64,000 nt of DNA from a virus: the IMG/VR virus record IMGVR_UViG_3300045988_159113; one strand, written 5' to 3'. This document shows, piece by piece, positions 1 through 64,000 of this stretch. The notes below the pieces were generated by a model. It searched no databases. It was not told the DNA's origin and worked only from the letters and a program-made list of their open reading frames with translations. Position numbers and translations under genes: made by a program. Numbering within the stretch: the first letter of the stretch is position 1; each line of letters starts with the position of its first letter.

Positions 1-408
1 AATATTATAAGGCAAGCTCTCAATTTAGGTTGTGATTTGAGTCTTACAAGAGACCCAAAGAGTTCGTACCTTTATTATCCTTACAATCCATTTATGACTA
101 GTAGTTCTACTTACTATGATAGTGAGCTCAACTCTGGTGAAATGGAAGTAATAGGTAAGATTAAGAGTGAAGGAGAGGAATATAATATTCTCGGAGGAAA
201 GGCTATTAATGGTAGCGACGGTGGTTTGGGTGGTTTCTGTTCTGATGATGGTATTGGTTTTGCTTATACCAATTTTGGCTTCCTTGGCTGTGCGTCTAAA
301 GAAATTGCCAAGCATTTCGGCAAGTACTTTGGAATGCTTATCACAACTGCGAAGTACGCTGATATTATTAAGGACTTCGAGGTTATAGAATCTAAATATA
401 TTATCTGA
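1..408 (+). CDS. hypothetical protein, 5'-truncated at window edge; paralog of 625..1281
   Basis: Frame 1 is open from nt 1 (NIIRQALNLGCDL...). It aligns with the C-terminal part of 625..1281 (YYPYNP, NSG..IGK.K.EG..YN.LGG, GCA(S/T)KEIA.HFGKYFGMLIT). TGA stop. Confidence 0.7.
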   Translation, partial: NIIRQALNLGCDLSLTRDPKSSYLYYPYNPFMTSSSTYYDSELNSGEMEVIGKIKSEGEEYNILGGKAINGSDGGLGGFCSDDGIGFAYTNFGFLGCASKEIAKHFGKYFGMLITTAKYADIIKDFEVIESKYII

Positions 409-409
409 G

Positions 410-523
410 ATGAGATTTTTAATATCAATTGTCGTAGGTGCTTTTGTTATAGCAGCTTCTGGCAGTCCATTTTGGGGGTTTGTAGCATTCTTTGTCTTTT
501 GGGTGATATCCGATAATGACTAG
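410..523 (+). CDS. possible 37-aa hydrophobic peptide (MRFLISIVVGAFVIAASGSPFWGFVAFFVFWVISDND)
   Basis: ATG lies 2 nt after the upstream stop. One transmembrane-like segment. A similar tiny hydrophobic ORF follows the paralog at 625..1281. Ends in TAG. Confidence 0.3.
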   Translation: MRFLISIVVGAFVIAASGSPFWGFVAFFVFWVISDND

Positions 524-600
524 ATTGTTATTTTTCCTTATAGCTTTTTATTTTAATGTCTACATATTTACTTTTTCCGTGATATGTTGGCTATTAGTTA

Positions 601-624
601 AAATAGATTAAAAAAAACAAAGAT
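601..624 (+). promoter_or_regulatory. conserved A-rich leader motif AAATAGATTAAAAAAAACAAAGAT directly upstream of the ATG
   Basis: Near-identical copy at 1668..1688 in front of an unrelated gene. No SD-like sequence. Confidence 0.4.
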
Positions 625-1281
625 ATGAAAACAAAAATAACTATCACTTTGGATCAGGCTAGATCTTGGTTTAGGAGTGGGAATGAGGAGCTCAGGGAAC
701 TTGCTCTTCAGGCATTTGGTAAAGATGCATTAGTGGGTAATTTTAGAGACATTACGACTTTCGAAAAGGCTTGTGAAGTTCTCGGGCTTCATCATATTGC
801 TCCTAATATTGATTTTATTGCCACTATGAGTGTAGCTTATGCTGCTATGTTAAAATTGAACATTATTAGACGTGCTTTGAATTTGGGCTACGACATGCAT
901 TTTGCAAAGAATCCAAGGAATTCCTTTCTTTACTATCCTTATAACCCTTTGGCAACAATACCTGAAGGTTGTAATTACTATAAAGAACAGATCAACTCTG
1001 GTATTTTTCAAATAATAGGTAAGGTTAAGATTGAAGGCGTTAAATATAACGTACTTGGTGGCGGTATTACCTATGATGTCAATAGCGGCTTAGGTGGTTT
1101 CAATTATCAGACTGGCATTTGCAGATGTAGGAGTGAAGTCAGCTTGTTTGGTTGTGCAACAAAAGAGATTGCCGAACATTTCGGAAAGTATTTCGGAATG
1201 CTTATCACCGAGGCAAAATATGGTGATTTGGACTTCGAGGTTATAGAATTATTTAATTTTAAATTTCACGAAAATGGGTGA
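625..1281 (+). CDS. hypothetical protein, full-length paralog of 1..408
   Basis: 218-aa ORF. Its C-terminal half is collinear with the ORF at 1..408. Confidence 0.75.
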   Translation: MKTKITITLDQARSWFRSGNEELRELALQAFGKDALVGNFRDITTFEKACEVLGLHHIAPNIDFIATMSVAYAAMLKLNIIRRALNLGYDMHFAKNPRNSFLYYPYNPLATIPEGCNYYKEQINSGIFQIIGKVKIEGVKYNVLGGGITYDVNSGLGGFNYQTGICRCRSEVSLFGCATKEIAEHFGKYFGMLITEAKYGDLDFEVIELFNFKFHENG

Positions 1282-1354
1282 TTGTGTTTGGTTTTTTCTT
1301 GTAGTAGGCACATTTATAGTTGCATTTATTTTAAGTGCATTTATGGATGATTAG
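1274..1354 (+). CDS. possible 26-aa hydrophobic peptide (MGDCVWFFLVVGTFIVAFILSAFMDD)
   Basis: Overlaps the stop of 625..1281. Same position and same character (transmembrane segment plus acidic end plus TAG) as 410..523. Confidence 0.25.
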   Translation: MGDCVWFFLVVGTFIVAFILSAFMDD

Positions 1355-1586
1355 GAAGTTCTACATGTTTGGTTATTACTGCATGGAAGATATCACTTTT
1401 AAGGTTGTGCGTAGTCCTCACGGTTTAACGTACAACCTTATGTGTTATTATTACGATGATTTTCGTTGGTTCCAGTGTGGTATATTACTAACCAATTCAG
1501 AAGGTGAGAGATATGAGTGTTATGATTACGAAGAGGCCATTGGTGAGGTCAGATATAACAATGATCCGCTAGGTGTCCATGGTTAA
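1347..1586 (+). CDS. hypothetical protein
   Basis: ORF 1335..1586. First in-frame ATG is at 1347 (GTG at 1335 is an alternative). Confidence 0.45.
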   Translation: MIRKFYMFGYYCMEDITFKVVRSPHGLTYNLMCYYYDDFRWFQCGILLTNSEGERYECYDYEEAIGEVRYNNDPLGVHG

Positions 1587-1667
1587 AATGGGAGATGCGT
1601 CCTATTCATGGTATGTCTTATAACATGGAATATTTCTTTCCCAGTGTGAGAGATAAATTCAAGATAT

Positions 1668-1688
1668 AAATAGATTAAAAAAACAAAG
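1668..1688 (+). promoter_or_regulatory. second copy of leader motif AAATAGATTAAAAAAACAAAG(AT)
   Basis: Matches 601..624 with one A fewer. Abuts the ATG at 1689. Confidence 0.4.
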
Positions 1689-2468
1689 ATGAAGATTTTA
1701 GAAGATTGTGAGATGATTGTGGATGGTCATATTCTCCACAGGATTCAGGCTGACCGTGACATACCGTTTCATGGCGTCAAGGTTGGTAATATAGGTGGTT
1801 GGGTTGAAAAACCCAGCAATCTACAAGACGATGCATGGGTTACTGGCTACCTGTATGGTGATGCTGTAGCCGATGGCAATGCATTGATTGAGGGCAAGGT
1901 ATTTGGTAATGCTTACGTTCAGAAGAACGCAAGGATTGGTCAGTATGCCAAAGTTTTCGACAATGCGAATATTGGTGGTGATGCGCAGATTAGTGGTCAT
2001 GCTGTAGTGTGTGGTAATGCTAGAGTCAGTGATCACGCTGTCATTATGGATTATGCTGTAATATGCGGCAATGCTAAGGTATATAGTGGCGCCAAAGTGT
2101 ACGATTTTGTCACTGTTAGCGGTGATGCTTGTATTTTCGGTGATTCAAGTCTTAGGGATAATGTAATCGTTGAAGGTAATGTTACAATAGGCAATCACGT
2201 CATCATCAAGGATAGAGTTATTGTTAAGGGTTATGGCTACATAACCAATTATACCCATATTGAAGGCAACTTGGTCATAAATGGTGAAGATCCTGATTTT
2301 CGTCTGTCTTTCCCTTGTACTTTAAAAGGTAAGTGTGAGATTAAGAGCAACGATGACATTATCTTCATTACCAACGGTGAGATGAGTTACGTGTACATCA
2401 AGCCAATGAACAAGGGCTTTGGTAATCCTGCCGTATTACAAAAGGTAAGAGAACTATGTATAGGATAA
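1689..2468 (+). CDS. left-handed beta-helix (hexapeptide-repeat) protein, paralog 1 of 3
   Basis: N-terminal G(H)ILHRI.A....GGWVE..SNL.D.AWV, followed by about 20 six-residue repeats of the type (V/I).G.A. Confidence 0.8.
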   Translation: MKILEDCEMIVDGHILHRIQADRDIPFHGVKVGNIGGWVEKPSNLQDDAWVTGYLYGDAVADGNALIEGKVFGNAYVQKNARIGQYAKVFDNANIGGDAQISGHAVVCGNARVSDHAVIMDYAVICGNAKVYSGAKVYDFVTVSGDACIFGDSSLRDNVIVEGNVTIGNHVIIKDRVIVKGYGYITNYTHIEGNLVINGEDPDFRLSFPCTLKGKCEIKSNDDIIFITNGEMSYVYIKPMNKGFGNPAVLQKVRELCIG

Positions 2469-3337
2469 TAGAGAGCGCCGTGCATAACGGTCACCTACTC
2501 CACAGAATAGAAGCCATGAGTACCATGTGTTTTGGTAATTTTATTATCAAACCTGGTACCAAGGGTGGTTGGATTGAGAGTGAAAGCAACCTGGGCGAAA
2601 CTGCCTGGGTTGCTGACAATGCCATGGTTTACGATGACGCTGTTGTTAGTGATCATGCTGTGATCTACGGCAATGCTGTTGTCAAAGACTGCGCAAAGGT
2701 GTATGGTTATGCGAAAATAGGCGATAAGGCCATCGTTCGTGATCACGCTAAGGTTTTCGGGAATGCGAGAGTTATAGGCGAAGCTATCGTTAGTGATGAA
2801 GCTGTTATCTCTGACTCTGCCACTATTATGGAATCTGCTATTGTTAGTGATAAGGCAAAAGTGTTGTGCCATGCTGTCATCACTGATGAAACCACCATTT
2901 GTGGTGAGGCTGTTATTGGTGGAAATACCAACATTAGCGATAGTGCTACTGTTTACGGTAAGGTTATGGGTTATGCCATGGTATATGGTAATGCTCGTGT
3001 TAACAAGAATGCGAGGATTAGTAATCATGCTATAATCTATAACAACGCTTGTATAAATGGTAAAGTAGGCGGCAGTGCTGTTGTAGCTGGTGTTGTCTAC
3101 GGATCCGTGAAAGGCAGCTGTACTCTTGGTCCCGATGTCATTATTGGCGAAAACGTGGATTTTGACTGTAGTGTCAGCATCTCTGAAAAACTAGCACTGG
3201 AAAGCAACGATGATTTCGTATATGTTCGTTGTGGTTCTGGCAAGTTCTTGTATGTTAAATCAAAAGACCGGTTTTTCGGGGAATTCCCAAATAGGGATGA
3301 ATCTGAGAGAATTAAAAAGATAATAAAAACGATATGA
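2456..3337 (+). CDS. left-handed beta-helix (hexapeptide-repeat) protein, paralog 2 of 3
   Basis: GHLLHRIEA...KGGWIESESNL.ETAWV, then a strict 6-residue period (VYGDAV VSDHAV IYGNAV VKDCAK ...). Confidence 0.8.
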   Translation: MYRIIESAVHNGHLLHRIEAMSTMCFGNFIIKPGTKGGWIESESNLGETAWVADNAMVYDDAVVSDHAVIYGNAVVKDCAKVYGYAKIGDKAIVRDHAKVFGNARVIGEAIVSDEAVISDSATIMESAIVSDKAKVLCHAVITDETTICGEAVIGGNTNISDSATVYGKVMGYAMVYGNARVNKNARISNHAIIYNNACINGKVGGSAVVAGVVYGSVKGSCTLGPDVIIGENVDFDCSVSISEKLALESNDDFVYVRCGSGKFLYVKSKDRFFGEFPNRDESERIKKIIKTI

Positions 3338-3645
3338 AGGCTTTAAGAAATTCAGGTTATAGATACCTGAAGTATAGAGTCTATGGTAAACCGTTGGGTT
3401 ATGGTATATTGGGCGCTCATGTATCCGATAATACCATAACCCTTTCGCTTATTATAAAGGATAACAACAGGGAAAATATAATCTGGAAGAGTGCAGAACG
3501 AGAGTTTCACGATTATCAATCTTGTGTTGATGCCATCAAGGATTGCGAAGCTGAGATTTTTGATAAGTCTCCTATCGCTTTTCAGATGAACAAAGACGTG
3601 AGATATGATTTCGAGGAAAATCCAGATGTTAATTGTGAAATATGA
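3334..3645 (+). CDS. hypothetical protein
   Basis: 103-aa ORF with ATGA-type coupling on both sides. Confidence 0.6.
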   Translation: MKALRNSGYRYLKYRVYGKPLGYGILGAHVSDNTITLSLIIKDNNRENIIWKSAEREFHDYQSCVDAIKDCEAEIFDKSPIAFQMNKDVRYDFEENPDVNCEI

Positions 3646-4214
3646 AAAGATTCATTATAAAAAACGCAGACGGGACTCAGCAGTATGTGATGCCTGCTGT
3701 ACATGATACAAGAAAAAAAGCTGAGGAAACTTTGATGGGTTACATCCATAGCCGCAACAAATTTACTGAGGAATATTTGTCTTTGTTTGACTTCATTATT
3801 GAAGTGGAAAAATGTGATGAACCAAGTAAAATCATTCCAGACTTTGAACAAGCAAAACAGGTCATAGGCTCTGCCGAATTTGTTCTTGCAAAAGAGTCTT
3901 TTTGTTTTCGCGATGTTGAGATTAATTACAAACACCTGACGTCTTTGATTGCCATAAACCAATTATTTAACATTGCTGAAGCATGGAATAAGTTAGATGA
4001 GTTCGTGCCTAATCTCTCGAATAGTTCTCAAAAGAAATGGTTTCCATGGTTCAAATATAGCAAGAATACCGAAAGATTTGTGTATGCTGGCGTAAGTTGT
4101 TCGCCAGTAAGTATTACTGCAGATTTTGGTGTTCATGTCTGTTTTAAATCACGTGAACGCGCACAACAATTTGGAATGCAATTTGTTGATTTATTCGACA
4201 AAGCGTTCCAGTAA
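3642..4214 (+). CDS. hypothetical protein, MKR(F/Y)IIKN family paralog 1 of 3
   Basis: Shares MKRFIIKN.DGT.Q.VMPA.H.TRK, AWN.LD.FVPN.SN, KWFP and CFK(S/T)RERA.QFG.QFVDL with the next two ORFs. Confidence 0.75.
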   Translation: MKRFIIKNADGTQQYVMPAVHDTRKKAEETLMGYIHSRNKFTEEYLSLFDFIIEVEKCDEPSKIIPDFEQAKQVIGSAEFVLAKESFCFRDVEINYKHLTSLIAINQLFNIAEAWNKLDEFVPNLSNSSQKKWFPWFKYSKNTERFVYAGVSCSPVSITADFGVHVCFKSRERAQQFGMQFVDLFDKAFQ

Positions 4215-4226
4215 CAAGAATAAGTT

Positions 4227-4811
4227 ATGAAAAGATATATTATCAAGAACGAGGATGGTACTACACAAACAGTAATGCCTGCAATTCATAATACTCGCAA
4301 GGAAGCATTGCTGACTATCTTGCAATATGCAACTGAAGTTGTAAAACGTGATAAGGATGATAGTCGCATTGAAATTCCTGTGGACTATATGGTTGATGAA
4401 ATTGATGAGGTGGATGCGAATGATTGTATACCAAATTTCAAAGCTGCAAAACAGCTTATAGGATCATCAAAATTTATTCTCGCAGAAGATTCATATTGTT
4501 TTTCAGGTATTGAATTTAACATTGTACATACTAGAGCACTAGTTGCATTAAATAAGTTGTTTACTATTGCGCAAGCATGGAATATGTTAGATAATTTTGT
4601 GCCGAATTTTTCAAATTACGAACAATGCAAGTGGTTTCCTTGTTTCGAGTATAATAAGGATACTAAAGAGTTTGTTTTTGATAAAGCGCGTTATGCACTT
4701 TCATATACTAATGCGCCTACTCAACTTCGCCTTTGCTTCAGAACAGAAAAACGTGCGGAGCAGTTCGGAAGACAATTTGTTGATCTTTACAACCAAGTAT
4801 TTTTGTTATGA
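4227..4811 (+). CDS. hypothetical protein, MKR(F/Y)IIKN family paralog 2 of 3
   Basis: Collinear with 3642..4214 and 4808..5398. Confidence 0.75.
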   Translation: MKRYIIKNEDGTTQTVMPAIHNTRKEALLTILQYATEVVKRDKDDSRIEIPVDYMVDEIDEVDANDCIPNFKAAKQLIGSSKFILAEDSYCFSGIEFNIVHTRALVALNKLFTIAQAWNMLDNFVPNFSNYEQCKWFPCFEYNKDTKEFVFDKARYALSYTNAPTQLRLCFRTEKRAEQFGRQFVDLYNQVFLL

Positions 4812-5398
4812 AAAAATATATTATCAAAAATAAAGACGGTAGTGAGCAGACAGGAATGCCTGAATTTTATGACACTCGTAAGAAAGCATGGTTGGCTATC
4901 TTGGACTATGTGGAAGACGATAGTCATATTGAAGACTATATAGTCGAAGAGGTAGATATGAAAGATGTGAACGAGTACATAACAGATTTTGAAAAAGCAA
5001 GACAAGTACTTGAACTTAAACCAAACATTAGTTTTAGTGTTATTAATGATTTAAGAAGAGATAGTGCTGTATTGCATGAAAAGATTTCAAGATTTGCAAA
5101 AGAGATAAACCCAAAGTATCTTGATGCACTGATTGCTTTGAATAAGCTATTCACTATTGCTGAAGCGTGGAACAAATTAGATGGCTTTGTGCCTGATTTC
5201 TCTAATTGGTCACAAAACAAATGGACTCCATTGTTTGGACAGACAACTTCAACTAAGAGATTAAAGCTCTCTACAACTTGTATGTTTACTGAGGTGAATG
5301 AAAGTTTCGGTCCTCGACTTTGCTTCAAAACACGTGAACGTGCATGGCAGTTTGGAACTCAGTTCTTAGATTTATATAATCAAGTATTTTTGTCATGA
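4808..5398 (+). CDS. hypothetical protein, MKR(F/Y)IIKN family paralog 3 of 3
   Basis: Collinear with the two upstream paralogs. ATGA coupling at both ends. Confidence 0.75.
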   Translation: MKKYIIKNKDGSEQTGMPEFYDTRKKAWLAILDYVEDDSHIEDYIVEEVDMKDVNEYITDFEKARQVLELKPNISFSVINDLRRDSAVLHEKISRFAKEINPKYLDALIALNKLFTIAEAWNKLDGFVPDFSNWSQNKWTPLFGQTTSTKRLKLSTTCMFTEVNESFGPRLCFKTRERAWQFGTQFLDLYNQVFLS

Positions 5399-6252
5399 GA
5401 TACAAGATAACTGATGAGACCCTCAAGATGGGTGATCTCACATTGCATAGGATCGAAGCCACCGAACGCTTCAGTGTTGGCGATCATTTCGTCATACCTG
5501 GAGACAAAGGTGGCTGGATTGAGAAGGAATCAAACCTTCAAGAGAACGCATGGGTAGATGGTGATGGCCTGGTCTATGGCGATGCTGTCGTTACTGGCAA
5601 TGCTAGGATATTTGACAACGGCACTATTCGTGATAATGCTAAGGTCTATGGCAACGCTATTGTCAGGGGTTGTTCCAAGGTTATGGATAATGCCTGCATA
5701 TGCCAAAATGCCCAGGTTTCTGGCTATACTATCATAAGAAATGACGCTATGATATCTGGCAATGCCAAGGTCATAAACTGCGCTGAAGTTTCTAACAGTG
5801 CGCGTGTGTGTGGTCATGCTCTCGTCAGTTCAAACGCCAAAGTCAGTGATAGTGCCATTGTATGTGGTAATGCCATGGTTCGTGGTCATGCTAAGGTTAG
5901 AGGATATGCTGAAGTAAGTGGTGATGCTCTTGTTCACAGCTATGCAACAATCAGTGATCATGCTATCGTTACTGATTCTGCTAAGATCGGACAGAATTGC
6001 ACCATTATGGACTATGCTTTTATTGGCGGCTCTGCCGAGTTGGAAGAAGTAACTGTCAAAGGATTTGTGAGGTTTGACCTGCCTGTCACTATTAATAGGC
6101 ATGTAACCTTGTTTGATTCTATAACCTTGTTTGATTCTAATGATTTCGTAAGTGTAATCTTACAAGGTAAGGCTTACGTTTACATTAAATCAATTGACAC
6201 CTGGTTCTCGACTCCGCCTTTGAATATTAAAGATTCAATCGAAAAATTATGA
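5395..6252 (+). CDS. left-handed beta-helix (hexapeptide-repeat) protein, paralog 3 of 3
   Basis: LTLHRIEA...KGGWIEKESNLQENAWV plus hexapeptide repeats. Confidence 0.8.
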   Translation: MRYKITDETLKMGDLTLHRIEATERFSVGDHFVIPGDKGGWIEKESNLQENAWVDGDGLVYGDAVVTGNARIFDNGTIRDNAKVYGNAIVRGCSKVMDNACICQNAQVSGYTIIRNDAMISGNAKVINCAEVSNSARVCGHALVSSNAKVSDSAIVCGNAMVRGHAKVRGYAEVSGDALVHSYATISDHAIVTDSAKIGQNCTIMDYAFIGGSAELEEVTVKGFVRFDLPVTINRHVTLFDSITLFDSNDFVSVILQGKAYVYIKSIDTWFSTPPLNIKDSIEKL

Positions 6253-6296
6253 AGTACAAGTATACGTCTTGATGATCGGTTTAGGAAATAGAAGAT

Positions 6297-6377
6297 ATGA
6301 TCGTTTTATTTGTTATAGCAATTATTTTGCTGGAGTTCTACCTATTGATTAATATGGAGGACGAATTGAGGAAATGA
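6297..6377 (+). CDS. possible 26-aa hydrophobic peptide (MIVLFVIAIILLEFYLLINMEDELRK)
   Basis: Single transmembrane-like segment. Its TGA overlaps the sigma-factor ATG (AATGA). Confidence 0.25.
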   Translation: MIVLFVIAIILLEFYLLINMEDELRK

Positions 6378-7051
6378 GAAAGTTAAAGATCGGGAACATG
6401 CGTTCCTTTGCTCGTGACGATTGGTGGCTTCATGAGTCTAACAAATACAAACCAGTTTCTGCGGAGGAAGAGGCAAGCCTCAGTAGGGATAAGTTGATAG
6501 AGCACAACCTCCGCTTCGCTATTAGCGTTGCCAAGCAGTATGCCTATACCAACATCCCTATCGAGGACCTCATCCAATACGCGAATATTGGTCTTGTCAA
6601 GGCTGCTGATCTATGGGATCCCACGCGTGGATTCAAGTTCATCAGCTATGCTGTCTGGTGGATCAGGCAAACTATCATGGCGAATGTCAAAAATTCTATC
6701 GTTAGTATGCCTATCAACCAGTGGCGAGCTCTTAACACAGAACATAGAGAGCTCGAAAAGAAAAGTCAGGAGGATGAATTCCTTTATGACTCTTGTGTCC
6801 CAAGAAAGGTTGGCTTTGAGGATTGGATGGTTGGTTCTTATGAAGAAGAAAAAGGGACTATGTACACCTTCGAGCAGCTGATTTCCAAGCTCACGAAAAG
6901 AGAGCAGGATATCATCAGGAAAAGGTATGTAGATAACCGGACCCAATGCGACATTGCCGAGAGTATGGGATGCACACGTGAGAATGTGCGAAGTATTGAG
7001 TCAAAAGCTTTAAGAAAGCTAAGGCGAATGTTAAAACATCGAGATTTATGA
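6374..7051 (+). CDS. sigma-70 family RNA polymerase sigma factor
   Basis: Region 2: NLRFAISVAKQY...DLIQYANIGLVKAADLWDPTRGFKFISYAVWWIRQTI. Region 4 HTH: QCDIAESMGCTRENVRSIESKALRKLR. Confidence 0.8.
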   Translation: MRKLKIGNMRSFARDDWWLHESNKYKPVSAEEEASLSRDKLIEHNLRFAISVAKQYAYTNIPIEDLIQYANIGLVKAADLWDPTRGFKFISYAVWWIRQTIMANVKNSIVSMPINQWRALNTEHRELEKKSQEDEFLYDSCVPRKVGFEDWMVGSYEEEKGTMYTFEQLISKLTKREQDIIRKRYVDNRTQCDIAESMGCTRENVRSIESKALRKLRRMLKHRDL

Positions 7052-7584
7052 AAGTCAAAGAATTAAGACCTATATTGGAGCATCTTGATGGCGATATCGA
7101 GGTTGAATTCGCAATCGCATACCAACAAGAAGCTCCCAAAAATCAAGAGACTCACAAAAACGAGTTCCGTGATAACTACCGAACTTGTGGAAGCTACACT
7201 TTTGGTCATGCAAAATTCATAACAGATCCTCAAGGTTTGAGTGTTGAGTGTTGGCCAATCTATAATTCAAAAGGGCTCCTTGGTTACCTTCGCAAAACAA
7301 ATATCATATCGATATGTGACCAGAACCAAGCGAGGATAAAAGGTTTTAAATATTGGAAACGAGTTTCTCGTCATGAGGATCAGCTCCTCCAAGCAATCGT
7401 TGATTTTGTTTGTGTAGAATATGACAGCTACAGGAAAGAGTTTCAGACTCTATTCACTTTAGAGGATGACTGGTACTTTGCTATAGATGACTATCCAGAA
7501 TTCGATGATGAAGAAGAAGAGGAGGATTATTGGAATACTTATCACGACAAAGGTATTGTTCCCCTTGTTTATTTCGTAAAGTAA
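7048..7584 (+). CDS. hypothetical protein, paralog of 7665..8261
   Basis: Shares MKV(K/R)(E/D)L...L, CWPI.NS.GL.GYLRK, F(K/R)YWK.VS.HE..LL..I..F and PLVYF. Confidence 0.7.
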   Translation: MKVKELRPILEHLDGDIEVEFAIAYQQEAPKNQETHKNEFRDNYRTCGSYTFGHAKFITDPQGLSVECWPIYNSKGLLGYLRKTNIISICDQNQARIKGFKYWKRVSRHEDQLLQAIVDFVCVEYDSYRKEFQTLFTLEDDWYFAIDDYPEFDDEEEEEDYWNTYHDKGIVPLVYFVK

Positions 7585-7601
7585 AAATCGGCAAACTGCC
7601 G

Positions 7602-7650
7602 TTTTCATATTTTCATTCATTTCATTTCATTCATTTATTCATTAATTTCA
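7602..7650. repeat. imperfect TTCAT(T) microsatellite-like tract in an intergenic leader
   Basis: ttttcatattttcattcatttcatttcattcatttattcattaatttca, lying between the two paralogs. Confidence 0.6.
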
Positions 7651-7664
7651 AAAACATTACTAAA

Positions 7665-8261
7665 ATGAAAGTAAGAGATTTGAAGAGCCTGCTGGCAGGC
7701 GTAGACGAGAACCTTGAGGTTGGTATCAGCTACTGGGACTTTACCCTTTTCTTGAAGGGCGCCGGAGTCAAGAATGACATGTTCCATCTTGAGTTTGGCG
7801 ATACAAGACCAGAGGCAGGACCAACTCCTGGACATGAAATTTCGACCGCTACGACCAACATCAACAGCAACGAGACAGAGGACGATGCGCCCGTTCCAGA
7901 GGATGAAGAACAGCCTATTTCTGATTCTGCAGAGTACACTATCGGTGCTTTGACTACTGTATCAGACCCCAATGGCAATGAGATCAAGTGCTGGCCAATC
8001 AGCAACTCCGCAGGCCTGGTTGGCTACCTTCGCAAGAAGGATCTGCTCCAGGAGCGCACATCTAGTGAGGCAGCATCTCGCAATACAGCATTCAGATACT
8101 GGAAGCTGGTGAGCAACCACGAGATTGCTTTGCTCAGAACTATCAGGAATTTCATCGCTGATGAGCTCAGTATGAGCGCCCGCCTGTGGACTACTGAAGG
8201 TACACTGTACGGTGAGGCCGGAACAAGCGTCGCACCTTTGGTTTATTTTCCTGAGGTATAA
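7665..8261 (+). CDS. hypothetical protein, paralog of 7048..7584
   Basis: Start moved to the ATG at 7665 (MKVRDLKSLL), which parallels the MKVKELRPIL start of the paralog. Upstream part of ORF 7530.. is the low-complexity TTCAT tract. Confidence 0.7.
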   Translation: MKVRDLKSLLAGVDENLEVGISYWDFTLFLKGAGVKNDMFHLEFGDTRPEAGPTPGHEISTATTNINSNETEDDAPVPEDEEQPISDSAEYTIGALTTVSDPNGNEIKCWPISNSAGLVGYLRKKDLLQERTSSEAASRNTAFRYWKLVSNHEIALLRTIRNFIADELSMSARLWTTEGTLYGEAGTSVAPLVYFPEV

Positions 8262-8269
8262 CTAAGGAT

Positions 8270-8295
8270 GCCCTCCTTCGGGAGGGCTCCTTTTT
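8270..8295 (+). terminator. rho-independent terminator
   Basis: GCCCTCC-ttcg-GGAGGGC stem-loop, then tcc, then a T5 run. Confidence 0.75.
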
Positions 8296-8309
8296 AAAAA
8301 AAAAGAAAG

Positions 8310-8567
8310 ATGATTCACACTGCAGAAATAAAACGTGGCGATGATGTTCTTGACACAATCCACGTATTAGATACTCCTATAGCGGATGTTATAATCTGCC
8401 AGGAAGCGAGCCATTTTTTCGCAGGATTTACAGCTCTACCTTGGGAGGAATACATCGAAAAAATCGATGGTATTATCGTGACAGTAGATGGTGAGTTCTT
8501 CGGAGACTCTGGGCCTTTCTTTGTTGCGAAAGAGCAATATGAAGATTTCAAAAAGAAAATAAGATGA
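8310..8567 (+). CDS. hypothetical protein
   Basis: 85-aa ORF with an A-rich leader. Coupled to the next ORF. Confidence 0.6.
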   Translation: MIHTAEIKRGDDVLDTIHVLDTPIADVIICQEASHFFAGFTALPWEEYIEKIDGIIVTVDGEFFGDSGPFFVAKEQYEDFKKKIR

Positions 8568-8776
8568 TCACAGTTTTAAGTTTCCGAAAAAGTGATGGTC
8601 GCACTGAAACCATCAGTATTCAGTCTAACGGGATCAACCTGGCAACTATGATTCAGGATGCCGTGACAAGACTGGTAGACTTCAAGATGCTAAACAAGAA
8701 GTCAGAAGTGAAAGCAGGAGACCATGGGCACTTGACCTATGAGTCTGAGGAGTTTATCGTAAATGCCACGTACTGA
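8564..8776 (+). CDS. hypothetical protein
   Basis: 70-aa ORF with ATGA coupling. Confidence 0.55.
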   Translation: MITVLSFRKSDGRTETISIQSNGINLATMIQDAVTRLVDFKMLNKKSEVKAGDHGHLTYESEEFIVNATY

Positions 8777-8919
8777 TGTATTACATACTAGCAACGGGTA
8801 ATGACAATAAAGTCTACGAGGATCCCCACGCAGTCAATGCTATGTATAATAGAGCAGAATCTGCTACATTGTACAAAGTAAGCGATCAGGGAGATATGGA
8901 AGTTGTAAAAAGTAAATAA
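8776..8919 (+). CDS. possible small protein (47 aa, MYYILATGNDNKVYEDPHAV...)
   Basis: TGATG overlap with the upstream stop. Fills an otherwise empty gap. Below the ORF-track size cutoff. Confidence 0.4.
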   Translation: MYYILATGNDNKVYEDPHAVNAMYNRAESATLYKVSDQGDMEVVKSK

Positions 8920-8938
8920 CCACAAAAATTAAAAAACG

Positions 8939-9298
8939 ATGTTAAAAGGTTTAGAACGTATGAAGTTGAGGTGCAACGGGTTGCGCTTCACCGTAAAGGA
9001 AGAGGCCAAGATCGTGGTTTGCTCTGGTGATTTTGTATGCCGGCAGACTGGCAAGAACTACCACGTCCACGCAGTGGCAAAAACAGATGATGTTGATGCT
9101 TTTGACGAGACAGTAGGTAAGCGCCTGGCTCGTGCTCGTTGTGAGCACAAGGCATATATGCGGTTCAGAAATGATATCCGCAACATGCAGAGAGAAGCCA
9201 AGCGGCATTTGGAGATTATCACAAACACGTTGGACATGGTATGCCTACATCGGCTGCCAGTTCAAAGGGGATATATCAAGTCTTTGACCAGACGATGA
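8939..9298 (+). CDS. hypothetical protein
   Basis: 119-aa ORF. The segment HAVAKTDDVDAFDETVGKRLARARCEHKA resembles the G.A.C...D.F....GK.IA motif of 37457..37936. Confidence 0.6.
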   Translation: MLKGLERMKLRCNGLRFTVKEEAKIVVCSGDFVCRQTGKNYHVHAVAKTDDVDAFDETVGKRLARARCEHKAYMRFRNDIRNMQREAKRHLEIITNTLDMVCLHRLPVQRGYIKSLTRR

Positions 9299-9365
9299 TC
9301 TATTTTTTCGGCTTAGCGCTATTATTCTTAATGATGGCGATGGATTCAAATGATGACGACTGGGT

Positions 9366-9821
9366 ATGAATAAAGGCGAGATTTATCAGAATGGCTTCTA
9401 CCTGATGGTGGGGGCCATTCTCGGTATTATTGGGACCTGTACTTTCAACTCTGTGGCTACACAGCAAGAGGTCCTGATAAAAACCGAGGTGAAAAGGGAC
9501 ACGATCGTTGCCATGAGGCCAGAGCTTAATGAGCAGAACCTGAAAGAGAAGCTCGCAAGATTGCCGCACCATGACGTGGTGTTTAAACAGGCAAAGCTTG
9601 AGTCGAGACTTGGCAAGTCAAAAGTATATAAGAGAACAAACAACCTATTTGGCTTGAGAAAAAACGGAGCCTATCGATCTTATGATCACTGGACGGAGTG
9701 CGTGGATGATTACGAACGCCTTATCTCGTCCAGATATAAAGGCGGGTGTTATTACACCTTTCTCGAGAGAATAGGCTATGCAGAAGATCCAAATTACATT
9801 TCTAAATTAAAAATGATATGA
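9366..9821 (+). CDS. membrane-anchored peptidoglycan hydrolase, glucosaminidase (FlgJ/LytD-like) domain
   Basis: N-terminal transmembrane segment (GFYLMVGAILGIIGTCTF). C-terminus is AKLESRLGKSKVYKRTNNLFGLRK...YRSYDHW.ECVDDY..LIS.RY...LERIGYAEDPNYISKL, which matches the glucosaminidase-domain pattern from memory. Confidence 0.6.
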   Translation: MNKGEIYQNGFYLMVGAILGIIGTCTFNSVATQQEVLIKTEVKRDTIVAMRPELNEQNLKEKLARLPHHDVVFKQAKLESRLGKSKVYKRTNNLFGLRKNGAYRSYDHWTECVDDYERLISSRYKGGCYYTFLERIGYAEDPNYISKLKMI

Positions 9822-9834
9822 GTAAGTATAAGAA

Positions 9835-10650
9835 ATGTTTAGCAAAACGCTGGTGGGACAAATTGCCCGAATCAGAAAAGGCTGCTCTCACTCGTCTGGG
9901 ATCAGTCAAGCAGCGGACAATATGATAACGTACCTGTTATTATCTAAGGATAGCAAGAGTTGCTACGCTTTAGATATAACATGGGAAAATGGGAAGACTT
10001 GTTGCCGGATGAATGTCGACACCATCGCAACAGATATGACAATAAATGAGGTAAGAGCTATCAACTCAATGATACGAGAGTGCGTTGAGGGTATGCTTTG
10101 TCCTGTTTCTGTTATAGAAACCACAATATATTTTGGAGGTCATGCTTATTTCATTCAGGACGGCATCATCTATCAGGATGATAAACAGTTTGTAGGTCCT
10201 TGGTTCAAGTTAGGTGATATGCTGAATGATTGGATGGAAAAGCGACCGTTCACTATTACTCCAAACGGCAACATGTTTCAACTTGTAGTTGGTGACACTT
10301 CGGAAGTCAAGGCGGCGAATAAGGTATGCATAAACGGATCGTTTTATAAAACCATCAACTTTGACCTTGCCAAGTCTCTCCCATGTTATACTAAGTTTAT
10401 GACATTCCAGATTCCGGAAAATGACGGTCGGTTTATTCCATATTGCCACAATAAGGTTGAACTCTTGCGTGTATTGCACAACATCAATAACTACGAAGAC
10501 GTAGATATGCGAGATTACAAATTCGAGAATGGCAAATGGGAGATAACAGAACGCGTGCTTTCGCGACTGTATGAAAGAGTCATCGGTTCTTCGGAAGTGT
10601 CAAATGTTGAAGACATCAAAAAAGTCATAAGATTTTTAGATAATGTTTAA
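9835..10650 (+). CDS. hypothetical protein, distant member (B1) of the GKW / G(V/I)(F/S)PE paralog superfamily
   Basis: C-terminus FENGKWEITERVLSRLYERVIGSSEVSNVEDIKKVIRFL parallels the array proteins and 10643..11470. Confidence 0.65.
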   Translation: MFSKTLVGQIARIRKGCSHSSGISQAADNMITYLLLSKDSKSCYALDITWENGKTCCRMNVDTIATDMTINEVRAINSMIRECVEGMLCPVSVIETTIYFGGHAYFIQDGIIYQDDKQFVGPWFKLGDMLNDWMEKRPFTITPNGNMFQLVVGDTSEVKAANKVCINGSFYKTINFDLAKSLPCYTKFMTFQIPENDGRFIPYCHNKVELLRVLHNINNYEDVDMRDYKFENGKWEITERVLSRLYERVIGSSEVSNVEDIKKVIRFLDNV

Positions 10651-11470
10651 GCTGTATCTATTATCTCAGGATAATACCGAGATGTACAATGCATACGTAA
10701 CCTTCAACAATGACAGAACTGACGTTAGAATTTATAGGTGTCAGAATGTGTTAAGCTTCGCCGAAGTTTTACAACACAATATAGAAGTCAAATGTCTTGA
10801 AAGGATACTGTGCCCTATTTACTTCTATGCCAATCATTGGATTTTTGGGGGCTATAATTATGAAATTTTACATGGTAATACTTATAAAGATAGAATCACT
10901 GGACCTCCCTGTTGGATGGCTGCACAGAACATAGCGACAGAAGCTTCTAAGTTTCTCGCCTCTCTCCCGATTCGCATAACAGCACAGAAGGTAGACTGGC
11001 CAGATGAACGCACTTTCTACTGCTTGAATATGATAGGGGCAGACGGGCGTGCAATAACTAGGACGTCATTTCCTGTTAAGTTAGCGAATGGTTATCTCAC
11101 TCTGGATTTTAAAATCCCAGGAGGATACGATGACCTTATCGAACTCTTCGATCTTAAACCTATGGATGACGGGATTATTCCAGCGTGCAAAGGAAAGGAT
11201 AAGCTCCACGCTCTGCTCAAAATATTAAACTCAAGAACTGAGCAAGATATTAAATGTTACCGTAAAGTGCTGACTAAACAGTTGAAGAATGGCAAGTGGA
11301 TCATTACCTCGCCAAATCCGCGTGATCTGATCGCTAGCGATATCTATAAACTGTATAGTGAGATTGTCGGCTATCCTGTGAAGAGGGGAATATCTCCTGA
11401 AGTAAACACCAAAGAAGATTTAGATAAAATTATCACATATTTAAAAGATGCCAAAATATTATCCCGGTAA
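10643..11470 (+). CDS. hypothetical protein, member (B2) of the GKW / G(V/I)(F/S)PE paralog superfamily
   Basis: C-terminus LKNGKWIITSP...IVGYPVKRGISPEVNTKEDLDKIITYLK. Same tail as 15886..16671. Confidence 0.7.
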   Translation: MFKLYLLSQDNTEMYNAYVTFNNDRTDVRIYRCQNVLSFAEVLQHNIEVKCLERILCPIYFYANHWIFGGYNYEILHGNTYKDRITGPPCWMAAQNIATEASKFLASLPIRITAQKVDWPDERTFYCLNMIGADGRAITRTSFPVKLANGYLTLDFKIPGGYDDLIELFDLKPMDDGIIPACKGKDKLHALLKILNSRTEQDIKCYRKVLTKQLKNGKWIITSPNPRDLIASDIYKLYSEIVGYPVKRGISPEVNTKEDLDKIITYLKDAKILSR

Positions 11471-11837
11471 GTATTCGACCGACTTATCTAACCATATCAT
11501 AGACTACCTAGGGTATCAGGCGGATAAGGAACTCGAATACGCCAAACCTGAACAGTTGGAGGTTGTCAAAAAGGCAGCCGACATACTTAAAGAGATCGCA
11601 CTCCAGTGTCGAGACATCAATCCTATCGTCTTCGCTATAGCGAGGATGAAAAGGAAGGATAAAATCCTAAGGATTGACAAGGAGACAGGAGAGAAAAAAT
11701 ACATCAAAGTTTGGAAGAAGGAGATTTTCCCACCCGGAAACTCCGGACGCCTTACTCTTCTTGATAAGGGCAGGATTGCCTGGACCAAAGATGAAATCAT
11801 CCAGGAGAACAATCATGAGTATTTTTATAAGCCATAA
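11448..11837 (+). CDS. hypothetical protein, 129-aa paralog pair member 1
   Basis: Roughly two-thirds identical to 11850..12239 over the full length. Confidence 0.75.
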   Translation: MPKYYPGKYSTDLSNHIIDYLGYQADKELEYAKPEQLEVVKKAADILKEIALQCRDINPIVFAIARMKRKDKILRIDKETGEKKYIKVWKKEIFPPGNSGRLTLLDKGRIAWTKDEIIQENNHEYFYKP

Positions 11838-11849
11838 AGTCAGATAATT

Positions 11850-12239
11850 ATGTCGAAATGTTATCCAGGTAAATATTCAAGAATTTTGGCTGACCGTATC
11901 ATGGGTTATCTAAGGTTTCAGTCAGACCAAGAACTTGAATGTGCCAAACCAGAGCAAATCGAACTTATCAAATGCGTCATGAGTACTCTCAGGCAAATTG
12001 CTGATCAGTGTCGATATATTGATCCTGTTATCTTTGCTATTGCGAGGATGAAAAGGAAAGGAAAAATTCTCAGGATTAACAAAGCTACTGGAGAAAGAAG
12101 GTATATCAAAATTTTGGAAAAAGAAATCTTCCCTCCTGGTGATTCTGGGAGAATCACTCTTTCTGATAAAGGTAAAATTGCCTGGACAAAAGATGAGATT
12201 ATCCAAGAAAATAATCATGAATACCTTTACAAGCCGTGA
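11850..12239 (+). CDS. hypothetical protein, 129-aa paralog pair member 2
   Basis: Same length as and collinear with 11448..11837. Many differences are at third codon positions. Confidence 0.75.
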   Translation: MSKCYPGKYSRILADRIMGYLRFQSDQELECAKPEQIELIKCVMSTLRQIADQCRYIDPVIFAIARMKRKGKILRINKATGERRYIKILEKEIFPPGDSGRITLSDKGKIAWTKDEIIQENNHEYLYKP

Positions 12240-12451
12240 AGTATTACGCAGGAGATAGAGTCTCGCAAACTTGGTTTGAGTGGTGTGTCCGCAGTTTGAG
12301 ATTTGGGTCTTGTAAACCTGAGTCTTGCCCAAACTGCAAGACATACCATGCAGCCAATGAGAAAGTCAAAAAATTGTTAAAAAGTTATATCAAAAGACAG
12401 TATGCAGGAAATGATTGTTTTGAACGGGAAGATGTTGAAAGAGGAAGCTGA
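12236..12451 (+). CDS. hypothetical Cys-rich small protein
   Basis: 71-aa ORF with GTGA/ATGA-type coupling. Contains C..C..C-type cysteines (SCKPESCPNCK). Confidence 0.5.
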   Translation: MKYYAGDRVSQTWFEWCVRSLRFGSCKPESCPNCKTYHAANEKVKKLLKSYIKRQYAGNDCFEREDVERGS

Positions 12452-12582
12452 AGAGCTTAACAGATACACTTCTCGTTTTGGCGCGTTCTGAGCGCGTTAA
12501 ATTCTTCTGGTGAACAATTACACCAGAAAGACGAGATCTTCGCTCTACGAGCCAGCAAATGGCAAAAATCAGGTATTGAGAG

Positions 12583-12822
12583 ATGAAAAACGTATACGAG
12601 ATTAAAGGTAAGGGGTTCATCGTTGGTGATTACCCTGCCTGTAACAGTGACAAATGGCTGATGATTGACGCCACAGCTTTCAATGATACCAACATTAGGA
12701 AAACGTTGGTATACGGAGAGGTTGCCGTGTATCTTGGCAGTGTTAAAGAGGTAATCGGAAGACACAAACGGCAGATGCACGAGATAAGGCGATACACAAA
12801 GGCCATATTGAGAAGATCATAG
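12583..12822 (+). CDS. hypothetical protein
   Basis: 79-aa ORF. Ends in TAG; the next in-frame non-TAG stop is 8 codons later. Confidence 0.5.
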   Translation: MKNVYEIKGKGFIVGDYPACNSDKWLMIDATAFNDTNIRKTLVYGEVAVYLGSVKEVIGRHKRQMHEIRRYTKAILRRS

Positions 12823-12863
12823 ACTAACGAGATCATATTTTGTTAATATGAAATTCTTAGGAT

Positions 12864-13157
12864 ATGACGGACAATTACCCTATGGGTACTGCAGACGATC
12901 CCAAGGCTCCATGGAACCAGAAAGAGGAACCTTTTAAAAGTGTAGATGTGGCAGTGGTTGCTGTAATGACTAAATACTGCACACTATGGAACAGAGGCGA
13001 GAGTCTGGAAGAAAGCTATTCAAATTCCGAGTATTCGATACAGGATATGTTGGATATGCTCAAGGTCTACGTTGAAAAAGACGTGGATAATAAAAACAGA
13101 AGTGCTATCCTTTCATCTATCGATGGATGGTACACGGAAACAATAACGATAGAATAA
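12864..13157 (+). CDS. hypothetical protein
   Basis: 97-aa ORF. Confidence 0.55.
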   Translation: MTDNYPMGTADDPKAPWNQKEEPFKSVDVAVVAVMTKYCTLWNRGESLEESYSNSEYSIQDMLDMLKVYVEKDVDNKNRSAILSSIDGWYTETITIE

Positions 13158-13169
13158 AAAAAACAAGAA

Positions 13170-13484
13170 ATGGAAAGATTCAATGGAAAGCTTGTGAGAC
13201 TTTATGAAGTCCACGGAGAATTCGCAGAGCTTCTGTGTTATATGCGCGTAAAGCGTGCGTTTAATAAAGAAGACAAGTCCGATGATGTCGTCCTCGATGG
13301 AATCATTGTCTCATTCGAGCTTAACAAAAACACCGGGCGATTGGTTCTCGATACAAAGAAAGCGTCGACATGTAAAACCTTCGCTGAGTACGAAGAGCTG
13401 CAAGTGATCAGTGAGTCAGAACTTGCTGGTATAGCTCAGGCTTGCTTTGATGTTGCACTGTATAAAGCTGGTGTCATATCATGA
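13170..13484 (+). CDS. hypothetical protein
   Basis: 104-aa ORF with an A-rich leader. Confidence 0.55.
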   Translation: MERFNGKLVRLYEVHGEFAELLCYMRVKRAFNKEDKSDDVVLDGIIVSFELNKNTGRLVLDTKKASTCKTFAEYEELQVISESELAGIAQACFDVALYKAGVIS

Positions 13485-13861
13485 GCAGCTATTTTACGAT
13501 CTCTCTCAGGCCAAAAAGGTCTGAGGGGGACCTGTCGCTTGTTTCTTATTCAAGAGTGTCGGAAGTCTATGATGAACTTTACGAGGGAACCACAGACAGT
13601 CAGGGCGAATTGACTAAGGAAAAGATCGATGGGATTGTGGGCAATCTGGAGGCCAAAATATCCAGAGATAAAGACCAACTGCATAAGTATCACGAACTGG
13701 CAAAAATCAACACAGAATATGTCGAGGATTATATTTCTTTTGGCGAGTATGTCGATAATGAAATCGAGACACTCAACAAAATCAAGACAATCCAGGACAT
13801 AGTGCATGATACCTATGACGGTTATAATAGTTTCGAATCTGTTAATTGGAAAATAGAATGA
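13481..13861 (+). CDS. hypothetical protein
   Basis: 126-aa ORF with ATGA coupling. Confidence 0.55.
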   Translation: MSSYFTISLRPKRSEGDLSLVSYSRVSEVYDELYEGTTDSQGELTKEKIDGIVGNLEAKISRDKDQLHKYHELAKINTEYVEDYISFGEYVDNEIETLNKIKTIQDIVHDTYDGYNSFESVNWKIE

Positions 13862-14217
13862 AAGCAAAATATAAATATGGAGACATTGTTTCCTTTGAAC
13901 TTAATGGTGAAAAGATGCAGGGCATCGTGTACATAGTGGACCACAATGGCACGTTTGAACAAAGCACCTATCCATCTTATGACATTATGGTGAACCACAT
14001 GCTGTACAAGCACATCACGGAACCGTGTGTGTCTCTTGTTCTTGCTTCACCATTTCATAATGCCAGGTATGTGTTTGATGAGGATTTCGCTAATCGTCTC
14101 CTCTGTCTGGCTGAGAATGCTAAGGATAACTCAGTCTCAGGATTTGCTGACGAGATGATAGAAAAGGCAAAAGTCTTGATCGAGTACCAAAAACTCGCAA
14201 AGTATGGTGACCTGTAA
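13858..14217 (+). CDS. hypothetical protein
   Basis: ORF 13846..14217. The ATG at 13858 forms an ATGA overlap with the upstream stop. Confidence 0.55.
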   Translation: MKAKYKYGDIVSFELNGEKMQGIVYIVDHNGTFEQSTYPSYDIMVNHMLYKHITEPCVSLVLASPFHNARYVFDEDFANRLLCLAENAKDNSVSGFADEMIEKAKVLIEYQKLAKYGDL

Positions 14218-15064
14218 TTTTTATATCCCACTATCTGATACAAATAAATACCTCAGAATTGACTATCTCAATGCTCGTTATAGCGTAGTAGCCGGCACTA
14301 TTAATTTTGATCTTTTTAGTGCTATAAACAGGATAAATTTTACAAGTTATCAACATGACTATGGCATAGCTCCTATTATCTCCATAAACAAAAACGGAGA
14401 CGTTAAGATAGGCAACGAGATATTCAACAGTATCTGGCACAATGTGCCTGGCTCTGCCCGTCAGCTTTTTGGTTGGGAGTGGACAGATGAAAGGTTCGGT
14501 GAGTATATAGTGGAGAGAATACGTCAGCTAATTTTTATACCGGCTGGTTCTCGTGATGATTTCAGACTTTGGATTGGTGATAACAGTGGACGCGTGCGCA
14601 TTACTCATTTCATGGATAAGGTGACATTGATATCTATGGATGATGTTTATCTTTCTTGCATATGGAATCATTATCATATAGCACGGAAGGAGATATCGCG
14701 GATTATTGGCCATACATTTTCAGGCTATGTGTTTCCATTTTGTCCTTATGAAGAGACAGTCTACAAAATCATCAACTACATAAACGAGAACTATAAGTCA
14801 GGGACTACAATCTCTGCCTCTATTGATACAGTCACGATTGGCTGCAAACAGTACGAGATAAAGCAGACAAAGAAAGGTATGTATTACCTGGCGGATTTCC
14901 CTGCTGCCGAGCATCGCGTTCTTCTCAAGTCCTATATCATCGCCCTTTTTCCTGGAAAAAGATTCGTGGGAGTATTCCCAGAATTTGAGACAAAAACAGA
15001 ATTGTTAAAATTTATTAGCAGAATAAAAGATGATAGAAGATTTTCTGAAAAAAAAGATAGGTGA
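14204..15064 (+). CDS. tandem array member A1 (divergent), G(V/I)FPE-tail family
   Basis: EIKQTKKGMYYL...GKRFVGVFPEFETKTELLKFISRIKDD. Mid motif VYKIINYINENY. Confidence 0.7.
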   Translation: MVTCNFYIPLSDTNKYLRIDYLNARYSVVAGTINFDLFSAINRINFTSYQHDYGIAPIISINKNGDVKIGNEIFNSIWHNVPGSARQLFGWEWTDERFGEYIVERIRQLIFIPAGSRDDFRLWIGDNSGRVRITHFMDKVTLISMDDVYLSCIWNHYHIARKEISRIIGHTFSGYVFPFCPYEETVYKIINYINENYKSGTTISASIDTVTIGCKQYEIKQTKKGMYYLADFPAAEHRVLLKSYIIALFPGKRFVGVFPEFETKTELLKFISRIKDDRRFSEKKDR

Positions 15065-15917
15065 CATAACCGGCTTCGAGATATTCTTCAGATTTGGAGC
15101 CAGACTTTGGTTTCGATTTAATCTTATAACTGGGGAACATGAACTAGTCAATCGCGCTGATCATTGGGAAGATGCAAATGATTTTGCTATGCGATATTAC
15201 AAATATCGGTTCCTAGTAGATCCACCTATCCGCATCATTGGTGACAACAAGATACTGATGCCAAATTTCGAATACGACACAGAAAGGAAAAAGTACAAGA
15301 TAACACTGTACGATTGTGAAGAGCGAAGTTTTACAATCTATGGATTACTTGAACATCTACGTCGTCGTGTAAAGCGTCTTGTCTTTGTTCCTGTTCAATA
15401 TTGCCAGTTTATCATGAACTTTGGAAATCTTCATGTGATGGCTGAGATCACGGAAACTCCACGATGGTTTCAAATAGTGTGTGATAACGACATGATACCT
15501 AAGATGTTGGAATATTACAGGATAAGAGAAACACCGCCTAATGTTCAAATCGTGGATGGATCAATGATCATAGGCGAGACTCTAGAGGATATCCTGGAAT
15601 TTATTAATCAGGTAAACGCTAAGTGTTATAACATCGTAGATGTTGACATTCCAAATAAGGGCTTAACTTTCTCAATTGAAGACGATAACATTATCATCAA
15701 CGGAGAGAAGTTTGAGATCAGAAAAAGCAGGATGTCAAAGTTCTATGTGCGTGGATTTGATGAAAACACCAGTCATAAGATTGCGGAGTTTTTCAAGCAA
15801 CAATATCCAGACAAACGCACAACGGGAGTATTCCCGGAGTTTAAAACAAAAGAGGATTTAATAGATTTTATTTTGAAATTAAAAGATGACTCAAATATAT
15901 TTGAAAACATATCGTAG
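15030..15917 (+). CDS. tandem array member A2 (divergent)
   Basis: FEIRKSRMSKFYV...DKRTTGVFPEFKTKEDLIDFILKLKDD. Ends in TAG. Confidence 0.7.
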   Translation: MIEDFLKKKIGDITGFEIFFRFGARLWFRFNLITGEHELVNRADHWEDANDFAMRYYKYRFLVDPPIRIIGDNKILMPNFEYDTERKKYKITLYDCEERSFTIYGLLEHLRRRVKRLVFVPVQYCQFIMNFGNLHVMAEITETPRWFQIVCDNDMIPKMLEYYRIRETPPNVQIVDGSMIIGETLEDILEFINQVNAKCYNIVDVDIPNKGLTFSIEDDNIIINGEKFEIRKSRMSKFYVRGFDENTSHKIAEFFKQQYPDKRTTGVFPEFKTKEDLIDFILKLKDDSNIFENIS

Positions 15918-16671
15918 ATTACATGTCTATGATATAGAAACTGAAAAAGTCGAAATCTTCACTGGAAGGTTATCAGACGAGGTAACAATCCGAGAGGACG
16001 AAAACAGACTTGCACCAATCAGTCCCTATATTGAGAATGTTATATCTATCTTTGGTGTAAAGTGCGCCCTTGCTGTGAGTTATAGAACAAAGGACGGAAT
16101 GCGGATCAATGTACCTAGATCAAGTGCTCCGATCCGGTATCTATTCAATAAAACAGACGGCGATCCGTACATTAACACTATCGACTTTATCCGTAAGCTT
16201 CAGAGTATTTTAAAGTATTCGTCGAAGTATTACAAATTCATTGGCTCAACTTCCATGGTAGGAAATGGCCAGCAATTCTTCAATTTGGCTAACAAAGAAG
16301 ATATCAGATCAGCCAACATTAGGTACAACTATGACCAAATAAAAAATCCGTTCTGCAATTATATGCGGAAGAATTTGGTGAATGTATGGCTCGAGAGTAT
16401 ATCGGGTGCAATAGACAATCTTCATTTTAGGAATTTCATGACATGGTATATTCTGGAAGGAAATGTTCCTGAAGATCTGGAAATTGTCAAAACATGCCTC
16501 GGTATGTATTACATAAAATCACAGCGAGGAGTTGACCCATTCCAAGGCATACAAAACAAGTATGATTTTGTATCTGCAATTGTAGGATACAAAGTAAGAA
16601 AAGGCATCTCTCCAGAAGTGAGAACTGAAGAAGATGCCAAAGCAGTCATCGAACGTTTAAATTGTAGATAA
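15886..16671 (+). CDS. tandem array member A3 (divergent, GISPE variant)
   Basis: IVGYKVRKGISPEVRTEEDAKAVIERL matches the tail of 10643..11470. Confidence 0.7.
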   Translation: MTQIYLKTYRRLHVYDIETEKVEIFTGRLSDEVTIREDENRLAPISPYIENVISIFGVKCALAVSYRTKDGMRINVPRSSAPIRYLFNKTDGDPYINTIDFIRKLQSILKYSSKYYKFIGSTSMVGNGQQFFNLANKEDIRSANIRYNYDQIKNPFCNYMRKNLVNVWLESISGAIDNLHFRNFMTWYILEGNVPEDLEIVKTCLGMYYIKSQRGVDPFQGIQNKYDFVSAIVGYKVRKGISPEVRTEEDAKAVIERLNCR

Positions 16672-17603
16672 TGGGATTTTTTATAGCTTATAATAAAATT
16701 TACCTCGCAGAGAGTAACGGAAGGATTACCTCCCTCTTGAATATCGACGAGATAGATTTTCCGTGTACGTTCATAAATAACGAAGTGAATTCCTATGATG
16801 AACTCAAACAGGTATTGATAGATGAGAACACAAGCCGGTTCTTTCAATATCAGCGAACGATGGGACATAAGCCAGTTTTGGAAATTGCGACCACCAAAAA
16901 GCGTAGTAGGTTTACGATTTCGTTTTATGATCAAGTGATCTATGAGGAGTTTGAAGATGGAACTATTGCGGTTGCAAATAATCTAAGCAAGGCCGTTAGG
17001 GAAGTTTTGAATTCTTCAGATTCTATTTTCACAAAGTATCAAATACTCCTTGAGTTGTTGCCTATCAAAACGATAGGGAAATATATGTTCAGGATTGGGC
17101 GAAATGAAAATCTTAATCGTTCTATGAATGGTATGATTTACAGATACGGTGAAGCATTCTATCTTGTAGGCAGCAGGCTGACAGATTTTTTTGATGAGGC
17201 CGTTATCGCTCAGCTGCTTCTCAGAAATCAGCTCAACTATATTGACGACGGTATCTTTAAGTCCAAAATAGCCAGCGTCTACACCACAATATCTTTTATG
17301 GATTTTATCCGGGAACTCAATTCATCTATCTATCTTACCAATAGAGAAAAGATTGAATTGAACGGAGATCAAATCATATATGGAGACAATAAGCTTTCAA
17401 TTAAGCAATCCCCGACAAACAACAAGTGGTTCATCGCTGGTCCTTTTGATCTTATCCTTAACATGTTCGGAGCAGAAACTCGAGCTGAACTCGATGAATA
17501 TATCTCAAAACAGATAGGAAAGAAAAGAAGGAATGGTGTATTTCCAAATTGTGACTCAAGGGATGAAATAATAAAACTTGTAGAGTCATTACAAAATGAG
17601 TAA
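16671..17603 (+). CDS. tandem array member A4
   Basis: SIKQSPTNNKWFIAG...IGKKRRNGVFPNCDSRDEIIKLVESL. Confidence 0.75.
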   Translation: MGFFIAYNKIYLAESNGRITSLLNIDEIDFPCTFINNEVNSYDELKQVLIDENTSRFFQYQRTMGHKPVLEIATTKKRSRFTISFYDQVIYEEFEDGTIAVANNLSKAVREVLNSSDSIFTKYQILLELLPIKTIGKYMFRIGRNENLNRSMNGMIYRYGEAFYLVGSRLTDFFDEAVIAQLLLRNQLNYIDDGIFKSKIASVYTTISFMDFIRELNSSIYLTNREKIELNGDQIIYGDNKLSIKQSPTNNKWFIAGPFDLILNMFGAETRAELDEYISKQIGKKRRNGVFPNCDSRDEIIKLVESLQNE

Positions 17604-18609
17604 ATACAAATATTACATTTACGAAAATCTTTCAAGTAGACTTGTATGTCTTGATCTTATCATAGGAGCTTTCGTGTCTGATTTCGTTAATGTGTATAGC
17701 ATGCAAACTTGTCAGTACGAATTCAAAGATAAGAAATTTGAGACAGCTTATGAATTCCTATCTTATTTAAGACTTTTGAATTCTTCGACTGCTATGAATT
17801 ATGAGAATGATTTTGGAATCAGACCTCCGTATAAAGTAGATCAAAAAATCATCGGACCAAGACTTTATACATATTTTGAATTCAAAAGTTCGGCTGTAAG
17901 TTTTACACCATCTATAGTTCCAAATTTGCATCTAAATAAACCGATTGACAAATTCTTTGCAAATACAAAAGGCCAGCGTTTTGACATAGAGTATATGATA
18001 AAGTTGCATAACTTTCTCATTAACTCGATGGTTATAAGTCCATTGCTCAAAAGTGGCACCAACCAAGTTGGCACCTATCAATTTCTGATTAGGTATGCTG
18101 ATGGAAAAACTACGACTGCTATAATTAATCGCGGCGCATGCGAAAATCGTTGTTATCTTTACGCACATTGTATGGCTAATGAAGAGATTTTCAACTCTTA
18201 CAATATTCCAAAAAGAGAGATCTTAAAGATCTTAGAAGATGCCGGGTTTGAATGGCACGGAAGATGGCCTGAAACGAATATGCAAACCGTCTATAAGATC
18301 ATCGACTACATCAATCAGCACTACTATGCTTTTTGTTCATCTGTAGACGACGATTTTGTAGTTTCTGATTCTGGCATTTCATATTGCGGAATTATCTTCA
18401 AAATCAAGCAACATAGAAATGGTAAGTGGTATATCGACGGAGATATCACGAAAATCATTTCTATGTTTAAGATGCCAGACATAACAGAATTTAGGAATTT
18501 TATTAACAAAGTTCTTGGAAGAAAATTCAGAAAAGGAGTTTTTCCTGAATGCGACTCAAAGGAAGAAATTATAAAACTTTTAAATGAAATAACAAAATGT
18601 CCAACTTAA
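17596..18609 (+). CDS. tandem array member A5
   Basis: FGIRPPY; RFDIEYMIKLHNFLINSMVISP; WHGRWPETNMQTVYKIIDYIN; KIKQHRNGKWYIDGD; RKGVFPECDSKEEIIKLLNEI. Confidence 0.8.
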   Translation: MSKYKYYIYENLSSRLVCLDLIIGAFVSDFVNVYSMQTCQYEFKDKKFETAYEFLSYLRLLNSSTAMNYENDFGIRPPYKVDQKIIGPRLYTYFEFKSSAVSFTPSIVPNLHLNKPIDKFFANTKGQRFDIEYMIKLHNFLINSMVISPLLKSGTNQVGTYQFLIRYADGKTTTAIINRGACENRCYLYAHCMANEEIFNSYNIPKREILKILEDAGFEWHGRWPETNMQTVYKIIDYINQHYYAFCSSVDDDFVVSDSGISYCGIIFKIKQHRNGKWYIDGDITKIISMFKMPDITEFRNFINKVLGRKFRKGVFPECDSKEEIIKLLNEITKCPT

Positions 18610-19610
18610 TACCCGACTTAAAATACTGGTATTATTCCAAGAAATCTAAGCATCTCATCAAACTTGGGTTCTCGTCTACCGATGATTGGGCTATTACTCT
18701 TGTAAGTTTTCCGTTTACTTATTCAACACCTTGTGAGTTTTATAAGTTCGAAAATGAACGAGACCTTGTCTTCTTCTGCAACGGACACAACCGCGAAGTG
18801 GAGAAAAAGTACAATGAAATCTACAAGATCAAACCGCCATATAATCTTCGGACATTCCTGGATTATACGGGAGAGAATGTGGCATGCTTGTTCATTTATA
18901 AAGGGCGCGCGCTCGCGTTCAAGGATATGCAGTCTATACCAGATTTGAATAGGGCGTTTTGGAATCCAAAAGATGATGCACTTGTTTATGACTTCTTTAA
19001 AGAATGCGACGGCGAATTGTTTGATGTCGCTTTTCTCTTGAAGCTCCACAAATTCGCTTTGGAAAATATGATCTTTACACCCGAGATAACACTCAATGGC
19101 AAAGTAGATTTCAATGTCAAGGTTAAAAACCAAGTGTACCACGCAAGAGTTCAAGGTGGTTATTATCCAGGAAAGTCATATTTTCTTCACTTTTATAAGA
19201 TAAGTAATGATGTAGTCTTTAAGTATTATAAAATACCAGAAAAGACTATTTCAGACTTATTTTCTGTTAGAGAAGGATTATGGCCATACTCCGACGAGAA
19301 GACGCTTTACGCTATTATTGATTTCGTAAATGAATCAAGATACGCGAACTTTTTATCTCAGAAAATAAGCATCAAGGATAACGTCATCACTTGCCAGTTT
19401 GGAATGTTTACCATAGAACAGAACAAAAAGGGGAAGTGGTATCTCAAAGGAGACATCGATGGTATACTCCACATGTTCAATCTCGGCACTGCTGCTGAGT
19501 TAAAAGTATATGTGAACAATATTCTTGGTGTAAAAAGAAGAGCTGGCGTCTTCCCTGAGTGTGAGACGAAGGAGGAAGTTATAAAGCTTTTAAACAAGGT
19601 AACAGAATGA
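18597..19610 (+). CDS. tandem array member A6
   Basis: YKIKPPY; LHKFALENMIFTP; WPYSDEKTLYAIIDFVN; EQNKKGKWYLKGD; RAGVFPECETKEEVIKLLNKV. Confidence 0.8.
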   Translation: MSNLIPDLKYWYYSKKSKHLIKLGFSSTDDWAITLVSFPFTYSTPCEFYKFENERDLVFFCNGHNREVEKKYNEIYKIKPPYNLRTFLDYTGENVACLFIYKGRALAFKDMQSIPDLNRAFWNPKDDALVYDFFKECDGELFDVAFLLKLHKFALENMIFTPEITLNGKVDFNVKVKNQVYHARVQGGYYPGKSYFLHFYKISNDVVFKYYKIPEKTISDLFSVREGLWPYSDEKTLYAIIDFVNESRYANFLSQKISIKDNVITCQFGMFTIEQNKKGKWYLKGDIDGILHMFNLGTAAELKVYVNNILGVKRRAGVFPECETKEEVIKLLNKVTE

Positions 19611-20617
19611 ATACATTAAAATACTGGTATTATTCCAAGAAGCAAAAGACATTTGCTTTTCTTGGATTCCCGTCTATTGATGATTCACATATCTCACGTG
19701 TACAATTTCCAATTACTATTTCTGATTCTTCTGGGCCTCACAGGTTCACTAACGAGAATGCACTTGTTTCTTATTGTGCTGAGCACAACCGACAAGTAGA
19801 GAAAGAGTACGAGGAAACATTCAAAATAGAACCTCCATATCTCTTACAGCCATATATTGATTACGATGGCAGTATGACGTATTATGTTTATTACAGAGAT
19901 CGTGAGCTTGTATTTGAAGATATGCATGTCATTCCTAAGCTTAACAAAGACATTTGGAATACTGTGGAAGATGCTCCTATTTACGAATTTCTTAGAAGGC
20001 ATCGCGGTCAACTGTTTGATTCTGCGATGATGACACAGTTTCACAAGTTCGCGCTGGCGAATGAAGTGTTCTCTCCATGTCATGCGACCTTTGGACGTGT
20101 TAGGTTTGCAGTGAAGCTAGGGGATCGCATAAGTATTGCAGAAGTTTGTGGACGTCTTAGCAGAGAAGACCCTTGCTTCTTGAACTTTGACAGCAAAGCA
20201 GAGTCAAACAAAGAGGTTTTCGAGTATTACAACATATCACGAGAATATCTTTCCAATCTCTTCCACATCGATACAACAGGAGATTGGCCGTACTCTGCAA
20301 AACAAACAGTGTATGACATCATCAATTACATAAACAGTACAAAATACGCGAACTGTTCGATACCTCAGGGAATAATTATTCAAGGCAATGTTGTCAAGTA
20401 TCAATCTGCAACATTTACCATAGAGCAAACTAAAAACTCAAAGTGGTATTTGTGCGGTGATATTAATAGCATCCTTGAAATGTTCGGGCTCGATAGCAAA
20501 GATAAGCTAAGAACATATGTGAATAGTATTCTCGGAGAGAAGAAAAGATCCGGAATCTTTCCTGAATGTGAAACAAGAGAGGAAATCAAGAAACTCATAA
20601 CATCAATAACAACATGA
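19607..20617 (+). CDS. tandem array member A7
   Basis: FKIEPPY; FHKFALANEVFSP; WPYSAKQTVYDIINYIN; EQTKNSKWYLCGD; RSGIFPECETREEIKKLITSI. Confidence 0.8.
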   Translation: MNTLKYWYYSKKQKTFAFLGFPSIDDSHISRVQFPITISDSSGPHRFTNENALVSYCAEHNRQVEKEYEETFKIEPPYLLQPYIDYDGSMTYYVYYRDRELVFEDMHVIPKLNKDIWNTVEDAPIYEFLRRHRGQLFDSAMMTQFHKFALANEVFSPCHATFGRVRFAVKLGDRISIAEVCGRLSREDPCFLNFDSKAESNKEVFEYYNISREYLSNLFHIDTTGDWPYSAKQTVYDIINYINSTKYANCSIPQGIIIQGNVVKYQSATFTIEQTKNSKWYLCGDINSILEMFGLDSKDKLRTYVNSILGEKKRSGIFPECETREEIKKLITSITT

Positions 20618-21624
20618 ACAATTTTGCATATTATGTATATAACGACATCAATAATTGTGTTTATAGTCTTGATCTTTTAAGTGAGACAGTAACCAAGTCG
20701 CTTGATTTTTGGATTAATACTCATACTGGATATCATTTTTTCCATGAAATATTTAATTCAAAACCCGAGCTTTTGAGATGTCTGAATGATATGAATCAGG
20801 CAACGGCTAATTCATACACTAGGACATTTTTGATAGATCCGCCGTATTACGTAAAGCAGTCATGGCAGCCAGTAACGAACATATTGTCAACTCGTATAAC
20901 AGCCTATAATATGACCTGTACATTCATTGCAGAAGGAGGAGGTCCTACTGGTTGTGAAAATGGCACGGAGTTCGAGAAGTTTCTTTTTATGAATAGAGAA
21001 AAGCGTTTCGATATTTATTATCTTGCACGCATTCATAAGTTTCTTATCAAATCTAAAATTGTTAGACCAGTTGTGAATGATGGGAGAGCCTTGCCTAGGT
21101 TAATTGACGATATACTGTTCAATGTTGCCCTTGGTACTGGTGATACAACAACAGCAAAGATTGATAAATTCAGTGGGTTTTTCCTCAACCTCAAAGGTTG
21201 TACTAATGACCAGATCTTCAAGACTTACGGAATAGAAAAAGCAAGTCTTCAAAGATTCCTGACTAAGCCAATGGTCGCTACTCAGTATTGGCCAGAGGAC
21301 ACGCTGGATTCATTGGCTAAGATTATCAACTATATCAACAACAACTTCTACGCTTTTTGCGGTCCGAAAACAACATTGTCAATTTCTGGTAATGAAATTA
21401 TGTTTTTCGGAACTTCTCTTTTCGTTTCACAATTGAAGAATGGGAAGTGGTACATCAAAGGTGATATGGAAAAGATATGTCAGCTGTTTGGTGTATCCAC
21501 TTGTGTAGAGCTTAGGCGTTTTGTTGATAGAACACTTGGGGAGAAAATACGCCATGGTATATTTCCCGAGTGTGATTCGAGAGATGAGATTTTTAAATTA
21601 CTAGATAAAGTGAAAAATGTCTGA
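20614..21624 (+). CDS. tandem array member A8
   Basis: FLIDPPY; IHKFLIKSKIVRP; YWPEDTLDSLAKIINYIN; SQLKNGKWYIKGD; RHGIFPECDSRDEIFKLLDKV. Confidence 0.8.
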   Translation: MNNFAYYVYNDINNCVYSLDLLSETVTKSLDFWINTHTGYHFFHEIFNSKPELLRCLNDMNQATANSYTRTFLIDPPYYVKQSWQPVTNILSTRITAYNMTCTFIAEGGGPTGCENGTEFEKFLFMNREKRFDIYYLARIHKFLIKSKIVRPVVNDGRALPRLIDDILFNVALGTGDTTTAKIDKFSGFFLNLKGCTNDQIFKTYGIEKASLQRFLTKPMVATQYWPEDTLDSLAKIINYINNNFYAFCGPKTTLSISGNEIMFFGTSLFVSQLKNGKWYIKGDMEKICQLFGVSTCVELRRFVDRTLGEKIRHGIFPECDSRDEIFKLLDKVKNV

Positions 21625-22600
21625 TTTAAAATATCTATATTATTCAATTAAACAAGGGAAGCTTCTAGCTCTTTATCTTGAAGATGGAAAGTTTGACCTT
21701 TACCCTGTAAGATTTCCGTTTGAATTTGAATCGAAAACTTTTTCTGGTCCAACTGGACTTGTTCTTTTTTGTGAAAGTTATAACAAAACAACAGCGAAGA
21801 AGTACAGGAAGCTTTACGGAATCAAACCACCATATGTTCTTCATACTTATATTGGTATCGGAGGAGAAGTTGTGTGTTTATTTACTTTTCACGGGAACAA
21901 ATTGTCTGTTACTGATGGATTGGACTTTCCAAAATTAAACACTACAATTTGGAATCAGGAAATTGATGCGCCACTTGATAACTTCTGCAAACAACACCAA
22001 GACAAAATGTTCAACTTGTCGGCAGTGATTGCATTTCACAGGTTCTTCATTGATAGCATGGTTATCGCACCGATAGGTCCCGGCTATTTTAATGCAAAAC
22101 TTGACGGGATTATTTATCATACTGAGATAAGAGCAGATTCAGATTTTTGGTATCTGTATTTTTCAAATTCTCTATCAAACGATCATATCTTTGAGTATTA
22201 TAATATACCAAAAGATGAAGTTTTGGAAGTGATAAACCAAAAGCATTGGGCTGGGGCTTGGCCAGAGTCAAGTAAAGAAAACCTGTTCAAACTTATTGAT
22301 TATATCAACAGAAGGTACTATGCAAATTTTGTATACGAGAGTTTTAAGATCACGGAAAATTCTATCGTGTCCAATTTTGGATGTTTGGATTTCAAGCAGA
22401 ACAAGAAGAGTGGCGGCTGGTTCCTATCCGGGAATATGAATGTCATTCTCGCTTTGTTCAAACTTGAATCTATAGGAGATTTGAAAGCTCGTGCGAATGA
22501 AATTCTCGGAAAACAAAAACGAAGTGGTATTTTCCCAGAATGTGATTCGAAAACAGAACTCATTGCACTCATAAAAACAATTAAAGATGAACGCAGATAA
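21617..22600 (+). CDS. tandem array member A9
   Basis: YGIKPPY; FHRFFIDSMVIAP; AWPESSKENLFKLIDYIN; KQNKKSGGWFLSGN; RSGIFPECDSKTELIALIKTI. Confidence 0.8.
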   Translation: MSDLKYLYYSIKQGKLLALYLEDGKFDLYPVRFPFEFESKTFSGPTGLVLFCESYNKTTAKKYRKLYGIKPPYVLHTYIGIGGEVVCLFTFHGNKLSVTDGLDFPKLNTTIWNQEIDAPLDNFCKQHQDKMFNLSAVIAFHRFFIDSMVIAPIGPGYFNAKLDGIIYHTEIRADSDFWYLYFSNSLSNDHIFEYYNIPKDEVLEVINQKHWAGAWPESSKENLFKLIDYINRRYYANFVYESFKITENSIVSNFGCLDFKQNKKSGGWFLSGNMNVILALFKLESIGDLKARANEILGKQKRSGIFPECDSKTELIALIKTIKDERR

Positions 22601-23564
22601 TGTATATTATCTTTTCTATGATCAGGTAAATCAAGAATTGATAAAGCTGGATCTGTTGGAACTTTCTGACTTACCAAACAAAACATGTTTCGTAACTTTC
22701 CCGTTTGTGCTCAATGGTAAATATGCGCACAATGGTCATGACTTGGTTAACTTAATTAACGAGTATAACGGAAGAGTCTATAACAGGTATCAGGATGAGT
22801 ACAAGATCAAACCGCCGTATTTCATAAAATGTGCATATAATCAAATCGGACGTGTTGATGTTTCCATATTCTACAAGAAAAAACATTTCTTGTTTTATGA
22901 TAATAAGATAAGCAATCCTGACGATTATCCTATTATTGATTCTTTCGTTTCCAAGCATAAGTCTCTACCATTCTGCGGTGTCTATATGAAGAAACTTCAT
23001 GAGTTCATTATGGATAACCAAATCGTGCGCCCAAATCCAAAACCAGGAGGCATTTATTTCAATGTTGTGATAAAGGGCAAGATTTACAAGGCTTATATTT
23101 GTAAAGAAAGTACCGATCATTGTTTTCTCTCTTTCCCATTAACAGGAAACAGATATGCCTTTGATTGTTATAATATAAGCGAGGAAGAAGTGTTGAATGT
23201 TCTTGGTATCAATGAGTGGCAAGGTGATTGGCCTGAAACACCAGAAAGAAAAGTGTATGTTCTGCTTGATTATATCAACGAGAACCGTATGGCTGGACCT
23301 GTTATCGACAGGTTAAAGATAGACGGCAATAAGATCATCACATCTTTTGCTGAGTTCGAGATAAAGCAAACGAAGACTGGCAAGTGGTATATTCGGGGAA
23401 ATATTGAGCAGATATGCTTGTTGTTTAAAGTTCCTAATATTACGGAACTCAAACATCTTGTCAACAAGATAATTGGCAACAAGATACGGCACGGTGTCTT
23501 TCCGGAATGTGATTCGAGAGAAGAGGTCACGAAACTTTTAAAATCAATTAGAGATGACAGATAA
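22587..23564 (+). CDS. tandem array member A10
   Basis: YKIKPPY; LHEFIMDNQIVRP; DWPETPERKVYVLLDYIN; KQTKTGKWYIRGN; RHGVFPECDSREEVTKLLKSI. Confidence 0.8.
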   Translation: MNADNVYYLFYDQVNQELIKLDLLELSDLPNKTCFVTFPFVLNGKYAHNGHDLVNLINEYNGRVYNRYQDEYKIKPPYFIKCAYNQIGRVDVSIFYKKKHFLFYDNKISNPDDYPIIDSFVSKHKSLPFCGVYMKKLHEFIMDNQIVRPNPKPGGIYFNVVIKGKIYKAYICKESTDHCFLSFPLTGNRYAFDCYNISEEEVLNVLGINEWQGDWPETPERKVYVLLDYINENRMAGPVIDRLKIDGNKIITSFAEFEIKQTKTGKWYIRGNIEQICLLFKVPNITELKHLVNKIIGNKIRHGVFPECDSREEVTKLLKSIRDDR

Positions 23565-24513
23565 GTTTTATTATCTTTTTTATGACCGTATAAACGGAAA
23601 GATAATCAGATTAGATTTGTTTAACGCTAACCTATCAATAGGCGAAGCCGTTTCTGTGATGTTTCCATGGGCAATTGATGGGAGGCTTACACATAATGAT
23701 GGCGAAGTAGTGATGGCGATCAACAAACACAACCAAAGAACATATAAACGATATATTGAGAAGTTTAAAATCAGACCTCCGTACTATATCGAAAATGTGC
23801 TCGGCGTTCGTGGTATGATCAATGCTATTGTTACTTACAAAAGTAGGTCACTTTTGCTTAAAGAGTACATGCTTGTCGACAAGTATAATGATGTCGCTCC
23901 ATTCTTTGCTAAATATGACTATGCGAAGTTTAACATCTGTTATATGATAGGGCTTCACAAGTATATCTTGGACAATCAGATCATACGTCCTAGCAAACAT
24001 AATAGCGGAATGTTTAGCGTCATGATACTTGGTAAAAGCTATATCGCGAATGTTGTAGTTTCACTAGATCATTGCTTCCTTAACATAGAAGGTATATCAA
24101 ACGGAGCAGTCTTCAATCATTATAAAATAGGTAAATCAAAAGTCCTTGAAGTACTCAGGATAGACAAATGGTACGGAGACTGGCCAGAGACTACCGAAGA
24201 CAAGGTGTACGAGTTAATCAACTATATCAACGAGTGCAGAAGCTCAAGCACTAATCCTGATAAAGTTGAGATAAGCGGAAATGAAATCATCACAGATTTT
24301 GCTAGACTTGAAATAAAGCAAAGCAAAAATGGTAAATGGTATATCAGTGGCTCGCTCGAGAATATATTGAAATTGTTTCATATTGACGACCAAGTCGAGT
24401 TGAAGCAAATGGTCAATAACCTTTTCGGATCTAAGCGACGCGCTGGTGTATTCCCTGAACTTGATTCTCGTGATGATGTTATTAAACTAATCAAAGTAAC
24501 GCAACATGAATAG
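23554..24513 (+). CDS. tandem array member A11
   Basis: FKIRPPY; LHKYILDNQIIRP; DWPETTEDKVYELINYIN; KQSKNGKWYISGS; RAGVFPELDSRDDVIKLIKV. Ends in TAG. Confidence 0.8.
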   Translation: MTDKFYYLFYDRINGKIIRLDLFNANLSIGEAVSVMFPWAIDGRLTHNDGEVVMAINKHNQRTYKRYIEKFKIRPPYYIENVLGVRGMINAIVTYKSRSLLLKEYMLVDKYNDVAPFFAKYDYAKFNICYMIGLHKYILDNQIIRPSKHNSGMFSVMILGKSYIANVVVSLDHCFLNIEGISNGAVFNHYKIGKSKVLEVLRIDKWYGDWPETTEDKVYELINYINECRSSSTNPDKVEISGNEIITDFARLEIKQSKNGKWYISGSLENILKLFHIDDQVELKQMVNNLFGSKRRAGVFPELDSRDDVIKLIKVTQHE

Positions 24514-25558
24514 AGAAACTGATTTCTTTTATCTATTTTACAATAGAACCAACAAATACTTGGTACAGTTGGATCTGTTGAGTAATTACTCGGAGAATAT
24601 ATCTTGTCGAACAGTAGATGGCGATAAGTACAAGCTGTATGGCAAGTATTTCAAAGCAGAGGATGAGTTTATCCAAGCTGTTAATGATTTCAATGTGTCG
24701 ATGGCTCAAAAGTATTTTAGCAAGTTCAAGATTCTTGCACCGTATAGATTAGAGTGTCAGCTCTTATTCTATATAGACGGAGGGGCAGACTACAACATAT
24801 ACATCTCAACACATGACAGATGCTATCGTTTCATTTATGGCAAGGAAACGCCTGCAAACTTTATAGAATTTGCACGTATCCGCAATATAGAGCCGGGGAC
24901 TTTCAATCTTCGCTATATGCTGAACCTACATACTGCACTTTTGAACTCTGCAGTGTTCAGGGCTGGATATGACAGGGGCAAGTTCTGTTATACTGTAAAC
25001 TGTGGAGAAAATTCTTTCTGTGCTCATATCGCGAAGTCAAGAGTAAGAGCTGGCTGTTATTTCCTAGCCTTTAGTCCTAATATTCCGAATGACTACGTCT
25101 TCGCGTATTACAACGTCAATAGGCAAAACATCAAGGATCTCTTGACTGTAGACTCCTGGACCGGAAAGTGGCCCGAGGATGTCGAGTCGACAATCTACGC
25201 GATCATGCAGTATATGAACAGAACATATATCGCAAATGCCAATTTTAGTTTTGTAATAGATGATGATGCTGTCATGTTCAACGGTACCAGATACCCATTC
25301 AAACAAGCAAAGAAGGGAGGCTGGTTCTTGTCTGGCAATATTGAGAAGATACTTCAGATGTTCGGTCTTGATAGTGTCGACTCATTACGTAAGACAGCGA
25401 ACCTATATCTTGGAGCAAAGAACAGACCGGGAGTTTTCCCAGAATGCGACACAAAAGAAGAGTTGATAAACTTGATTAAAATGTTCAAAGATGGAGAGCG
25501 AAAAATCAAAATTTCCGGTTCTTCTGTACTTCGATCCATGCAGCCGGATGATCTATAA
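24506..25558 (+). CDS. tandem array member A12 (C-terminal extension overlapping A13 by 68 nt)
   Basis: FKILAPY; LHTALLNSAVFRA; KWPEDVESTIYAIMQYMN; KQAKKGGWFLSGN; RPGVFPECDTKEELINLIKMF. An extra 20-odd residues follow the point where the other members stop. Confidence 0.8.
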   Translation: MNRETDFFYLFYNRTNKYLVQLDLLSNYSENISCRTVDGDKYKLYGKYFKAEDEFIQAVNDFNVSMAQKYFSKFKILAPYRLECQLLFYIDGGADYNIYISTHDRCYRFIYGKETPANFIEFARIRNIEPGTFNLRYMLNLHTALLNSAVFRAGYDRGKFCYTVNCGENSFCAHIAKSRVRAGCYFLAFSPNIPNDYVFAYYNVNRQNIKDLLTVDSWTGKWPEDVESTIYAIMQYMNRTYIANANFSFVIDDDAVMFNGTRYPFKQAKKGGWFLSGNIEKILQMFGLDSVDSLRKTANLYLGAKNRPGVFPECDTKEELINLIKMFKDGERKIKISGSSVLRSMQPDDL

Positions 25559-26510
25559 GTTCCCGCTTATCTGGACAACGGACATAGAACACTTGAAGTT
25601 CGAGATACTTATTGAAGAACTCGGATCAAGTACTGTATGGTTTCGTGGTATGAAATATGAGAACACGGAGGAACTCCTGCGTTTTATATCCAAAGAGAAC
25701 GAGAAGACGCGTAAAAAGTATAAAGAGAAATATGGCATTTTTCCGCCATATGTTATTACTCAATGTACTTTTAACACGACTTATTCAATTTGTATTAGAA
25801 CGCACAATTGCGAAAACTATGCTGTGTTTTTATTTGAAGATGGGGAAAAGCTTCCTGAGTGTATTGCAAATGGAGAAGTTCCTGTTTTTCGCAATGCAGA
25901 AATTAAAGCTAGCGATAGGTTTAATATTAAAACACTCATCAAGTTGCATAACTCCATCGTCTCAAATTATGTAGTACGTCCTGCGATTTATTTGGATTGT
26001 TGTGATAGGTATGTTGCAAAAATAAACGGCACGCTTTATGATGCTAGGATTGTTAGAGTTGCTGATAATACTTTCTATTTACAGTTTTTCACGATTCCCA
26101 GCATAAAACTTTTTAAGTATTATGACATAAAGTTTACAGAATACGAGCCTATCATATCTCATGACTTCCGTTTGATGGATGGCTATATCCCTGTGGATAA
26201 TAAAGAGCACATCCTAAAAATTCTTGACTTCATCAATAGTAAGCGCTGTGCTATGGAGTATGCATCGTTTACTATCAAAAGCGATACTATCCTAAGTAAT
26301 GGATGTATGTTCAAGATAGTCCAAACGCCAACTGGCAAGTGGTACATAAAGGGTAAGAGTGACGACTTCCCTAAGGTGTTCAAGTGCTCAAGTATGGAGG
26401 AGATCAGAGAGTTTGCGATCAAGCTATTCGGGCGAAGGATTACTGGAGTATTCCCAGAGTGCAACACCAGGGAAGAGTTGTTAACTTTAATCGAGAAGAT
26501 GAAGAAATGA
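25491..26510 (+). CDS. tandem array member A13
   Basis: YGIFPPY; LHNSIVSNYVVRP; IPVDNKEHILKILDFIN; VQTPTGKWYIKGK; ITGVFPECNTREELLTLIEKM. Confidence 0.8.
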   Translation: MESEKSKFPVLLYFDPCSRMIYKFPLIWTTDIEHLKFEILIEELGSSTVWFRGMKYENTEELLRFISKENEKTRKKYKEKYGIFPPYVITQCTFNTTYSICIRTHNCENYAVFLFEDGEKLPECIANGEVPVFRNAEIKASDRFNIKTLIKLHNSIVSNYVVRPAIYLDCCDRYVAKINGTLYDARIVRVADNTFYLQFFTIPSIKLFKYYDIKFTEYEPIISHDFRLMDGYIPVDNKEHILKILDFINSKRCAMEYASFTIKSDTILSNGCMFKIVQTPTGKWYIKGKSDDFPKVFKCSSMEEIREFAIKLFGRRITGVFPECNTREELLTLIEKMKK

Positions 26511-27532
26511 TAATCCAACTTTTAGAAGAACCGACTTATCTATACTTTGACCAGATGGTGATGAAAGTCTACCAGCTGCCAATAATGCATACGATACAGT
26601 TGTCGGCTGTTGAAGTTTACAACGTACGACATCCTCAAGGCATCATGTCAATGCGCGAACGAGAAGTTGACCTATGGTTTCGAGATGCGCATTACAACAC
26701 GATCGGTGATCTCTTGAAGTATATAAACAAGAGAAACGAGAGAATGTTCAAATATTACGTTGAGAAATTCGGAATTTCTCCTGCTTACTTTTTGGACCAA
26801 GAAGCTGATGCGGATAATGTAGTCATTACCACTATTGTAACACATCTCGATTCTTACCGTTTTGAATGTGATGGTCGGATAGATTATGAAATAATAGAGA
26901 AGACTATTCCCGTTTTCAGTTATGCAGACATCAAAGAAGATGACCGTTTTGGCGCAGAAGTTCTGGTGAAGATGCACAACTCCATCATCAAAAACCAGGT
27001 GATAAAACCCACCATATACAAGAACGTTTACACCGTAAGAATGGGCGATTTGTTTGCAAAAGCAAAAATCGATACGATGGATATAGGTAGGGTGCCTGGC
27101 TATCATTTGCATTTTCTATCTTATCATGATAGGATTGTTTTTGATTATTACCACATACGATATTCTGACTTTGCTTATGTGATCCCTGATACCGAATTGA
27201 GTAACGGGATACCTGTTGGCCCAGAAGAAGATATCAGAAAGCTCATCAACTATATCAATATGACATATTGCGTTTGTGAGGGCTCAAAGTTTAGTGTGAA
27301 TGATAATATTATCATCTGCAATAAGCACAAGCTTGAAATTACACAAACGCGAAACGGCAAATGGTATATCAAGGGTGATGTTTTACTCGCTTTTGGGTTG
27401 GATAGTATGGAGGCAATCAGAAAGGCTGCGTCTGATCTCTTCGGTAAAAAGAGGATGAACGGAGTATTCCCGGAATGCGATTCCAAGGAAGACCTCCTGC
27501 GACTCGTTGAAGTTCTTAGAAAATACAGGTGA
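26507..27532 (+). CDS. tandem array member A14 (last)
   Basis: Start set at the ATG at 26507 (ATGA overlap; MIIQLLEEPTYLYFDQ matches the N-termini of A10-A13). FGISPAY; MHNSIIKNQVIKP; TQTRNGKWYIKGD; MNGVFPECDSKEDLLRLVEVL. Confidence 0.8.
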   Translation: MIIQLLEEPTYLYFDQMVMKVYQLPIMHTIQLSAVEVYNVRHPQGIMSMREREVDLWFRDAHYNTIGDLLKYINKRNERMFKYYVEKFGISPAYFLDQEADADNVVITTIVTHLDSYRFECDGRIDYEIIEKTIPVFSYADIKEDDRFGAEVLVKMHNSIIKNQVIKPTIYKNVYTVRMGDLFAKAKIDTMDIGRVPGYHLHFLSYHDRIVFDYYHIRYSDFAYVIPDTELSNGIPVGPEEDIRKLINYINMTYCVCEGSKFSVNDNIIICNKHKLEITQTRNGKWYIKGDVLLAFGLDSMEAIRKAASDLFGKKRMNGVFPECDSKEDLLRLVEVLRKYR

Positions 27533-27703
27533 GATTTCGGGTTTTAACAAACCGATTTATTGATTTATGTCAAGAAATTTTCAAGCGATTTGCTTTTTAG
27601 GATTTTAAATAGTATTATTGAAACGCTAACAAAAAAGTAATGCTATGAGAAAAATTAAAAATGCTATCAAATGGGTTTCTAGGCGTATGTCTACGAATTC
27701 CTA

Positions 27704-27740
27704 CTGGCTTCCAACGGGAACCTTCCCGTGCTGAAGCCAG
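27704..27740 (+). other. long compound hairpin downstream of the paralog array (possible terminator or RNA stability element)
   Basis: CTGGCTTC-ca-ACGGGA-acct-TCCCGT-gct-GAAGCCAG (8 bp plus 6 bp). The T-run is not adjacent (ttttt lies about 15 nt later). Confidence 0.45.
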
Positions 27741-27759
27741 CAGCAAAGATTAATTTTTA

Positions 27760-28437
27760 ATGGTACGAGACATTTTTATCAAAACATGTGAGGATGGTAT
27801 CGATGATTTGATATCAATCCCCGATACAGCGGAAATATATGAACAGTTCCAATATGCCGATGGATCCTTTGAGTATATAATCGTTGACGATTACAACAGC
27901 GAGAATATATCCCAAATGATGAAATACCGCAACGATTATGATGTTATATCTTACAATAACACATACGTCATGATCATTGTTAACGCCATCGATATCACAG
28001 GGTGCGATATAAAGAAGGAACAGTTCAAATTTCCAACTGCCTATGTTCGGTTTTATAAAGAGAATCCGCACATATGGGAACTAGCAAAAGGGCGGTTTGG
28101 TGTTGACCTGTCAGGGATGGATGAGTACACGGACGATCAGCTGGAGTTTCTAAAAGACAACGTTACATTTAATATTGCCTTTATGAAAATCAGGAAATCT
28201 TCCGATGTGCATTTCCTCGTTGATAAGGTACACATAAAAACAAAAAGCGGATCTCCAAAGTTCGCTGTAGAGTATAAGAAGATTGGGTTTTGTTCCGCTT
28301 TCGATACTCAGTACGATCTGACCGGGGTTTCAAATAAGGCTGACACTGTCTATTCTGAATTTTGCACAAAAGAAGAATATGATGATGCGCTATGCCGAGT
28401 GTTAACAGTCTTGGGAGTTAAGAAGTTTGAGGTATGA
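27760..28437 (+). CDS. hypothetical protein
   Basis: 225-aa ORF. It is the first gene after the 228-nt gap that follows the array. Confidence 0.6.
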   Translation: MVRDIFIKTCEDGIDDLISIPDTAEIYEQFQYADGSFEYIIVDDYNSENISQMMKYRNDYDVISYNNTYVMIIVNAIDITGCDIKKEQFKFPTAYVRFYKENPHIWELAKGRFGVDLSGMDEYTDDQLEFLKDNVTFNIAFMKIRKSSDVHFLVDKVHIKTKSGSPKFAVEYKKIGFCSAFDTQYDLTGVSNKADTVYSEFCTKEEYDDALCRVLTVLGVKKFEV

Positions 28438-28802
28438 TGAAATTGATATGCCATGGTTATTCACGTAACGCGTTGGTTATCTCTTTCTACCTAGACGGAA
28501 AACGAATTATGGACGGAATCTATATCTTCGAAATGGAAGCTTTCAAGGTTCTCCGGATGTCAGACGTATGCGTTGAGGTGTATAAAGAGATCATGGATGC
28601 TTTAGTGAAAGATGGCTTTTTCGAAAATAGGTTCCGGATATTGTGCAAAGATAGAACTTTAAAACAAAAAATCAGGGAGTATGAGCGAGAAAAATCTGAT
28701 AGAGCAAAGGCAAGAGGCAAACTTGCGCTTGCTGGAGATTATTCAGGATTATTTGGAGAAGTACCCAAGCTTACGCTTCGGCCAGGCATTGATCAACCTT
28801 AA
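28434..28802 (+). CDS. hypothetical protein (3' end uncertain)
   Basis: 122-aa ORF with ATGA coupling. The last 122 nt overlap 28681..28893 in another frame. Confidence 0.45.
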   Translation: MMKLICHGYSRNALVISFYLDGKRIMDGIYIFEMEAFKVLRMSDVCVEVYKEIMDALVKDGFFENRFRILCKDRTLKQKIREYEREKSDRAKARGKLALAGDYSGLFGEVPKLTLRPGIDQP

Positions 28803-28893
28803 CATACTTGAACCAACAGACAACACGGCCGTTGTAAAAGATCCATATTACGACGAACCGATGGCAATGTTGGATAGAATAAAACAAGAATGA
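28681..28893 (+). CDS. small conserved phage protein with P.LRFGQ motif
   Basis: LEKYPSLRFGQALINLNIL...DPYYDEP resembles a recurrent ~70-aa phage/bacterial family of unknown function, recognised from memory only. Confidence 0.55.
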   Translation: MSEKNLIEQRQEANLRLLEIIQDYLEKYPSLRFGQALINLNILEPTDNTAVVKDPYYDEPMAMLDRIKQE

Positions 28894-29504
28894 AAGTATA
28901 TCGAATACAACAGAAGAATTTTAATTCCATAACGCAGTCAACACTTAGTGTAGAAGATGGGACGAAGTTTCAATTTATACCAACAGGAAAAGAGGACATG
29001 TACAATGTCGCCTATATCACTGATGGCAGTAAAGAGAACGTCATAAGGTGTAAAAGATTAGTGAACTCTTTTCAGTTTCTACTTCCTTATGATAAGCTCC
29101 TTATCATTCTCAAGGACTTCATGGGCAAGCCGTTCGAGGAATCGACGGAGATAAAGATCAATGATTTCTATCTCTCTTGTTTCCCAAAGGGGCATCCAGA
29201 AAGACCGCTTGAGTTCTATCATGTGCTTGACTTTACAGGAACCGCGTTCAAGGTAATACGTGTAAGGATAACGGATCCATTAAACAAGATATATAATCCT
29301 CGGATTGAGTACACAACAATCGCACCGCTTACTTTGTTCAGAAGCCAGACGGGAATAGCTAGAGGTCCAGAGACTGCGCTGTTTACTGACTTCATGAAAA
29401 AAGAAGATTTCGAGCGTTATATGGATATCATAACTCTTACACTGAAAGGAGACACCAATCGTTTAATGACAAATGAAATACTTTACAATTCAGGAGCTGA
29501 CTAA
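28890..29504 (+). CDS. hypothetical protein
   Basis: 204-aa ORF with ATGA coupling. Confidence 0.6.
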   Translation: MKVYRIQQKNFNSITQSTLSVEDGTKFQFIPTGKEDMYNVAYITDGSKENVIRCKRLVNSFQFLLPYDKLLIILKDFMGKPFEESTEIKINDFYLSCFPKGHPERPLEFYHVLDFTGTAFKVIRVRITDPLNKIYNPRIEYTTIAPLTLFRSQTGIARGPETALFTDFMKKEDFERYMDIITLTLKGDTNRLMTNEILYNSGAD

Positions 29505-29928
29505 TTCATAGACAGCTAAAGCAAAGGGTCTTGATAATACTCCGGACCCACAACAGGAGCACAATCTCCGCAGGCTTATCGAGGAGCTGCTCGATCCATT
29601 ACGTGAAGCTTGGGGTAAACCGATAAAGGTAACCTCCGGGTTCCGTGGTTTCGCACTTAATAAATGCGTTAAAGGATCAAAAAGTTCGGCTCATTGTATA
29701 GGAGCAGCTGCGGATCTTGTACCTGTAGATGGGAAGATGCCACAATTCAAAAGATTCGTGAGAGACTGGTTGACTGAAAACAATATCAAGTTTGACCAGT
29801 ATATAGATGAGAGAAGTGGAAACAGTGAGTGGGTACATCTGGGACTTATCAACCAGTCAGGAAGACAGAGGAGACAATTTCTGATGTATCGCAACAAGAC
29901 GTATGTATCATTGAAGGATATATGTTAA
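29473..29928 (+). CDS. peptidase M15 (D-Ala-D-Ala carboxypeptidase / endolysin-type) containing one in-frame TAG at 29509..29511
   Basis: MKYFTIQELTNS-TAG-TAKAKGLDNTPD...LREAWGKPIKVTSGFRGFALNKCVKGSKSSAHCIGAAADLVP...EWVHLGL. The N-terminal F...EL..S.TA...(I/L)DN.P motif spans the TAG. Zn ligands H..6..D and H lie downstream. There is no ATG between the TAG and 29737. Confidence 0.75.
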
Positions 29929-30491
29929 AAATCGGAACGCATGATTCAGCGACAGGCGAGAAAGCCATGTCGTGGTGGATGAAGCTCTTGACTCCTTTTT
30001 GGAAGACACAGAGCAAGACAATCAAAGAGCAGTATGAGGCAGGCTGCCGTATGTTTGACATTAGAGTCAAGAAGGTAGGCCGCGAGTATTACTGCGCTCA
30101 TGGTTTGTTTGTAACAGAGAAGACAGCGCACGAGATCTTCACAGAGCTTGACAATCTCGGGGGATGCTATGTTGCTGTCACTTGGGAAGGAAAAATGACA
30201 ACGGACGAGGAGAAGGCTTGTTTCAAAAGTTGGTATCAGAGAGTAAGGAAGAAATACAAAAACACATTCTGGGGGCCTCTCGCTACTAAGTACGGGAAGA
30301 AAGGGCTAAAGGTTAGCTGGATCAATCTCTACGTAGGCGATAAGTTCGAAGAGAATGTGCAAGGATTCTATCCTCTTGATGGTCGTAATATTTGGACATA
30401 TATTTTCCCCGTTCCTTATGTAATTAATAAAATATACAAGAGCCCGTTCAAGTTCAACGAAGACTATTTCGTACTTGTCGATTTCTTGTAA
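29922..30491 (+). CDS. PI-PLC X-domain-like phosphodiesterase
   Basis: IGTHDSATGE...KTQSKTIKEQYEAGCRMFDIRVK...YCAHGLF matches the (I)PGTHDSG...TQ...Q...G.R.FDIR...HHG pattern of bacterial PI-PLC, including both catalytic His positions. The ATG at 29922 overlaps the M15 stop. Confidence 0.6.
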   Translation: MLKIGTHDSATGEKAMSWWMKLLTPFWKTQSKTIKEQYEAGCRMFDIRVKKVGREYYCAHGLFVTEKTAHEIFTELDNLGGCYVAVTWEGKMTTDEEKACFKSWYQRVRKKYKNTFWGPLATKYGKKGLKVSWINLYVGDKFEENVQGFYPLDGRNIWTYIFPVPYVINKIYKSPFKFNEDYFVLVDFL

Positions 30492-30518
30492 TTGTATAAA
30501 CTAAAAATTTAAAAACTT

Positions 30519-30680
30519 ATGAAAAAGTTATTTCTTGCTTTCGCAGTGATGGCTGTTCTCGCCGCATGCGGTGGCCATAAGGCCAAAAGCGCAAGTAGTG
30601 TTAACGATTCGACAGCTGACAGCGTGACAGTTGTTGACTCTCTGGTAATTGACACAACCCTTATTGACAGCGTAAACTAA
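30519..30680 (+). CDS. small lipoprotein (53 aa)
   Basis: MKKLFLAFAVMAVLAACGGHK: signal peptide with lipobox LAAC. Below the ORF-track size cutoff. Followed by a terminator. Confidence 0.6.
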   Translation: MKKLFLAFAVMAVLAACGGHKAKSASSVNDSTADSVTVVDSLVIDTTLIDSVN

Positions 30681-30688
30681 AAAGTAAA

Positions 30689-30714
30689 GCCCGGGTATAA
30701 CTCGGGCTATTTTT
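30689..30714 (+). terminator. rho-independent terminator
   Basis: GCCCGGG-tataa-CTCGGGC stem (one G-T pair), then ta, then a T5 run. Confidence 0.7.
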
Positions 30715-30813
30715 GTATTATGGCAAAAACAGAAAAAGAACCCGTCAAAGAGTACGGAAAGAAAGAGCAACAGTCAGCAGTGGCTCAGTACAACAATCAG
30801 GATTGGCTATTTG

Positions 30814-31020
30814 ATGAGTAGAAAGAGAAGAAACAATTTCACAAGTCTCGAACTTGATAAACGCAAGTATGTCGTAGTGGATGAAGAAGACGGGAGCATA
30901 TCCATCTATAACATCACACCGCGATATCATATCTGCATTGTCAATTATAAGTCGAAAGACCAGGAGTACGCGCGAAATTGTATCATGGAAACTTTAGACT
31001 ATTTGAAAAGAGACATATGA
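30814..31020 (+). CDS. hypothetical protein
   Basis: ORF 30811..31020. ATG at 30814. Its stop overlaps the ATP-grasp start. Confidence 0.5.
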   Translation: MSRKRRNNFTSLELDKRKYVVVDEEDGSISIYNITPRYHICIVNYKSKDQEYARNCIMETLDYLKRDI

Positions 31021-31793
31021 GAAGAGTGAGACATTTAACCGTTAGAAGCCGCAATGTATCATGTCGGCCTCTACGAGAGTTAGAGGTTCCCGTTCGTACT
31101 CTGTACAGAATGGGAAGTGCCACACCGATTGAACGAATCTTTCGTTCTCCTTTACGTTATCTTGAGATAAACACAGCCCATGGCTGTCTTATCTCTGGTG
31201 ATAAGATAAAGATGAAAAGAGCTTTCAATGAGTGTGGCGTACATACTGCGGAGTGGTTCATCGCTCATAACAGAGTCGATGCCAGAGGTAAAATTCAGCG
31301 TTGGCTTCCAACCTGGGGTGTCATCATTGCAAAGAGGTTGAACTCATCGGGTGGCCGTGGTATCTATCTTATACGAAATGTTGGAGACTTGGACCAGATC
31401 CACGACGACATCACGAAGTATATTTTCGAGAGATATTACAACTACACGAAAGAGTACCGCGTACATGTCAGCAAATTCGGATGTTTCTATACATCAAGAA
31501 AGATGTTGAGAAATACCGCAACTGTGAGATGGCACAGACATTCTGAAAACTCCGTTTTCATAAATGAAGAAAACCCGATGTTTGACAAGCCGACTAACTG
31601 GGACGAGATAGTCGCCGATTGTATCAAAGCCCTCAAGCATATGCAGCTTGACATCGCAGCGTTCGATGTCAAGTGTACAAGAGACGGGCGCTTTATACTC
31701 TTGGAGAGTAATTCCGCACCAGCACTTGGTGAGCAAGGCATCGAGAAATACAAAAACGAATTAAAGAAAATCATAAACGATAAATTAAGATGA
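31017..31793 (+). CDS. ATP-grasp (RimK-like) ligase
   Basis: DKIKMKRAFNECGVHT.EW...IIAKRLNSSGGRGIYLI...IFERYYNYTKEYRVHV...IAAFDVKCTRDGRFILLESNSAPALG. The ATG at 31017 forms an ATGA overlap. Confidence 0.75.
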   Translation: MRRVRHLTVRSRNVSCRPLRELEVPVRTLYRMGSATPIERIFRSPLRYLEINTAHGCLISGDKIKMKRAFNECGVHTAEWFIAHNRVDARGKIQRWLPTWGVIIAKRLNSSGGRGIYLIRNVGDLDQIHDDITKYIFERYYNYTKEYRVHVSKFGCFYTSRKMLRNTATVRWHRHSENSVFINEENPMFDKPTNWDEIVADCIKALKHMQLDIAAFDVKCTRDGRFILLESNSAPALGEQGIEKYKNELKKIINDKLR

Positions 31794-32638
31794 GTGAGTT
31801 CGGTTATACAAACTATCACACAATTTACAAGAGTGTTGGAGATGTTGATCATGCGATGGGTGAGGATTCTTGTTTTCATACCATCACCAAGGATTCCGGT
31901 TTGAAGATGATGAACAATGTGATCACTGTGCGGTTCTATGCTACCATTGACTACATACGGGATAATCAGAACAATAACTATTGCCCGTTTAGCGAGGACG
32001 AGATCCGCCAGTATCTGCACATTATCCAGACTTACAGACCCTTTGAGTTCAAGCTTGACACATGTTTCGGAACCGCAAACGATATAGAAGATAGCGACGA
32101 CGACTACGACGATGATGTTGAGTACAAGTACTATGAGCTTGAGTTGAAGATCAACGACTCGGTACTCTGGAACAAGTTCATCTTGAAAATGGTTCGCCCG
32201 TTATATGAATATCCGTTCAACTTCGCACTTCGCGATACCTTCAAAATGATGACTATCCCGAAGTTCAGAGAGTATGGGTTGTTCAATATCTATATGATGG
32301 TCGGCTATATCTTCAAGACTACTAGCTACATCTCAGTTTGTGATGATCAGTTTGTTTGTTCTTGTTATCGGAACATTCCGCAGTTCATGAAGAAGGCAGA
32401 CCTCATCAAGCGTATTGAGAGTATGAGCCAGGCACATTTGGCAGGAGAGACAAGAACTCCTGAATTCAATAATGTTGTCTCATATTCTGAGAGTGATTGC
32501 GGTGACTTCGGCGACTGGCTCGACAATCGATACTTCAACACAACAAACGTGAGAGAGGTGGAGTACTGGTTCGACGAGGAGATGTTCGAGGAGAGAGTAG
32601 AAATTTATTCTGAACTTATAGAAAGATTTGTGAAGTAA
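31790..32638 (+). CDS. hypothetical protein embedded in the amidoligase cluster
   Basis: 282-aa ORF, coupled on both sides. Internal acidic run DIEDSDDDYDDDVEY. Confidence 0.6.
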   Translation: MSEFGYTNYHTIYKSVGDVDHAMGEDSCFHTITKDSGLKMMNNVITVRFYATIDYIRDNQNNNYCPFSEDEIRQYLHIIQTYRPFEFKLDTCFGTANDIEDSDDDYDDDVEYKYYELELKINDSVLWNKFILKMVRPLYEYPFNFALRDTFKMMTIPKFREYGLFNIYMMVGYIFKTTSYISVCDDQFVCSCYRNIPQFMKKADLIKRIESMSQAHLAGETRTPEFNNVVSYSESDCGDFGDWLDNRYFNTTNVREVEYWFDEEMFEERVEIYSELIERFVK

Positions 32639-33285
32639 TGAGAAAATTGTATTGTGTAGGATGGGGTAGAAGCTATGCCAACTGGTTCCGTGATGTTGAA
32701 TTGACCGGAGATTTTGAGACTCCCAAGTTTCAGATCGAAGATGCGGATATTGTCCTCTTTACTGGTGGTGAGGATGTGAGCCCTTATCTTTATGGTAAGG
32801 CTCCACACCCTACGAGTTATTGGACAACATCAAGAGACGAGATGGAAGTTGAAGCCTTCAAGCGTATACGTCCCGATGCTCTGGCATACGGTACATGTCG
32901 TGGCCTGCAACTGCTTAACGTTATGAACGGCGGCATTCTCTGTCAGGATGCTACTGATCACTGGTGTTCAGGTACGCATGAGATACACAACGACACTGAG
33001 TCGTACCGTATCACATCGCTGCATCATCAGATGGTGTATCCTTTCGATCTCAATCCTGACTATTATGACATTCTGTTTTGGAGTACTCCACGCAGTAAGC
33101 ATTACGAAGGGGATGGGATCGATCCGACACTCTACCACAAGTTTGGCGAGCCTGAGATTGTGCTTTATCACAAGCCAGGATTACCCAAGTGTCTTGGAGT
33201 GCAAGGACACCCTGAGATGATGTCTCCCAATAGCCCGGTTGTGAACATGTTGAATAACTTAATAGATGACATTCTTAAAAAATAA
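32638..33285 (+). CDS. class I glutamine amidotransferase / peptidase C26-like (gamma-glutamyl hydrolase type)
   Basis: GTCRGLQLLNVMNGG (nucleophile-elbow Cys) and LGVQGHPEMM (His-Glu). Confidence 0.75.
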   Translation: MRKLYCVGWGRSYANWFRDVELTGDFETPKFQIEDADIVLFTGGEDVSPYLYGKAPHPTSYWTTSRDEMEVEAFKRIRPDALAYGTCRGLQLLNVMNGGILCQDATDHWCSGTHEIHNDTESYRITSLHHQMVYPFDLNPDYYDILFWSTPRSKHYEGDGIDPTLYHKFGEPEIVLYHKPGLPKCLGVQGHPEMMSPNSPVVNMLNNLIDDILKK

Positions 33286-33289
33286 AAAG

Positions 33290-34201
33290 ATGGATTTAAA
33301 CTTTTCTGAAAAACTTTATGAGCTTCTCGGCTCTGGTGTTAGTTCACGTTACAATTTTAACAACTTCCTTGATGACGATGAACCCGATGATAATTTCGGT
33401 GAATTCCTGGAGAAGGTGAAGATCGGATCCGATCCTGAGCTGTTTATCATAAACACAAAGACAGGATCTGTTGTGTCTTCTATCGGATTGATACCTGGAG
33501 TGAAGGGTGCGCCTTGGGTGGACAAGTCGTGGGTCAAAGGTTATGGCTTGGAGACTGACAACATCCTTGCGGAGTTTAATATTCCACCCGCTACATCTTG
33601 TGAAGCTTTTGTCGACAGTATGGAGTTCATGAAGGATTACATAGACAAGTTTGTCAAGTCTAAGAATCCAGACCTTGGCATCGCGCACAAGGCAAGTGCA
33701 ATGGTGCCAGACGATCAACTTCAGAGCGAAGAGGCGAAGCTTTTCGGGTGCAGTGTCGACTACAACGCATACACAGAAAACGCAAACCCAAAACCTTGCG
33801 GAGAAGCTACGAACCTAAGATCGATAGGTTGTCACATTCATGTTTCATATCCACGCAAATCTCAAGTAAAGAGTATAAGCTTGGTTAAGTATATGGACGT
33901 ATTCGTAGGTATACCTTCTGTGATTCTTGATGCAGGAGAGGATGCAGTAAAACGTCGTGAACTGTACGGAAAGGCTGGATGTTTCAGGCTTACCAGGTAT
34001 GGGATGGAATACCGACCTTTATCTGGCCGGTTCCTGGCAAACACAGATCTTGAAGAGTTCATGTACAAGGCAACACTTCACGCCCTCGGCGCTTGGTTCT
34101 ATGATTATAGACTCCCAAGTGCTGATGATGTTCAGCGTTGCATCAATACAGGAGACATTAATCTCGCAATCCAACTCATCAATGATTACAAACTTGTTTA
34201 A
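33290..34201 (+). CDS. phiEco32-like COOH-NH2 ligase type 2 (GCS2-like)
   Basis: GSDPELFII...GLIPG.KG.P...GYGLETDNILAEFNIPPA...GCHIHVSYP...GMEYRPLS. Family recognised from memory of the phage amidoligase literature. Confidence 0.6.
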   Translation: MDLNFSEKLYELLGSGVSSRYNFNNFLDDDEPDDNFGEFLEKVKIGSDPELFIINTKTGSVVSSIGLIPGVKGAPWVDKSWVKGYGLETDNILAEFNIPPATSCEAFVDSMEFMKDYIDKFVKSKNPDLGIAHKASAMVPDDQLQSEEAKLFGCSVDYNAYTENANPKPCGEATNLRSIGCHIHVSYPRKSQVKSISLVKYMDVFVGIPSVILDAGEDAVKRRELYGKAGCFRLTRYGMEYRPLSGRFLANTDLEEFMYKATLHALGAWFYDYRLPSADDVQRCINTGDINLAIQLINDYKLV

Positions 34202-34228
34202 CTTTTAGAAAAGAAAGAGAGGTCTATT

Positions 34229-35593
34229 ATTTGTGGCATTTTTGGATACATAAAGTCTAAACCAGAACCGTTTGACTTTATGGAGTTCTGCACTTTAGGA
34301 GTGCATAACGATACAAGAGGAAAAGATTCTGTCGGTATTTATATCGATGGACAAACTGAGTATTATTGTAAGGGCAAGAACAATAGCCTGTTCTCGGAGT
34401 TTATCTCCAAGAGCAGGCTATTGCAGTCTGTAGAGGTTGCACAAGTTGCATATGGTCATGACCGTGCAGCTTCCATTGGCACCGTATCTATTGAGACTGC
34501 ACAGCCCGTAGTGTTAAAAGAAGATGACAAGATCACATATGTGCTTATGCACAATGGCACCATCTATAATTATGAGGATCTAGCCAAAAAGTATATTCCA
34601 GATGTGGATATCAAGGGGATGACTGATTCCCAGGTTATGGCGCGCATATTCTACAAAGCAGGATATGATGCACTCAATGAATATATCGGTGGTGCCGTGT
34701 TTGCCATTATCGATTACCGCGGAGAAAAACCAAAGTATCTATTCTGGCAAGGGCACAGTAAGAACACGCAGTATTCACAAACCAGCCAGCAGGAAGAACG
34801 CCCGCTGTTCTTCTTGAAGAGTAAAGGCGAGATGATGTTTTCATCTCTTGATACATATCTTGACGCATTCAGGAGACAATCAACAAAGTTGGTGCCGACT
34901 CCAAACTTGCTGATAGAGTATGATCCAGAGACTGAGGAGTTTATCTCACTTGAAGAGTATGACAGGAAGAATTGCTTTCAGACTAAGCCATACGTCGCAA
35001 CCACTACCACATATTACGGAAACAACAACTATGGAAGTAGTACGTGTAATTATAGCCATAGCACTAATCGCGGCACTTCTTGCTATTCAAGCGGTTATGT
35101 AAACACAGACACGCACACCGGACAATGTCGCAGAGGCGCAAGTCTTTTGCATGGCAGCTATAGCATCAGCACCTATGGCAACATATCGGAAAGCGCCAAC
35201 CAGAACGGATCGAATTATATGACCATGTGGTTCTTCAATGGTATACTCATGAAGAACGAGCAAGCATTCATATATCTCACAAAGTTCTGTAAGGAGTGCG
35301 GCATTAGTATTGATGAGTGTTTCAAATGGTATGATGACTTGGTTTATTATCTCTCGCCTTACCCTTATCGCGAGAAGAAGATCGGAGGAATTCCCTTCAT
35401 GTTCAAAACCAATGATCCCGCAGGCGGTGAAGAGTACACAGGAGATGTACTTTATCCGTTTTCTACATACTCCAAGCGATATGTTAATGGTTCCTATGTA
35501 TCAACAAGGACATCAACATTTATCGAATCGCTTGAAGCGTATAACAAAACAAAAGACGATAAGTTAGATATAGACGTTTTAATGAAAGTATAA
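34229..35593 (+). CDS. Ntn-type (class II) glutamine amidotransferase domain protein with a C-terminal extension; apparent ATT start
   Basis: (ATT)-CGIFGYIKS..., RGKDSVGI, MHNGTIYNYEDL, MTDSQVMARIF. The only codons between the upstream in-frame TAA (34199..34201) and Cys are ctt tta gaa aag aaa gag agg tct att att. Confidence 0.7.
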   Translation: MCGIFGYIKSKPEPFDFMEFCTLGVHNDTRGKDSVGIYIDGQTEYYCKGKNNSLFSEFISKSRLLQSVEVAQVAYGHDRAASIGTVSIETAQPVVLKEDDKITYVLMHNGTIYNYEDLAKKYIPDVDIKGMTDSQVMARIFYKAGYDALNEYIGGAVFAIIDYRGEKPKYLFWQGHSKNTQYSQTSQQEERPLFFLKSKGEMMFSSLDTYLDAFRRQSTKLVPTPNLLIEYDPETEEFISLEEYDRKNCFQTKPYVATTTTYYGNNNYGSSTCNYSHSTNRGTSCYSSGYVNTDTHTGQCRRGASLLHGSYSISTYGNISESANQNGSNYMTMWFFNGILMKNEQAFIYLTKFCKECGISIDECFKWYDDLVYYLSPYPYREKKIGGIPFMFKTNDPAGGEEYTGDVLYPFSTYSKRYVNGSYVSTRTSTFIESLEAYNKTKDDKLDIDVLMKV

Positions 35594-36811
35594 ATGGCAG
35601 AAATTATTTCAGATTTTAAGAATGGCGCTCCTGTTATTGCAAGGGGAACAGAGTTTGTAGACAACAAAGTTGCACTTTTACACGACAAGAAGAGGTCAAC
35701 AAAAATGTTGGTAGAGGTCTCAGAAAAGACTCTCCCGTATATAGCATTTGCTAATACGATGGGTGCATATGTGATCAAGTCGCAGTATACCGAGGATGAG
35801 CTTTTCTATCTTATGAACACTATGGGAACCGGCAGTTTCCCGTATACATTCGAGAGGCGATACGAAGCAATGGACAGCTTCAACCTCTTCAATGGTCATG
35901 AGGTGATAGAGAAGGATATCGAATTTGAACTGGCTAAGTTCATGCCTTACACTTTTGGTATTGAGTACGAAACGTCTATGGGATATATTCCTCAGGATGT
36001 TTGTTTCAGAAATGGTCTCATCCCTTTGAGGGATGGGTCCATCTCTGGCTTGGAGTATTCAACAACCGTGATGCAGGGAAACGATGGACTCAATCTTGTC
36101 TATCAGCAGCTTGAGGCTCTGCGTAAGTTTACCTATTTCAACAAGGAGTGTTCCCTTCATGTTCATATGGGAGGCTATCCTATTGATCCTATGGCGATCT
36201 ATGCCTTATATAGAGTTTGCTATTTCTTGCAGGAAGAGATGGCAGAGTTCTTGCCCGACTGGACTTTCGAGACTTCCAAGTATAAGAAGAGCGGGAAGGA
36301 CTATTGCCATAAGCTCGCAAACTACAAGACATTTGGCGAGCTCTATGAGAATATCGCACAGCAGAAGTTCATGGGAAGCCTGGAGCAGCCGCATCCAAGA
36401 GATGAGGAGAGAAGCCATAAGTGGGATTGCACAAGCAGATACACATGCGTCAACTTGTTGAACCTCATGTGTTATGACAAGTGCAAGACTGCGGAGTTCC
36501 GATTCCTGCGTCCTACCTATAACTTCAAGAAGATCTATTACTGGCTCGCAATCTTCAATGCCATACTCAAGTATAGCGAAGACCTCTTCGCTAAGAGTGA
36601 CAAGACAGAGAAGGGTATCGAGCAGTTGATCTATGACGACAACACCTCCATCTATCTAATTGCCAGCTCGGTTTATCCCAAACCTCTGGCAGATAAGATC
36701 GAGGATTTCGTCAACAAGCTGTATGTAGCAGTAGGTAATCAGAGAACAAACGGTGATCTCTATGGCAAAGATACGGCTATTGAGGATGCCATTATCGGGA
36801 CCAGGTTATGA
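35594..36811 (+). CDS. Amidoligase_2-family (glutamine synthetase-like) amidoligase
   Basis: FGIEYETSMGYIP...RDGSISGLEYST...CSLHVHMGGYP...AEFRFLRPT. Confidence 0.65.
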   Translation: MAEIISDFKNGAPVIARGTEFVDNKVALLHDKKRSTKMLVEVSEKTLPYIAFANTMGAYVIKSQYTEDELFYLMNTMGTGSFPYTFERRYEAMDSFNLFNGHEVIEKDIEFELAKFMPYTFGIEYETSMGYIPQDVCFRNGLIPLRDGSISGLEYSTTVMQGNDGLNLVYQQLEALRKFTYFNKECSLHVHMGGYPIDPMAIYALYRVCYFLQEEMAEFLPDWTFETSKYKKSGKDYCHKLANYKTFGELYENIAQQKFMGSLEQPHPRDEERSHKWDCTSRYTCVNLLNLMCYDKCKTAEFRFLRPTYNFKKIYYWLAIFNAILKYSEDLFAKSDKTEKGIEQLIYDDNTSIYLIASSVYPKPLADKIEDFVNKLYVAVGNQRTNGDLYGKDTAIEDAIIGTRL

Positions 36812-37077
36812 ACGAGTCAGATTTTATTGAGAGAGAATTAAACCTTTTAATGGACGAAATGTCCAACTTACATATTAACGAATTTAATTTTGACGATTAT
36901 GCCGAGGAAGAAGAAGAATCAGCAACCAGTGAGTCAGCCAGTACAGATGGCGAATGTGTATGTGGAGAGAGTGGAGAGTTATGTCTCGAGGGATCCGAGT
37001 GTTTGGACGAAGACCTTGAAGGAGAAGAAGATTTTGAAGACACAGAGGAGGATCCACAAGCATTCCTTGAAGAGTAA
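36808..37077 (+). CDS. highly acidic small protein (89 aa) ending ...AFLEE
   Basis: ATGA coupling to the amidoligase. Rich in E/D with C..C..C cysteines (GECVCGESGELCLEGSEC). Confidence 0.65.
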   Translation: MNESDFIERELNLLMDEMSNLHINEFNFDDYAEEEEESATSESASTDGECVCGESGELCLEGSECLDEDLEGEEDFEDTEEDPQAFLEE

Positions 37078-37294
37078 GACCTCAGCTCCATGGAGAGAGA
37101 TTCCAGTATACGGAAAGGTTATTCTGTACTTGAAGCCTGGACCTCTTGACAAGGAGAATTTCAAATCTACCGTTTCATTCAAGTGTGGACAGGCTGACAT
37201 TCCGGAGATCGTGAACAAGAGAAAAAATCAACTCATCAAGTACTTCTGGAATGGCCGCACTTACTTTCCGGGCGAGTTTCCATTTTGGCATTGA
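37067..37294 (+). CDS. hypothetical protein; start uncertain (TTG at 37067 proposed)
   Basis: The part of ORF 36890..37294 downstream of the acidic gene looks coding (PWREIPVYGKVILYLKPGPLDKENF...) but has no ATG after 36947. The TTG at 37067 is in frame. Confidence 0.4.
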   Translation: MKSKTSAPWREIPVYGKVILYLKPGPLDKENFKSTVSFKCGQADIPEIVNKRKNQLIKYFWNGRTYFPGEFPFWH

Positions 37295-37296
37295 TT

Positions 37297-37464
37297 ATGT
37301 ACAAATACAAGATCACTATAAGTATGGAAAACTACGGGTCAATCTATACCATGAGTGAAATCATCGTCAGATCAAACATCAAATACGAAGATGAACTCGA
37401 GGAAATAGAAGATGACCAGAGTATCGTGAAGTATATAAAAACAAGAGAAAGAATTTATGAATAA
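37297..37464 (+). CDS. possible small protein (55 aa, MYKYKITISMENYGSIYTMSEII...)
   Basis: Fills the 37294-37457 gap. Its stop overlaps the next ATG by 8 nt. Confidence 0.4.
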   Translation: MYKYKITISMENYGSIYTMSEIIVRSNIKYEDELEEIEDDQSIVKYIKTRERIYE

Positions 37465-37936
37465 AGAAATCGTTCAGTATTATACTGATAAGTTCAAGGA
37501 TTTCAAGGGGAATGAGCGATCGTTTTGTATCGCTCTTGTATCAAGACCTGTGAAGTTAGCGAAAGAGTTTCGTGATGTTGTCGCTGGTTTTGCTGTTTGC
37601 CATGAACAGGATGAGTTCTCGCCTGAGGTTGGGAAGAAAATCGCATACAACAAAGCTACCAGCGGTGACCAGAAACTCACCATGGTTTGCCATGGGTCAA
37701 TGATGACATGCGAGATAGGCGAGTTGATACTCAAAACACTTGCCAAGTATTTCATCAGCAACCCAGAGTTTCAAATCAGCGGATACCTCGATATGCAAAA
37801 AGCATATGAGAAAGCCAAAGAGACCGAGAGTCAGGAAAAGGAACTCACCAGTGTAGAACTTGATACTCTTCATTACCTTAGATCATTGGACGAAGATAAG
37901 CTGAAGCTAATGATCAAGTTGGTAAATGAAAAATAA
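37457..37936 (+). CDS. hypothetical protein
   Basis: 159-aa ORF. The AGFAVCHEQDEFSPEVGKKIAYNKA motif is shared in outline with 8939..9298. Confidence 0.6.
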   Translation: MNKEIVQYYTDKFKDFKGNERSFCIALVSRPVKLAKEFRDVVAGFAVCHEQDEFSPEVGKKIAYNKATSGDQKLTMVCHGSMMTCEIGELILKTLAKYFISNPEFQISGYLDMQKAYEKAKETESQEKELTSVELDTLHYLRSLDEDKLKLMIKLVNEK

Positions 37937-38237
37937 ATCGCTCAAAATCGCCGTGGTGGTGTTGGTTCTTATCAACATCGCCATGGCGTTCACCTTGCAT
38001 CTTGCATATACCAAGCGGAAGGTTGAACCAAGAACAGATACATTGTATATCACACGTGATATACTGATAGAAAAGATCGACACGATTCGGGATTCAATAA
38101 TTAGGATAGATGAAAAATTTCGGGCTGATTATGATGTTATTATTAGCCAGCCTGTCGATTCCGACTACCTGTTTTTCACAAGATATTTGCAAGGACAGTT
38201 TGGTGGTGATAACGGCGAAGCAACTAAAGCAAACTAA
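37926..38237 (+). CDS. membrane protein (N-terminal TM)
   Basis: IAVVVLVLINIAMAFTLHLAY transmembrane segment. The last 128 nt overlap the next ORF in another frame. Confidence 0.5.
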   Translation: MKNKSLKIAVVVLVLINIAMAFTLHLAYTKRKVEPRTDTLYITRDILIEKIDTIRDSIIRIDEKFRADYDVIISQPVDSDYLFFTRYLQGQFGGDNGEATKAN

Positions 38238-38514
38238 CATTATATTCCTCGAACACAGAAGGCTCAAAGAACGAGACTCTGCCATGATCAAACAAATTGA
38301 CGAGATGGATAGATTGCTTGCTGTTTACAACAACATCGATTCCATAAACAAGCAGCAGTTGTCAAGTTTCAAAAAGCAAATAGAAGATCAGAACAAGACC
38401 ATAGATGATATGAGTTCTAAACTGATCAAGAGCAAGAAGAAAAACAGACGAAAGAATTTCGTTCTTGGAGTTCTGAGCGTTGCTCTTGTTTCTATTTTTG
38501 CGTTCGTTCGATGA
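38110..38514 (+). CDS. secreted/membrane coiled-coil protein with N-terminal signal sequence and C-terminal TM
   Basis: MKNFGLIMMLLLASLSIPTTCFSQ..., a central heptad-like region, and a C-terminal NFVLGVLSVALVSIFAFV. Confidence 0.55.
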   Translation: MKNFGLIMMLLLASLSIPTTCFSQDICKDSLVVITAKQLKQTNIIFLEHRRLKERDSAMIKQIDEMDRLLAVYNNIDSINKQQLSSFKKQIEDQNKTIDDMSSKLIKSKKKNRRKNFVLGVLSVALVSIFAFVR

Positions 38515-38822
38515 TATGTTATGCGCAGTTAGTGGCTAAAGAGACAGACTATGCGGATTATACCACATATGTCTTTCGAGTTTTAGATGAAGTTATAATA
38601 AATGAGATTAAATCTCTTTATGTTATGTGTGTCCAATGGCCGAACTGGCAACAGGACAAGATAGAACTTGGCGACAAGGGATATCTAAAATATAAAGAGG
38701 TGAGAGCAGGAGTAGATGAGTGGTATGATGGGACTGCGCACAATTTCTATAAATACAGCAACGTGGTCTTTGAAAAATTTGTGAAGTGCGAAGCCCTGAA
38801 TACCAAAGAGGTTTTATTATAA
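38511..38822 (+). CDS. hypothetical protein
   Basis: 103-aa ORF with ATGA coupling. Confidence 0.55.
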   Translation: MICYAQLVAKETDYADYTTYVFRVLDEVIINEIKSLYVMCVQWPNWQQDKIELGDKGYLKYKEVRAGVDEWYDGTAHNFYKYSNVVFEKFVKCEALNTKEVLL

Positions 38823-39748
38823 TGAACAAAACAGTTATGACAATTATGGAAAACAAGCTGAACAGCGCGAAAGAGTCTCGTAATGATGTAGTGAATACAG
38901 AAGCACAGGATATTACAAAATTCGTGTGGAAGGGACAGAAGGAAGATATCGAAGGTGTACGATATCAGGGAGAGATTAGAATGGTTGACGCGTCTGATGA
39001 ACAGCTATCCATATTTTACAAGCATTGCCAGTCGATGCTGTACAATACAGATTCTAACAATCCGGGAAGGACAGTTCTGATTAAGATGATCCAGGAGGAT
39101 CGCGAGAAGTGTAACGCTGAGCTGTATATGCGTTACCTTGATGGGACCTATCTTCCAGATGAGAAGAGAGCAAGATATCCTCGGTTTATGTATCTTTCTG
39201 ATCTCAATAAATACCTCAGCCGCAACACCGACAAGTACGCGCCTGGTAGTTATGACAAGATTGAGATTTCAGAATTTACCGAAGGGATACCTGTCGAATT
39301 CTCTAACTTAAAAATATCAATGGTTAAGGATGCCTGTGAAGGTGTGCTTGGTAAGATCCACAAAAAGCCTATCACTCTGACGTTCTTGACGCGAATGGGA
39401 ATTTGGCTTTCTCCTGATGAGATGCGAGATCTCACAGAGAAAGACCCGAAGACTGGAAAGGTTCGTGATCGCATGGAAGTCATCCGTGAGAGGTTGGGAT
39501 TGAAGCAGACAATCCGTCTGCATGTAAATGAGACAGGACTCACATATAAGGAGTTTATGTCTATGGTGACGTTAAAGGAACAGACATTCAACAACCTCAC
39601 AACTAACCAGCTTATCATTCTAAGGGAGAAGATCCTTTTCCGTGTGGAGAATATGATCAGCTATCAGATTGATTTCTGGATGAATAAGATGAGAGAGTTG
39701 GAGCTTGTCGCAAATTCTCATGGTTGGAGCTTTGAAAAGGAAGATTAA
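38822..39748 (+). CDS. hypothetical protein
   Basis: ORF 38786..39748. The ATG at 38822 forms a TAATG overlap. Confidence 0.6.
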   Translation: MNKTVMTIMENKLNSAKESRNDVVNTEAQDITKFVWKGQKEDIEGVRYQGEIRMVDASDEQLSIFYKHCQSMLYNTDSNNPGRTVLIKMIQEDREKCNAELYMRYLDGTYLPDEKRARYPRFMYLSDLNKYLSRNTDKYAPGSYDKIEISEFTEGIPVEFSNLKISMVKDACEGVLGKIHKKPITLTFLTRMGIWLSPDEMRDLTEKDPKTGKVRDRMEVIRERLGLKQTIRLHVNETGLTYKEFMSMVTLKEQTFNNLTTNQLIILREKILFRVENMISYQIDFWMNKMRELELVANSHGWSFEKED

Positions 39749-39837
39749 TGACAAGAAGTGAGAGACAGGAGTTGTGCGTTGACAATTGGATACGCGCAGG
39801 AGGACGGGCCGCCATCGTGGGCAGCACTGGGTTCGGT
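39748..39837 (+). CDS. SF2 (ResIII/DEAH-type) helicase, exon 1 (30 codons ending ...IVGSTGFG)
   Basis: TAATG-coupled ATG. MTRSERQELCVDNWIRAGGRAAIVGSTGFG supplies the first half of Walker A. The frame then hits TAA after 6 codons. Confidence 0.6.
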
Positions 39838-40042
39838 GACTTGTTGCCGTTCCGATAAAGAAATTTTCGGAATTATCATTGGGTGAAATCGGCGAATCAC
39901 AGGAACGCCGAGATTTAAATATTGTACAGCGTAAAGATTGAAATAACATCTTCAAGAGCATCCAACACCGTATAGGTGAAAACGTACGCGGAAGAACCCC
40001 AGAAGTGGGTGATTGGATAAAAAGCCAATCTGAAAATCTTTG
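39838..40042 (+). ncRNA. candidate group I-like self-splicing intron (205 nt) interrupting the helicase Walker A motif
   Basis: Removal joins TGFG to KTRVAILAI. Exon 1 ends in U and the element ends in G. Stops occur in all three frames. Several 5-6 bp local helices are visible by eye. Confidence 0.5.
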
Positions 40043-41200
40043 AAAACCCGAGTCGCTATCCTGGCAATTAAGCGCGTCCTTACAAAATATCCTGACTTCA
40101 AAACTCTTGTGGTTGTCCCTTCTACAAACCTAAAAGACCAATGGGAAGAAAACCTGAGACAATGGAATCTCGAAAAGTCATGTGTCGTTCGTGTGATTAA
40201 TACGGTCATCATGCATAGGTGGAAATGTGATATTCTTATCATAGATGAGTTACATCTTATACCTAGCGAGAACCGCATCAGTGTATTCAACAAGGTCGAG
40301 TATAAACTCGTGCTCGGCCTTACCGCAACCTATGAAAGGCTAGATGGCAGGGAGTCATTACTGGATAGATACTGTCCAGTATGTGATGAAATAACAATGT
40401 CTGATGTTATAGCTAACCACTGGGTGGCAGACTATGTTGAATATGAGGTTCTCATAGATGTGGATAATCTCAGCGAGTACGAGGAGATACAAAGAAAATG
40501 GACTCAACACTTCGAGTTCTTCTCGTTTGATTTCCAGCTTATGATGAAAATGAATGGGCCAGAAGGTTTTAAGTGCAGGCAAGAGTTCGCAAAAGCTCTA
40601 TGTACTAAACCCGCACAGTATAAAGAGATGCTGAAAACTGTAACGCTCCATGCTATAGGAGCAATGCAAGCAATGCAACAGAAAAAAGCATTTCTGAATA
40701 ACCATTCAAAAAAGATCGAGCTCACACGGAAGATAATCGAAGCACGACCTAATGCGAAGATCATAACCTTCTCAAACAATATAAAGATGGCGGAAGCTAT
40801 CGGTATTGGTGGAGTGGTTAGTGGTAAAGAATCGAAGAAGAAGAACCGGACAACACTTGAAAAATTCGCCAAAGCAGATAGTGGAGTTGTGAATAGCAGC
40901 AAACTGTTGGTAGCTGGTGCGGATATTCCAGGTGTTAATTGTCTTATCATCCTCGGGCACGATTCAAGCACTACAAGAGCAACGCAAGCAAGAGGTCGAG
41001 GCATACGTGTTGAAGGTGATAAGTTCACGGAAATTTTTAATCTTGTTATCAATGATACGCAAGAAACGAAATGGTGTGAATCAGCCCACAAGAATTCTGA
41101 AATGGTCAGGATTGATGAGGCTAATCTTGAAAAGGTTTTGAAGCATGAGCCTTTCGAAACCTATAAGAGACCACTCGAAAAGTTTAACTATAGATTTTGA
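40043..41200 (+). CDS. SF2 (ResIII/DEAH-type) helicase, exon 2
   Basis: KTRVAILAI (rest of Walker A), ILIIDELHLI (DExH), LGLTATYER (motif III), QARGRGIR (motif VI). No ATG is available; the ORF track used the TTG at 40040. Confidence 0.75.
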   Translation, partial: KTRVAILAIKRVLTKYPDFKTLVVVPSTNLKDQWEENLRQWNLEKSCVVRVINTVIMHRWKCDILIIDELHLIPSENRISVFNKVEYKLVLGLTATYERLDGRESLLDRYCPVCDEITMSDVIANHWVADYVEYEVLIDVDNLSEYEEIQRKWTQHFEFFSFDFQLMMKMNGPEGFKCRQEFAKALCTKPAQYKEMLKTVTLHAIGAMQAMQQKKAFLNNHSKKIELTRKIIEARPNAKIITFSNNIKMAEAIGIGGVVSGKESKKKNRTTLEKFAKADSGVVNSSKLLVAGADIPGVNCLIILGHDSSTTRATQARGRGIRVEGDKFTEIFNLVINDTQETKWCESAHKNSEMVRIDEANLEKVLKHEPFETYKRPLEKFNYRF

Positions 41201-41204
41201 CAAG

Positions 41205-41345
41205 ATGATAACAGAAAGAATGCTTGAGCTTTTGATATTACAGAGCATACTTCAAAAAGGAGTAGGCCGTGAATATAAAGAGAGCAGAATGTGGGATAGG
41301 TACCACAAATTAAAAGCAGAATTCCTAAAACCATACCGCATTTAA
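41205..41345 (+). CDS. possible small protein (46 aa)
   Basis: ATG lies 5 nt after the helicase stop, within ORF 41145..41345. Confidence 0.35.
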   Translation: MITERMLELLILQSILQKGVGREYKESRMWDRYHKLKAEFLKPYRI

Positions 41346-41405
41346 ACCATAGACTCCAAAATGCGGGGACTAGATCAGCACATCAAACTTTAAACAAACT
41401 AACCA

Positions 41406-42023
41406 GTGCTGACTTATACTTTAACATTCGAAAATGAGCTCGCAGCGATGCGACGCTATGGAATAACACCAGACGAGTTATATATTGCGCGTTTGATCCT
41501 GATGTGTAAAGATTCAAGTATAGGTGTCAACTATATGAATCAATACCTCGAGACGTCAGAAGACGCAAGAAAAATAGTTCGTCCAGTGTTGAAGAACTTA
41601 CAAGAAAAGGGAATCATTCTCAAATCTTTCGATCCAGAACAGGAGAAGATTGTTCCAGCAGATATACCGTTCAATAAAAACGCGACTAAGTTTTTCTATC
41701 GTGCAGCGTTTGATATGGGAAAAGAACTTTTCGATGTCTATCCCAAGTATGCAATGATAGATGGAAACTGCGTTTCTATTTCCGGTGTCAGCAAACGGTT
41801 CAACTCTCAAGAAGACGCATTCAATTTCTACGGTCGAGAGATTAGATGGAACCCAGAAACTCACAACCATATTGTAGAGATTACAAAATGGGCAGCTGAG
41901 AATACAAGAATGATAAATTGCGTGTTTAGTAGTTATATCATCGACCATAGATGGGAATTCATCGAGTCGATGAGAAACGGCGAACAGGGCAACGTTAATT
42001 TTGACACAATTCGTATGCTCTGA
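41406..42023 (+). CDS. hypothetical protein (position suggests a replication-associated role)
   Basis: 205-aa ORF with a GTG start. Its stop overlaps the DnaB-like helicase start. Confidence 0.55.
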   Translation: MLTYTLTFENELAAMRRYGITPDELYIARLILMCKDSSIGVNYMNQYLETSEDARKIVRPVLKNLQEKGIILKSFDPEQEKIVPADIPFNKNATKFFYRAAFDMGKELFDVYPKYAMIDGNCVSISGVSKRFNSQEDAFNFYGREIRWNPETHNHIVEITKWAAENTRMINCVFSSYIIDHRWEFIESMRNGEQGNVNFDTIRML

Positions 42024-43111
42024 TGGTCGTTGATTCACTACTTGCACAAATAGAAAATGGACGAGCTGGTCATAGTCAAGGGATAAGTATGGGCCTGCCT
42101 AAATTGGAGGGCATCATTGACGGAGTAACCAGACAAACATATAGCATTGTTTTCGGCCAAAGTTCGACAGGTAAGACGAGTTTGGCTATTTATGCTTATG
42201 TTTATCGTCCATGCATGGAACATTTAGAAGACGAAGATTTCCACGTGATCTATTACTCGTTAGAGATCAGCGCCGAATTACTAATGGCGAAATTATTATC
42301 CATTTATATCTTCGAGAAGTATCACGTGGAACTCTCAACAAAAGATATCCTATCACGCACAAAAGGCGGACTTTTGTCTGATGAATATTTTCATATCGTC
42401 GAAGAATGTATCCCATGGCTGCGAAGAATAGAAAGTATGATTACGATTTTCGATGGCTCTTTGAATGCTCAGACTTTATATTCAACGCTCGTAAATGAGC
42501 TAGCAAAAGCCGGGCAGTTCGTGGAGGAAGAGGGAAGGAAAAAATACATCCCTAATAATCCCAAACAAATTGTCGTCGTGGTTATTGATCATATGAATCT
42601 ATTGACACATACAATGGGGCGAACAATCAAACAAGAGATTGACCTAGCAAGTCAACAGCTTGTTGGCCTCAGGAATATGTGCGGAATCTCCCCTGTTGCT
42701 ATCATGCAGGCAAACAGGGACTCTATGTCTATGTCTCGCCGTGATATGTTAGGCTCTGGCGACTGTCGGATTTCAGATATCCGAGACAGTGCTGGCCCCT
42801 CACAAGACGCGGAAATAGTTATCGGTATATATAACCCGTTTAGGGATAAGATCGCTAATTATAGAGGCTATGACATCAAACAATTGCAGGATGTATTCAG
42901 AAGTATCACCGTATTGAAAAATCGATATGGTGAATCAGAAGTTGCTGATTGCATTTGTTTCTACGGTAAGATCGGGATGTTTGTTGAACCGCCAACACCC
43001 GACAAGATTTATGATTACAGTAAGTTCCAAAGTCCGCTATGGACATTGGAACCAAAACAAGATGAAGAAAATGAAGATGATAAACCTAAAACTTTAAACT
43101 TTACGTTATGA
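42023..43111 (+). CDS. DnaB-like replicative helicase (RecA-fold C-terminal domain)
   Basis: GISMGLPKLE...IVFGQSSTGKTSLAIY (Walker A), VVVIDHMNLL (Walker B), IMQANRD. Confidence 0.75.
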   Translation: MVVDSLLAQIENGRAGHSQGISMGLPKLEGIIDGVTRQTYSIVFGQSSTGKTSLAIYAYVYRPCMEHLEDEDFHVIYYSLEISAELLMAKLLSIYIFEKYHVELSTKDILSRTKGGLLSDEYFHIVEECIPWLRRIESMITIFDGSLNAQTLYSTLVNELAKAGQFVEEEGRKKYIPNNPKQIVVVVIDHMNLLTHTMGRTIKQEIDLASQQLVGLRNMCGISPVAIMQANRDSMSMSRRDMLGSGDCRISDIRDSAGPSQDAEIVIGIYNPFRDKIANYRGYDIKQLQDVFRSITVLKNRYGESEVADCICFYGKIGMFVEPPTPDKIYDYSKFQSPLWTLEPKQDEENEDDKPKTLNFTL

Positions 43112-43857
43112 GCGTAGTATTGCCAACAAAGAAAGTAACAGCTGAAACACAGGATCCAAAGAACCTTATCATTTACGGAGCGCCTAAGGTCGGGAAAACG
43201 ACTCTGTTAGCAGAACTACCCGAGTCTCTATTAATAGATACAGAGGGCGGTTCTTCTTATGTATCAGCAGTAAAAGTAAAAGCAACAACGATTCCGGAAT
43301 TAACGGAAGTATGCAAGGCTATCTTGGATGCTGGCAAACCATATAAATTTCTTATTCTCGATACCATCACAGCACTCGAAGAGATGTGTAAGCCATTGGC
43401 CGCTAAGTTGTATATGTCAACACCAATGGGTAAGAATTACACAGGAGGAGCTGAGGGAATTCTTAATCTGCCGCAAGGCGCGGGTTGGGGGTATCTCAGG
43501 CAGGCTATCGAGAAAGTTATTGATATGGTTTCAAAGTGTTCCGAGAACTTGGTGATCGTAGGACATGTAAAGGATAAGGCTATCGTAGATGCCGAAGGAA
43601 AGGAAGCTGGCAGCATTAAAGATTTCGACCTAAGTGGTAAAACTGGTCGAATACTTGCAGCCAAGTCAGACGGGATCGGATTTTGCCATAGAGACAAAGA
43701 TTCTAACCTTTGCATTAACTTTGAAAACGGCGGTCTGGTTACTGCTGGTGCTCGTCCTAAGCACTTAGCCAATAAGGATATCATAGTTGCAGAAAACAAT
43801 GGTGATGGAACGTTCACCTCTCATTGGGAAAGAATATTCCCTTCTTTGAAAGCATGA
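43108..43857 (+). CDS. AAA_24 / Sak4-like RecA-fold ATPase (recombination)
   Basis: NLIIYGAPKVGKTTLLAELPESLLIDTEGG and FLILDTIT. Confidence 0.7.
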   Translation: MSVVLPTKKVTAETQDPKNLIIYGAPKVGKTTLLAELPESLLIDTEGGSSYVSAVKVKATTIPELTEVCKAILDAGKPYKFLILDTITALEEMCKPLAAKLYMSTPMGKNYTGGAEGILNLPQGAGWGYLRQAIEKVIDMVSKCSENLVIVGHVKDKAIVDAEGKEAGSIKDFDLSGKTGRILAAKSDGIGFCHRDKDSNLCINFENGGLVTAGARPKHLANKDIIVAENNGDGTFTSHWERIFPSLKA

Positions 43858-44387
43858 TTTTGAATTACATTTTCTCTATCGATACTGACACGATGGAGTT
43901 TACAATTAGAGATGCTGAAGCTCCAAAGAATGCAGTAAGCGTAAAGCTTTCTGTTTCTGAAGAGCCGAAGCTTGTGTTGAGCGATAACAAGTTCACATTG
44001 AACGATGAGGCTATACGTTTCTTACGTGTCAGTGTGGGCGATAAGATCGCTATAGTGTTTGATTCAATCGGTAGACCCATGATCGGGTCTGCCGATTCCT
44101 TGCACATAGACGGAGGGAACAAGTTGACTAAGTCAAAGACTGTATCTTTCCGTGGAAAGATGAATGGGCAGCTTGCCAAGTTTGGTAATGAGTTCATTAT
44201 TAAGGAAGATGGCGAAGGTATAGGAGTCCTTACTTCCAACGGTGAGCCTATCGAAGTTGTCGAGGAAGCGGTACCTGATGAAGAGCCGCCAGAGAAAACC
44301 GACAACTCTATAGCTACCGATCTTTTTGATCTTGTAGGAAGTGATGACGATTTCACTATGAGTTCGTTTGATTTTTCTTTTAAATGA
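43854..44387 (+). CDS. hypothetical protein with acidic C-terminal region
   Basis: The ATG at 43854 forms an ATGA overlap, within ORF 43824..44387. Confidence 0.55.
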   Translation: MILNYIFSIDTDTMEFTIRDAEAPKNAVSVKLSVSEEPKLVLSDNKFTLNDEAIRFLRVSVGDKIAIVFDSIGRPMIGSADSLHIDGGNKLTKSKTVSFRGKMNGQLAKFGNEFIIKEDGEGIGVLTSNGEPIEVVEEAVPDEEPPEKTDNSIATDLFDLVGSDDDFTMSSFDFSFK

Positions 44388-44449
44388 CTAAACCTTTTAT
44401 GTTTAGGTTAGTCTTATCATTGAGTATAAACAAAAAAACAGTTTAAATT

Positions 44450-45160
44450 ATGTTGGATTTTTCAATTAACAGTAGTGTTTCAGCAGTATCAAACAGTATT
44501 AAGCAGCTCGCACCTTTTGCAATCTATGACGTAAAATATGAGAAAAGTGAAATCGTAGAGTTTGACGGAAAGAAAGACCCAAGCCAGCACTATAAGACGC
44601 TTCGTGTTCGGTTTAGTAATGCTGACGGATATTACGAGGAAACAATTTTCTTTCCTACTCCTGCTGATGCTGAGAGAAGGAAGTTTGAAAACTCCGATGG
44701 AACAACTCGCGAGATGCCAAGCAACTGGGAGAGAACCAAGTTCTTCATGGCTCAGGTTATGGAAGTTTTGAATCCCGATGGATATAAGAAGTTCTGTGAG
44801 GCAAGTTCCAAGTTTAAGGATTTCGAGATGATGGCCAACGCATTCATCAAGGTCCTCGAGCCCGCAGTTGGTAAGGAGACAAAACTGAAGCTCATGGGTC
44901 GTACTGATGCCAACGGCAACGTACATGCTGTACTTCCAAATTTCTTGAACATCAGCAAGGAAGGCCAGCTTTATGTATCTACAAACTTCATTGGTGACCG
45001 TGTGTTCTTCTCTACTTATGAGGAGGGCCAGGTTCAAAAGTTCAAGAACGCCAAGCCTACAACTATGCCTGACCTTGCAGCTGATCCGCTCGCAATCACA
45101 CCGAAGGCTGAGGAAACTAAGAAGGACGACGTGATCGATCTTGACAGTTTGCTTTCATAA
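44450..45160 (+). CDS. hypothetical protein with acidic C-terminal tail (possible ssDNA-binding protein)
   Basis: 236 aa. Located between the recombinase-like ATPase and the primase. The tail KKDDVIDLDSLLS resembles SSB acidic tips. No OB-fold was recognised by eye. Confidence 0.5.
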   Translation: MLDFSINSSVSAVSNSIKQLAPFAIYDVKYEKSEIVEFDGKKDPSQHYKTLRVRFSNADGYYEETIFFPTPADAERRKFENSDGTTREMPSNWERTKFFMAQVMEVLNPDGYKKFCEASSKFKDFEMMANAFIKVLEPAVGKETKLKLMGRTDANGNVHAVLPNFLNISKEGQLYVSTNFIGDRVFFSTYEEGQVQKFKNAKPTTMPDLAADPLAITPKAEETKKDDVIDLDSLLS

Positions 45161-45178
45161 TATTATGGTTTTATTTTA

Positions 45179-45203
45179 GGGAGGGGTTCGCCCCTCCCTT
45201 TTT
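45179..45203 (+). terminator. rho-independent terminator
   Basis: GGGAGGGG-ttcg-CCCCTCCC followed by a T5 run. Confidence 0.8.
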
Positions 45204-45232
45204 AATATTATCATTGTCAAAACTATGATATT

Positions 45233-46246
45233 ATGCCACTTGACTTTGAAATAGAACCAATCCTGAACAAGGACTTCTTGCTTGGACATTATACCGAGGA
45301 AACGTATATGTCCCACTATACGGGCCTACCTATAAAGAAGGGCCTGTTCCTTTCTCCGCTTCGTGAGGATAGGAAACCGTCAGTCGCTTTTTACAGAACG
45401 AGTAATGGGCAACTTATCTATAAGGATTTCGGAGACAATACACACGTTAGCTTTATTGGGCTTGTGATGAAGATGTATTCGCTGAGTTATTACCAGGCGA
45501 TACGAAAGATTGCCGAAGACTTCGGACTTGTAAAAAGAAAGAGTCAGGAAGCAATAGCAACAAAACCGATTAAGGTAATCAATACAAGATTTGAAGAATC
45601 GAAGCCTTCAATTATAAATGTTGAAGTGCAGGATTTCACAGATCGGGATATCGCGTGGTGGAGACAATACAACATAAGTGTTGAACTGCTGCAAAAGTTC
45701 CATGTCTATTCTTGCAAGTATGTCTTCCTAAACTCTAGAATCTTCGCTGAATGTACGGATAAAAACCCGATCTATGGGTATTATTTCGGAAAGAAAAACG
45801 GAGAGGAGAAATGGAAGATATACATGCCAAAGAGAACGGAATGGAAATGGATTTGCAACACAGGAAACGAAACGATACAAGGATATCGTGAGCTTCCACC
45901 TCGCGGAAATGTTTGTGTCATTACGAAATCTTTAAAAGATGTATTGTGTCTTAGGTCGTTCGGCATCTATGCAGTCGCCCCTAACAGTGAACACTTATTC
46001 GTATCTGATGAGATACTGGAGAATCTAAAGCGTAGATTCAAGACTATCGTAGTCTTATATGATAATGACCACACCGGCATGAGGCGAACCGTAGAGATAC
46101 GGCAACAACATCCCGAGCTGTTTTACGCGCTGATTCCTAAATGTTCAGGCTGTAAAGATCTATCTGATTATGTGAAAACAAACGGAGTAGAAAAAGCTAA
46201 AAGTTTAATCAATGAGTACGTCAAATACATCAGGAGTTCCAAATAG
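45233..46246 (+). CDS. TOPRIM-domain DNA primase
   Basis: SPLREDRKPSVAFY (degenerate zinc-finger-like segment). TOPRIM: VCVITKSLKDVLCL...IVVLYDNDHTGMR. Ends in TAG. Confidence 0.7.
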   Translation: MPLDFEIEPILNKDFLLGHYTEETYMSHYTGLPIKKGLFLSPLREDRKPSVAFYRTSNGQLIYKDFGDNTHVSFIGLVMKMYSLSYYQAIRKIAEDFGLVKRKSQEAIATKPIKVINTRFEESKPSIINVEVQDFTDRDIAWWRQYNISVELLQKFHVYSCKYVFLNSRIFAECTDKNPIYGYYFGKKNGEEKWKIYMPKRTEWKWICNTGNETIQGYRELPPRGNVCVITKSLKDVLCLRSFGIYAVAPNSEHLFVSDEILENLKRRFKTIVVLYDNDHTGMRRTVEIRQQHPELFYALIPKCSGCKDLSDYVKTNGVEKAKSLINEYVKYIRSSK

Positions 46247-46502
46247 TTTCTTTGGTCATACAATCAGAGCGACGCAAAAACAGCTTGAGCTATTGCTTGG
46301 ATTTGATCATAATGCAAGCAAAGACGGGAAAAGTCGGTGCATCTGGCATAAGACAATCGACGATATGCCTTTTTGTGTGTATGATTGGAAGATGGAAGCA
46401 GAGCCAGACGAAACTATAGACTGGCACATTGGAGCGAGAAACGAAGAAGAAAGTAAAAAGATACAACGAATTTTGAATAATGTAAAAACTAATGAATTAT
46501 GA
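46212..46502 (+). CDS. hypothetical protein
   Basis: 96-aa ORF. Overlaps the primase 3' end by 35 nt. There is no later ATG. Confidence 0.5.
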   Translation: MSTSNTSGVPNSFFGHTIRATQKQLELLLGFDHNASKDGKSRCIWHKTIDDMPFCVYDWKMEAEPDETIDWHIGARNEEESKKIQRILNNVKTNEL

Positions 46503-47089
46503 GACCACCTTTTTTTAAACCATCATGTAAAGACACATCGTGCAAGGTAACATTCCCCGATGGCCACACATAGGAATTTGAGACAATCGAACAGGCAGCA
46601 GAAGCAACTGGTGTATCACTCGCAGCATTGAAGAAGCGCTGCAAGTATCCAGGGAAGGAAACGAAAGACGGGATACTCTGCGAGTATCTCAACCCTGCTA
46701 TGCTCCGCAAGGTTCGTAATAAAGCGAACAGAAGCAAAGGCTGCTCTTTCGAGCGCGATATTATCAATAGGCTCAAAGAGGAAGGATTTGAGGAATGTGT
46801 ATCCTCTCGTCAGTACTCTCGAGCTATGGATAAGGCAAAGATTGATGTATGCGATCCAAGCGGTAAACTTCCGGTATATATTCAAGCGAAGTATACGACA
46901 AGCACGCCACAGTATACAAAGATCAAGAATGCCTGCCCGTTTGATGATAAGCCTTTCGTGACTATCTGGAAGCAGGCAACTAGAGATGGGAGTAACAGTC
47001 CCGGAACGATTGTGATGTTAGACTACGAGTTTTTTATTCAACTTTTAAAAAGTTTTGTCAAGGATGATTGCAATAATAGCAGTATATGA
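46499..47089 (+). CDS. HTH + PD-(D/E)xK (Holliday-junction-resolvase-like) nuclease containing one in-frame TAG at 46571..46573
   Basis: The ATG at 46499 forms an ATGA overlap with the upstream stop. MRPPFFKPSCKDTSCKVTFPDGHT-TAG-EFETIEQAAEATGVSLAALKKRC... then GCSFERDIINRLKEEGF...DVCDPSGKLPVYIQAKY. The track ORF (46628..) starts inside the HTH. Confidence 0.65.
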
Positions 47090-47303
47090 TAACACTAACG
47101 GTCACATATACGTACAAAAGTTAGGACAGTTTGACCACGTAGACAATGAGAAAGCACAGGAAGCCGTGCGAGATTTCCTTGTTGATAACTACTGGGCACG
47201 AGAGTTTGCACAAAAGGCAAAAATGCATAGCTACGACTATGATGAACTAATTGAAGACGCAGCATGCGATGGAGTTATAATTGGTGGAATACAATACCTT
47301 TAA
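47064..47303 (+). CDS. hypothetical protein
   Basis: ORF 47055..47303. ATG at 47064. Confidence 0.5.
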   Translation: MIAIIAVYDNTNGHIYVQKLGQFDHVDNEKAQEAVRDFLVDNYWAREFAQKAKMHSYDYDELIEDAACDGVIIGGIQYL

Positions 47304-47304
47304 T

Positions 47305-47694
47305 ATGAGAATAACGGCTATGATACTTGTCATTTTTACTGTTATTGGTGTGTTGATTTTTGCTTTGTTAAATTTCAGAACTTCCGAGTTTGAAACATTC
47401 GTCCCGTACGAATACAGGCTTTGTGCTGATGAGGCATATAACATAGACAAGATCGATGTCGCTAATGATTACATGCAATCAACGGTCAAGATTTTCAAAG
47501 ATAATATAACTATTACGGATTACTACAGCAATAAATCCGAGTATGGTGCCATTATCAGAAACGGGAAAATCAAAGAAGACCGAGCAGTATTTGAAGATTG
47601 CGATTTCCCCGATCTTCTTATGATTAAAAATGGCAACGGGGACATTGAGTGTTTAGTAAATGATAAACCATTCATGTACTTTTATTGTAAATGA
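47305..47694 (+). CDS. membrane-anchored hypothetical protein
   Basis: The ATG at 47305 lies 2 nt after the upstream stop. N-terminal transmembrane segment AMILVIFTVIGVLIFALL. Confidence 0.55.
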   Translation: MRITAMILVIFTVIGVLIFALLNFRTSEFETFVPYEYRLCADEAYNIDKIDVANDYMQSTVKIFKDNITITDYYSNKSEYGAIIRNGKIKEDRAVFEDCDFPDLLMIKNGNGDIECLVNDKPFMYFYCK

Positions 47695-48179
47695 TAAAGA
47701 TAGGGCTAGATTTAGATGATACCATAAACTATTGGTACGACGTGTATGTCAAGAGGTTTGGCATACCAAAATCTGATAGTGAGATTACGCATAATGTCTG
47801 GAATGTGCTAAGGCATGACCAGGAATTTTGGGAGACCCTGCCAGTCAAGAACAGGCCGGTAGGGTTTGTTCCGGAATTGTATTGTACATCTCGAGTAAAC
47901 AACAAGAGATGGACGAGAAACTGGTTGAAGAAAAACGATTTTCCGAATAAGCCGATATATCAGCGTTTTGGTTTTGGGTTATCCAAAGCGCCATTGATAA
48001 AGGGAAGGGTTGACGTCTTTATTGACGACAGCCCTTTTAATGTTTTTGACCTAAACAAAAAAGGAATCCCTTGTTTGATGTTGACAACCCCAGCGAATGC
48101 TCACATACGTTTTGATTATAGAATAGAAAGTTTAAACTATGAAGAAATCAAAATCCAATATGAAAAAATTATTCAATAA
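47691..48179 (+). CDS. HAD-superfamily 5'(3')-deoxyribonucleotidase-like protein
   Basis: IGLDLDDTI (DxDxT motif I) and VDVFIDDSPFN (motif IV). Confidence 0.55.
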   Translation: MIKIGLDLDDTINYWYDVYVKRFGIPKSDSEITHNVWNVLRHDQEFWETLPVKNRPVGFVPELYCTSRVNNKRWTRNWLKKNDFPNKPIYQRFGFGLSKAPLIKGRVDVFIDDSPFNVFDLNKKGIPCLMLTTPANAHIRFDYRIESLNYEEIKIQYEKIIQ

Positions 48180-48315
48180 ATTGAAAAAGGGTTTCTCTTT
48201 CAATTTGTTTTTTCTCATTACTTGGACCATACTGATTTGTGTAGTTGTGCCGCTCTGTGGTAGATGTGAGAACACACAAGAAGACTATGGCGAAGATTTA
48301 ACGATTGACTTTTAA
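48160..48315 (+). CDS. possible small membrane protein (51 aa)
   Basis: MKKLFNKLKKGFSFNLFFLITWTILICVVVPLC... Overlaps the upstream gene by 20 nt. Confidence 0.3.
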   Translation: MKKLFNKLKKGFSFNLFFLITWTILICVVVPLCGRCENTQEDYGEDLTIDF

Positions 48316-48395
48316 ACTTTTCATTCTTTCTTTAGTCTAATTTTAAGATAACAAATTAAAAAGATAATCATTATGAAACAAAAAGTATATATGAA

Positions 48396-50828
48396 ATGCC
48401 TAGGCAGGAAGGAAAAACAGACATTTTTGTCAACGACTTATTGCGTAAGTCAGGGATCAGTCTCTCATCACAAGATGCAGATATAAATATTGACCTAAGG
48501 GATGCGTTGCAAACTGCATCCAAGAATGGGACAGGCAATATAGGCTATCCTGATTATTGTGGAATTGTCAACGGGTATGTCTTCGTTATAGAAGATAAGG
48601 CGAGCGTTTACGATCACGCCAAGTATCTTGACGATAAAGAGACAGAACTTGATATGTCCCAGCAAGCCATCAAGAAGTACGCACTCAATGGTGCTGTTCA
48701 TTATGCCATTAAGATAATGGCAAGTGCACCGTATGAGCAACTGTTCGGTTTTGGAGTTTCCGGAAATGAAGATGGGTATCGTATCACTCCGTTCTTTCTA
48801 AGATCGAGAGAAACGAAACCTATGATTCTTGAACCAGTCAATGATTTCAACTCATTCTCTCATAGCAATATCGGAACGTATTATTGTATGAATGTTTTGA
48901 AAGAGGAGATTGATGTGAATAAAACAGAAGAAGAAATACAGAGAGATGCAGCAGAACTTCATGAGTTCTTGCGAAGTTATGGATCTCTTACAACAGAACA
49001 GAAGCCAATAATTGTTTCTGGAATTTTGATTGCTTTATCTGAAATTGATTACAAGAATTTTGACATTAATACTTTGATTTGTGATAAAACATCAAGTGAT
49101 GGAGAAAAGATTTTTGTAGCAATTAAAAAGGCACTCAAAAGAATTTCTGTTGAAAATAGTTTAATACTTCGACAGTTCTCGCTCATCGCTTCTAACATTC
49201 AAATCAACACAACAAATTCAAAACTTGGCAAGACTCCGCTAAGATTTTTCACTGAGTTTTTATACAATCGTATTTTCAAAAACATAAAATACGTTGCATC
49301 TCCTACAGATTTCATTGGTAGATTTTATAATGAATTCATATCATATTCTGGTGGAGACGGTCAGACTTTGGGTATCATTTTGACGCCTACACATATCACA
49401 CAACTCTTTTGTGATCTTGTTAACCTTACAGATAAGGATAAAGTATTCGATCCATGTTGCGGAACTGGTGGGTTCTTGATTGCTGCTTTACATAACATGA
49501 TAGAGAAAAGCGGAAAGACAGACGAGGAAGTACGAAGGATTAAAAACAACCAGCTGTTCGGCATTGAAATGCAAGACTATATGTACACAGTTGGTTTTAC
49601 TAATCTATTGTTGCGTAGTTGTAACACAAACAATTTGATTTGTGATAGTTTTTTCAACATCAATACTAATCATTTATCAGGAAATGGATTCACTGTTGGA
49701 ATGATTAATCCTCCTTATTCTCAAGGCTCATCTAAAGATAAAACGCTATATGAAATTAATTTCATATTTCGTATGCTTGGATGTTTAGCACCAGGAGCTA
49801 GGGGAATTGCAATTGTTCCACAATCTACAATGGTTGGAAATTCAAAAGCTGAACTTGAAATCAAAAGAGAAATTCTTGAACGCCATACTTTAGAGGGAGT
49901 GATTACTTTAAATCCTCAGACATTCTTCGGTGTGGGAGTTAATCCTTGTATCTGTATATTTACAGCAGGAACTCCACACAGAAAGGACAAGTTTGTCAAG
50001 TTTATTGATTTTACTGACGATGGATATGTTGCAGAACCAAAACGTGGATTGGTTAAAACTGAAAGTGCAGATGCTAAAAAAGCACATATGTTACAAGTGT
50101 GGAATGACGAAATTGTTGATGATGATATATGTGTGAAACATAAAATAAATTTTAATGATGATTGGATTTACAATGCTCAAAAAAACAATGAACTAAATTT
50201 AATAAATGAATTATTTGTTCCATATAAAGAAAAAGAAGAATTAACAAAAATAATATCAAAGTTAGACACCTTAATTTTATCAAAGCCAAATATTCCGAGG
50301 CCAACAATAGTAGGAAAAGCTACTGCCGATTTTCATATTGATCAAATATTTGATGTGAAAATGTCGAAGTCTATAAATAATAACAAATTAAACAGTACAC
50401 CTGGAAATATTCCATATATTACAAGGACAGGATTAAATAACGGCATCCTGAAATTTGTATGTGAACAGGGAATCGAAAAACTTAATCCTGGCAATGTCAT
50501 AACAATTGGGGTAGATACACAAACTGTATTCTATCAAAAACAAGCTTTCTATTGTGGAAACAATGTTCTTTCTTTATCATCCGAAAACGTTGATCAATAC
50601 ATCGGCGTTTTCATAGTTGGGATATTAGACCAGATTGTAAAAAAGAAATACAACTATGGATATGGCGCAACATTAACAAGGATTAAAAATCTCGAAATCC
50701 CTCTTCCCATCACTTCCGACGGAAAGCCAGACTGGGAATTTATGTCTGACTATATAAAAACACAATTTCAAATTGTATTTGAGGAAGAACTGAAACGACT
50801 AAAATCTAAACTCGATGAGTGGTATTGA
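48396..50828 (+). CDS. single-chain restriction-modification enzyme (MmeI-like type IIG/IIL): PD-ExK nuclease + gamma-class N6-adenine MTase + TRD
   Basis: GYPDYCGIVNGYVFVIEDKAS (PD...EDK), VFDPCCGTGGFLIA (SAM motif I), GMINPPYSQG (motif IV NPPY). The C-terminal ~230 aa are HsdS-like TRD (GNIPYITRTGLNNG...). Confidence 0.7.
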   Translation: MPRQEGKTDIFVNDLLRKSGISLSSQDADINIDLRDALQTASKNGTGNIGYPDYCGIVNGYVFVIEDKASVYDHAKYLDDKETELDMSQQAIKKYALNGAVHYAIKIMASAPYEQLFGFGVSGNEDGYRITPFFLRSRETKPMILEPVNDFNSFSHSNIGTYYCMNVLKEEIDVNKTEEEIQRDAAELHEFLRSYGSLTTEQKPIIVSGILIALSEIDYKNFDINTLICDKTSSDGEKIFVAIKKALKRISVENSLILRQFSLIASNIQINTTNSKLGKTPLRFFTEFLYNRIFKNIKYVASPTDFIGRFYNEFISYSGGDGQTLGIILTPTHITQLFCDLVNLTDKDKVFDPCCGTGGFLIAALHNMIEKSGKTDEEVRRIKNNQLFGIEMQDYMYTVGFTNLLLRSCNTNNLICDSFFNINTNHLSGNGFTVGMINPPYSQGSSKDKTLYEINFIFRMLGCLAPGARGIAIVPQSTMVGNSKAELEIKREILERHTLEGVITLNPQTFFGVGVNPCICIFTAGTPHRKDKFVKFIDFTDDGYVAEPKRGLVKTESADAKKAHMLQVWNDEIVDDDICVKHKINFNDDWIYNAQKNNELNLINELFVPYKEKEELTKIISKLDTLILSKPNIPRPTIVGKATADFHIDQIFDVKMSKSINNNKLNSTPGNIPYITRTGLNNGILKFVCEQGIEKLNPGNVITIGVDTQTVFYQKQAFYCGNNVLSLSSENVDQYIGVFIVGILDQIVKKKYNYGYGATLTRIKNLEIPLPITSDGKPDWEFMSDYIKTQFQIVFEEELKRLKSKLDEWY

Positions 50829-51840
50829 TTTTTCTAAGATTAGAGTGAGTCCTATAATGGACTCACTCGTGATTGATAAGATAACGGATGAGGTATACTT
50901 CAGCGAGAAATACGCTGATTATATCAGCAATAGCAGGCTCAAGCTTATCAATCCAGATCAGGGTGGAAGTCCTGAACAATATTTTGAAGGATTCTCCGGA
51001 ATCTATTCAGACGCTTTGATTCAAGGTTCGGCTGTCCACGAGTTAGTACTCCAGCCAGAATATTTTGAACTGGTCGAAACAATAAACCGGCCAACAGGAA
51101 AACTCGGGTTCATTTCAGATATTGTTTACAAGAAAACCGTTCTGCCAACAGACGAAGAGCTTATAGCAGCTGCCAAAGAGGTTGATTACTATGGCGGAAA
51201 TCTTAACACTATACAGATGAAAGAGTTGAAAGCCAAAGTATTGCCATACTGTGAACAGAGAATGAACTATGAAGCAAGATACACAGGAGATAAAGAGCTT
51301 ATCTTTCTCGGTGAAGCGATGAGAGAAAAGGTCAAGGCTTGTGTCTCTAACCTCTTAGGAAATGCCGAGATCTATTCACTCCTTCATCCTACCGGGTTAT
51401 TGACAAATCCCATATCAGAGAATGAGCAAGCTATCCTTGTTGATCTAGATGTTGATGTAGAAGGCCATGAGCCGATAGTGTTAAAGCTGAAGGCAAAGCT
51501 GGATAACTTCACGATAGATAAAGAGAATAACAAACTTATTATCAACGATATCAAAACACACGGTCGAAAAATCGGAGAGTTTGGTGATGCTGTCAATAAC
51601 TGGCGGTATATGAGAGAGATGGCAGTGTATGCCACGCTGCTAAATCTTGTGGCTCAAAAGTTCTATGGTATGGATAGAACAGACATAGAGGCTAACTTCT
51701 TAGTTGTCTCTACTATTCCGCCGTATTACACAAAAGTCCACAGGTTGCGCAGGGAAGATTTCCTGATTGGTGTTGAAGAATTTCAAAGATTATTAAAAAT
51801 GGTTGCATATTATACATGCTATGGACCAGATGATGAATAA
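50815..51840 (+). CDS. RecE/exonuclease VIII-like PD-(D/E)xK nuclease
   Basis: GSAVHELVLQPEYF and LKAKLDNFTIDKENNKLIINDIKTH. Confidence 0.65.
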   Translation: MSGIDFSKIRVSPIMDSLVIDKITDEVYFSEKYADYISNSRLKLINPDQGGSPEQYFEGFSGIYSDALIQGSAVHELVLQPEYFELVETINRPTGKLGFISDIVYKKTVLPTDEELIAAAKEVDYYGGNLNTIQMKELKAKVLPYCEQRMNYEARYTGDKELIFLGEAMREKVKACVSNLLGNAEIYSLLHPTGLLTNPISENEQAILVDLDVDVEGHEPIVLKLKAKLDNFTIDKENNKLIINDIKTHGRKIGEFGDAVNNWRYMREMAVYATLLNLVAQKFYGMDRTDIEANFLVVSTIPPYYTKVHRLRREDFLIGVEEFQRLLKMVAYYTCYGPDDE

Positions 51841-52315
51841 ATTAAAAGTTTTTATATTGTTATTTTTCTTGTGCAATTTTTGCTATGCACAAAAAATATA
51901 TGTTCAAAAATACATTGAACACAGAGACACGACATGTAGATTTTTCTATAATAACGGAAATTATTCTGTACGTGAGCATCATTCAATAGTAAATGACAGA
52001 TGTAAAGAGTGCAATTCAAGAAAACTAAGAAGACCAAATCAACTAAATCAAGATGAAAACTTCCTGATTAAGTCTGGAAAATATCAGCGAAAATCAGCTG
52101 TGTTTGCTTCCTGCGCTTTAGGCTCTGCCTTAATTGGCGGCGGTCTTGTTGCGATTGAATTAAAAGAAAATCCAAATCAGCCAGTTATCGCCGCAAGCCT
52201 TGGAGGAATTTTTGGTTCAGCGTGTCTTGCTTTTACTTGCGTAGCTATTCATTACCAATATAAAGCGGGGCGGGAATTAGAAATAAATGGTACAAGTTTA
52301 AAATATAGATTCTGA
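51830..52315 (+). CDS. secreted/membrane protein
   Basis: MMNKLKVFILLFFLCNFCYAQ signal sequence. C-terminal hydrophobic segments (AVFASCALGSALIGGGLVAI, GGIFGSACLAFTCVAI). Confidence 0.55.
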   Translation: MMNKLKVFILLFFLCNFCYAQKIYVQKYIEHRDTTCRFFYNNGNYSVREHHSIVNDRCKECNSRKLRRPNQLNQDENFLIKSGKYQRKSAVFASCALGSALIGGGLVAIELKENPNQPVIAASLGGIFGSACLAFTCVAIHYQYKAGRELEINGTSLKYRF

Positions 52316-52317
52316 CA

Positions 52318-52644
52318 ATGGAATATGAAGATAAAAAACTTGAGTATATCGAACGTTTCGGTTTAGGATATATTGGTCCTGATATAGAGAAACGTTTTGT
52401 ATTAATAGGTCTTGTGTGTTATCTCACACATAAAGCAAGGGAGAAGAACCCATCGACTACGTGTTTGGAAATCGTCCAGGCTTTAAACAAAAAGTTCTGG
52501 ATTGAGAAAAGTTTACAGGAGAGGATCGCAATTATCTCAGAAGACTTTATGTACGGATGCACGAAATTTTCCACATTCGGTGTTAAACCTTCCGAGATAA
52601 TTAACACTCTAAAAGATATAATCGATGAGATGTTGCCATTTTAA
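52318..52644 (+). CDS. hypothetical protein
   Basis: 108-aa ORF. Confidence 0.55.
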   Translation: MEYEDKKLEYIERFGLGYIGPDIEKRFVLIGLVCYLTHKAREKNPSTTCLEIVQALNKKFWIEKSLQERIAIISEDFMYGCTKFSTFGVKPSEIINTLKDIIDEMLPF

Positions 52645-52675
52645 GATCAAAAAGTAAAATGAAAATACGCGATGA

Positions 52676-53269
52676 ATGTTGTACACAGTCGGAGAGTTCA
52701 CTAGAAAAACGGTGAGCGGATACAATGAAGGCGAGGCATTCTCGAAGCTGCCGTTTATGGTAGTCGGGAGTGCCACGCAAGCATTCAACAAATGGAAAGA
52801 GAACTATAAGCACCCTATGAATGAGATGGCCGAAAACCAGTTTATGCTTGACTATCTGGCTAAGATGTCAAAGAATGCGCCAGGTATCGGCTACTCAATC
52901 CTTATAGACAAACCACACCAAGACACGCGAGTCAGACCCTGGAAGTTTACAAGTATCCCAGGGTATAAGAGACTAACACGTAGAAAGTTAGAGGATGTGA
53001 TCCAAGTCATAGGATACGATAATGAAGGGCACACCTTCCTTTTGGGAGAGCTTAAAGGACACTATAAAGACGCCATGAAGGTAGCACGTCAAGCATTCGC
53101 TGACGGCTTTAAAGGACATATCGAAGGGCGCCATATCTACCGAGTACCTCAGGATTGCGTCGAGCTTTGCTTTGCTGCTGATTATGCACCTAGCAAGTTT
53201 GCCAATGAGGGAATCTGGATTTGTTTTGGCATTGTTAATAAACCAATAGTGGAGAAAGAAGAAGAATGA
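52676..53269 (+). CDS. hypothetical protein
   Basis: 197-aa ORF. Confidence 0.6.
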   Translation: MLYTVGEFTRKTVSGYNEGEAFSKLPFMVVGSATQAFNKWKENYKHPMNEMAENQFMLDYLAKMSKNAPGIGYSILIDKPHQDTRVRPWKFTSIPGYKRLTRRKLEDVIQVIGYDNEGHTFLLGELKGHYKDAMKVARQAFADGFKGHIEGRHIYRVPQDCVELCFAADYAPSKFANEGIWICFGIVNKPIVEKEEE

Positions 53270-53619
53270 ATAGACCGGAGGTTTACGTTGTGCTTGTTGG
53301 AGACGGAGAAGACAAGCACGTGCATTGTGTGGCAAAAGGCCCGCAGATAGCCAAGAGAATCCAAGCAGAGCTACAAGAATCCCAAAACTTCGATGGATTG
53401 CCATATAGTAAATGGTACGCTCTACAGTATAGATTAAACTCTTTCTATTCGGAGAATAATTTGACAGATGAAGATTTGGACAGTACAGAGGGTGAGCTTA
53501 TCCATAAGTATATCGACAAGACAATTGACATAGACCTTTGGAATAAAGCCACCGAATACTACCAAGACACAGACCCAGATGTTGTTGAAATTGTAAAAAC
53601 TGAAATGTATAATCGCTGA
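53266..53619 (+). CDS. hypothetical protein
   Basis: 117-aa ORF with ATGA coupling. Confidence 0.55.
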   Translation: MNRPEVYVVLVGDGEDKHVHCVAKGPQIAKRIQAELQESQNFDGLPYSKWYALQYRLNSFYSENNLTDEDLDSTEGELIHKYIDKTIDIDLWNKATEYYQDTDPDVVEIVKTEMYNR

Positions 53620-54377
53620 TGGAAATCGAAATGAAGGACCTGCTCGAAGGGCAGTCAACAATTATTAGGGGAAAAGAGTTTAACGAGACAAAGGCATATG
53701 TTCAGCCTTTTATTGATAGATTCAAAAGTGAGACAGATGATTTCCGAATACGTGTCATTTCACCTTCGCAACTTTCAGTATCTGCTGATGGGACAGTAAA
53801 TCAGGTATATAACCGTGTACTCATTGAGGCGATTATTCCTACTGCTTTTGATATTGCTGATGTTGTAGGTATGACCTATGCGCTGGATGTTAGGTATCCT
53901 GTCGTCAAGTTCTTCAAGGGAGTCAAGGATAACCTGGAAGGTGGGCAGTTGTACATAGACAACACAAACAATATAGTCTATGGAGACATTACACCAGATA
54001 CTCCTATTGATTACTCTATCCTTGATAGGCTCATTGCAAAAGAGGTGAAGACTAACGAGTGGATGGAGAGTTTGAAGACTAAGGACTTCGATGCATCCAA
54101 TGATAATGTCAACTATACACTCGGGCAATGGGTGCGCTTTGCATTGAATATAGAGAGAAGCACAGACTACGGAACAATAAAAATAGGATATGCTGATATC
54201 GTTTCCGGATACAAATATCTTTTCGAGACACGAGACAGCAATTACTACAAAGGGCTTGGAGTTCATACCGATTATCTCAACATCTTCTCAGCTATGAGTG
54301 ATGTTATCTATAACGGCAAAGATATTGTAAATATTCCAGAAAAAACCGTATTATTGAAACAGATATTGTCTATTTGA
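53619..54377 (+). CDS. hypothetical protein
   Basis: 252-aa ORF with a TGATG overlap. A terminator follows. Confidence 0.6.
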   Translation: MEIEMKDLLEGQSTIIRGKEFNETKAYVQPFIDRFKSETDDFRIRVISPSQLSVSADGTVNQVYNRVLIEAIIPTAFDIADVVGMTYALDVRYPVVKFFKGVKDNLEGGQLYIDNTNNIVYGDITPDTPIDYSILDRLIAKEVKTNEWMESLKTKDFDASNDNVNYTLGQWVRFALNIERSTDYGTIKIGYADIVSGYKYLFETRDSNYYKGLGVHTDYLNIFSAMSDVIYNGKDIVNIPEKTVLLKQILSI

Positions 54378-54380
54378 ACT

Positions 54381-54403
54381 AGCGGGGACTTCCCCGCTTT
54401 TTT
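54381..54403 (+). terminator. rho-independent terminator
   Basis: AGCGGGG-actt-CCCCGCT followed by a T-run. Confidence 0.8.
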
Positions 54404-54438
54404 GGTCTATATATGTTTAATTTTAAATAATACGAGTT

Positions 54439-56544
54439 ATGAAAGTAAAAAAGAGGAATGGAGAATTGCAGGATTTTGACTTCAACAAAATTCGGTGTGC
54501 CGTTATGAAAGCCTTTGAGGAGTGCGGTGTTCAGCTGTCGAAATATGAAGAAAAAGACCTATTCGAGTCTATAGAAGACAAGATCCCTAACTTAGAGAAA
54601 AACGGAGTAGTTGATCTTGAGGATATACAAAACTTGAATGAAAGCCAGCTGATGTTTTGGGGATACTATGACGTAGCTAAGGCGTATATCATATACAGGT
54701 ATAATAGGGCGCTATTGAGAAAAGAAAACAGTACTGACCAATCAGTCGCTCAACTGATCGATGGAACCAATGAATACTGGAATAAGGAAAACGCAAACAA
54801 GAGAGCAGAGCGTACAAGTACACAGCGCGACTATGTGGCAGGCATTACATCAACAGATGTAGCACGTCGTTTGATATTGCCAGAGGATGTAATAAAGGCG
54901 CACGATGAGGGCATTATCCATTTTCATGATATTGATTATCTTATCCATAAAGGGGAGACAAATTGCAGTCTTATCAATTTGCAGGACATGCTTGATAATG
55001 GCACAGTTATCAATGACATCAAGATCGAAAGCCCGCATCGTTTCCTTACAGCATGCACTATAGCAACCCAGATAATCATGGGAGTAGCATCCAATCAATA
55101 CGGAGGTTGTACTATAAGCATTGCACACCTTGCACCTTATCTTAGGAAGTCAAAAAAGTACTATCAGAAAAAGTATCCAGAACAAGCGAATCTGTTATAC
55201 AAAAAAGAGCTTGAAGATGGAGTCCAGACTTTCAACTATCAGGTAAACAGCATGTCAGCATCAACTGGCCAGTCGCCGTTCTTAACTGTACATATCGATC
55301 TTGAGGAAATCCCGGAATACACGCAAGAGATCTATGAGATTGCAATGGAATTTTTAAGTCAGAGAATTTTGGGATTTAAAAATAAACTCGGTGTTTATAT
55401 AACACCGACATTTCCAAAAATCATCGTTGTCCTCAGAGATAAGTATTTCGAAAAAGACATTGACGAGAAGACTAAGGCTTTTATTCATAAGTGCGCAGAA
55501 TGTACGGCGTTACGTATGGTTCCTGATTATATGTCCGAGAAGCTTATGATGAAGTACAAGGGCGCAGTTGTTCCAGCGATGGGTTGTCGCTCGCTACTGA
55601 AGCCTATGTGGATAGATGGGAAACTCAAACTTTGGGGCAGGTTTAACCTTGGAGTTTGTACTCTTAACCTTCCACATGTTGCCTATTCGTCAGGTGGAGA
55701 TTTTGATAAGTTCTGGGAATTGATGGATGAGCGCACAGAGCTCATACGTAAGGCTCAGCTTGTACGTGTCAATAGAATTGCAAACTCTACAACTGATGTT
55801 GCACCTCTTCTTTGGCAGCATGGAGCATTTGCTAGATTACCTGAACATACAAAGCTTAGCCAAATAATCTATGGCGGTTATGCATCCATTAGTCTTGGAT
55901 ATGCTGGACTTTATGAATGTGTAAAGATCATGACAGGAGAAAGCCAGAGTGGGAACGAAGGCTATAAGTTCGCCGAGCAAGTCATGGCTTATCTTGATAA
56001 TAAGACCAAGAAGTGGACAGAACTTGATAATCTCGGCTGGAGCGTTTACGGAACTCCTATCGAGTCGACTACCTGGAAGTTTGCAAAGTCTTTGAAGAAG
56101 TTCGGATATGATCGTGAATACATCACGAATAGTATCCATATTCCAGTCTTTGAAAACATTGATCCATTTAAGAAATTAGAGATTGAAGGAAAGCTTCAGG
56201 TATACAGTACAGGCGGTAATGTGAATTACATAGAGAGCGCCAACATGCGAAAGAATCCTGACGCTATTATCGATGTTATGAAGGCTATAAATGACCACTG
56301 CCTCTATGCTGAGATAAACGGAAAAAATGATTTCTGTGAAGCTTGTGGATCTACAGAAGAGCAGCAGCTCGACGATGACGGAAATTGGTTCTGTCCTGTG
56401 TGTGGATGTACCGACTCATCCAAGCTATACCATCCTCGCCGAATTTGTGGATATATCCAAGTCGGCGATGTAAATAAAGGCAGAGCTGGAGATATCAAAA
56501 ACCGTTTTGTACATTTAGACAATAGAACATATGAACAGGTATAA
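54439..56544 (+). CDS. nrdD: anaerobic ribonucleoside-triphosphate reductase (class III)
   Basis: N-terminal ATP-cone (VKKRNGELQDFDFNKIRCAVMKAF). C-terminal Zn site CEACG...CPVCG and glycyl-radical motif RRICGYI. Confidence 0.9.
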   Translation: MKVKKRNGELQDFDFNKIRCAVMKAFEECGVQLSKYEEKDLFESIEDKIPNLEKNGVVDLEDIQNLNESQLMFWGYYDVAKAYIIYRYNRALLRKENSTDQSVAQLIDGTNEYWNKENANKRAERTSTQRDYVAGITSTDVARRLILPEDVIKAHDEGIIHFHDIDYLIHKGETNCSLINLQDMLDNGTVINDIKIESPHRFLTACTIATQIIMGVASNQYGGCTISIAHLAPYLRKSKKYYQKKYPEQANLLYKKELEDGVQTFNYQVNSMSASTGQSPFLTVHIDLEEIPEYTQEIYEIAMEFLSQRILGFKNKLGVYITPTFPKIIVVLRDKYFEKDIDEKTKAFIHKCAECTALRMVPDYMSEKLMMKYKGAVVPAMGCRSLLKPMWIDGKLKLWGRFNLGVCTLNLPHVAYSSGGDFDKFWELMDERTELIRKAQLVRVNRIANSTTDVAPLLWQHGAFARLPEHTKLSQIIYGGYASISLGYAGLYECVKIMTGESQSGNEGYKFAEQVMAYLDNKTKKWTELDNLGWSVYGTPIESTTWKFAKSLKKFGYDREYITNSIHIPVFENIDPFKKLEIEGKLQVYSTGGNVNYIESANMRKNPDAIIDVMKAINDHCLYAEINGKNDFCEACGSTEEQQLDDDGNWFCPVCGCTDSSKLYHPRRICGYIQVGDVNKGRAGDIKNRFVHLDNRTYEQV

Positions 56545-57037
56545 CCAAATCAGAGATCTTGACATTTCAAACGGTCCAGGTTGTCGTGTTTCCATCTTTC
56601 TCCAAGGTTGTCCTATTCATTGCTCCGGGTGTTTCAACTCTGAGCTTTGGGATTTTAACGGAGGCCGGGAAGTGAACGATGAAACACTTGACACTATCCG
56701 CTCTTTGGTAAACAGGCCGTATATCAAAGGCTTGTCTATTCTTGGAGGGGAGCCGTTGTGTGAAGAGAACCTGCAAACTGTCGCTGCACTATGTGATATA
56801 GTCAAGGCGATCCCGGACAAGACAGTCTGGGTTTATACAGGCTATAGCTACGAAGGCTTTAACGAAGGCCAGAAACAAGCGATAGATAAAGCAGACGTAG
56901 TAGTAGATGGAAAATTTGAAAAAGGTTTGTATAATCATGACCTTATTTTTAAAGGTAGTAAGAACCAGCGAATCATCGACTGGCAGAAAACGAAAAATGA
57001 AAATCGAATCATTCTCGTGAGTGATTACGCGGAGTGA
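56531..57037 (+). CDS. nrdG: anaerobic RNR activating protein (radical SAM)
   Basis: DISNGPGCRVSIFLQGCPIHCSGCFN (CxxxCxxC cluster). Overlaps the nrdD 3' end. Confidence 0.85.
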   Translation: MNRYNQIRDLDISNGPGCRVSIFLQGCPIHCSGCFNSELWDFNGGREVNDETLDTIRSLVNRPYIKGLSILGGEPLCEENLQTVAALCDIVKAIPDKTVWVYTGYSYEGFNEGQKQAIDKADVVVDGKFEKGLYNHDLIFKGSKNQRIIDWQKTKNENRIILVSDYAE

Positions 57038-57047
57038 TAACTAACAG

Positions 57048-57080
57048 CGGGCGCCTATAATAGGTGCCCGTTTCTATTTT
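57048..57080 (+). terminator. rho-independent terminator
   Basis: CGGGCGCC-tataata-GGTGCCCG followed by tttctatttt. Confidence 0.7.
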
Positions 57081-57136
57081 AAAGATTAACCATTTAAAAG
57101 ATCAGAAGATTATGAGAACATACAGAAACAAACAAT

Positions 57137-57844
57137 ATGACATTCCAGGAGTATATAGAAAACCGTTTAGAAAGTCGCGCGTTAATGAACTATGAAGATC
57201 TGGTGTTAGGATTAGATAATGCACGCGTTAAAAGATTAGCATCTAGCAGATATGAGCGTGATAGTTTACTTTTAAACAGCAAGACAAAGGAAGAATATAT
57301 AGCCGAAGTTTTGACTCGTATATCACAAAAGGACGCCTTCACTTGTACGTCATATGTCAAACGTCCACTTCAGCAGAACGAGGCAGAGCTTGCTCAGTTT
57401 GATTTTATCCGTGAAAACCTGGATGATTTTGATATGGAATTCACAAGGCTAAATACTACCGGCTACTCGGTAGATGATGATGGCGGTATTGTGAGTGGAT
57501 CACATCCGAGTACACACACAATAGACTTCCAGTTTTCCGGATCCTATCTGTATTATGTATATGCAAAATATACCAGCTGCTATAATGAGGCGCAGATGGA
57601 CGATTTGCTACATTTTGCAGAACGAGCAAAGCATAACAGAGAGAGAAACGTAAAGTTTATATTCCTCCTTGACGGTTCTTTTTATAGCAAGAAAACAAAA
57701 ACACATAGCAGATATTACGGAGAAACAAGACTCGAGTATTTCAAGCATCAATACAGAAGTCGTAAATTCATAATAGGGACATCTGATGATGTAGTTAAAA
57801 AGATCGCGAGATTAGAAACTAGAAAATGTAATTTTCAATTTTAA
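57137..57844 (+). CDS. hypothetical protein
   Basis: 235-aa ORF. Confidence 0.6.
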   Translation: MTFQEYIENRLESRALMNYEDLVLGLDNARVKRLASSRYERDSLLLNSKTKEEYIAEVLTRISQKDAFTCTSYVKRPLQQNEAELAQFDFIRENLDDFDMEFTRLNTTGYSVDDDGGIVSGSHPSTHTIDFQFSGSYLYYVYAKYTSCYNEAQMDDLLHFAERAKHNRERNVKFIFLLDGSFYSKKTKTHSRYYGETRLEYFKHQYRSRKFIIGTSDDVVKKIARLETRKCNFQF

Positions 57845-57908
57845 ACCTTTAATGATTTAAACAGTCAAAACAAAAGATGACATAATTATAAACTAGAAAT
57901 TCTTTTTC

Positions 57909-59255
57909 ATGGAAAAAGTAAAACTAGGAGAACAGCAATCGCAAGCATTGGAAGAAATCCGCGAGTTTCTACTCGGTGATGATTTTGCTTTTTGTTTGTA
58001 TGGCAGCGCAGGAACTGGCAAATCCTTTATGGTCAAGCAGATTATAAAACTTGTGAGAAGTATGAAGAAGCAGTATTGCCTGGTTGCCCCTACACACAAA
58101 GCTGCGCTCGTGATGCGAGCATACACCGGAGAACGTGCTGATACTCTACACTACTTGTTGGCTTTATCTCCAAACCTTGAGATTTTGAAGCTCGATCTTA
58201 ACCAGTTAGAGTTTCAGAGTAAAAGCTCAGAATTCATACCGATCAATGGTGTTGTTATCTGTGATGAAGCATCTATGATAAATGACGACCTGTACGATAT
58301 CCTTATTGAGAAATGCTCGGAACTTAACACAAAGGTAATATTCTGCGGAGATATCAAACAGTTGCAGCCTGTAGAAGGTCGTAACTATTCAAAAGTCTTT
58401 CAACTGAAAAACAGATTCGAGCTTACTAAAATCTACAGACAAAAAGACGGGTCGGCCATAGCACCTCTGCTTCTTGAATTGAGAAATGACGTGATAGGCG
58501 ACATTGAGACGAAGGAATCAGAGCATGGCAGCTTGTATGTATACGACGATATCAAAGAATACGCCGACCAGATGGTGCGGTGTTTTAAGGAAGGAATAGA
58601 ACGACAAGATGTGTTGTATGCAAAAGCGTTGGCTTATACCAACAACAGAGTTGCAGAGTATAATCGCGTGATGCATCAGCTCGTCTTTGGAAAAGCTCCA
58701 TATTACAAAGGTGAAATATTGACAGCTTACAGCAATTTCAGCGGAAAGAGAACTAAGTTTTTCAACAGCATGGATTATATCATCGCTGAGGAACCTATAA
58801 CAACTGAGGCATATGTTAAGGATCTTAGAGAAACATTCCTCGTTCACATGTTGACATTAAAGGATCCACTATCCGGATTTTCTGATGTTGTGTACATGAT
58901 GGATAAAAACAACGACGAGGAAAAGTTCGATATGTTAGCAGCAGAAGTTGAAGGAATCCGTGTGAAAGCTTTAAACTCTACGGGAAAAAGGAAGTCTATG
59001 TTTTGGAGTATGTATTTTAGACTTACTGAAACATTTGTTTTGCCACTCGATCTTTATTACGAAGGTCGTATGGTTATGAAAAAAGGGCTCGATTATGGCT
59101 ATGCTATAACAGTCCACAAATCGCAGGGGTCGTCTATCTCCAAAACCTTTGTAGATCTGAGAGATATAAGAAAGCAGAAGATAAGAGACGAGTTGAGACA
59201 GCTGGAGTATGTGGCATTGTCTCGTGCGTCTGGTGATGTTTTTATTTATGAATAA
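57909..59255 (+). CDS. RecD/Dda-like SF1 helicase
   Basis: LYGSAGTGKSF (Walker A), VICDEASMI (Walker B), CGDIKQLQPV, AITVHKSQGSS. Confidence 0.8.
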   Translation: MEKVKLGEQQSQALEEIREFLLGDDFAFCLYGSAGTGKSFMVKQIIKLVRSMKKQYCLVAPTHKAALVMRAYTGERADTLHYLLALSPNLEILKLDLNQLEFQSKSSEFIPINGVVICDEASMINDDLYDILIEKCSELNTKVIFCGDIKQLQPVEGRNYSKVFQLKNRFELTKIYRQKDGSAIAPLLLELRNDVIGDIETKESEHGSLYVYDDIKEYADQMVRCFKEGIERQDVLYAKALAYTNNRVAEYNRVMHQLVFGKAPYYKGEILTAYSNFSGKRTKFFNSMDYIIAEEPITTEAYVKDLRETFLVHMLTLKDPLSGFSDVVYMMDKNNDEEKFDMLAAEVEGIRVKALNSTGKRKSMFWSMYFRLTETFVLPLDLYYEGRMVMKKGLDYGYAITVHKSQGSSISKTFVDLRDIRKQKIRDELRQLEYVALSRASGDVFIYE

Positions 59256-59258
59256 CCT

Positions 59259-60050
59259 ATGGTAAAAATCGATGTCGTGTTTGCTGATCCGAAAGAGATC
59301 ACTGATGACGAGATGTCTCGTCTTGTTGATGATGAAGTCGTACACTATGAAATAATAGACGGCGGAAGTCTTCGAGGTATTCCCAAGATGGCAAAGTTGA
59401 AGAGCCTGACAGCTGCGAAGAAAACACCATTTGCAGTTGTATACAATCCAGATAAAAGCATCAAGAGGGTCTACTATAAGGAAGAACACCAGAAGCCCAT
59501 ATCTAAGATGCTTAGAAATATCGAGTTCGAGAAATACAGAAGGACGGGATTTTATGAAGGAATACCCAGAAATTACAATGATGAATTTTTTAAACAGCGG
59601 ATCATGGAGTTAGAGGTAAACATCAAGAAGTTAGACGAACGTGCAGTATTGCCAAAGTATGAAACAGAAGGAGCTGCATGTATGGACTTGGTACCTGTGA
59701 GTGTAGAATATAAAGAAGACATCGACTGCTGGGTTTATCATTCCGGTTTAAGCTTCGAGATTCCGGTGGGTTTTTTCATGTCGATACAACCACGAAGTAG
59801 TAGCAGGAAGAGCGACGCATATATGCCAAACACACCCGGCATAGTGGATGCAGATTTTAGGGGGGAGGTTGTCGCCTGTTATAAAAACAGAGACCCAAAT
59901 AACAAAAAGCCACCTTTTGAACTTAATGGTAAGGGTGTGGCTCAAATCATGATCTTACCATATCCTCGTATTATATGGCGTGAGGTTGATAAACTCACAG
60001 ATACAGAACGAGGCGTTGGAGGTTTCGGATCAACGGACAATAAATCATGA
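59259..60050 (+). CDS. dut: dUTPase with ~115-aa N-terminal extension
   Basis: LPKYETEGAACMDL, GIVDADFRGEV, ERGVGGFGSTD in the C-terminal ~145 aa. Confidence 0.8.
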   Translation: MVKIDVVFADPKEITDDEMSRLVDDEVVHYEIIDGGSLRGIPKMAKLKSLTAAKKTPFAVVYNPDKSIKRVYYKEEHQKPISKMLRNIEFEKYRRTGFYEGIPRNYNDEFFKQRIMELEVNIKKLDERAVLPKYETEGAACMDLVPVSVEYKEDIDCWVYHSGLSFEIPVGFFMSIQPRSSSRKSDAYMPNTPGIVDADFRGEVVACYKNRDPNNKKPPFELNGKGVAQIMILPYPRIIWREVDKLTDTERGVGGFGSTDNKS

Positions 60051-60196
60051 ATATCATAGATCGTTTAGCAGCCGCTACTCTCTGCTCTAAGACTAGGGCA
60101 GAGAGTGCTTTGAAATCAAGCACAAGCTACGAGGATGCAGTCAAACTTGTCAGATTATTACAAAAACAAGATGCGATGAATTTAGACTGTGAATGA
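60047..60196 (+). CDS. possible small protein (49 aa)
   Basis: ATGA overlap with the dut stop. MNIIDRLAAATLCSKTRAESALKSSTSYEDAVKLVRLL has a UBA/EF-Ts-N-like helical pattern (weak). Confidence 0.35.
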   Translation: MNIIDRLAAATLCSKTRAESALKSSTSYEDAVKLVRLLQKQDAMNLDCE

Positions 60197-60203
60197 ATAA
60201 TAT

Positions 60204-61043
60204 GTGAGAAAAATTGTAATTAAGCAGCTGTACACAAATGTTGATGATCAGCTGAGAAGGTATTTTCTGGATATACGCAGGATACCAGTAATGACTCCGG
60301 AAGAGGAGAATGAGCTAATCGCTCGATTGCCTGATCCAGAAGCAAGAGAGAGGTTGATAAATGCGAATCTGAGATTTGTTGTTAGTATAGCCAAGATTTA
60401 TCAAGGAAACGGTTTGGAACTCATGGACCTTATCTCCCTAGGAAATCTTGGTCTTTGTAAATCCGTAGAGTATTACAACAAAGACTACAACGTTAAATTT
60501 CTAAGCTACGCGGGATGGTGGATCAAGCAGGCTATCATTAACGGTTTAAGTGAAGACGTTAAGCCTGTTATAGCTCCGAATGTTGTAAGGCATGCGTTCA
60601 GCAAAATCAAGCGTGTCGTGAACGAGTACTTCGCACAACACGGCACAGAACCGGACCAGGAGTACGTAATGGAACACGCAAAGATTACACCCTCTGAATA
60701 CAACCGGGCTATGATGTGTTTTGTGTCTTTCGCTTCTCTGAGTGATACAGCAGGAAGTGATGAGCATGATAAAAGAGAGATAGGCGAGACACTGGTTGCG
60801 GATGATGCGACTTTTGAAGACGATATGGATAACCAGGGAACAAGTGAAGCAATACGCGACATGATGGCTGATTTACCTTGGCGTGAAAGGATGATCATCA
60901 AATATTCGTTCGGCTTTGATTGTCAGGCATTATCTGTTTCTAAAATCGCTAAGCTCATAAGTATAACACCTGAGAGAGTGAGACAAATAAAAGCAAAAGT
61001 ATTGGCAGAATTCAAAGAAAAAATAAGACGCGATGGATTATGA
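60204..61043 (+). CDS. sigma-70 family RNA polymerase sigma factor (GTG start)
   Basis: YFLDIRRIPVMTPEEENELI, NLRFVVSIAKIYQGNGLELMDLISLGNLGL...FLSYAGWWIKQAI, and region 4 IAKLISITPERVRQIKAKVL. Confidence 0.8.
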   Translation: MRKIVIKQLYTNVDDQLRRYFLDIRRIPVMTPEEENELIARLPDPEARERLINANLRFVVSIAKIYQGNGLELMDLISLGNLGLCKSVEYYNKDYNVKFLSYAGWWIKQAIINGLSEDVKPVIAPNVVRHAFSKIKRVVNEYFAQHGTEPDQEYVMEHAKITPSEYNRAMMCFVSFASLSDTAGSDEHDKREIGETLVADDATFEDDMDNQGTSEAIRDMMADLPWRERMIIKYSFGFDCQALSVSKIAKLISITPERVRQIKAKVLAEFKEKIRRDGL

Positions 61044-62938
61044 CGTTGGAAATTTATGACCTTCAAGCTTATCCAAACTACATTGTTTTTACTGGATATA
61101 GGCCAAAGACTGACGAGTGGTTTATCTATAGGATAGGCGAAGGGATTAACGAATACGAGGCTCTCATGGAGCATTTGGAGAGCGGGCTTTTGATGGTTGG
61201 GTTTGATAACATTTACCACGATTGGCAGATTCTACAAAATATGCTCGACTGTCGGAAGATGTTTCAAGGAAGCAATGGAACCAGTATCTGCGGGCAGATG
61301 ATGCTAAGGATCGCAGGAATGAAAGACGGGACTATTGAGACAATCCCAGAGTTCAGGTTTACAGTTAGACAGATCGACCTATTCCGTATGTGGCACTTGT
61401 ACAACAAGAACAGGCGTGCAACACTGAATGATATAAAGTTCAGCTGCAGAATGTCGAAGATCTACACGCTGCCGTATAGCTACGACTCTTTTATAGCGGA
61501 TAAGGAACCAGTGGATGCATACAGCAAAAATAACGTCGAAGCTATCCATCGGTTCTTTCTTACTACTATCGGACGAGATGATTATCCTATATACAAGGGA
61601 ATCAACAAAATCGCGTTCCGTGAAGAGTTGAGAAAAGAGTATGGTGTGCAGTGCCTGAATACTGCCGATGCTGTACTTGGGAAAAAGATGATCCTTGTTT
61701 TGTATTCAAAAGCGGTAGGTTTACCTATTTCTGAGATACGAGAAATGAAAACAGCAAGGGATACAATAAACCTTGGGTCCTGTATTCCTTGGTTCTGTAA
61801 TGTAAAAACACCAGAGTTTACCAATGTATTGGATACGTGGAAAAAGACAGTGATAAAATCAGACACAGAGAACGATATAAAGATTCCCGCAGTTTTTCAT
61901 GATACTCAGTTTGTTTTTACACTAGGAGGTTTGCACTCAGTAGCCAAACCTGGAATCTATGAATCAGATAATGATTTCGTGATTATGGACTATGACGTGC
62001 AATCCCTGTATCCTTCGCTTGGCAGACTTCTTGAACTCTACCCAGAACATCTTGGCCCAGTCTTTACTAAACTCTACTCTAAGTTTCTAGATCTGAAACT
62101 TGAAGAAGCAAAGAAAGAGAACCCGGACAAAGCAAAGATCGGACTTCTCAAACTCGTTTTGAATGCTATATATGGAAACAGTAATGAGCCAAAATCATTT
62201 CTGTATGATCCATTGTACACATACAAAACAACAATATCGGGGCAAATATTCACTGCTATGTGGTGTGAGATGCTGGTGACTATATGCCCAAATATAGAAT
62301 TTATATCCGTAAATACAGACGGTATATGTTGTAAGATTCCAAGGGATAAACAGGAGCTGATACTTAGATTGAATGATAAGATATACGGAAAGTTTGGCTT
62401 TCTTATAAGTGTTGAAGAATACGAGCGGTTGATAGTTAAGGATGTCAACAACTATATCGCTATCTATCCAGGAAGCACACGAGAGAATGAACACGTGAAA
62501 CTCAGGGGATGTTTTGATACTTCTCCTGACTATTACGGGGACACCTCAAAACGTGCCATTCCAAAGGCTCTGAAGGAGTTTTTCGTCTATGGTGTACCAA
62601 TCGAAGAGTCGATAAAAAACAACTCTGACGTTTACGATTTCTGTTTGAAGATTAAACCTTTAACTGGTGGCTCTGTCCTATATAGGACAATACAGCATGC
62701 ACAGATAGAAACAAAGAATCTAGGAGAGTTTGCGAGGTATTACATCACGAAGTCAGGGCCTGGTTCTATTCTCAGAGTGTCAGAGTCAGGAACACAGACG
62801 CTAGTTCATCCTGGGAAATCTTGCGCTCTCTTTAATTTGAATTGGGGAGAAAAGCCTATGATAGATTACAGCTTCTATATTTCCGAAGCGAATAAAATAA
62901 AAGATTCAGTAGTTAGTTCACAACTTACTTTATTCTGA
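61040..62938 (+). CDS. family B DNA polymerase
   Basis: Motif A DYDVQSLYPS. Motif B KLVLNAIYGNS. Motif C SVNTDGI. Confidence 0.8.
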   Translation: MTLEIYDLQAYPNYIVFTGYRPKTDEWFIYRIGEGINEYEALMEHLESGLLMVGFDNIYHDWQILQNMLDCRKMFQGSNGTSICGQMMLRIAGMKDGTIETIPEFRFTVRQIDLFRMWHLYNKNRRATLNDIKFSCRMSKIYTLPYSYDSFIADKEPVDAYSKNNVEAIHRFFLTTIGRDDYPIYKGINKIAFREELRKEYGVQCLNTADAVLGKKMILVLYSKAVGLPISEIREMKTARDTINLGSCIPWFCNVKTPEFTNVLDTWKKTVIKSDTENDIKIPAVFHDTQFVFTLGGLHSVAKPGIYESDNDFVIMDYDVQSLYPSLGRLLELYPEHLGPVFTKLYSKFLDLKLEEAKKENPDKAKIGLLKLVLNAIYGNSNEPKSFLYDPLYTYKTTISGQIFTAMWCEMLVTICPNIEFISVNTDGICCKIPRDKQELILRLNDKIYGKFGFLISVEEYERLIVKDVNNYIAIYPGSTRENEHVKLRGCFDTSPDYYGDTSKRAIPKALKEFFVYGVPIEESIKNNSDVYDFCLKIKPLTGGSVLYRTIQHAQIETKNLGEFARYYITKSGPGSILRVSESGTQTLVHPGKSCALFNLNWGEKPMIDYSFYISEANKIKDSVVSSQLTLF

Positions 62939-63642
62939 TGACAACAATTTCTAATGTTAAGGTTTACGATTTGGAGGAGAGCGTGATAGCAGCACGGAAC
63001 GCTATGAGGCTTACACCTCCTGAGTATACAGAGGAAGAATTCAATAAGTCGCTCGAAAGGGCGGTGAAGCTTACAGATAGCGGAATAAAAACAGGCATTA
63101 GTTGTCATAGCAACTATCTTGTAGGGATTCGTGTGTCATTTGATATAACATATCCACAATATCTGACCCCAGAGATGCAACGCTATCATTTCTTTGATAT
63201 TGTCAGTAGTTCTTCCAAGATGCACAGGTTGTGTAAAATGGACCTTTCGAAATGTACGAACAAATACGTTGACCCTGAGATTATAAGGATTGAACAAAAG
63301 AAGATCGACGCATATAATATAACAATGAAGAACGAGCCAAATAATCCTGACCTATGGGAATTGTGGCGAGATGAAGCTTACCGTCTGTTTATGGAAATGG
63401 TGAGCAATTGCCCGCTTGGGCTTGAATTGTTTATGCGTGTATCTACAAACTATAAGCAACTCCAAACTATCTATTTCCAGCGTAAGCACCATAAGCTGAA
63501 AGAAGACTGGGGGGCTATATGTGAGATGATAGAGAATTTACCACATTCTGAACTAATAATTGGATCACATGGTACAGATAGCAAGGGACAAGTCGGGACG
63601 TCTTGTGATAGGATTAGACCTCAAAAGACACCAAATCTATAA
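62938..63642 (+). CDS. ThyX-like (flavin-dependent thymidylate synthase fold) protein, divergent signature
   Basis: Collinear with ThyX as remembered (CHSNYL..I.VSFDI..P.Y...E.QR..., ...STNYKQLQTIYFQRKHHKLKEDW), but the RHR..S....S.RY signature reads QRYHFFDIVSSSSKMH. Confidence 0.45.
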   Translation: MTTISNVKVYDLEESVIAARNAMRLTPPEYTEEEFNKSLERAVKLTDSGIKTGISCHSNYLVGIRVSFDITYPQYLTPEMQRYHFFDIVSSSSKMHRLCKMDLSKCTNKYVDPEIIRIEQKKIDAYNITMKNEPNNPDLWELWRDEAYRLFMEMVSNCPLGLELFMRVSTNYKQLQTIYFQRKHHKLKEDWGAICEMIENLPHSELIIGSHGTDSKGQVGTSCDRIRPQKTPNL

Positions 63643-63823
63643 ATCAAAACAAGAGCTGAAAGATACACCTTACGGCATGAGAGAGTGCTGGGTTATTGAT
63701 GAAGCAAAGCCCCTAGAACCTAAGGAATGGATAGGTTCAAAAATGGTATTCCCCAAAAATGAGAAATATTTCAGTGAAAAAATTAAAAGTTTAACTTGGG
63801 ACGATGAGCCCATAAATTTGTAA
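63569..63823 (+). CDS. hypothetical protein
   Basis: ORF 63560..63823 (TTG). First ATG at 63569. Overlaps the ThyX-like 3' end. Confidence 0.45.
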   Translation: MVQIARDKSGRLVIGLDLKRHQIYKSKQELKDTPYGMRECWVIDEAKPLEPKEWIGSKMVFPKNEKYFSEKIKSLTWDDEPINL

Positions 63824-63825
63824 AG

Positions 63826-64000
63826 ATGCCTATTATATGTATAATTTTATTATCCTTTCTTGCTATATTCGCATTTTTTGGTTTAATATTCTTGCTTTGT
63901 AAATATATAGTTCAGACTGGCGAAAAGTTTGTAAAAAAAATACAAGAAGAGCAGGCTGGTTATTATTTTTGTCAACTAGAAGCAATAAGAAAAAAAAAAG
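63826..64000 (+). CDS. membrane protein, 3'-truncated at window edge
   Basis: The ATG at 63826 is open to the window end. MPIICIILLSFLAIFAFFGLIFLLC transmembrane segment. Confidence 0.35.
   Translation, partial: MPIICIILLSFLAIFAFFGLIFLLCKYIVQTGEKFVKKIQEEQAGYYFCQLEAIRKKK

What the first reader, a model, noticed from the sequence alone, without database searches (positions are those of the whole stretch)
46499..47089. Second independent in-frame TAG, in an HTH-PDDEXK nuclease gene
Seen in the sequence:
- An ATG at 46499 overlaps the upstream TGA (ATGA), the coupling used throughout this window.
- It opens MRPPFFKPSCKDTSCKVTFPDGHT, then TAG (46571..46573), then EFETIEQAAEATGVSLAALKKRCKYPG...
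- The frame continues into a nuclease core (GCSFERDIINRLKEEGF...DVCDPSGKLPVYIQAKY).
- The TAG sits just before an F.(T/S)..(Q/E)AA...G(V/I)S HTH-like segment.
- The first downstream ATG (46628, used by the ORF track) would start inside that helix-turn-helix.

Inference: two separate genes broken only by TAG, never by TAA or TGA, both with properly coupled upstream starts, argue for TAG read-through or recoding rather than random decay.
Basis: partly seen in the sequence, partly recalled or inferred. Interest (0 to 1): 0.75.

Follow-up and report, generated by a model that had tools for sequence, protein, structure and literature searches.

The report
Amber codon read as glutamine
The "broken" nuclease gene is intact: this roughly 180-kb crAss-like gut phage reads the stop codon TAG as glutamine using its own suppressor tRNA, a known phage trick, and the single TAG near the start of the gene probably keeps the nuclease from being made until late in infection.

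Summary
ATG 46499 overlaps the upstream TGA, TAG sits at 46571-46573, and the frame runs to TGA 47089. One detail is wrong: 46628 is TTG, not ATG.

The TAG lies inside a confidently folded N-terminal beta-hairpin plus HTH domain (I-HmuI/NUMOD-like), which is fused to an Hjc-like PD-(D/E)XK nuclease core.

- **Conservation:** the TAG is present in all 9 related contigs, including one only 70% identical in protein. The codons in front of it evolve as coding sequence.
- **Genome context:** sister genomes (94-96% nt identity) carry giant late genes starting about 5.5 kb past the window end. These hold 77 in-frame TAG and no TAA or TGA.
- **Amino acid:** TAG swaps with CAA or CAG in 20 of 24 polymorphic sites, which points to glutamine.
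- **Suppressor:** a tRNA(CUA) gene lies about 18 kb upstream of the window start in a sister contig.

This is genetic code 15 (TAG = Gln) in a crAss-like, probably Zeta-type, phage, which is already known.

The new detail is that homologous nuclease genes in at least seven other lineages each carry exactly one TAG. It usually sits at codons 4-6, once at codon 99, and the genes lie in blocks otherwise compatible with the standard code. This suggests a selected translational gate. The M15 lysin gene has a similar TAG at codon 13.

The parts
46499..47089 (+). Complete nuclease gene: 196 sense codons with TAG read as Gln, terminated by TGA. The start ATG overlaps the upstream TGA.
   Evidence: The homologue P0001 (97% identical, 196 aa) was called with Q at the TAG codon.
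46571..46573 (+). In-frame TAG at codon 25, decoded as glutamine.
   Evidence: Conserved in 9 of 9 related contigs. The homologue L038 has CAA (Gln) in this column. The codon lies in strand E24-27 of the AlphaFold model, in a block with pLDDT 92-95.
46538..46687 (+). N-terminal DNA-binding domain (beta-hairpin plus helix-turn-helix, I-HmuI/NUMOD-like), residues about 14-63. It spans the TAG.
   Evidence: AF2 secondary structure. Foldseek hit to 1u3e (I-HmuI): 55 columns, rmsd 2.2, probability 1.00. Pfam PF22083 matches residues 18-40 at E = 0.054, below threshold. Alignment A1.
46694..47077 (+). PD-(D/E)XK (Hjc-like) nuclease core, residues about 66-193. Motif residues are E85 (46751-46753), D116 (46844-46846), Q129 (46883-46885) and K131 (46889-46891).
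   Evidence: PHROG_244 'RusA-like Holliday junction resolvase' at E = 4.9e-5. Pfam Hjc at E = 0.14. Foldseek hits to Hjc structures 2eo0, 1gef and 2wcw at probability 0.5-0.75. E85 is invariant, and the (I/V)D and IQxK motifs are conserved in the full-length homologues of A1.
46212..46502 (+). Upstream 96-aa gene whose TGA overlaps the nuclease start codon (translational coupling).
45233..46246 (+). crAss-type DnaG primase. It ends in TAG (46244-46246), with a backup TGA 14 codons further on at 46286-46288.
   Evidence: tblastn gives 33-35% identity to primases of crAss-like phages, where the neighbouring gene is annotated as a Holliday junction resolvase. The code-15 gene call in L002 runs through to the TGA.
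29473..29928 (+). Peptidase_M15_3 (lysin-type) gene, the only other window gene with an internal TAG (codon 13, 29509-29511).
   Evidence: The Pfam PF08291 match (E = 9.2e-16) covers residues 2-99 and so spans the TAG. The TAG is conserved in 5 clade contigs. Standard-code homologues read MKYFTIQEL..S[D/A/N]TA.

Best explanation
The window is about one third of the genome of a roughly 180-197 kb crAss-like (probably Zeta-type) phage that uses genetic code 15.

A phage-encoded tRNA with anticodon CUA inserts glutamine at UAG. The nuclease gene 46499-47089 is therefore one intact cistron. It encodes a 196-residue protein with a NUMOD-like HTH DNA-binding domain fused to an Hjc-like PD-(D/E)XK endonuclease, most likely a junction or branch-resolving enzyme.

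Shown here:
- the TAG is conserved and lies inside a folded, conserved domain;
- the lineage's late genes are packed with TAG;
- TAG interchanges with CAA and CAG;
- a tRNA(CUA) gene exists in a sister genome.

Inferred (about 50%): the gene sits in the early replication block, which is otherwise compatible with the standard code. Its single TAG would act as a translational gate. Before the suppressor tRNA accumulates, ribosomes stop after 24 codons (after 3-5 codons in most relatives). Afterwards the full nuclease is made. This would restrict a potentially toxic DNA-cutting enzyme, and likewise the M15 lysin, to late infection or to low levels.
For: **Conservation of the TAG**
- It is present at the same codon in 9 of 9 related contigs from different samples, including L003 at 70% protein identity.
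- The codons upstream of it show a coding-type substitution pattern.

**Position inside a real domain**
- The TAG lies in a beta-strand of a high-confidence domain (mean pLDDT 88.8).
- That domain matches the I-HmuI DNA-binding domain.
- Homologues have the domain uninterrupted at this column: K mostly, CAA-encoded Q in L038.

**Genome-wide recoding in the lineage**
- In sister contigs (94-96% nt identity to the window), a minus-strand block starts about 5.5 kb beyond the window end.
- Its genes of 1845, 1166 and 1581 codons contain 37, 18 and 22 in-frame TAG and no TAA or TGA.

**TAG means glutamine**
- Between two clade genomes, 20 of 24 TAG/sense swaps are to CAA or CAG.
- In late genes CAG is depleted (29, against 113 CAA), with TAG (77) making up the deficit. 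In the window the counts are CAG 292 and CAA 262.

**Suppressor tRNA**
- A tRNA(CUA) lies at L081:16746-16822. It is intergenic, folds as a cloverleaf, is called by ARAGORN, and scores 47 bits against Rfam tRNA (gathering score 29).
- It sits about 18 kb upstream of the position equivalent to window base 1, in contig IMGVR_UViG_3300045988_155098.

**Evidence for a gate**
- Nuclease homologues in other lineages each have exactly one TAG:
  - codon 4 in MT836281 and L036/37;
  - codon 5 in L039-41, L042-44 and L038;
  - codon 6 in MT835492 and L045;
  - codon 99 in L080.
- In the 20-kb early region of L039 (30 genes, 5,652 codons), the nuclease is the only gene with a TAG that is not at the C-terminal end.
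- Late-gene TAGs turn over quickly: 14 of 77 differ at 5.4% nt divergence.

**Stop-codon usage and literature**
- TAG is a rare terminator in the window: 4 of 82 genes.
- TAG = Gln in late genes of crAss-like phages: PMC7886860.
- Proteomic validation: PMC9523058.
- Recoding as a timer for late, lysis and homing-endonuclease genes: bioRxiv 10.1101/2021.08.26.457843.
Against: - The tRNA(CUA) and the TAG-rich late genes were seen in sister contigs about 95% identical to the window, not in the window itself. The window has no tRNA.
- The amino acid charged onto the tRNA is inferred from codon swaps, not measured. The tRNA is not obviously a tRNA-Gln derivative.
- The gate idea is untested.
  - One homologue (L079) has no TAG.
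  - Retention of the TAG between the window and L003 alone is only weakly surprising: a rough estimate gives about 0.3 by chance from late-gene turnover.
  - The codon-4-to-6 TAGs may be a single inherited event rather than independent ones.
- Nuclease function and expression timing rest on homology and on literature about other phages.
Confidence: 0.85

Rival explanations
1. Neutral spill-over. TAG is simply a third glutamine codon in this phage, and its presence in the nuclease and M15 genes is drift with no regulatory meaning.
For: - TAG, CAA and CAG interchange freely in late genes.
- The residue at the TAG column is variable in homologues: K, Q, T, I, H for the nuclease and D, A, N for M15.
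- One homologue has no TAG at all.
Against: - Within the early blocks, TAG is almost absent inside genes. The window has 2 in about 19,700 codons, and L039 has 1 non-terminal TAG in 5,652 codons.
- Despite that, the same gene family carries one TAG in at least 8 lineages, at four different positions, mostly within the first 6 codons.
- Late-gene TAGs turn over at about 18% per 5% divergence. The nuclease TAG nevertheless persists across lineages that are only 35-45% identical in protein.
Confidence: 0.3
2. Two cistrons. A 24-codon leader ORF terminates at TAG, and the nuclease is initiated internally (TTG 46628 or ATG 46700), giving a protein without an intact N-terminal domain.
For: - Under the standard code the ORF finder starts at TTG 46628.
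- The gene caller for L003 chose an internal ATG.
- Early in infection, before suppression, this is the only product possible.
Against: - The internal starts are not conserved: TTG in the window and a different ATG in L003.
- In relatives with TAG at codons 4-6 there is usually no ATG, GTG or TTG between the TAG and the conserved strand.
- A start at 46628 would cut the HTH in half.
- The sequence upstream of the TAG is homologous to the first beta-strand of the domain in all full-length homologues and evolves as coding sequence.
Confidence: 0.05
3. Pseudogene or error. A recent nonsense mutation, or an assembly or sequencing error, created the TAG.
For: Under the standard code the gene looks truncated.
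Against: - The same TAG is in 9 other contigs from at least three sequencing projects, including a relative about 66% identical in nucleotides.
- There are no other stops or frameshifts in the gene.
- Purifying selection acts on both sides of the TAG.
Confidence: 0.01
4. TAG is decoded as pyrrolysine, or is read through at low efficiency by host near-cognate tRNAs, without a true reassignment.
For: - ARAGORN labels the CUA tRNA 'tRNA-Pyl' by convention.
- The phage also carries a tRNA-Gln(UUG) next to the window start, and near-cognate Gln tRNAs can misread UAG (general knowledge).
Against: - The tRNA has a canonical T-loop (GGTTCGAATCC), a GG in the D-loop and two bases between the acceptor and D stems, unlike tRNA-Pyl (tRNA-Pyl features from general knowledge).
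- No pyl genes were seen.
- TAG swaps specifically with Gln codons.
- Late genes with 18-37 TAG each cannot be expressed by leaky read-through.
Confidence: 0.02

Closest known systems
Genetic code 15 (TAG = Gln) in crAss-like phages, especially the Zeta group (Yutin et al. 2021, PMC7886860; Peters et al. 2022, PMC9523058; PMC12386605)
   Same: - Genome size of about 175-197 kb.
- A replication block with DnaG primase, SNF2 and DnaB helicases, and NrdD.
- An opposite-strand block of giant late genes dense in TAG.
- A phage tRNA(CUA).
- A group I intron in a tRNA gene of a relative.
- Early genes readable in the standard code.
   Different: No difference in kind. Membership of the Zeta group itself was not tested with TerL, MCP or portal trees. 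The window is the lightly recoded early part, with only two internal TAGs.
Recoding as a timer of late or lytic genes (Borges et al., bioRxiv 10.1101/2021.08.26.457843)
   Same: An amidase/lysin-type gene and a nuclease carry recoded stops, while the surrounding replication genes do not. That paper explicitly proposes that in-frame stops keep an intron homing endonuclease, located in an early gene, silent until late.
   Different: Here the gated gene is a resident Hjc-like nuclease next to the primase. The gate is a single TAG. It recurs at the extreme 5' end of the ORF across many lineages. I did not find this pattern described in the papers I searched.
Archaeal Hjc and phage PD-(D/E)XK Holliday junction resolvases
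   Same: A core fold with an E...D...(E/Q)xK motif. The position next to the primase matches crAss-like genomes, where that gene is annotated as a Holliday junction resolvase.
   Different: It has an extra N-terminal NUMOD-like HTH domain. It has Q instead of E or D in the third motif position. The sequence and structure matches are weak (Pfam E = 0.14; Foldseek E > 0.1). Activity is untested.

Membership tests
Phage stop-codon reassignment, code 15 (TAG = Gln) | In-frame TAG (and only TAG) inside conserved genes, at positions where homologues have sense codons | tested here: met
   Nuclease. M15. Late genes have 77 TAG and 0 TAA or TGA.
Phage stop-codon reassignment, code 15 (TAG = Gln) | Coding density restored by reading TAG as sense | tested here: met
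   - The window itself rises only from 0.931 to 0.941.
- Sister-contig regions beyond the window rise from 0.85 to 0.93, with giant ORFs appearing only under code 15.
- The relative MT835492 rises from 0.57 to 0.93.
Phage stop-codon reassignment, code 15 (TAG = Gln) | Suppressor tRNA with anticodon CUA encoded by the phage | tested here: met
   Found at L081:16746-16822, by ARAGORN and by Rfam (47 bits). It is in a sister contig about 95% identical to the window, not in the window itself.
Phage stop-codon reassignment, code 15 (TAG = Gln) | The amino acid inserted is glutamine | tested here: met
   Indirect evidence only. 20 of 24 TAG/sense polymorphisms are to CAA or CAG. CAG is depleted in late genes. 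L038 has CAA at the homologous codon. Proteomic proof is not possible with these tools.
Crassvirales (Zeta-like) | Signature structural genes (TerL, portal, MCP) and a giant RNAP with a DxDxD motif | not tested
   - Only the replication block was compared. The primase is 33-35% identical to crAss primases, and SNF2 and DnaB helicases are present.
- The giant late proteins gave no PHROG hit.
- The structural genes lie in a part of the genome that was not retrieved.
Hjc-like PD-(D/E)XK Holliday junction resolvase | PD-(D/E)XK fold with catalytic E, D and (E/Q)xK residues | tested here: inconclusive
   The motif E85, D116, Q129-x-K131 is conserved in A1. PHROG_244 matches at E = 4.9e-5. However, Pfam Hjc is only E = 0.14, and the Foldseek Hjc hits are at probability 0.5-0.75 with E > 0.1.
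Hjc-like PD-(D/E)XK Holliday junction resolvase | Structure-specific cleavage of four-way junctions | not testable with these tools
   Requires a biochemical assay.
NUMOD / I-HmuI-like DNA-binding domain | Beta-hairpin followed by a helix-turn-helix that matches the I-HmuI C-terminal domain | tested here: met
   Foldseek 1u3e_M at probability 1.00, rmsd 2.2 over 55 columns. The sequence match to PF22083 is below threshold (E = 0.054).
Pyrrolysine decoding of UAG | tRNA-Pyl architecture and pylS/pylBCD genes | tested here: not met
   The tRNA has a canonical T-loop and D-loop. TAG swaps with Gln codons. No pyl genes were noticed in any retrieved locus, though there was no systematic search.

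The most novel reading that the evidence does not exclude
The single TAG is not just a third Gln codon. It is a selectively maintained one-codon translational gate. This family of primase-adjacent nucleases has acquired or kept it repeatedly: at codons 4-6 in most lineages, codon 25/28 in the window clade, and codon 99 in another. The gene sits inside an early gene block and is probably co-transcribed with the primase, yet under this reading it is translated only once the phage's tRNA(CUA) has switched the cell to code 15. The M15 lysin (TAG at codon 13) would be gated in the same way.
Probability: 0.5. Interest if true: 0.6.

Novelty: new member of a known kind. Interest (0 to 1): 0.4.

Why it matters
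For annotation, this window and its relatives must be translated with code 15, or with mixed codes. Otherwise the nuclease, the M15 lysin and all late genes are miscalled as fragments or pseudogenes.

For biology, the case gives a clean and minimal test of the hypothesis that phage stop-codon recoding works as a timer. Two enzymes that are dangerous if made early, a DNA-cutting nuclease and a cell-wall peptidase, sit in a block otherwise compatible with the standard code. Each is blocked by exactly one TAG near its start. The nuclease TAG recurs across lineages only 35-45% identical in protein. A single-codon gate like this is easy to test with reporters, with and without the tRNA(CUA).

Tried and rejected
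- **GenBank DNA search:** blastn (distant mode) of 45200-48200 against GenBank phages gave no match.
- **Source contig:** exact-protein look-ups of two window proteins found no source contig.
- **tRNA in the window:** none by ARAGORN or Rfam, even at relaxed E-values.
- **Walking along the sister IMG/VR contigs:** this used all 8 viral scans. Four of them went on walking or tRNA-cluster searches that gave no suppressor, two on the nuclease and M15 homologue searches, and the last two led to the locus holding the tRNA(CUA).
- **Rfam filter miss:** a whole-locus Rfam scan missed that tRNA. A focused 171-nt scan scored it at 47 bits.
- **MT835492.1:** no convincing suppressor tRNA was found. This relative is about 43% identical in the nuclease protein and heavily recoded. 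Low-threshold ARAGORN hits fall inside giant ORFs and were discarded.
- **Inferring the amino acid from distant orthologues:** alignments at 25-28% identity were too noisy, with Q enriched only about 4-fold. This was replaced by a within-clade comparison.
- **Similarity of the tRNA(CUA) to the phage's tRNA-Gln(UUG):** low. Only the acceptor stem resembles a tRNA-Gln from a distant relative, so this is not used as evidence.
- **Slippery-site frameshifting:** considered for the A-rich 'AAA AAA TAG' starts and rejected, because the reading frame does not change across the TAG.

Full report
**1. Observation**

- ATG 46499-46501 overlaps the TGA (46500-46502) of the upstream 96-codon ORF.
- Twenty-four sense codons (MRPPFFKPSCKDTSCKVTFPDGHT) are followed by TAG at 46571-46573.
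- The same frame continues without further stops to TGA 47087-47089.
- One detail is wrong. 46628 is TTG (Leu44), not ATG. The first in-frame ATG after the TAG is Met68 at 46700.

**2. The TAG is not an error and the upstream segment is coding**

A protein search with the read-through product found P0001, which is 97% identical and 196 aa long, with Q at the TAG position. It also found P0002 at 70% identity. The DNA behind both carries TAG at the same codon.
- P0001's Q therefore comes from a code-15 gene call.
- Six further IMG/VR contigs also carry the TAG.
- These contigs are 94-96% identical to the window in nucleotides.

Two patterns show that the upstream segment evolves as coding sequence.
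- Within the clade, every variable site in the first 75 nt is a third codon position.
- Against L003, the 13 codons before the TAG show four synonymous and three conservative changes, while TAG is retained.

**3. The TAG sits inside a real domain**

An AlphaFold model built on 19 homologues has mean pLDDT 88.8. Residue 25 is in the second strand of a beta-hairpin that precedes a helix-turn-helix.

Foldseek matches two parts of the model.
- The N-terminal domain matches the DNA-binding domain of I-HmuI (1u3e; probability 1.00, rmsd 2.2 Å over 55 columns).
- The C-terminal part matches archaeal Hjc resolvases, more weakly.

Sequence profiles agree but are weak.

| Profile | Region matched | E-value |
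|---|---|---|
| PF22083 (I-HmuI_NUMOD-like) | residues 18-40 | 0.054 |
| Pfam Hjc | residues 84-141 | 0.14 |
| PHROG_244 (RusA-like HJ resolvase) | residues 74-183 | 4.9e-5 |

The residues E85, D116 and Q129-x-K131 form the PD-(D/E)XK-type motif conserved in the family.

An exhaustive search found 212 homologues.
- The closer ones contain the N-terminal domain, with consensus LNTSVxATFKxGxxKxxxSIEEAS.
- More distant ones have only the core, starting near residue 70-77.
- None begins at the position of 46628.
- At the window's TAG column the homologues mostly have K. One (L038) has a CAA-encoded Q.

**4. The genome is TAG-recoded**

The window itself barely changes when TAG is read as sense (ORF-based coding density 0.931 to 0.941). 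It has only two internal TAGs: this one, and codon 13 of a Peptidase_M15_3 gene (29473-29928). That TAG is also conserved in the clade and also lies inside the conserved domain.

Of 82 plus-strand genes, 42 end in TGA, 36 in TAA and only 4 in TAG.

In sister contigs the picture changes about 5.5 kb past the window end.
- A convergent block of giant genes begins there, with 1845, 1166 and 1581 codons.
- These genes contain 37, 18 and 22 in-frame TAG.
- They contain no TAA or TGA.

MT835492.1 is a more distant GenBank relative from human faeces (about 43% identity in the nuclease protein). It shows the same two-part layout.
- Its coding density rises from 0.57 to 0.93 under code 15.
- About 600 in-frame TAGs are confined to 64-121 kb.

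**5. Which amino acid, and how**

Two clade genomes that differ by 5.4% in nucleotides show 24 codon positions where TAG in one is a sense codon in the other.
- 11 are CAA.
- 9 are CAG.
- 3 are GAG.
- 1 is TCT.

Codon counts point the same way.

| Gene set | TAG | CAG | CAA |
|---|---|---|---|
| Late giant genes (L030) | 77 | 29 | 113 |
| Window plus-strand genes | 2 | 292 | 262 |

A tRNA with anticodon CUA lies at L081:16746-16822 in contig IMGVR_UViG_3300045988_155098.
- It is in an intergenic gap and folds as a cloverleaf with a canonical T-loop.
- ARAGORN calls it, and it scores 47 bits against the Rfam tRNA model, whose gathering score is 29.
- It is about 18 kb upstream of the position equivalent to window base 1.
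- Its features do not fit tRNA-Pyl.

Just upstream of the window start, relatives also carry tRNA-Lys(UUU), tRNA-Leu(UAA) and tRNA-Gln(UUG).

**6. What it is**

The following features fit the crAss-like phages, and best the Zeta group. That group is described as 145-192 kb, with TAG = Gln or TGA = Trp reassigned in late genes, suppressor tRNAs and many introns (PMC7886860; PMC12386605).
- A primase 33-35% identical to crAss primases, where the neighbouring gene is annotated as a Holliday junction resolvase.
- SNF2 and DnaB helicases.
- An NrdD-type ribonucleotide reductase gene (Pfam ATP-cone, NRDD and Gly_radical on the homologous gene in sister contigs).
- Contig sizes of 175-197 kb.
- A group I intron in a tRNA gene of a relative.

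TAG = Gln has been validated by metaproteomics in crAss-like phages (PMC9523058). Group membership was not tested with structural-gene phylogeny.

**7. The part that may be new**

Every further nuclease homologue with the N-terminal domain whose DNA I could inspect has exactly one TAG, with a single exception.

| Locus or record | Start of ORF | TAG codon |
|---|---|---|
| MT836281, L036/37 | ATG AAA AAR TAG | 4 |
| L039-41 | MAKK-TAG | 5 |
| L042-44 | MSKK-TAG | 5 |
| L038 | MAKK-TAG (the gene caller had started at the GTG just after it) | 5 |
| MT835492 | MSKSN-TAG | 6 |
| L045 | MAKKF-TAG | 6 |
| L080 | TAG further into the gene | 99 |
| L079 | no TAG; none of its 19 neighbouring genes uses TAG either | none |

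- In L039, the nuclease is the only one of 30 early-region genes (5,652 codons) with a TAG that is not at the C-terminal end.
- The ATG in front of the TAG overlaps the end of the primase gene in these lineages, as it overlaps the upstream gene in the window.
- There is usually no alternative start codon between the TAG and the first conserved strand.
- Late-gene TAGs turn over quickly: 14 of 77 differ at 5% divergence. Persistence of one early TAG in this gene, across lineages only 35-45% identical in protein and at four distinct positions, therefore suggests selection for the TAG itself.

The most economical reading is a translational gate. This agrees with the timer hypothesis of Borges et al. 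(bioRxiv 10.1101/2021.08.26.457843).
- That paper reports preferential recoding of lysis genes.
- It proposes the same logic for an intron homing endonuclease inside an early gene.

The gate is an inference. The lineages are not independent, and no timing data exist.

**8. Verdict**

The phenomenon is a known kind: code 15 in a crAss-like phage. The instance is a new member of that kind. The conserved single-TAG gate on a resolvase-like nuclease, and on the M15 lysin, is a modestly novel and testable detail.

Noticed in passing
window 15027-27532: About a dozen tandem paralogous genes of roughly 300-385 aa sharing a C-terminal 'GVFPE.DS.EE.IKL'-like motif. One member had no Pfam hit. Two of the genes end in TAG.
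   Followed up: partly
window 34202-36811: Two adjacent genes, one with glutamine amidotransferase domains (GATase_6/7) and one Amidoligase_2. They may form a nucleotide or DNA modification pair.
   Followed up: no
L033 about 1020-1810 (relative; just upstream of the window start): tRNA-Leu(UAA) is split in its anticodon loop by a group-I-intron-like element (Rfam RF00028, 37 bits, below the gathering score). The element carries an HNH endonuclease ORF that itself has in-frame TAGs. The intron-less allele is at L035:1724-1806.
   Followed up: partly
window stops at 12820, 15915, 24511, 46244: Four genes end in TAG under the standard code, each with a backup TAA or TGA within 16 sense codons downstream (2, 4, 13 and 16). 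Once TAG is suppressed they would gain short C-terminal extensions.
   Followed up: partly
L019:6493-6572: A distant relative carries a tRNA with anticodon UUA (ochre-suppressor-like) next to tRNA-Gln(UUG). This resembles the TTG-to-TTA suppressor pre-emergence described in PMC7886860.
   Followed up: no
L001/L002 14568-15728: A DUF723 (homing-endonuclease-like) gene downstream of the methyltransferase carries a TAG at codon 12. It may be another nuclease in the early block that is gated by TAG.
   Followed up: no
MT835492.1 (L025, L027-L029): About 600 in-frame TAGs lie in the 64-121 kb late block, yet neither ARAGORN nor Rfam finds a convincing tRNA(CUA) in the 121.6-kb record. The six tRNAs detected are Asn, Asp, Thr, Met, Tyr and Ala.
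   Followed up: partly
L081:16746-16822: Technical point. A whole-locus Rfam scan with permissive E-values missed the tRNA(CUA), which scores 47 bits when only 171 nt are searched. The speed filters can hide real tRNAs.
   Followed up: yes
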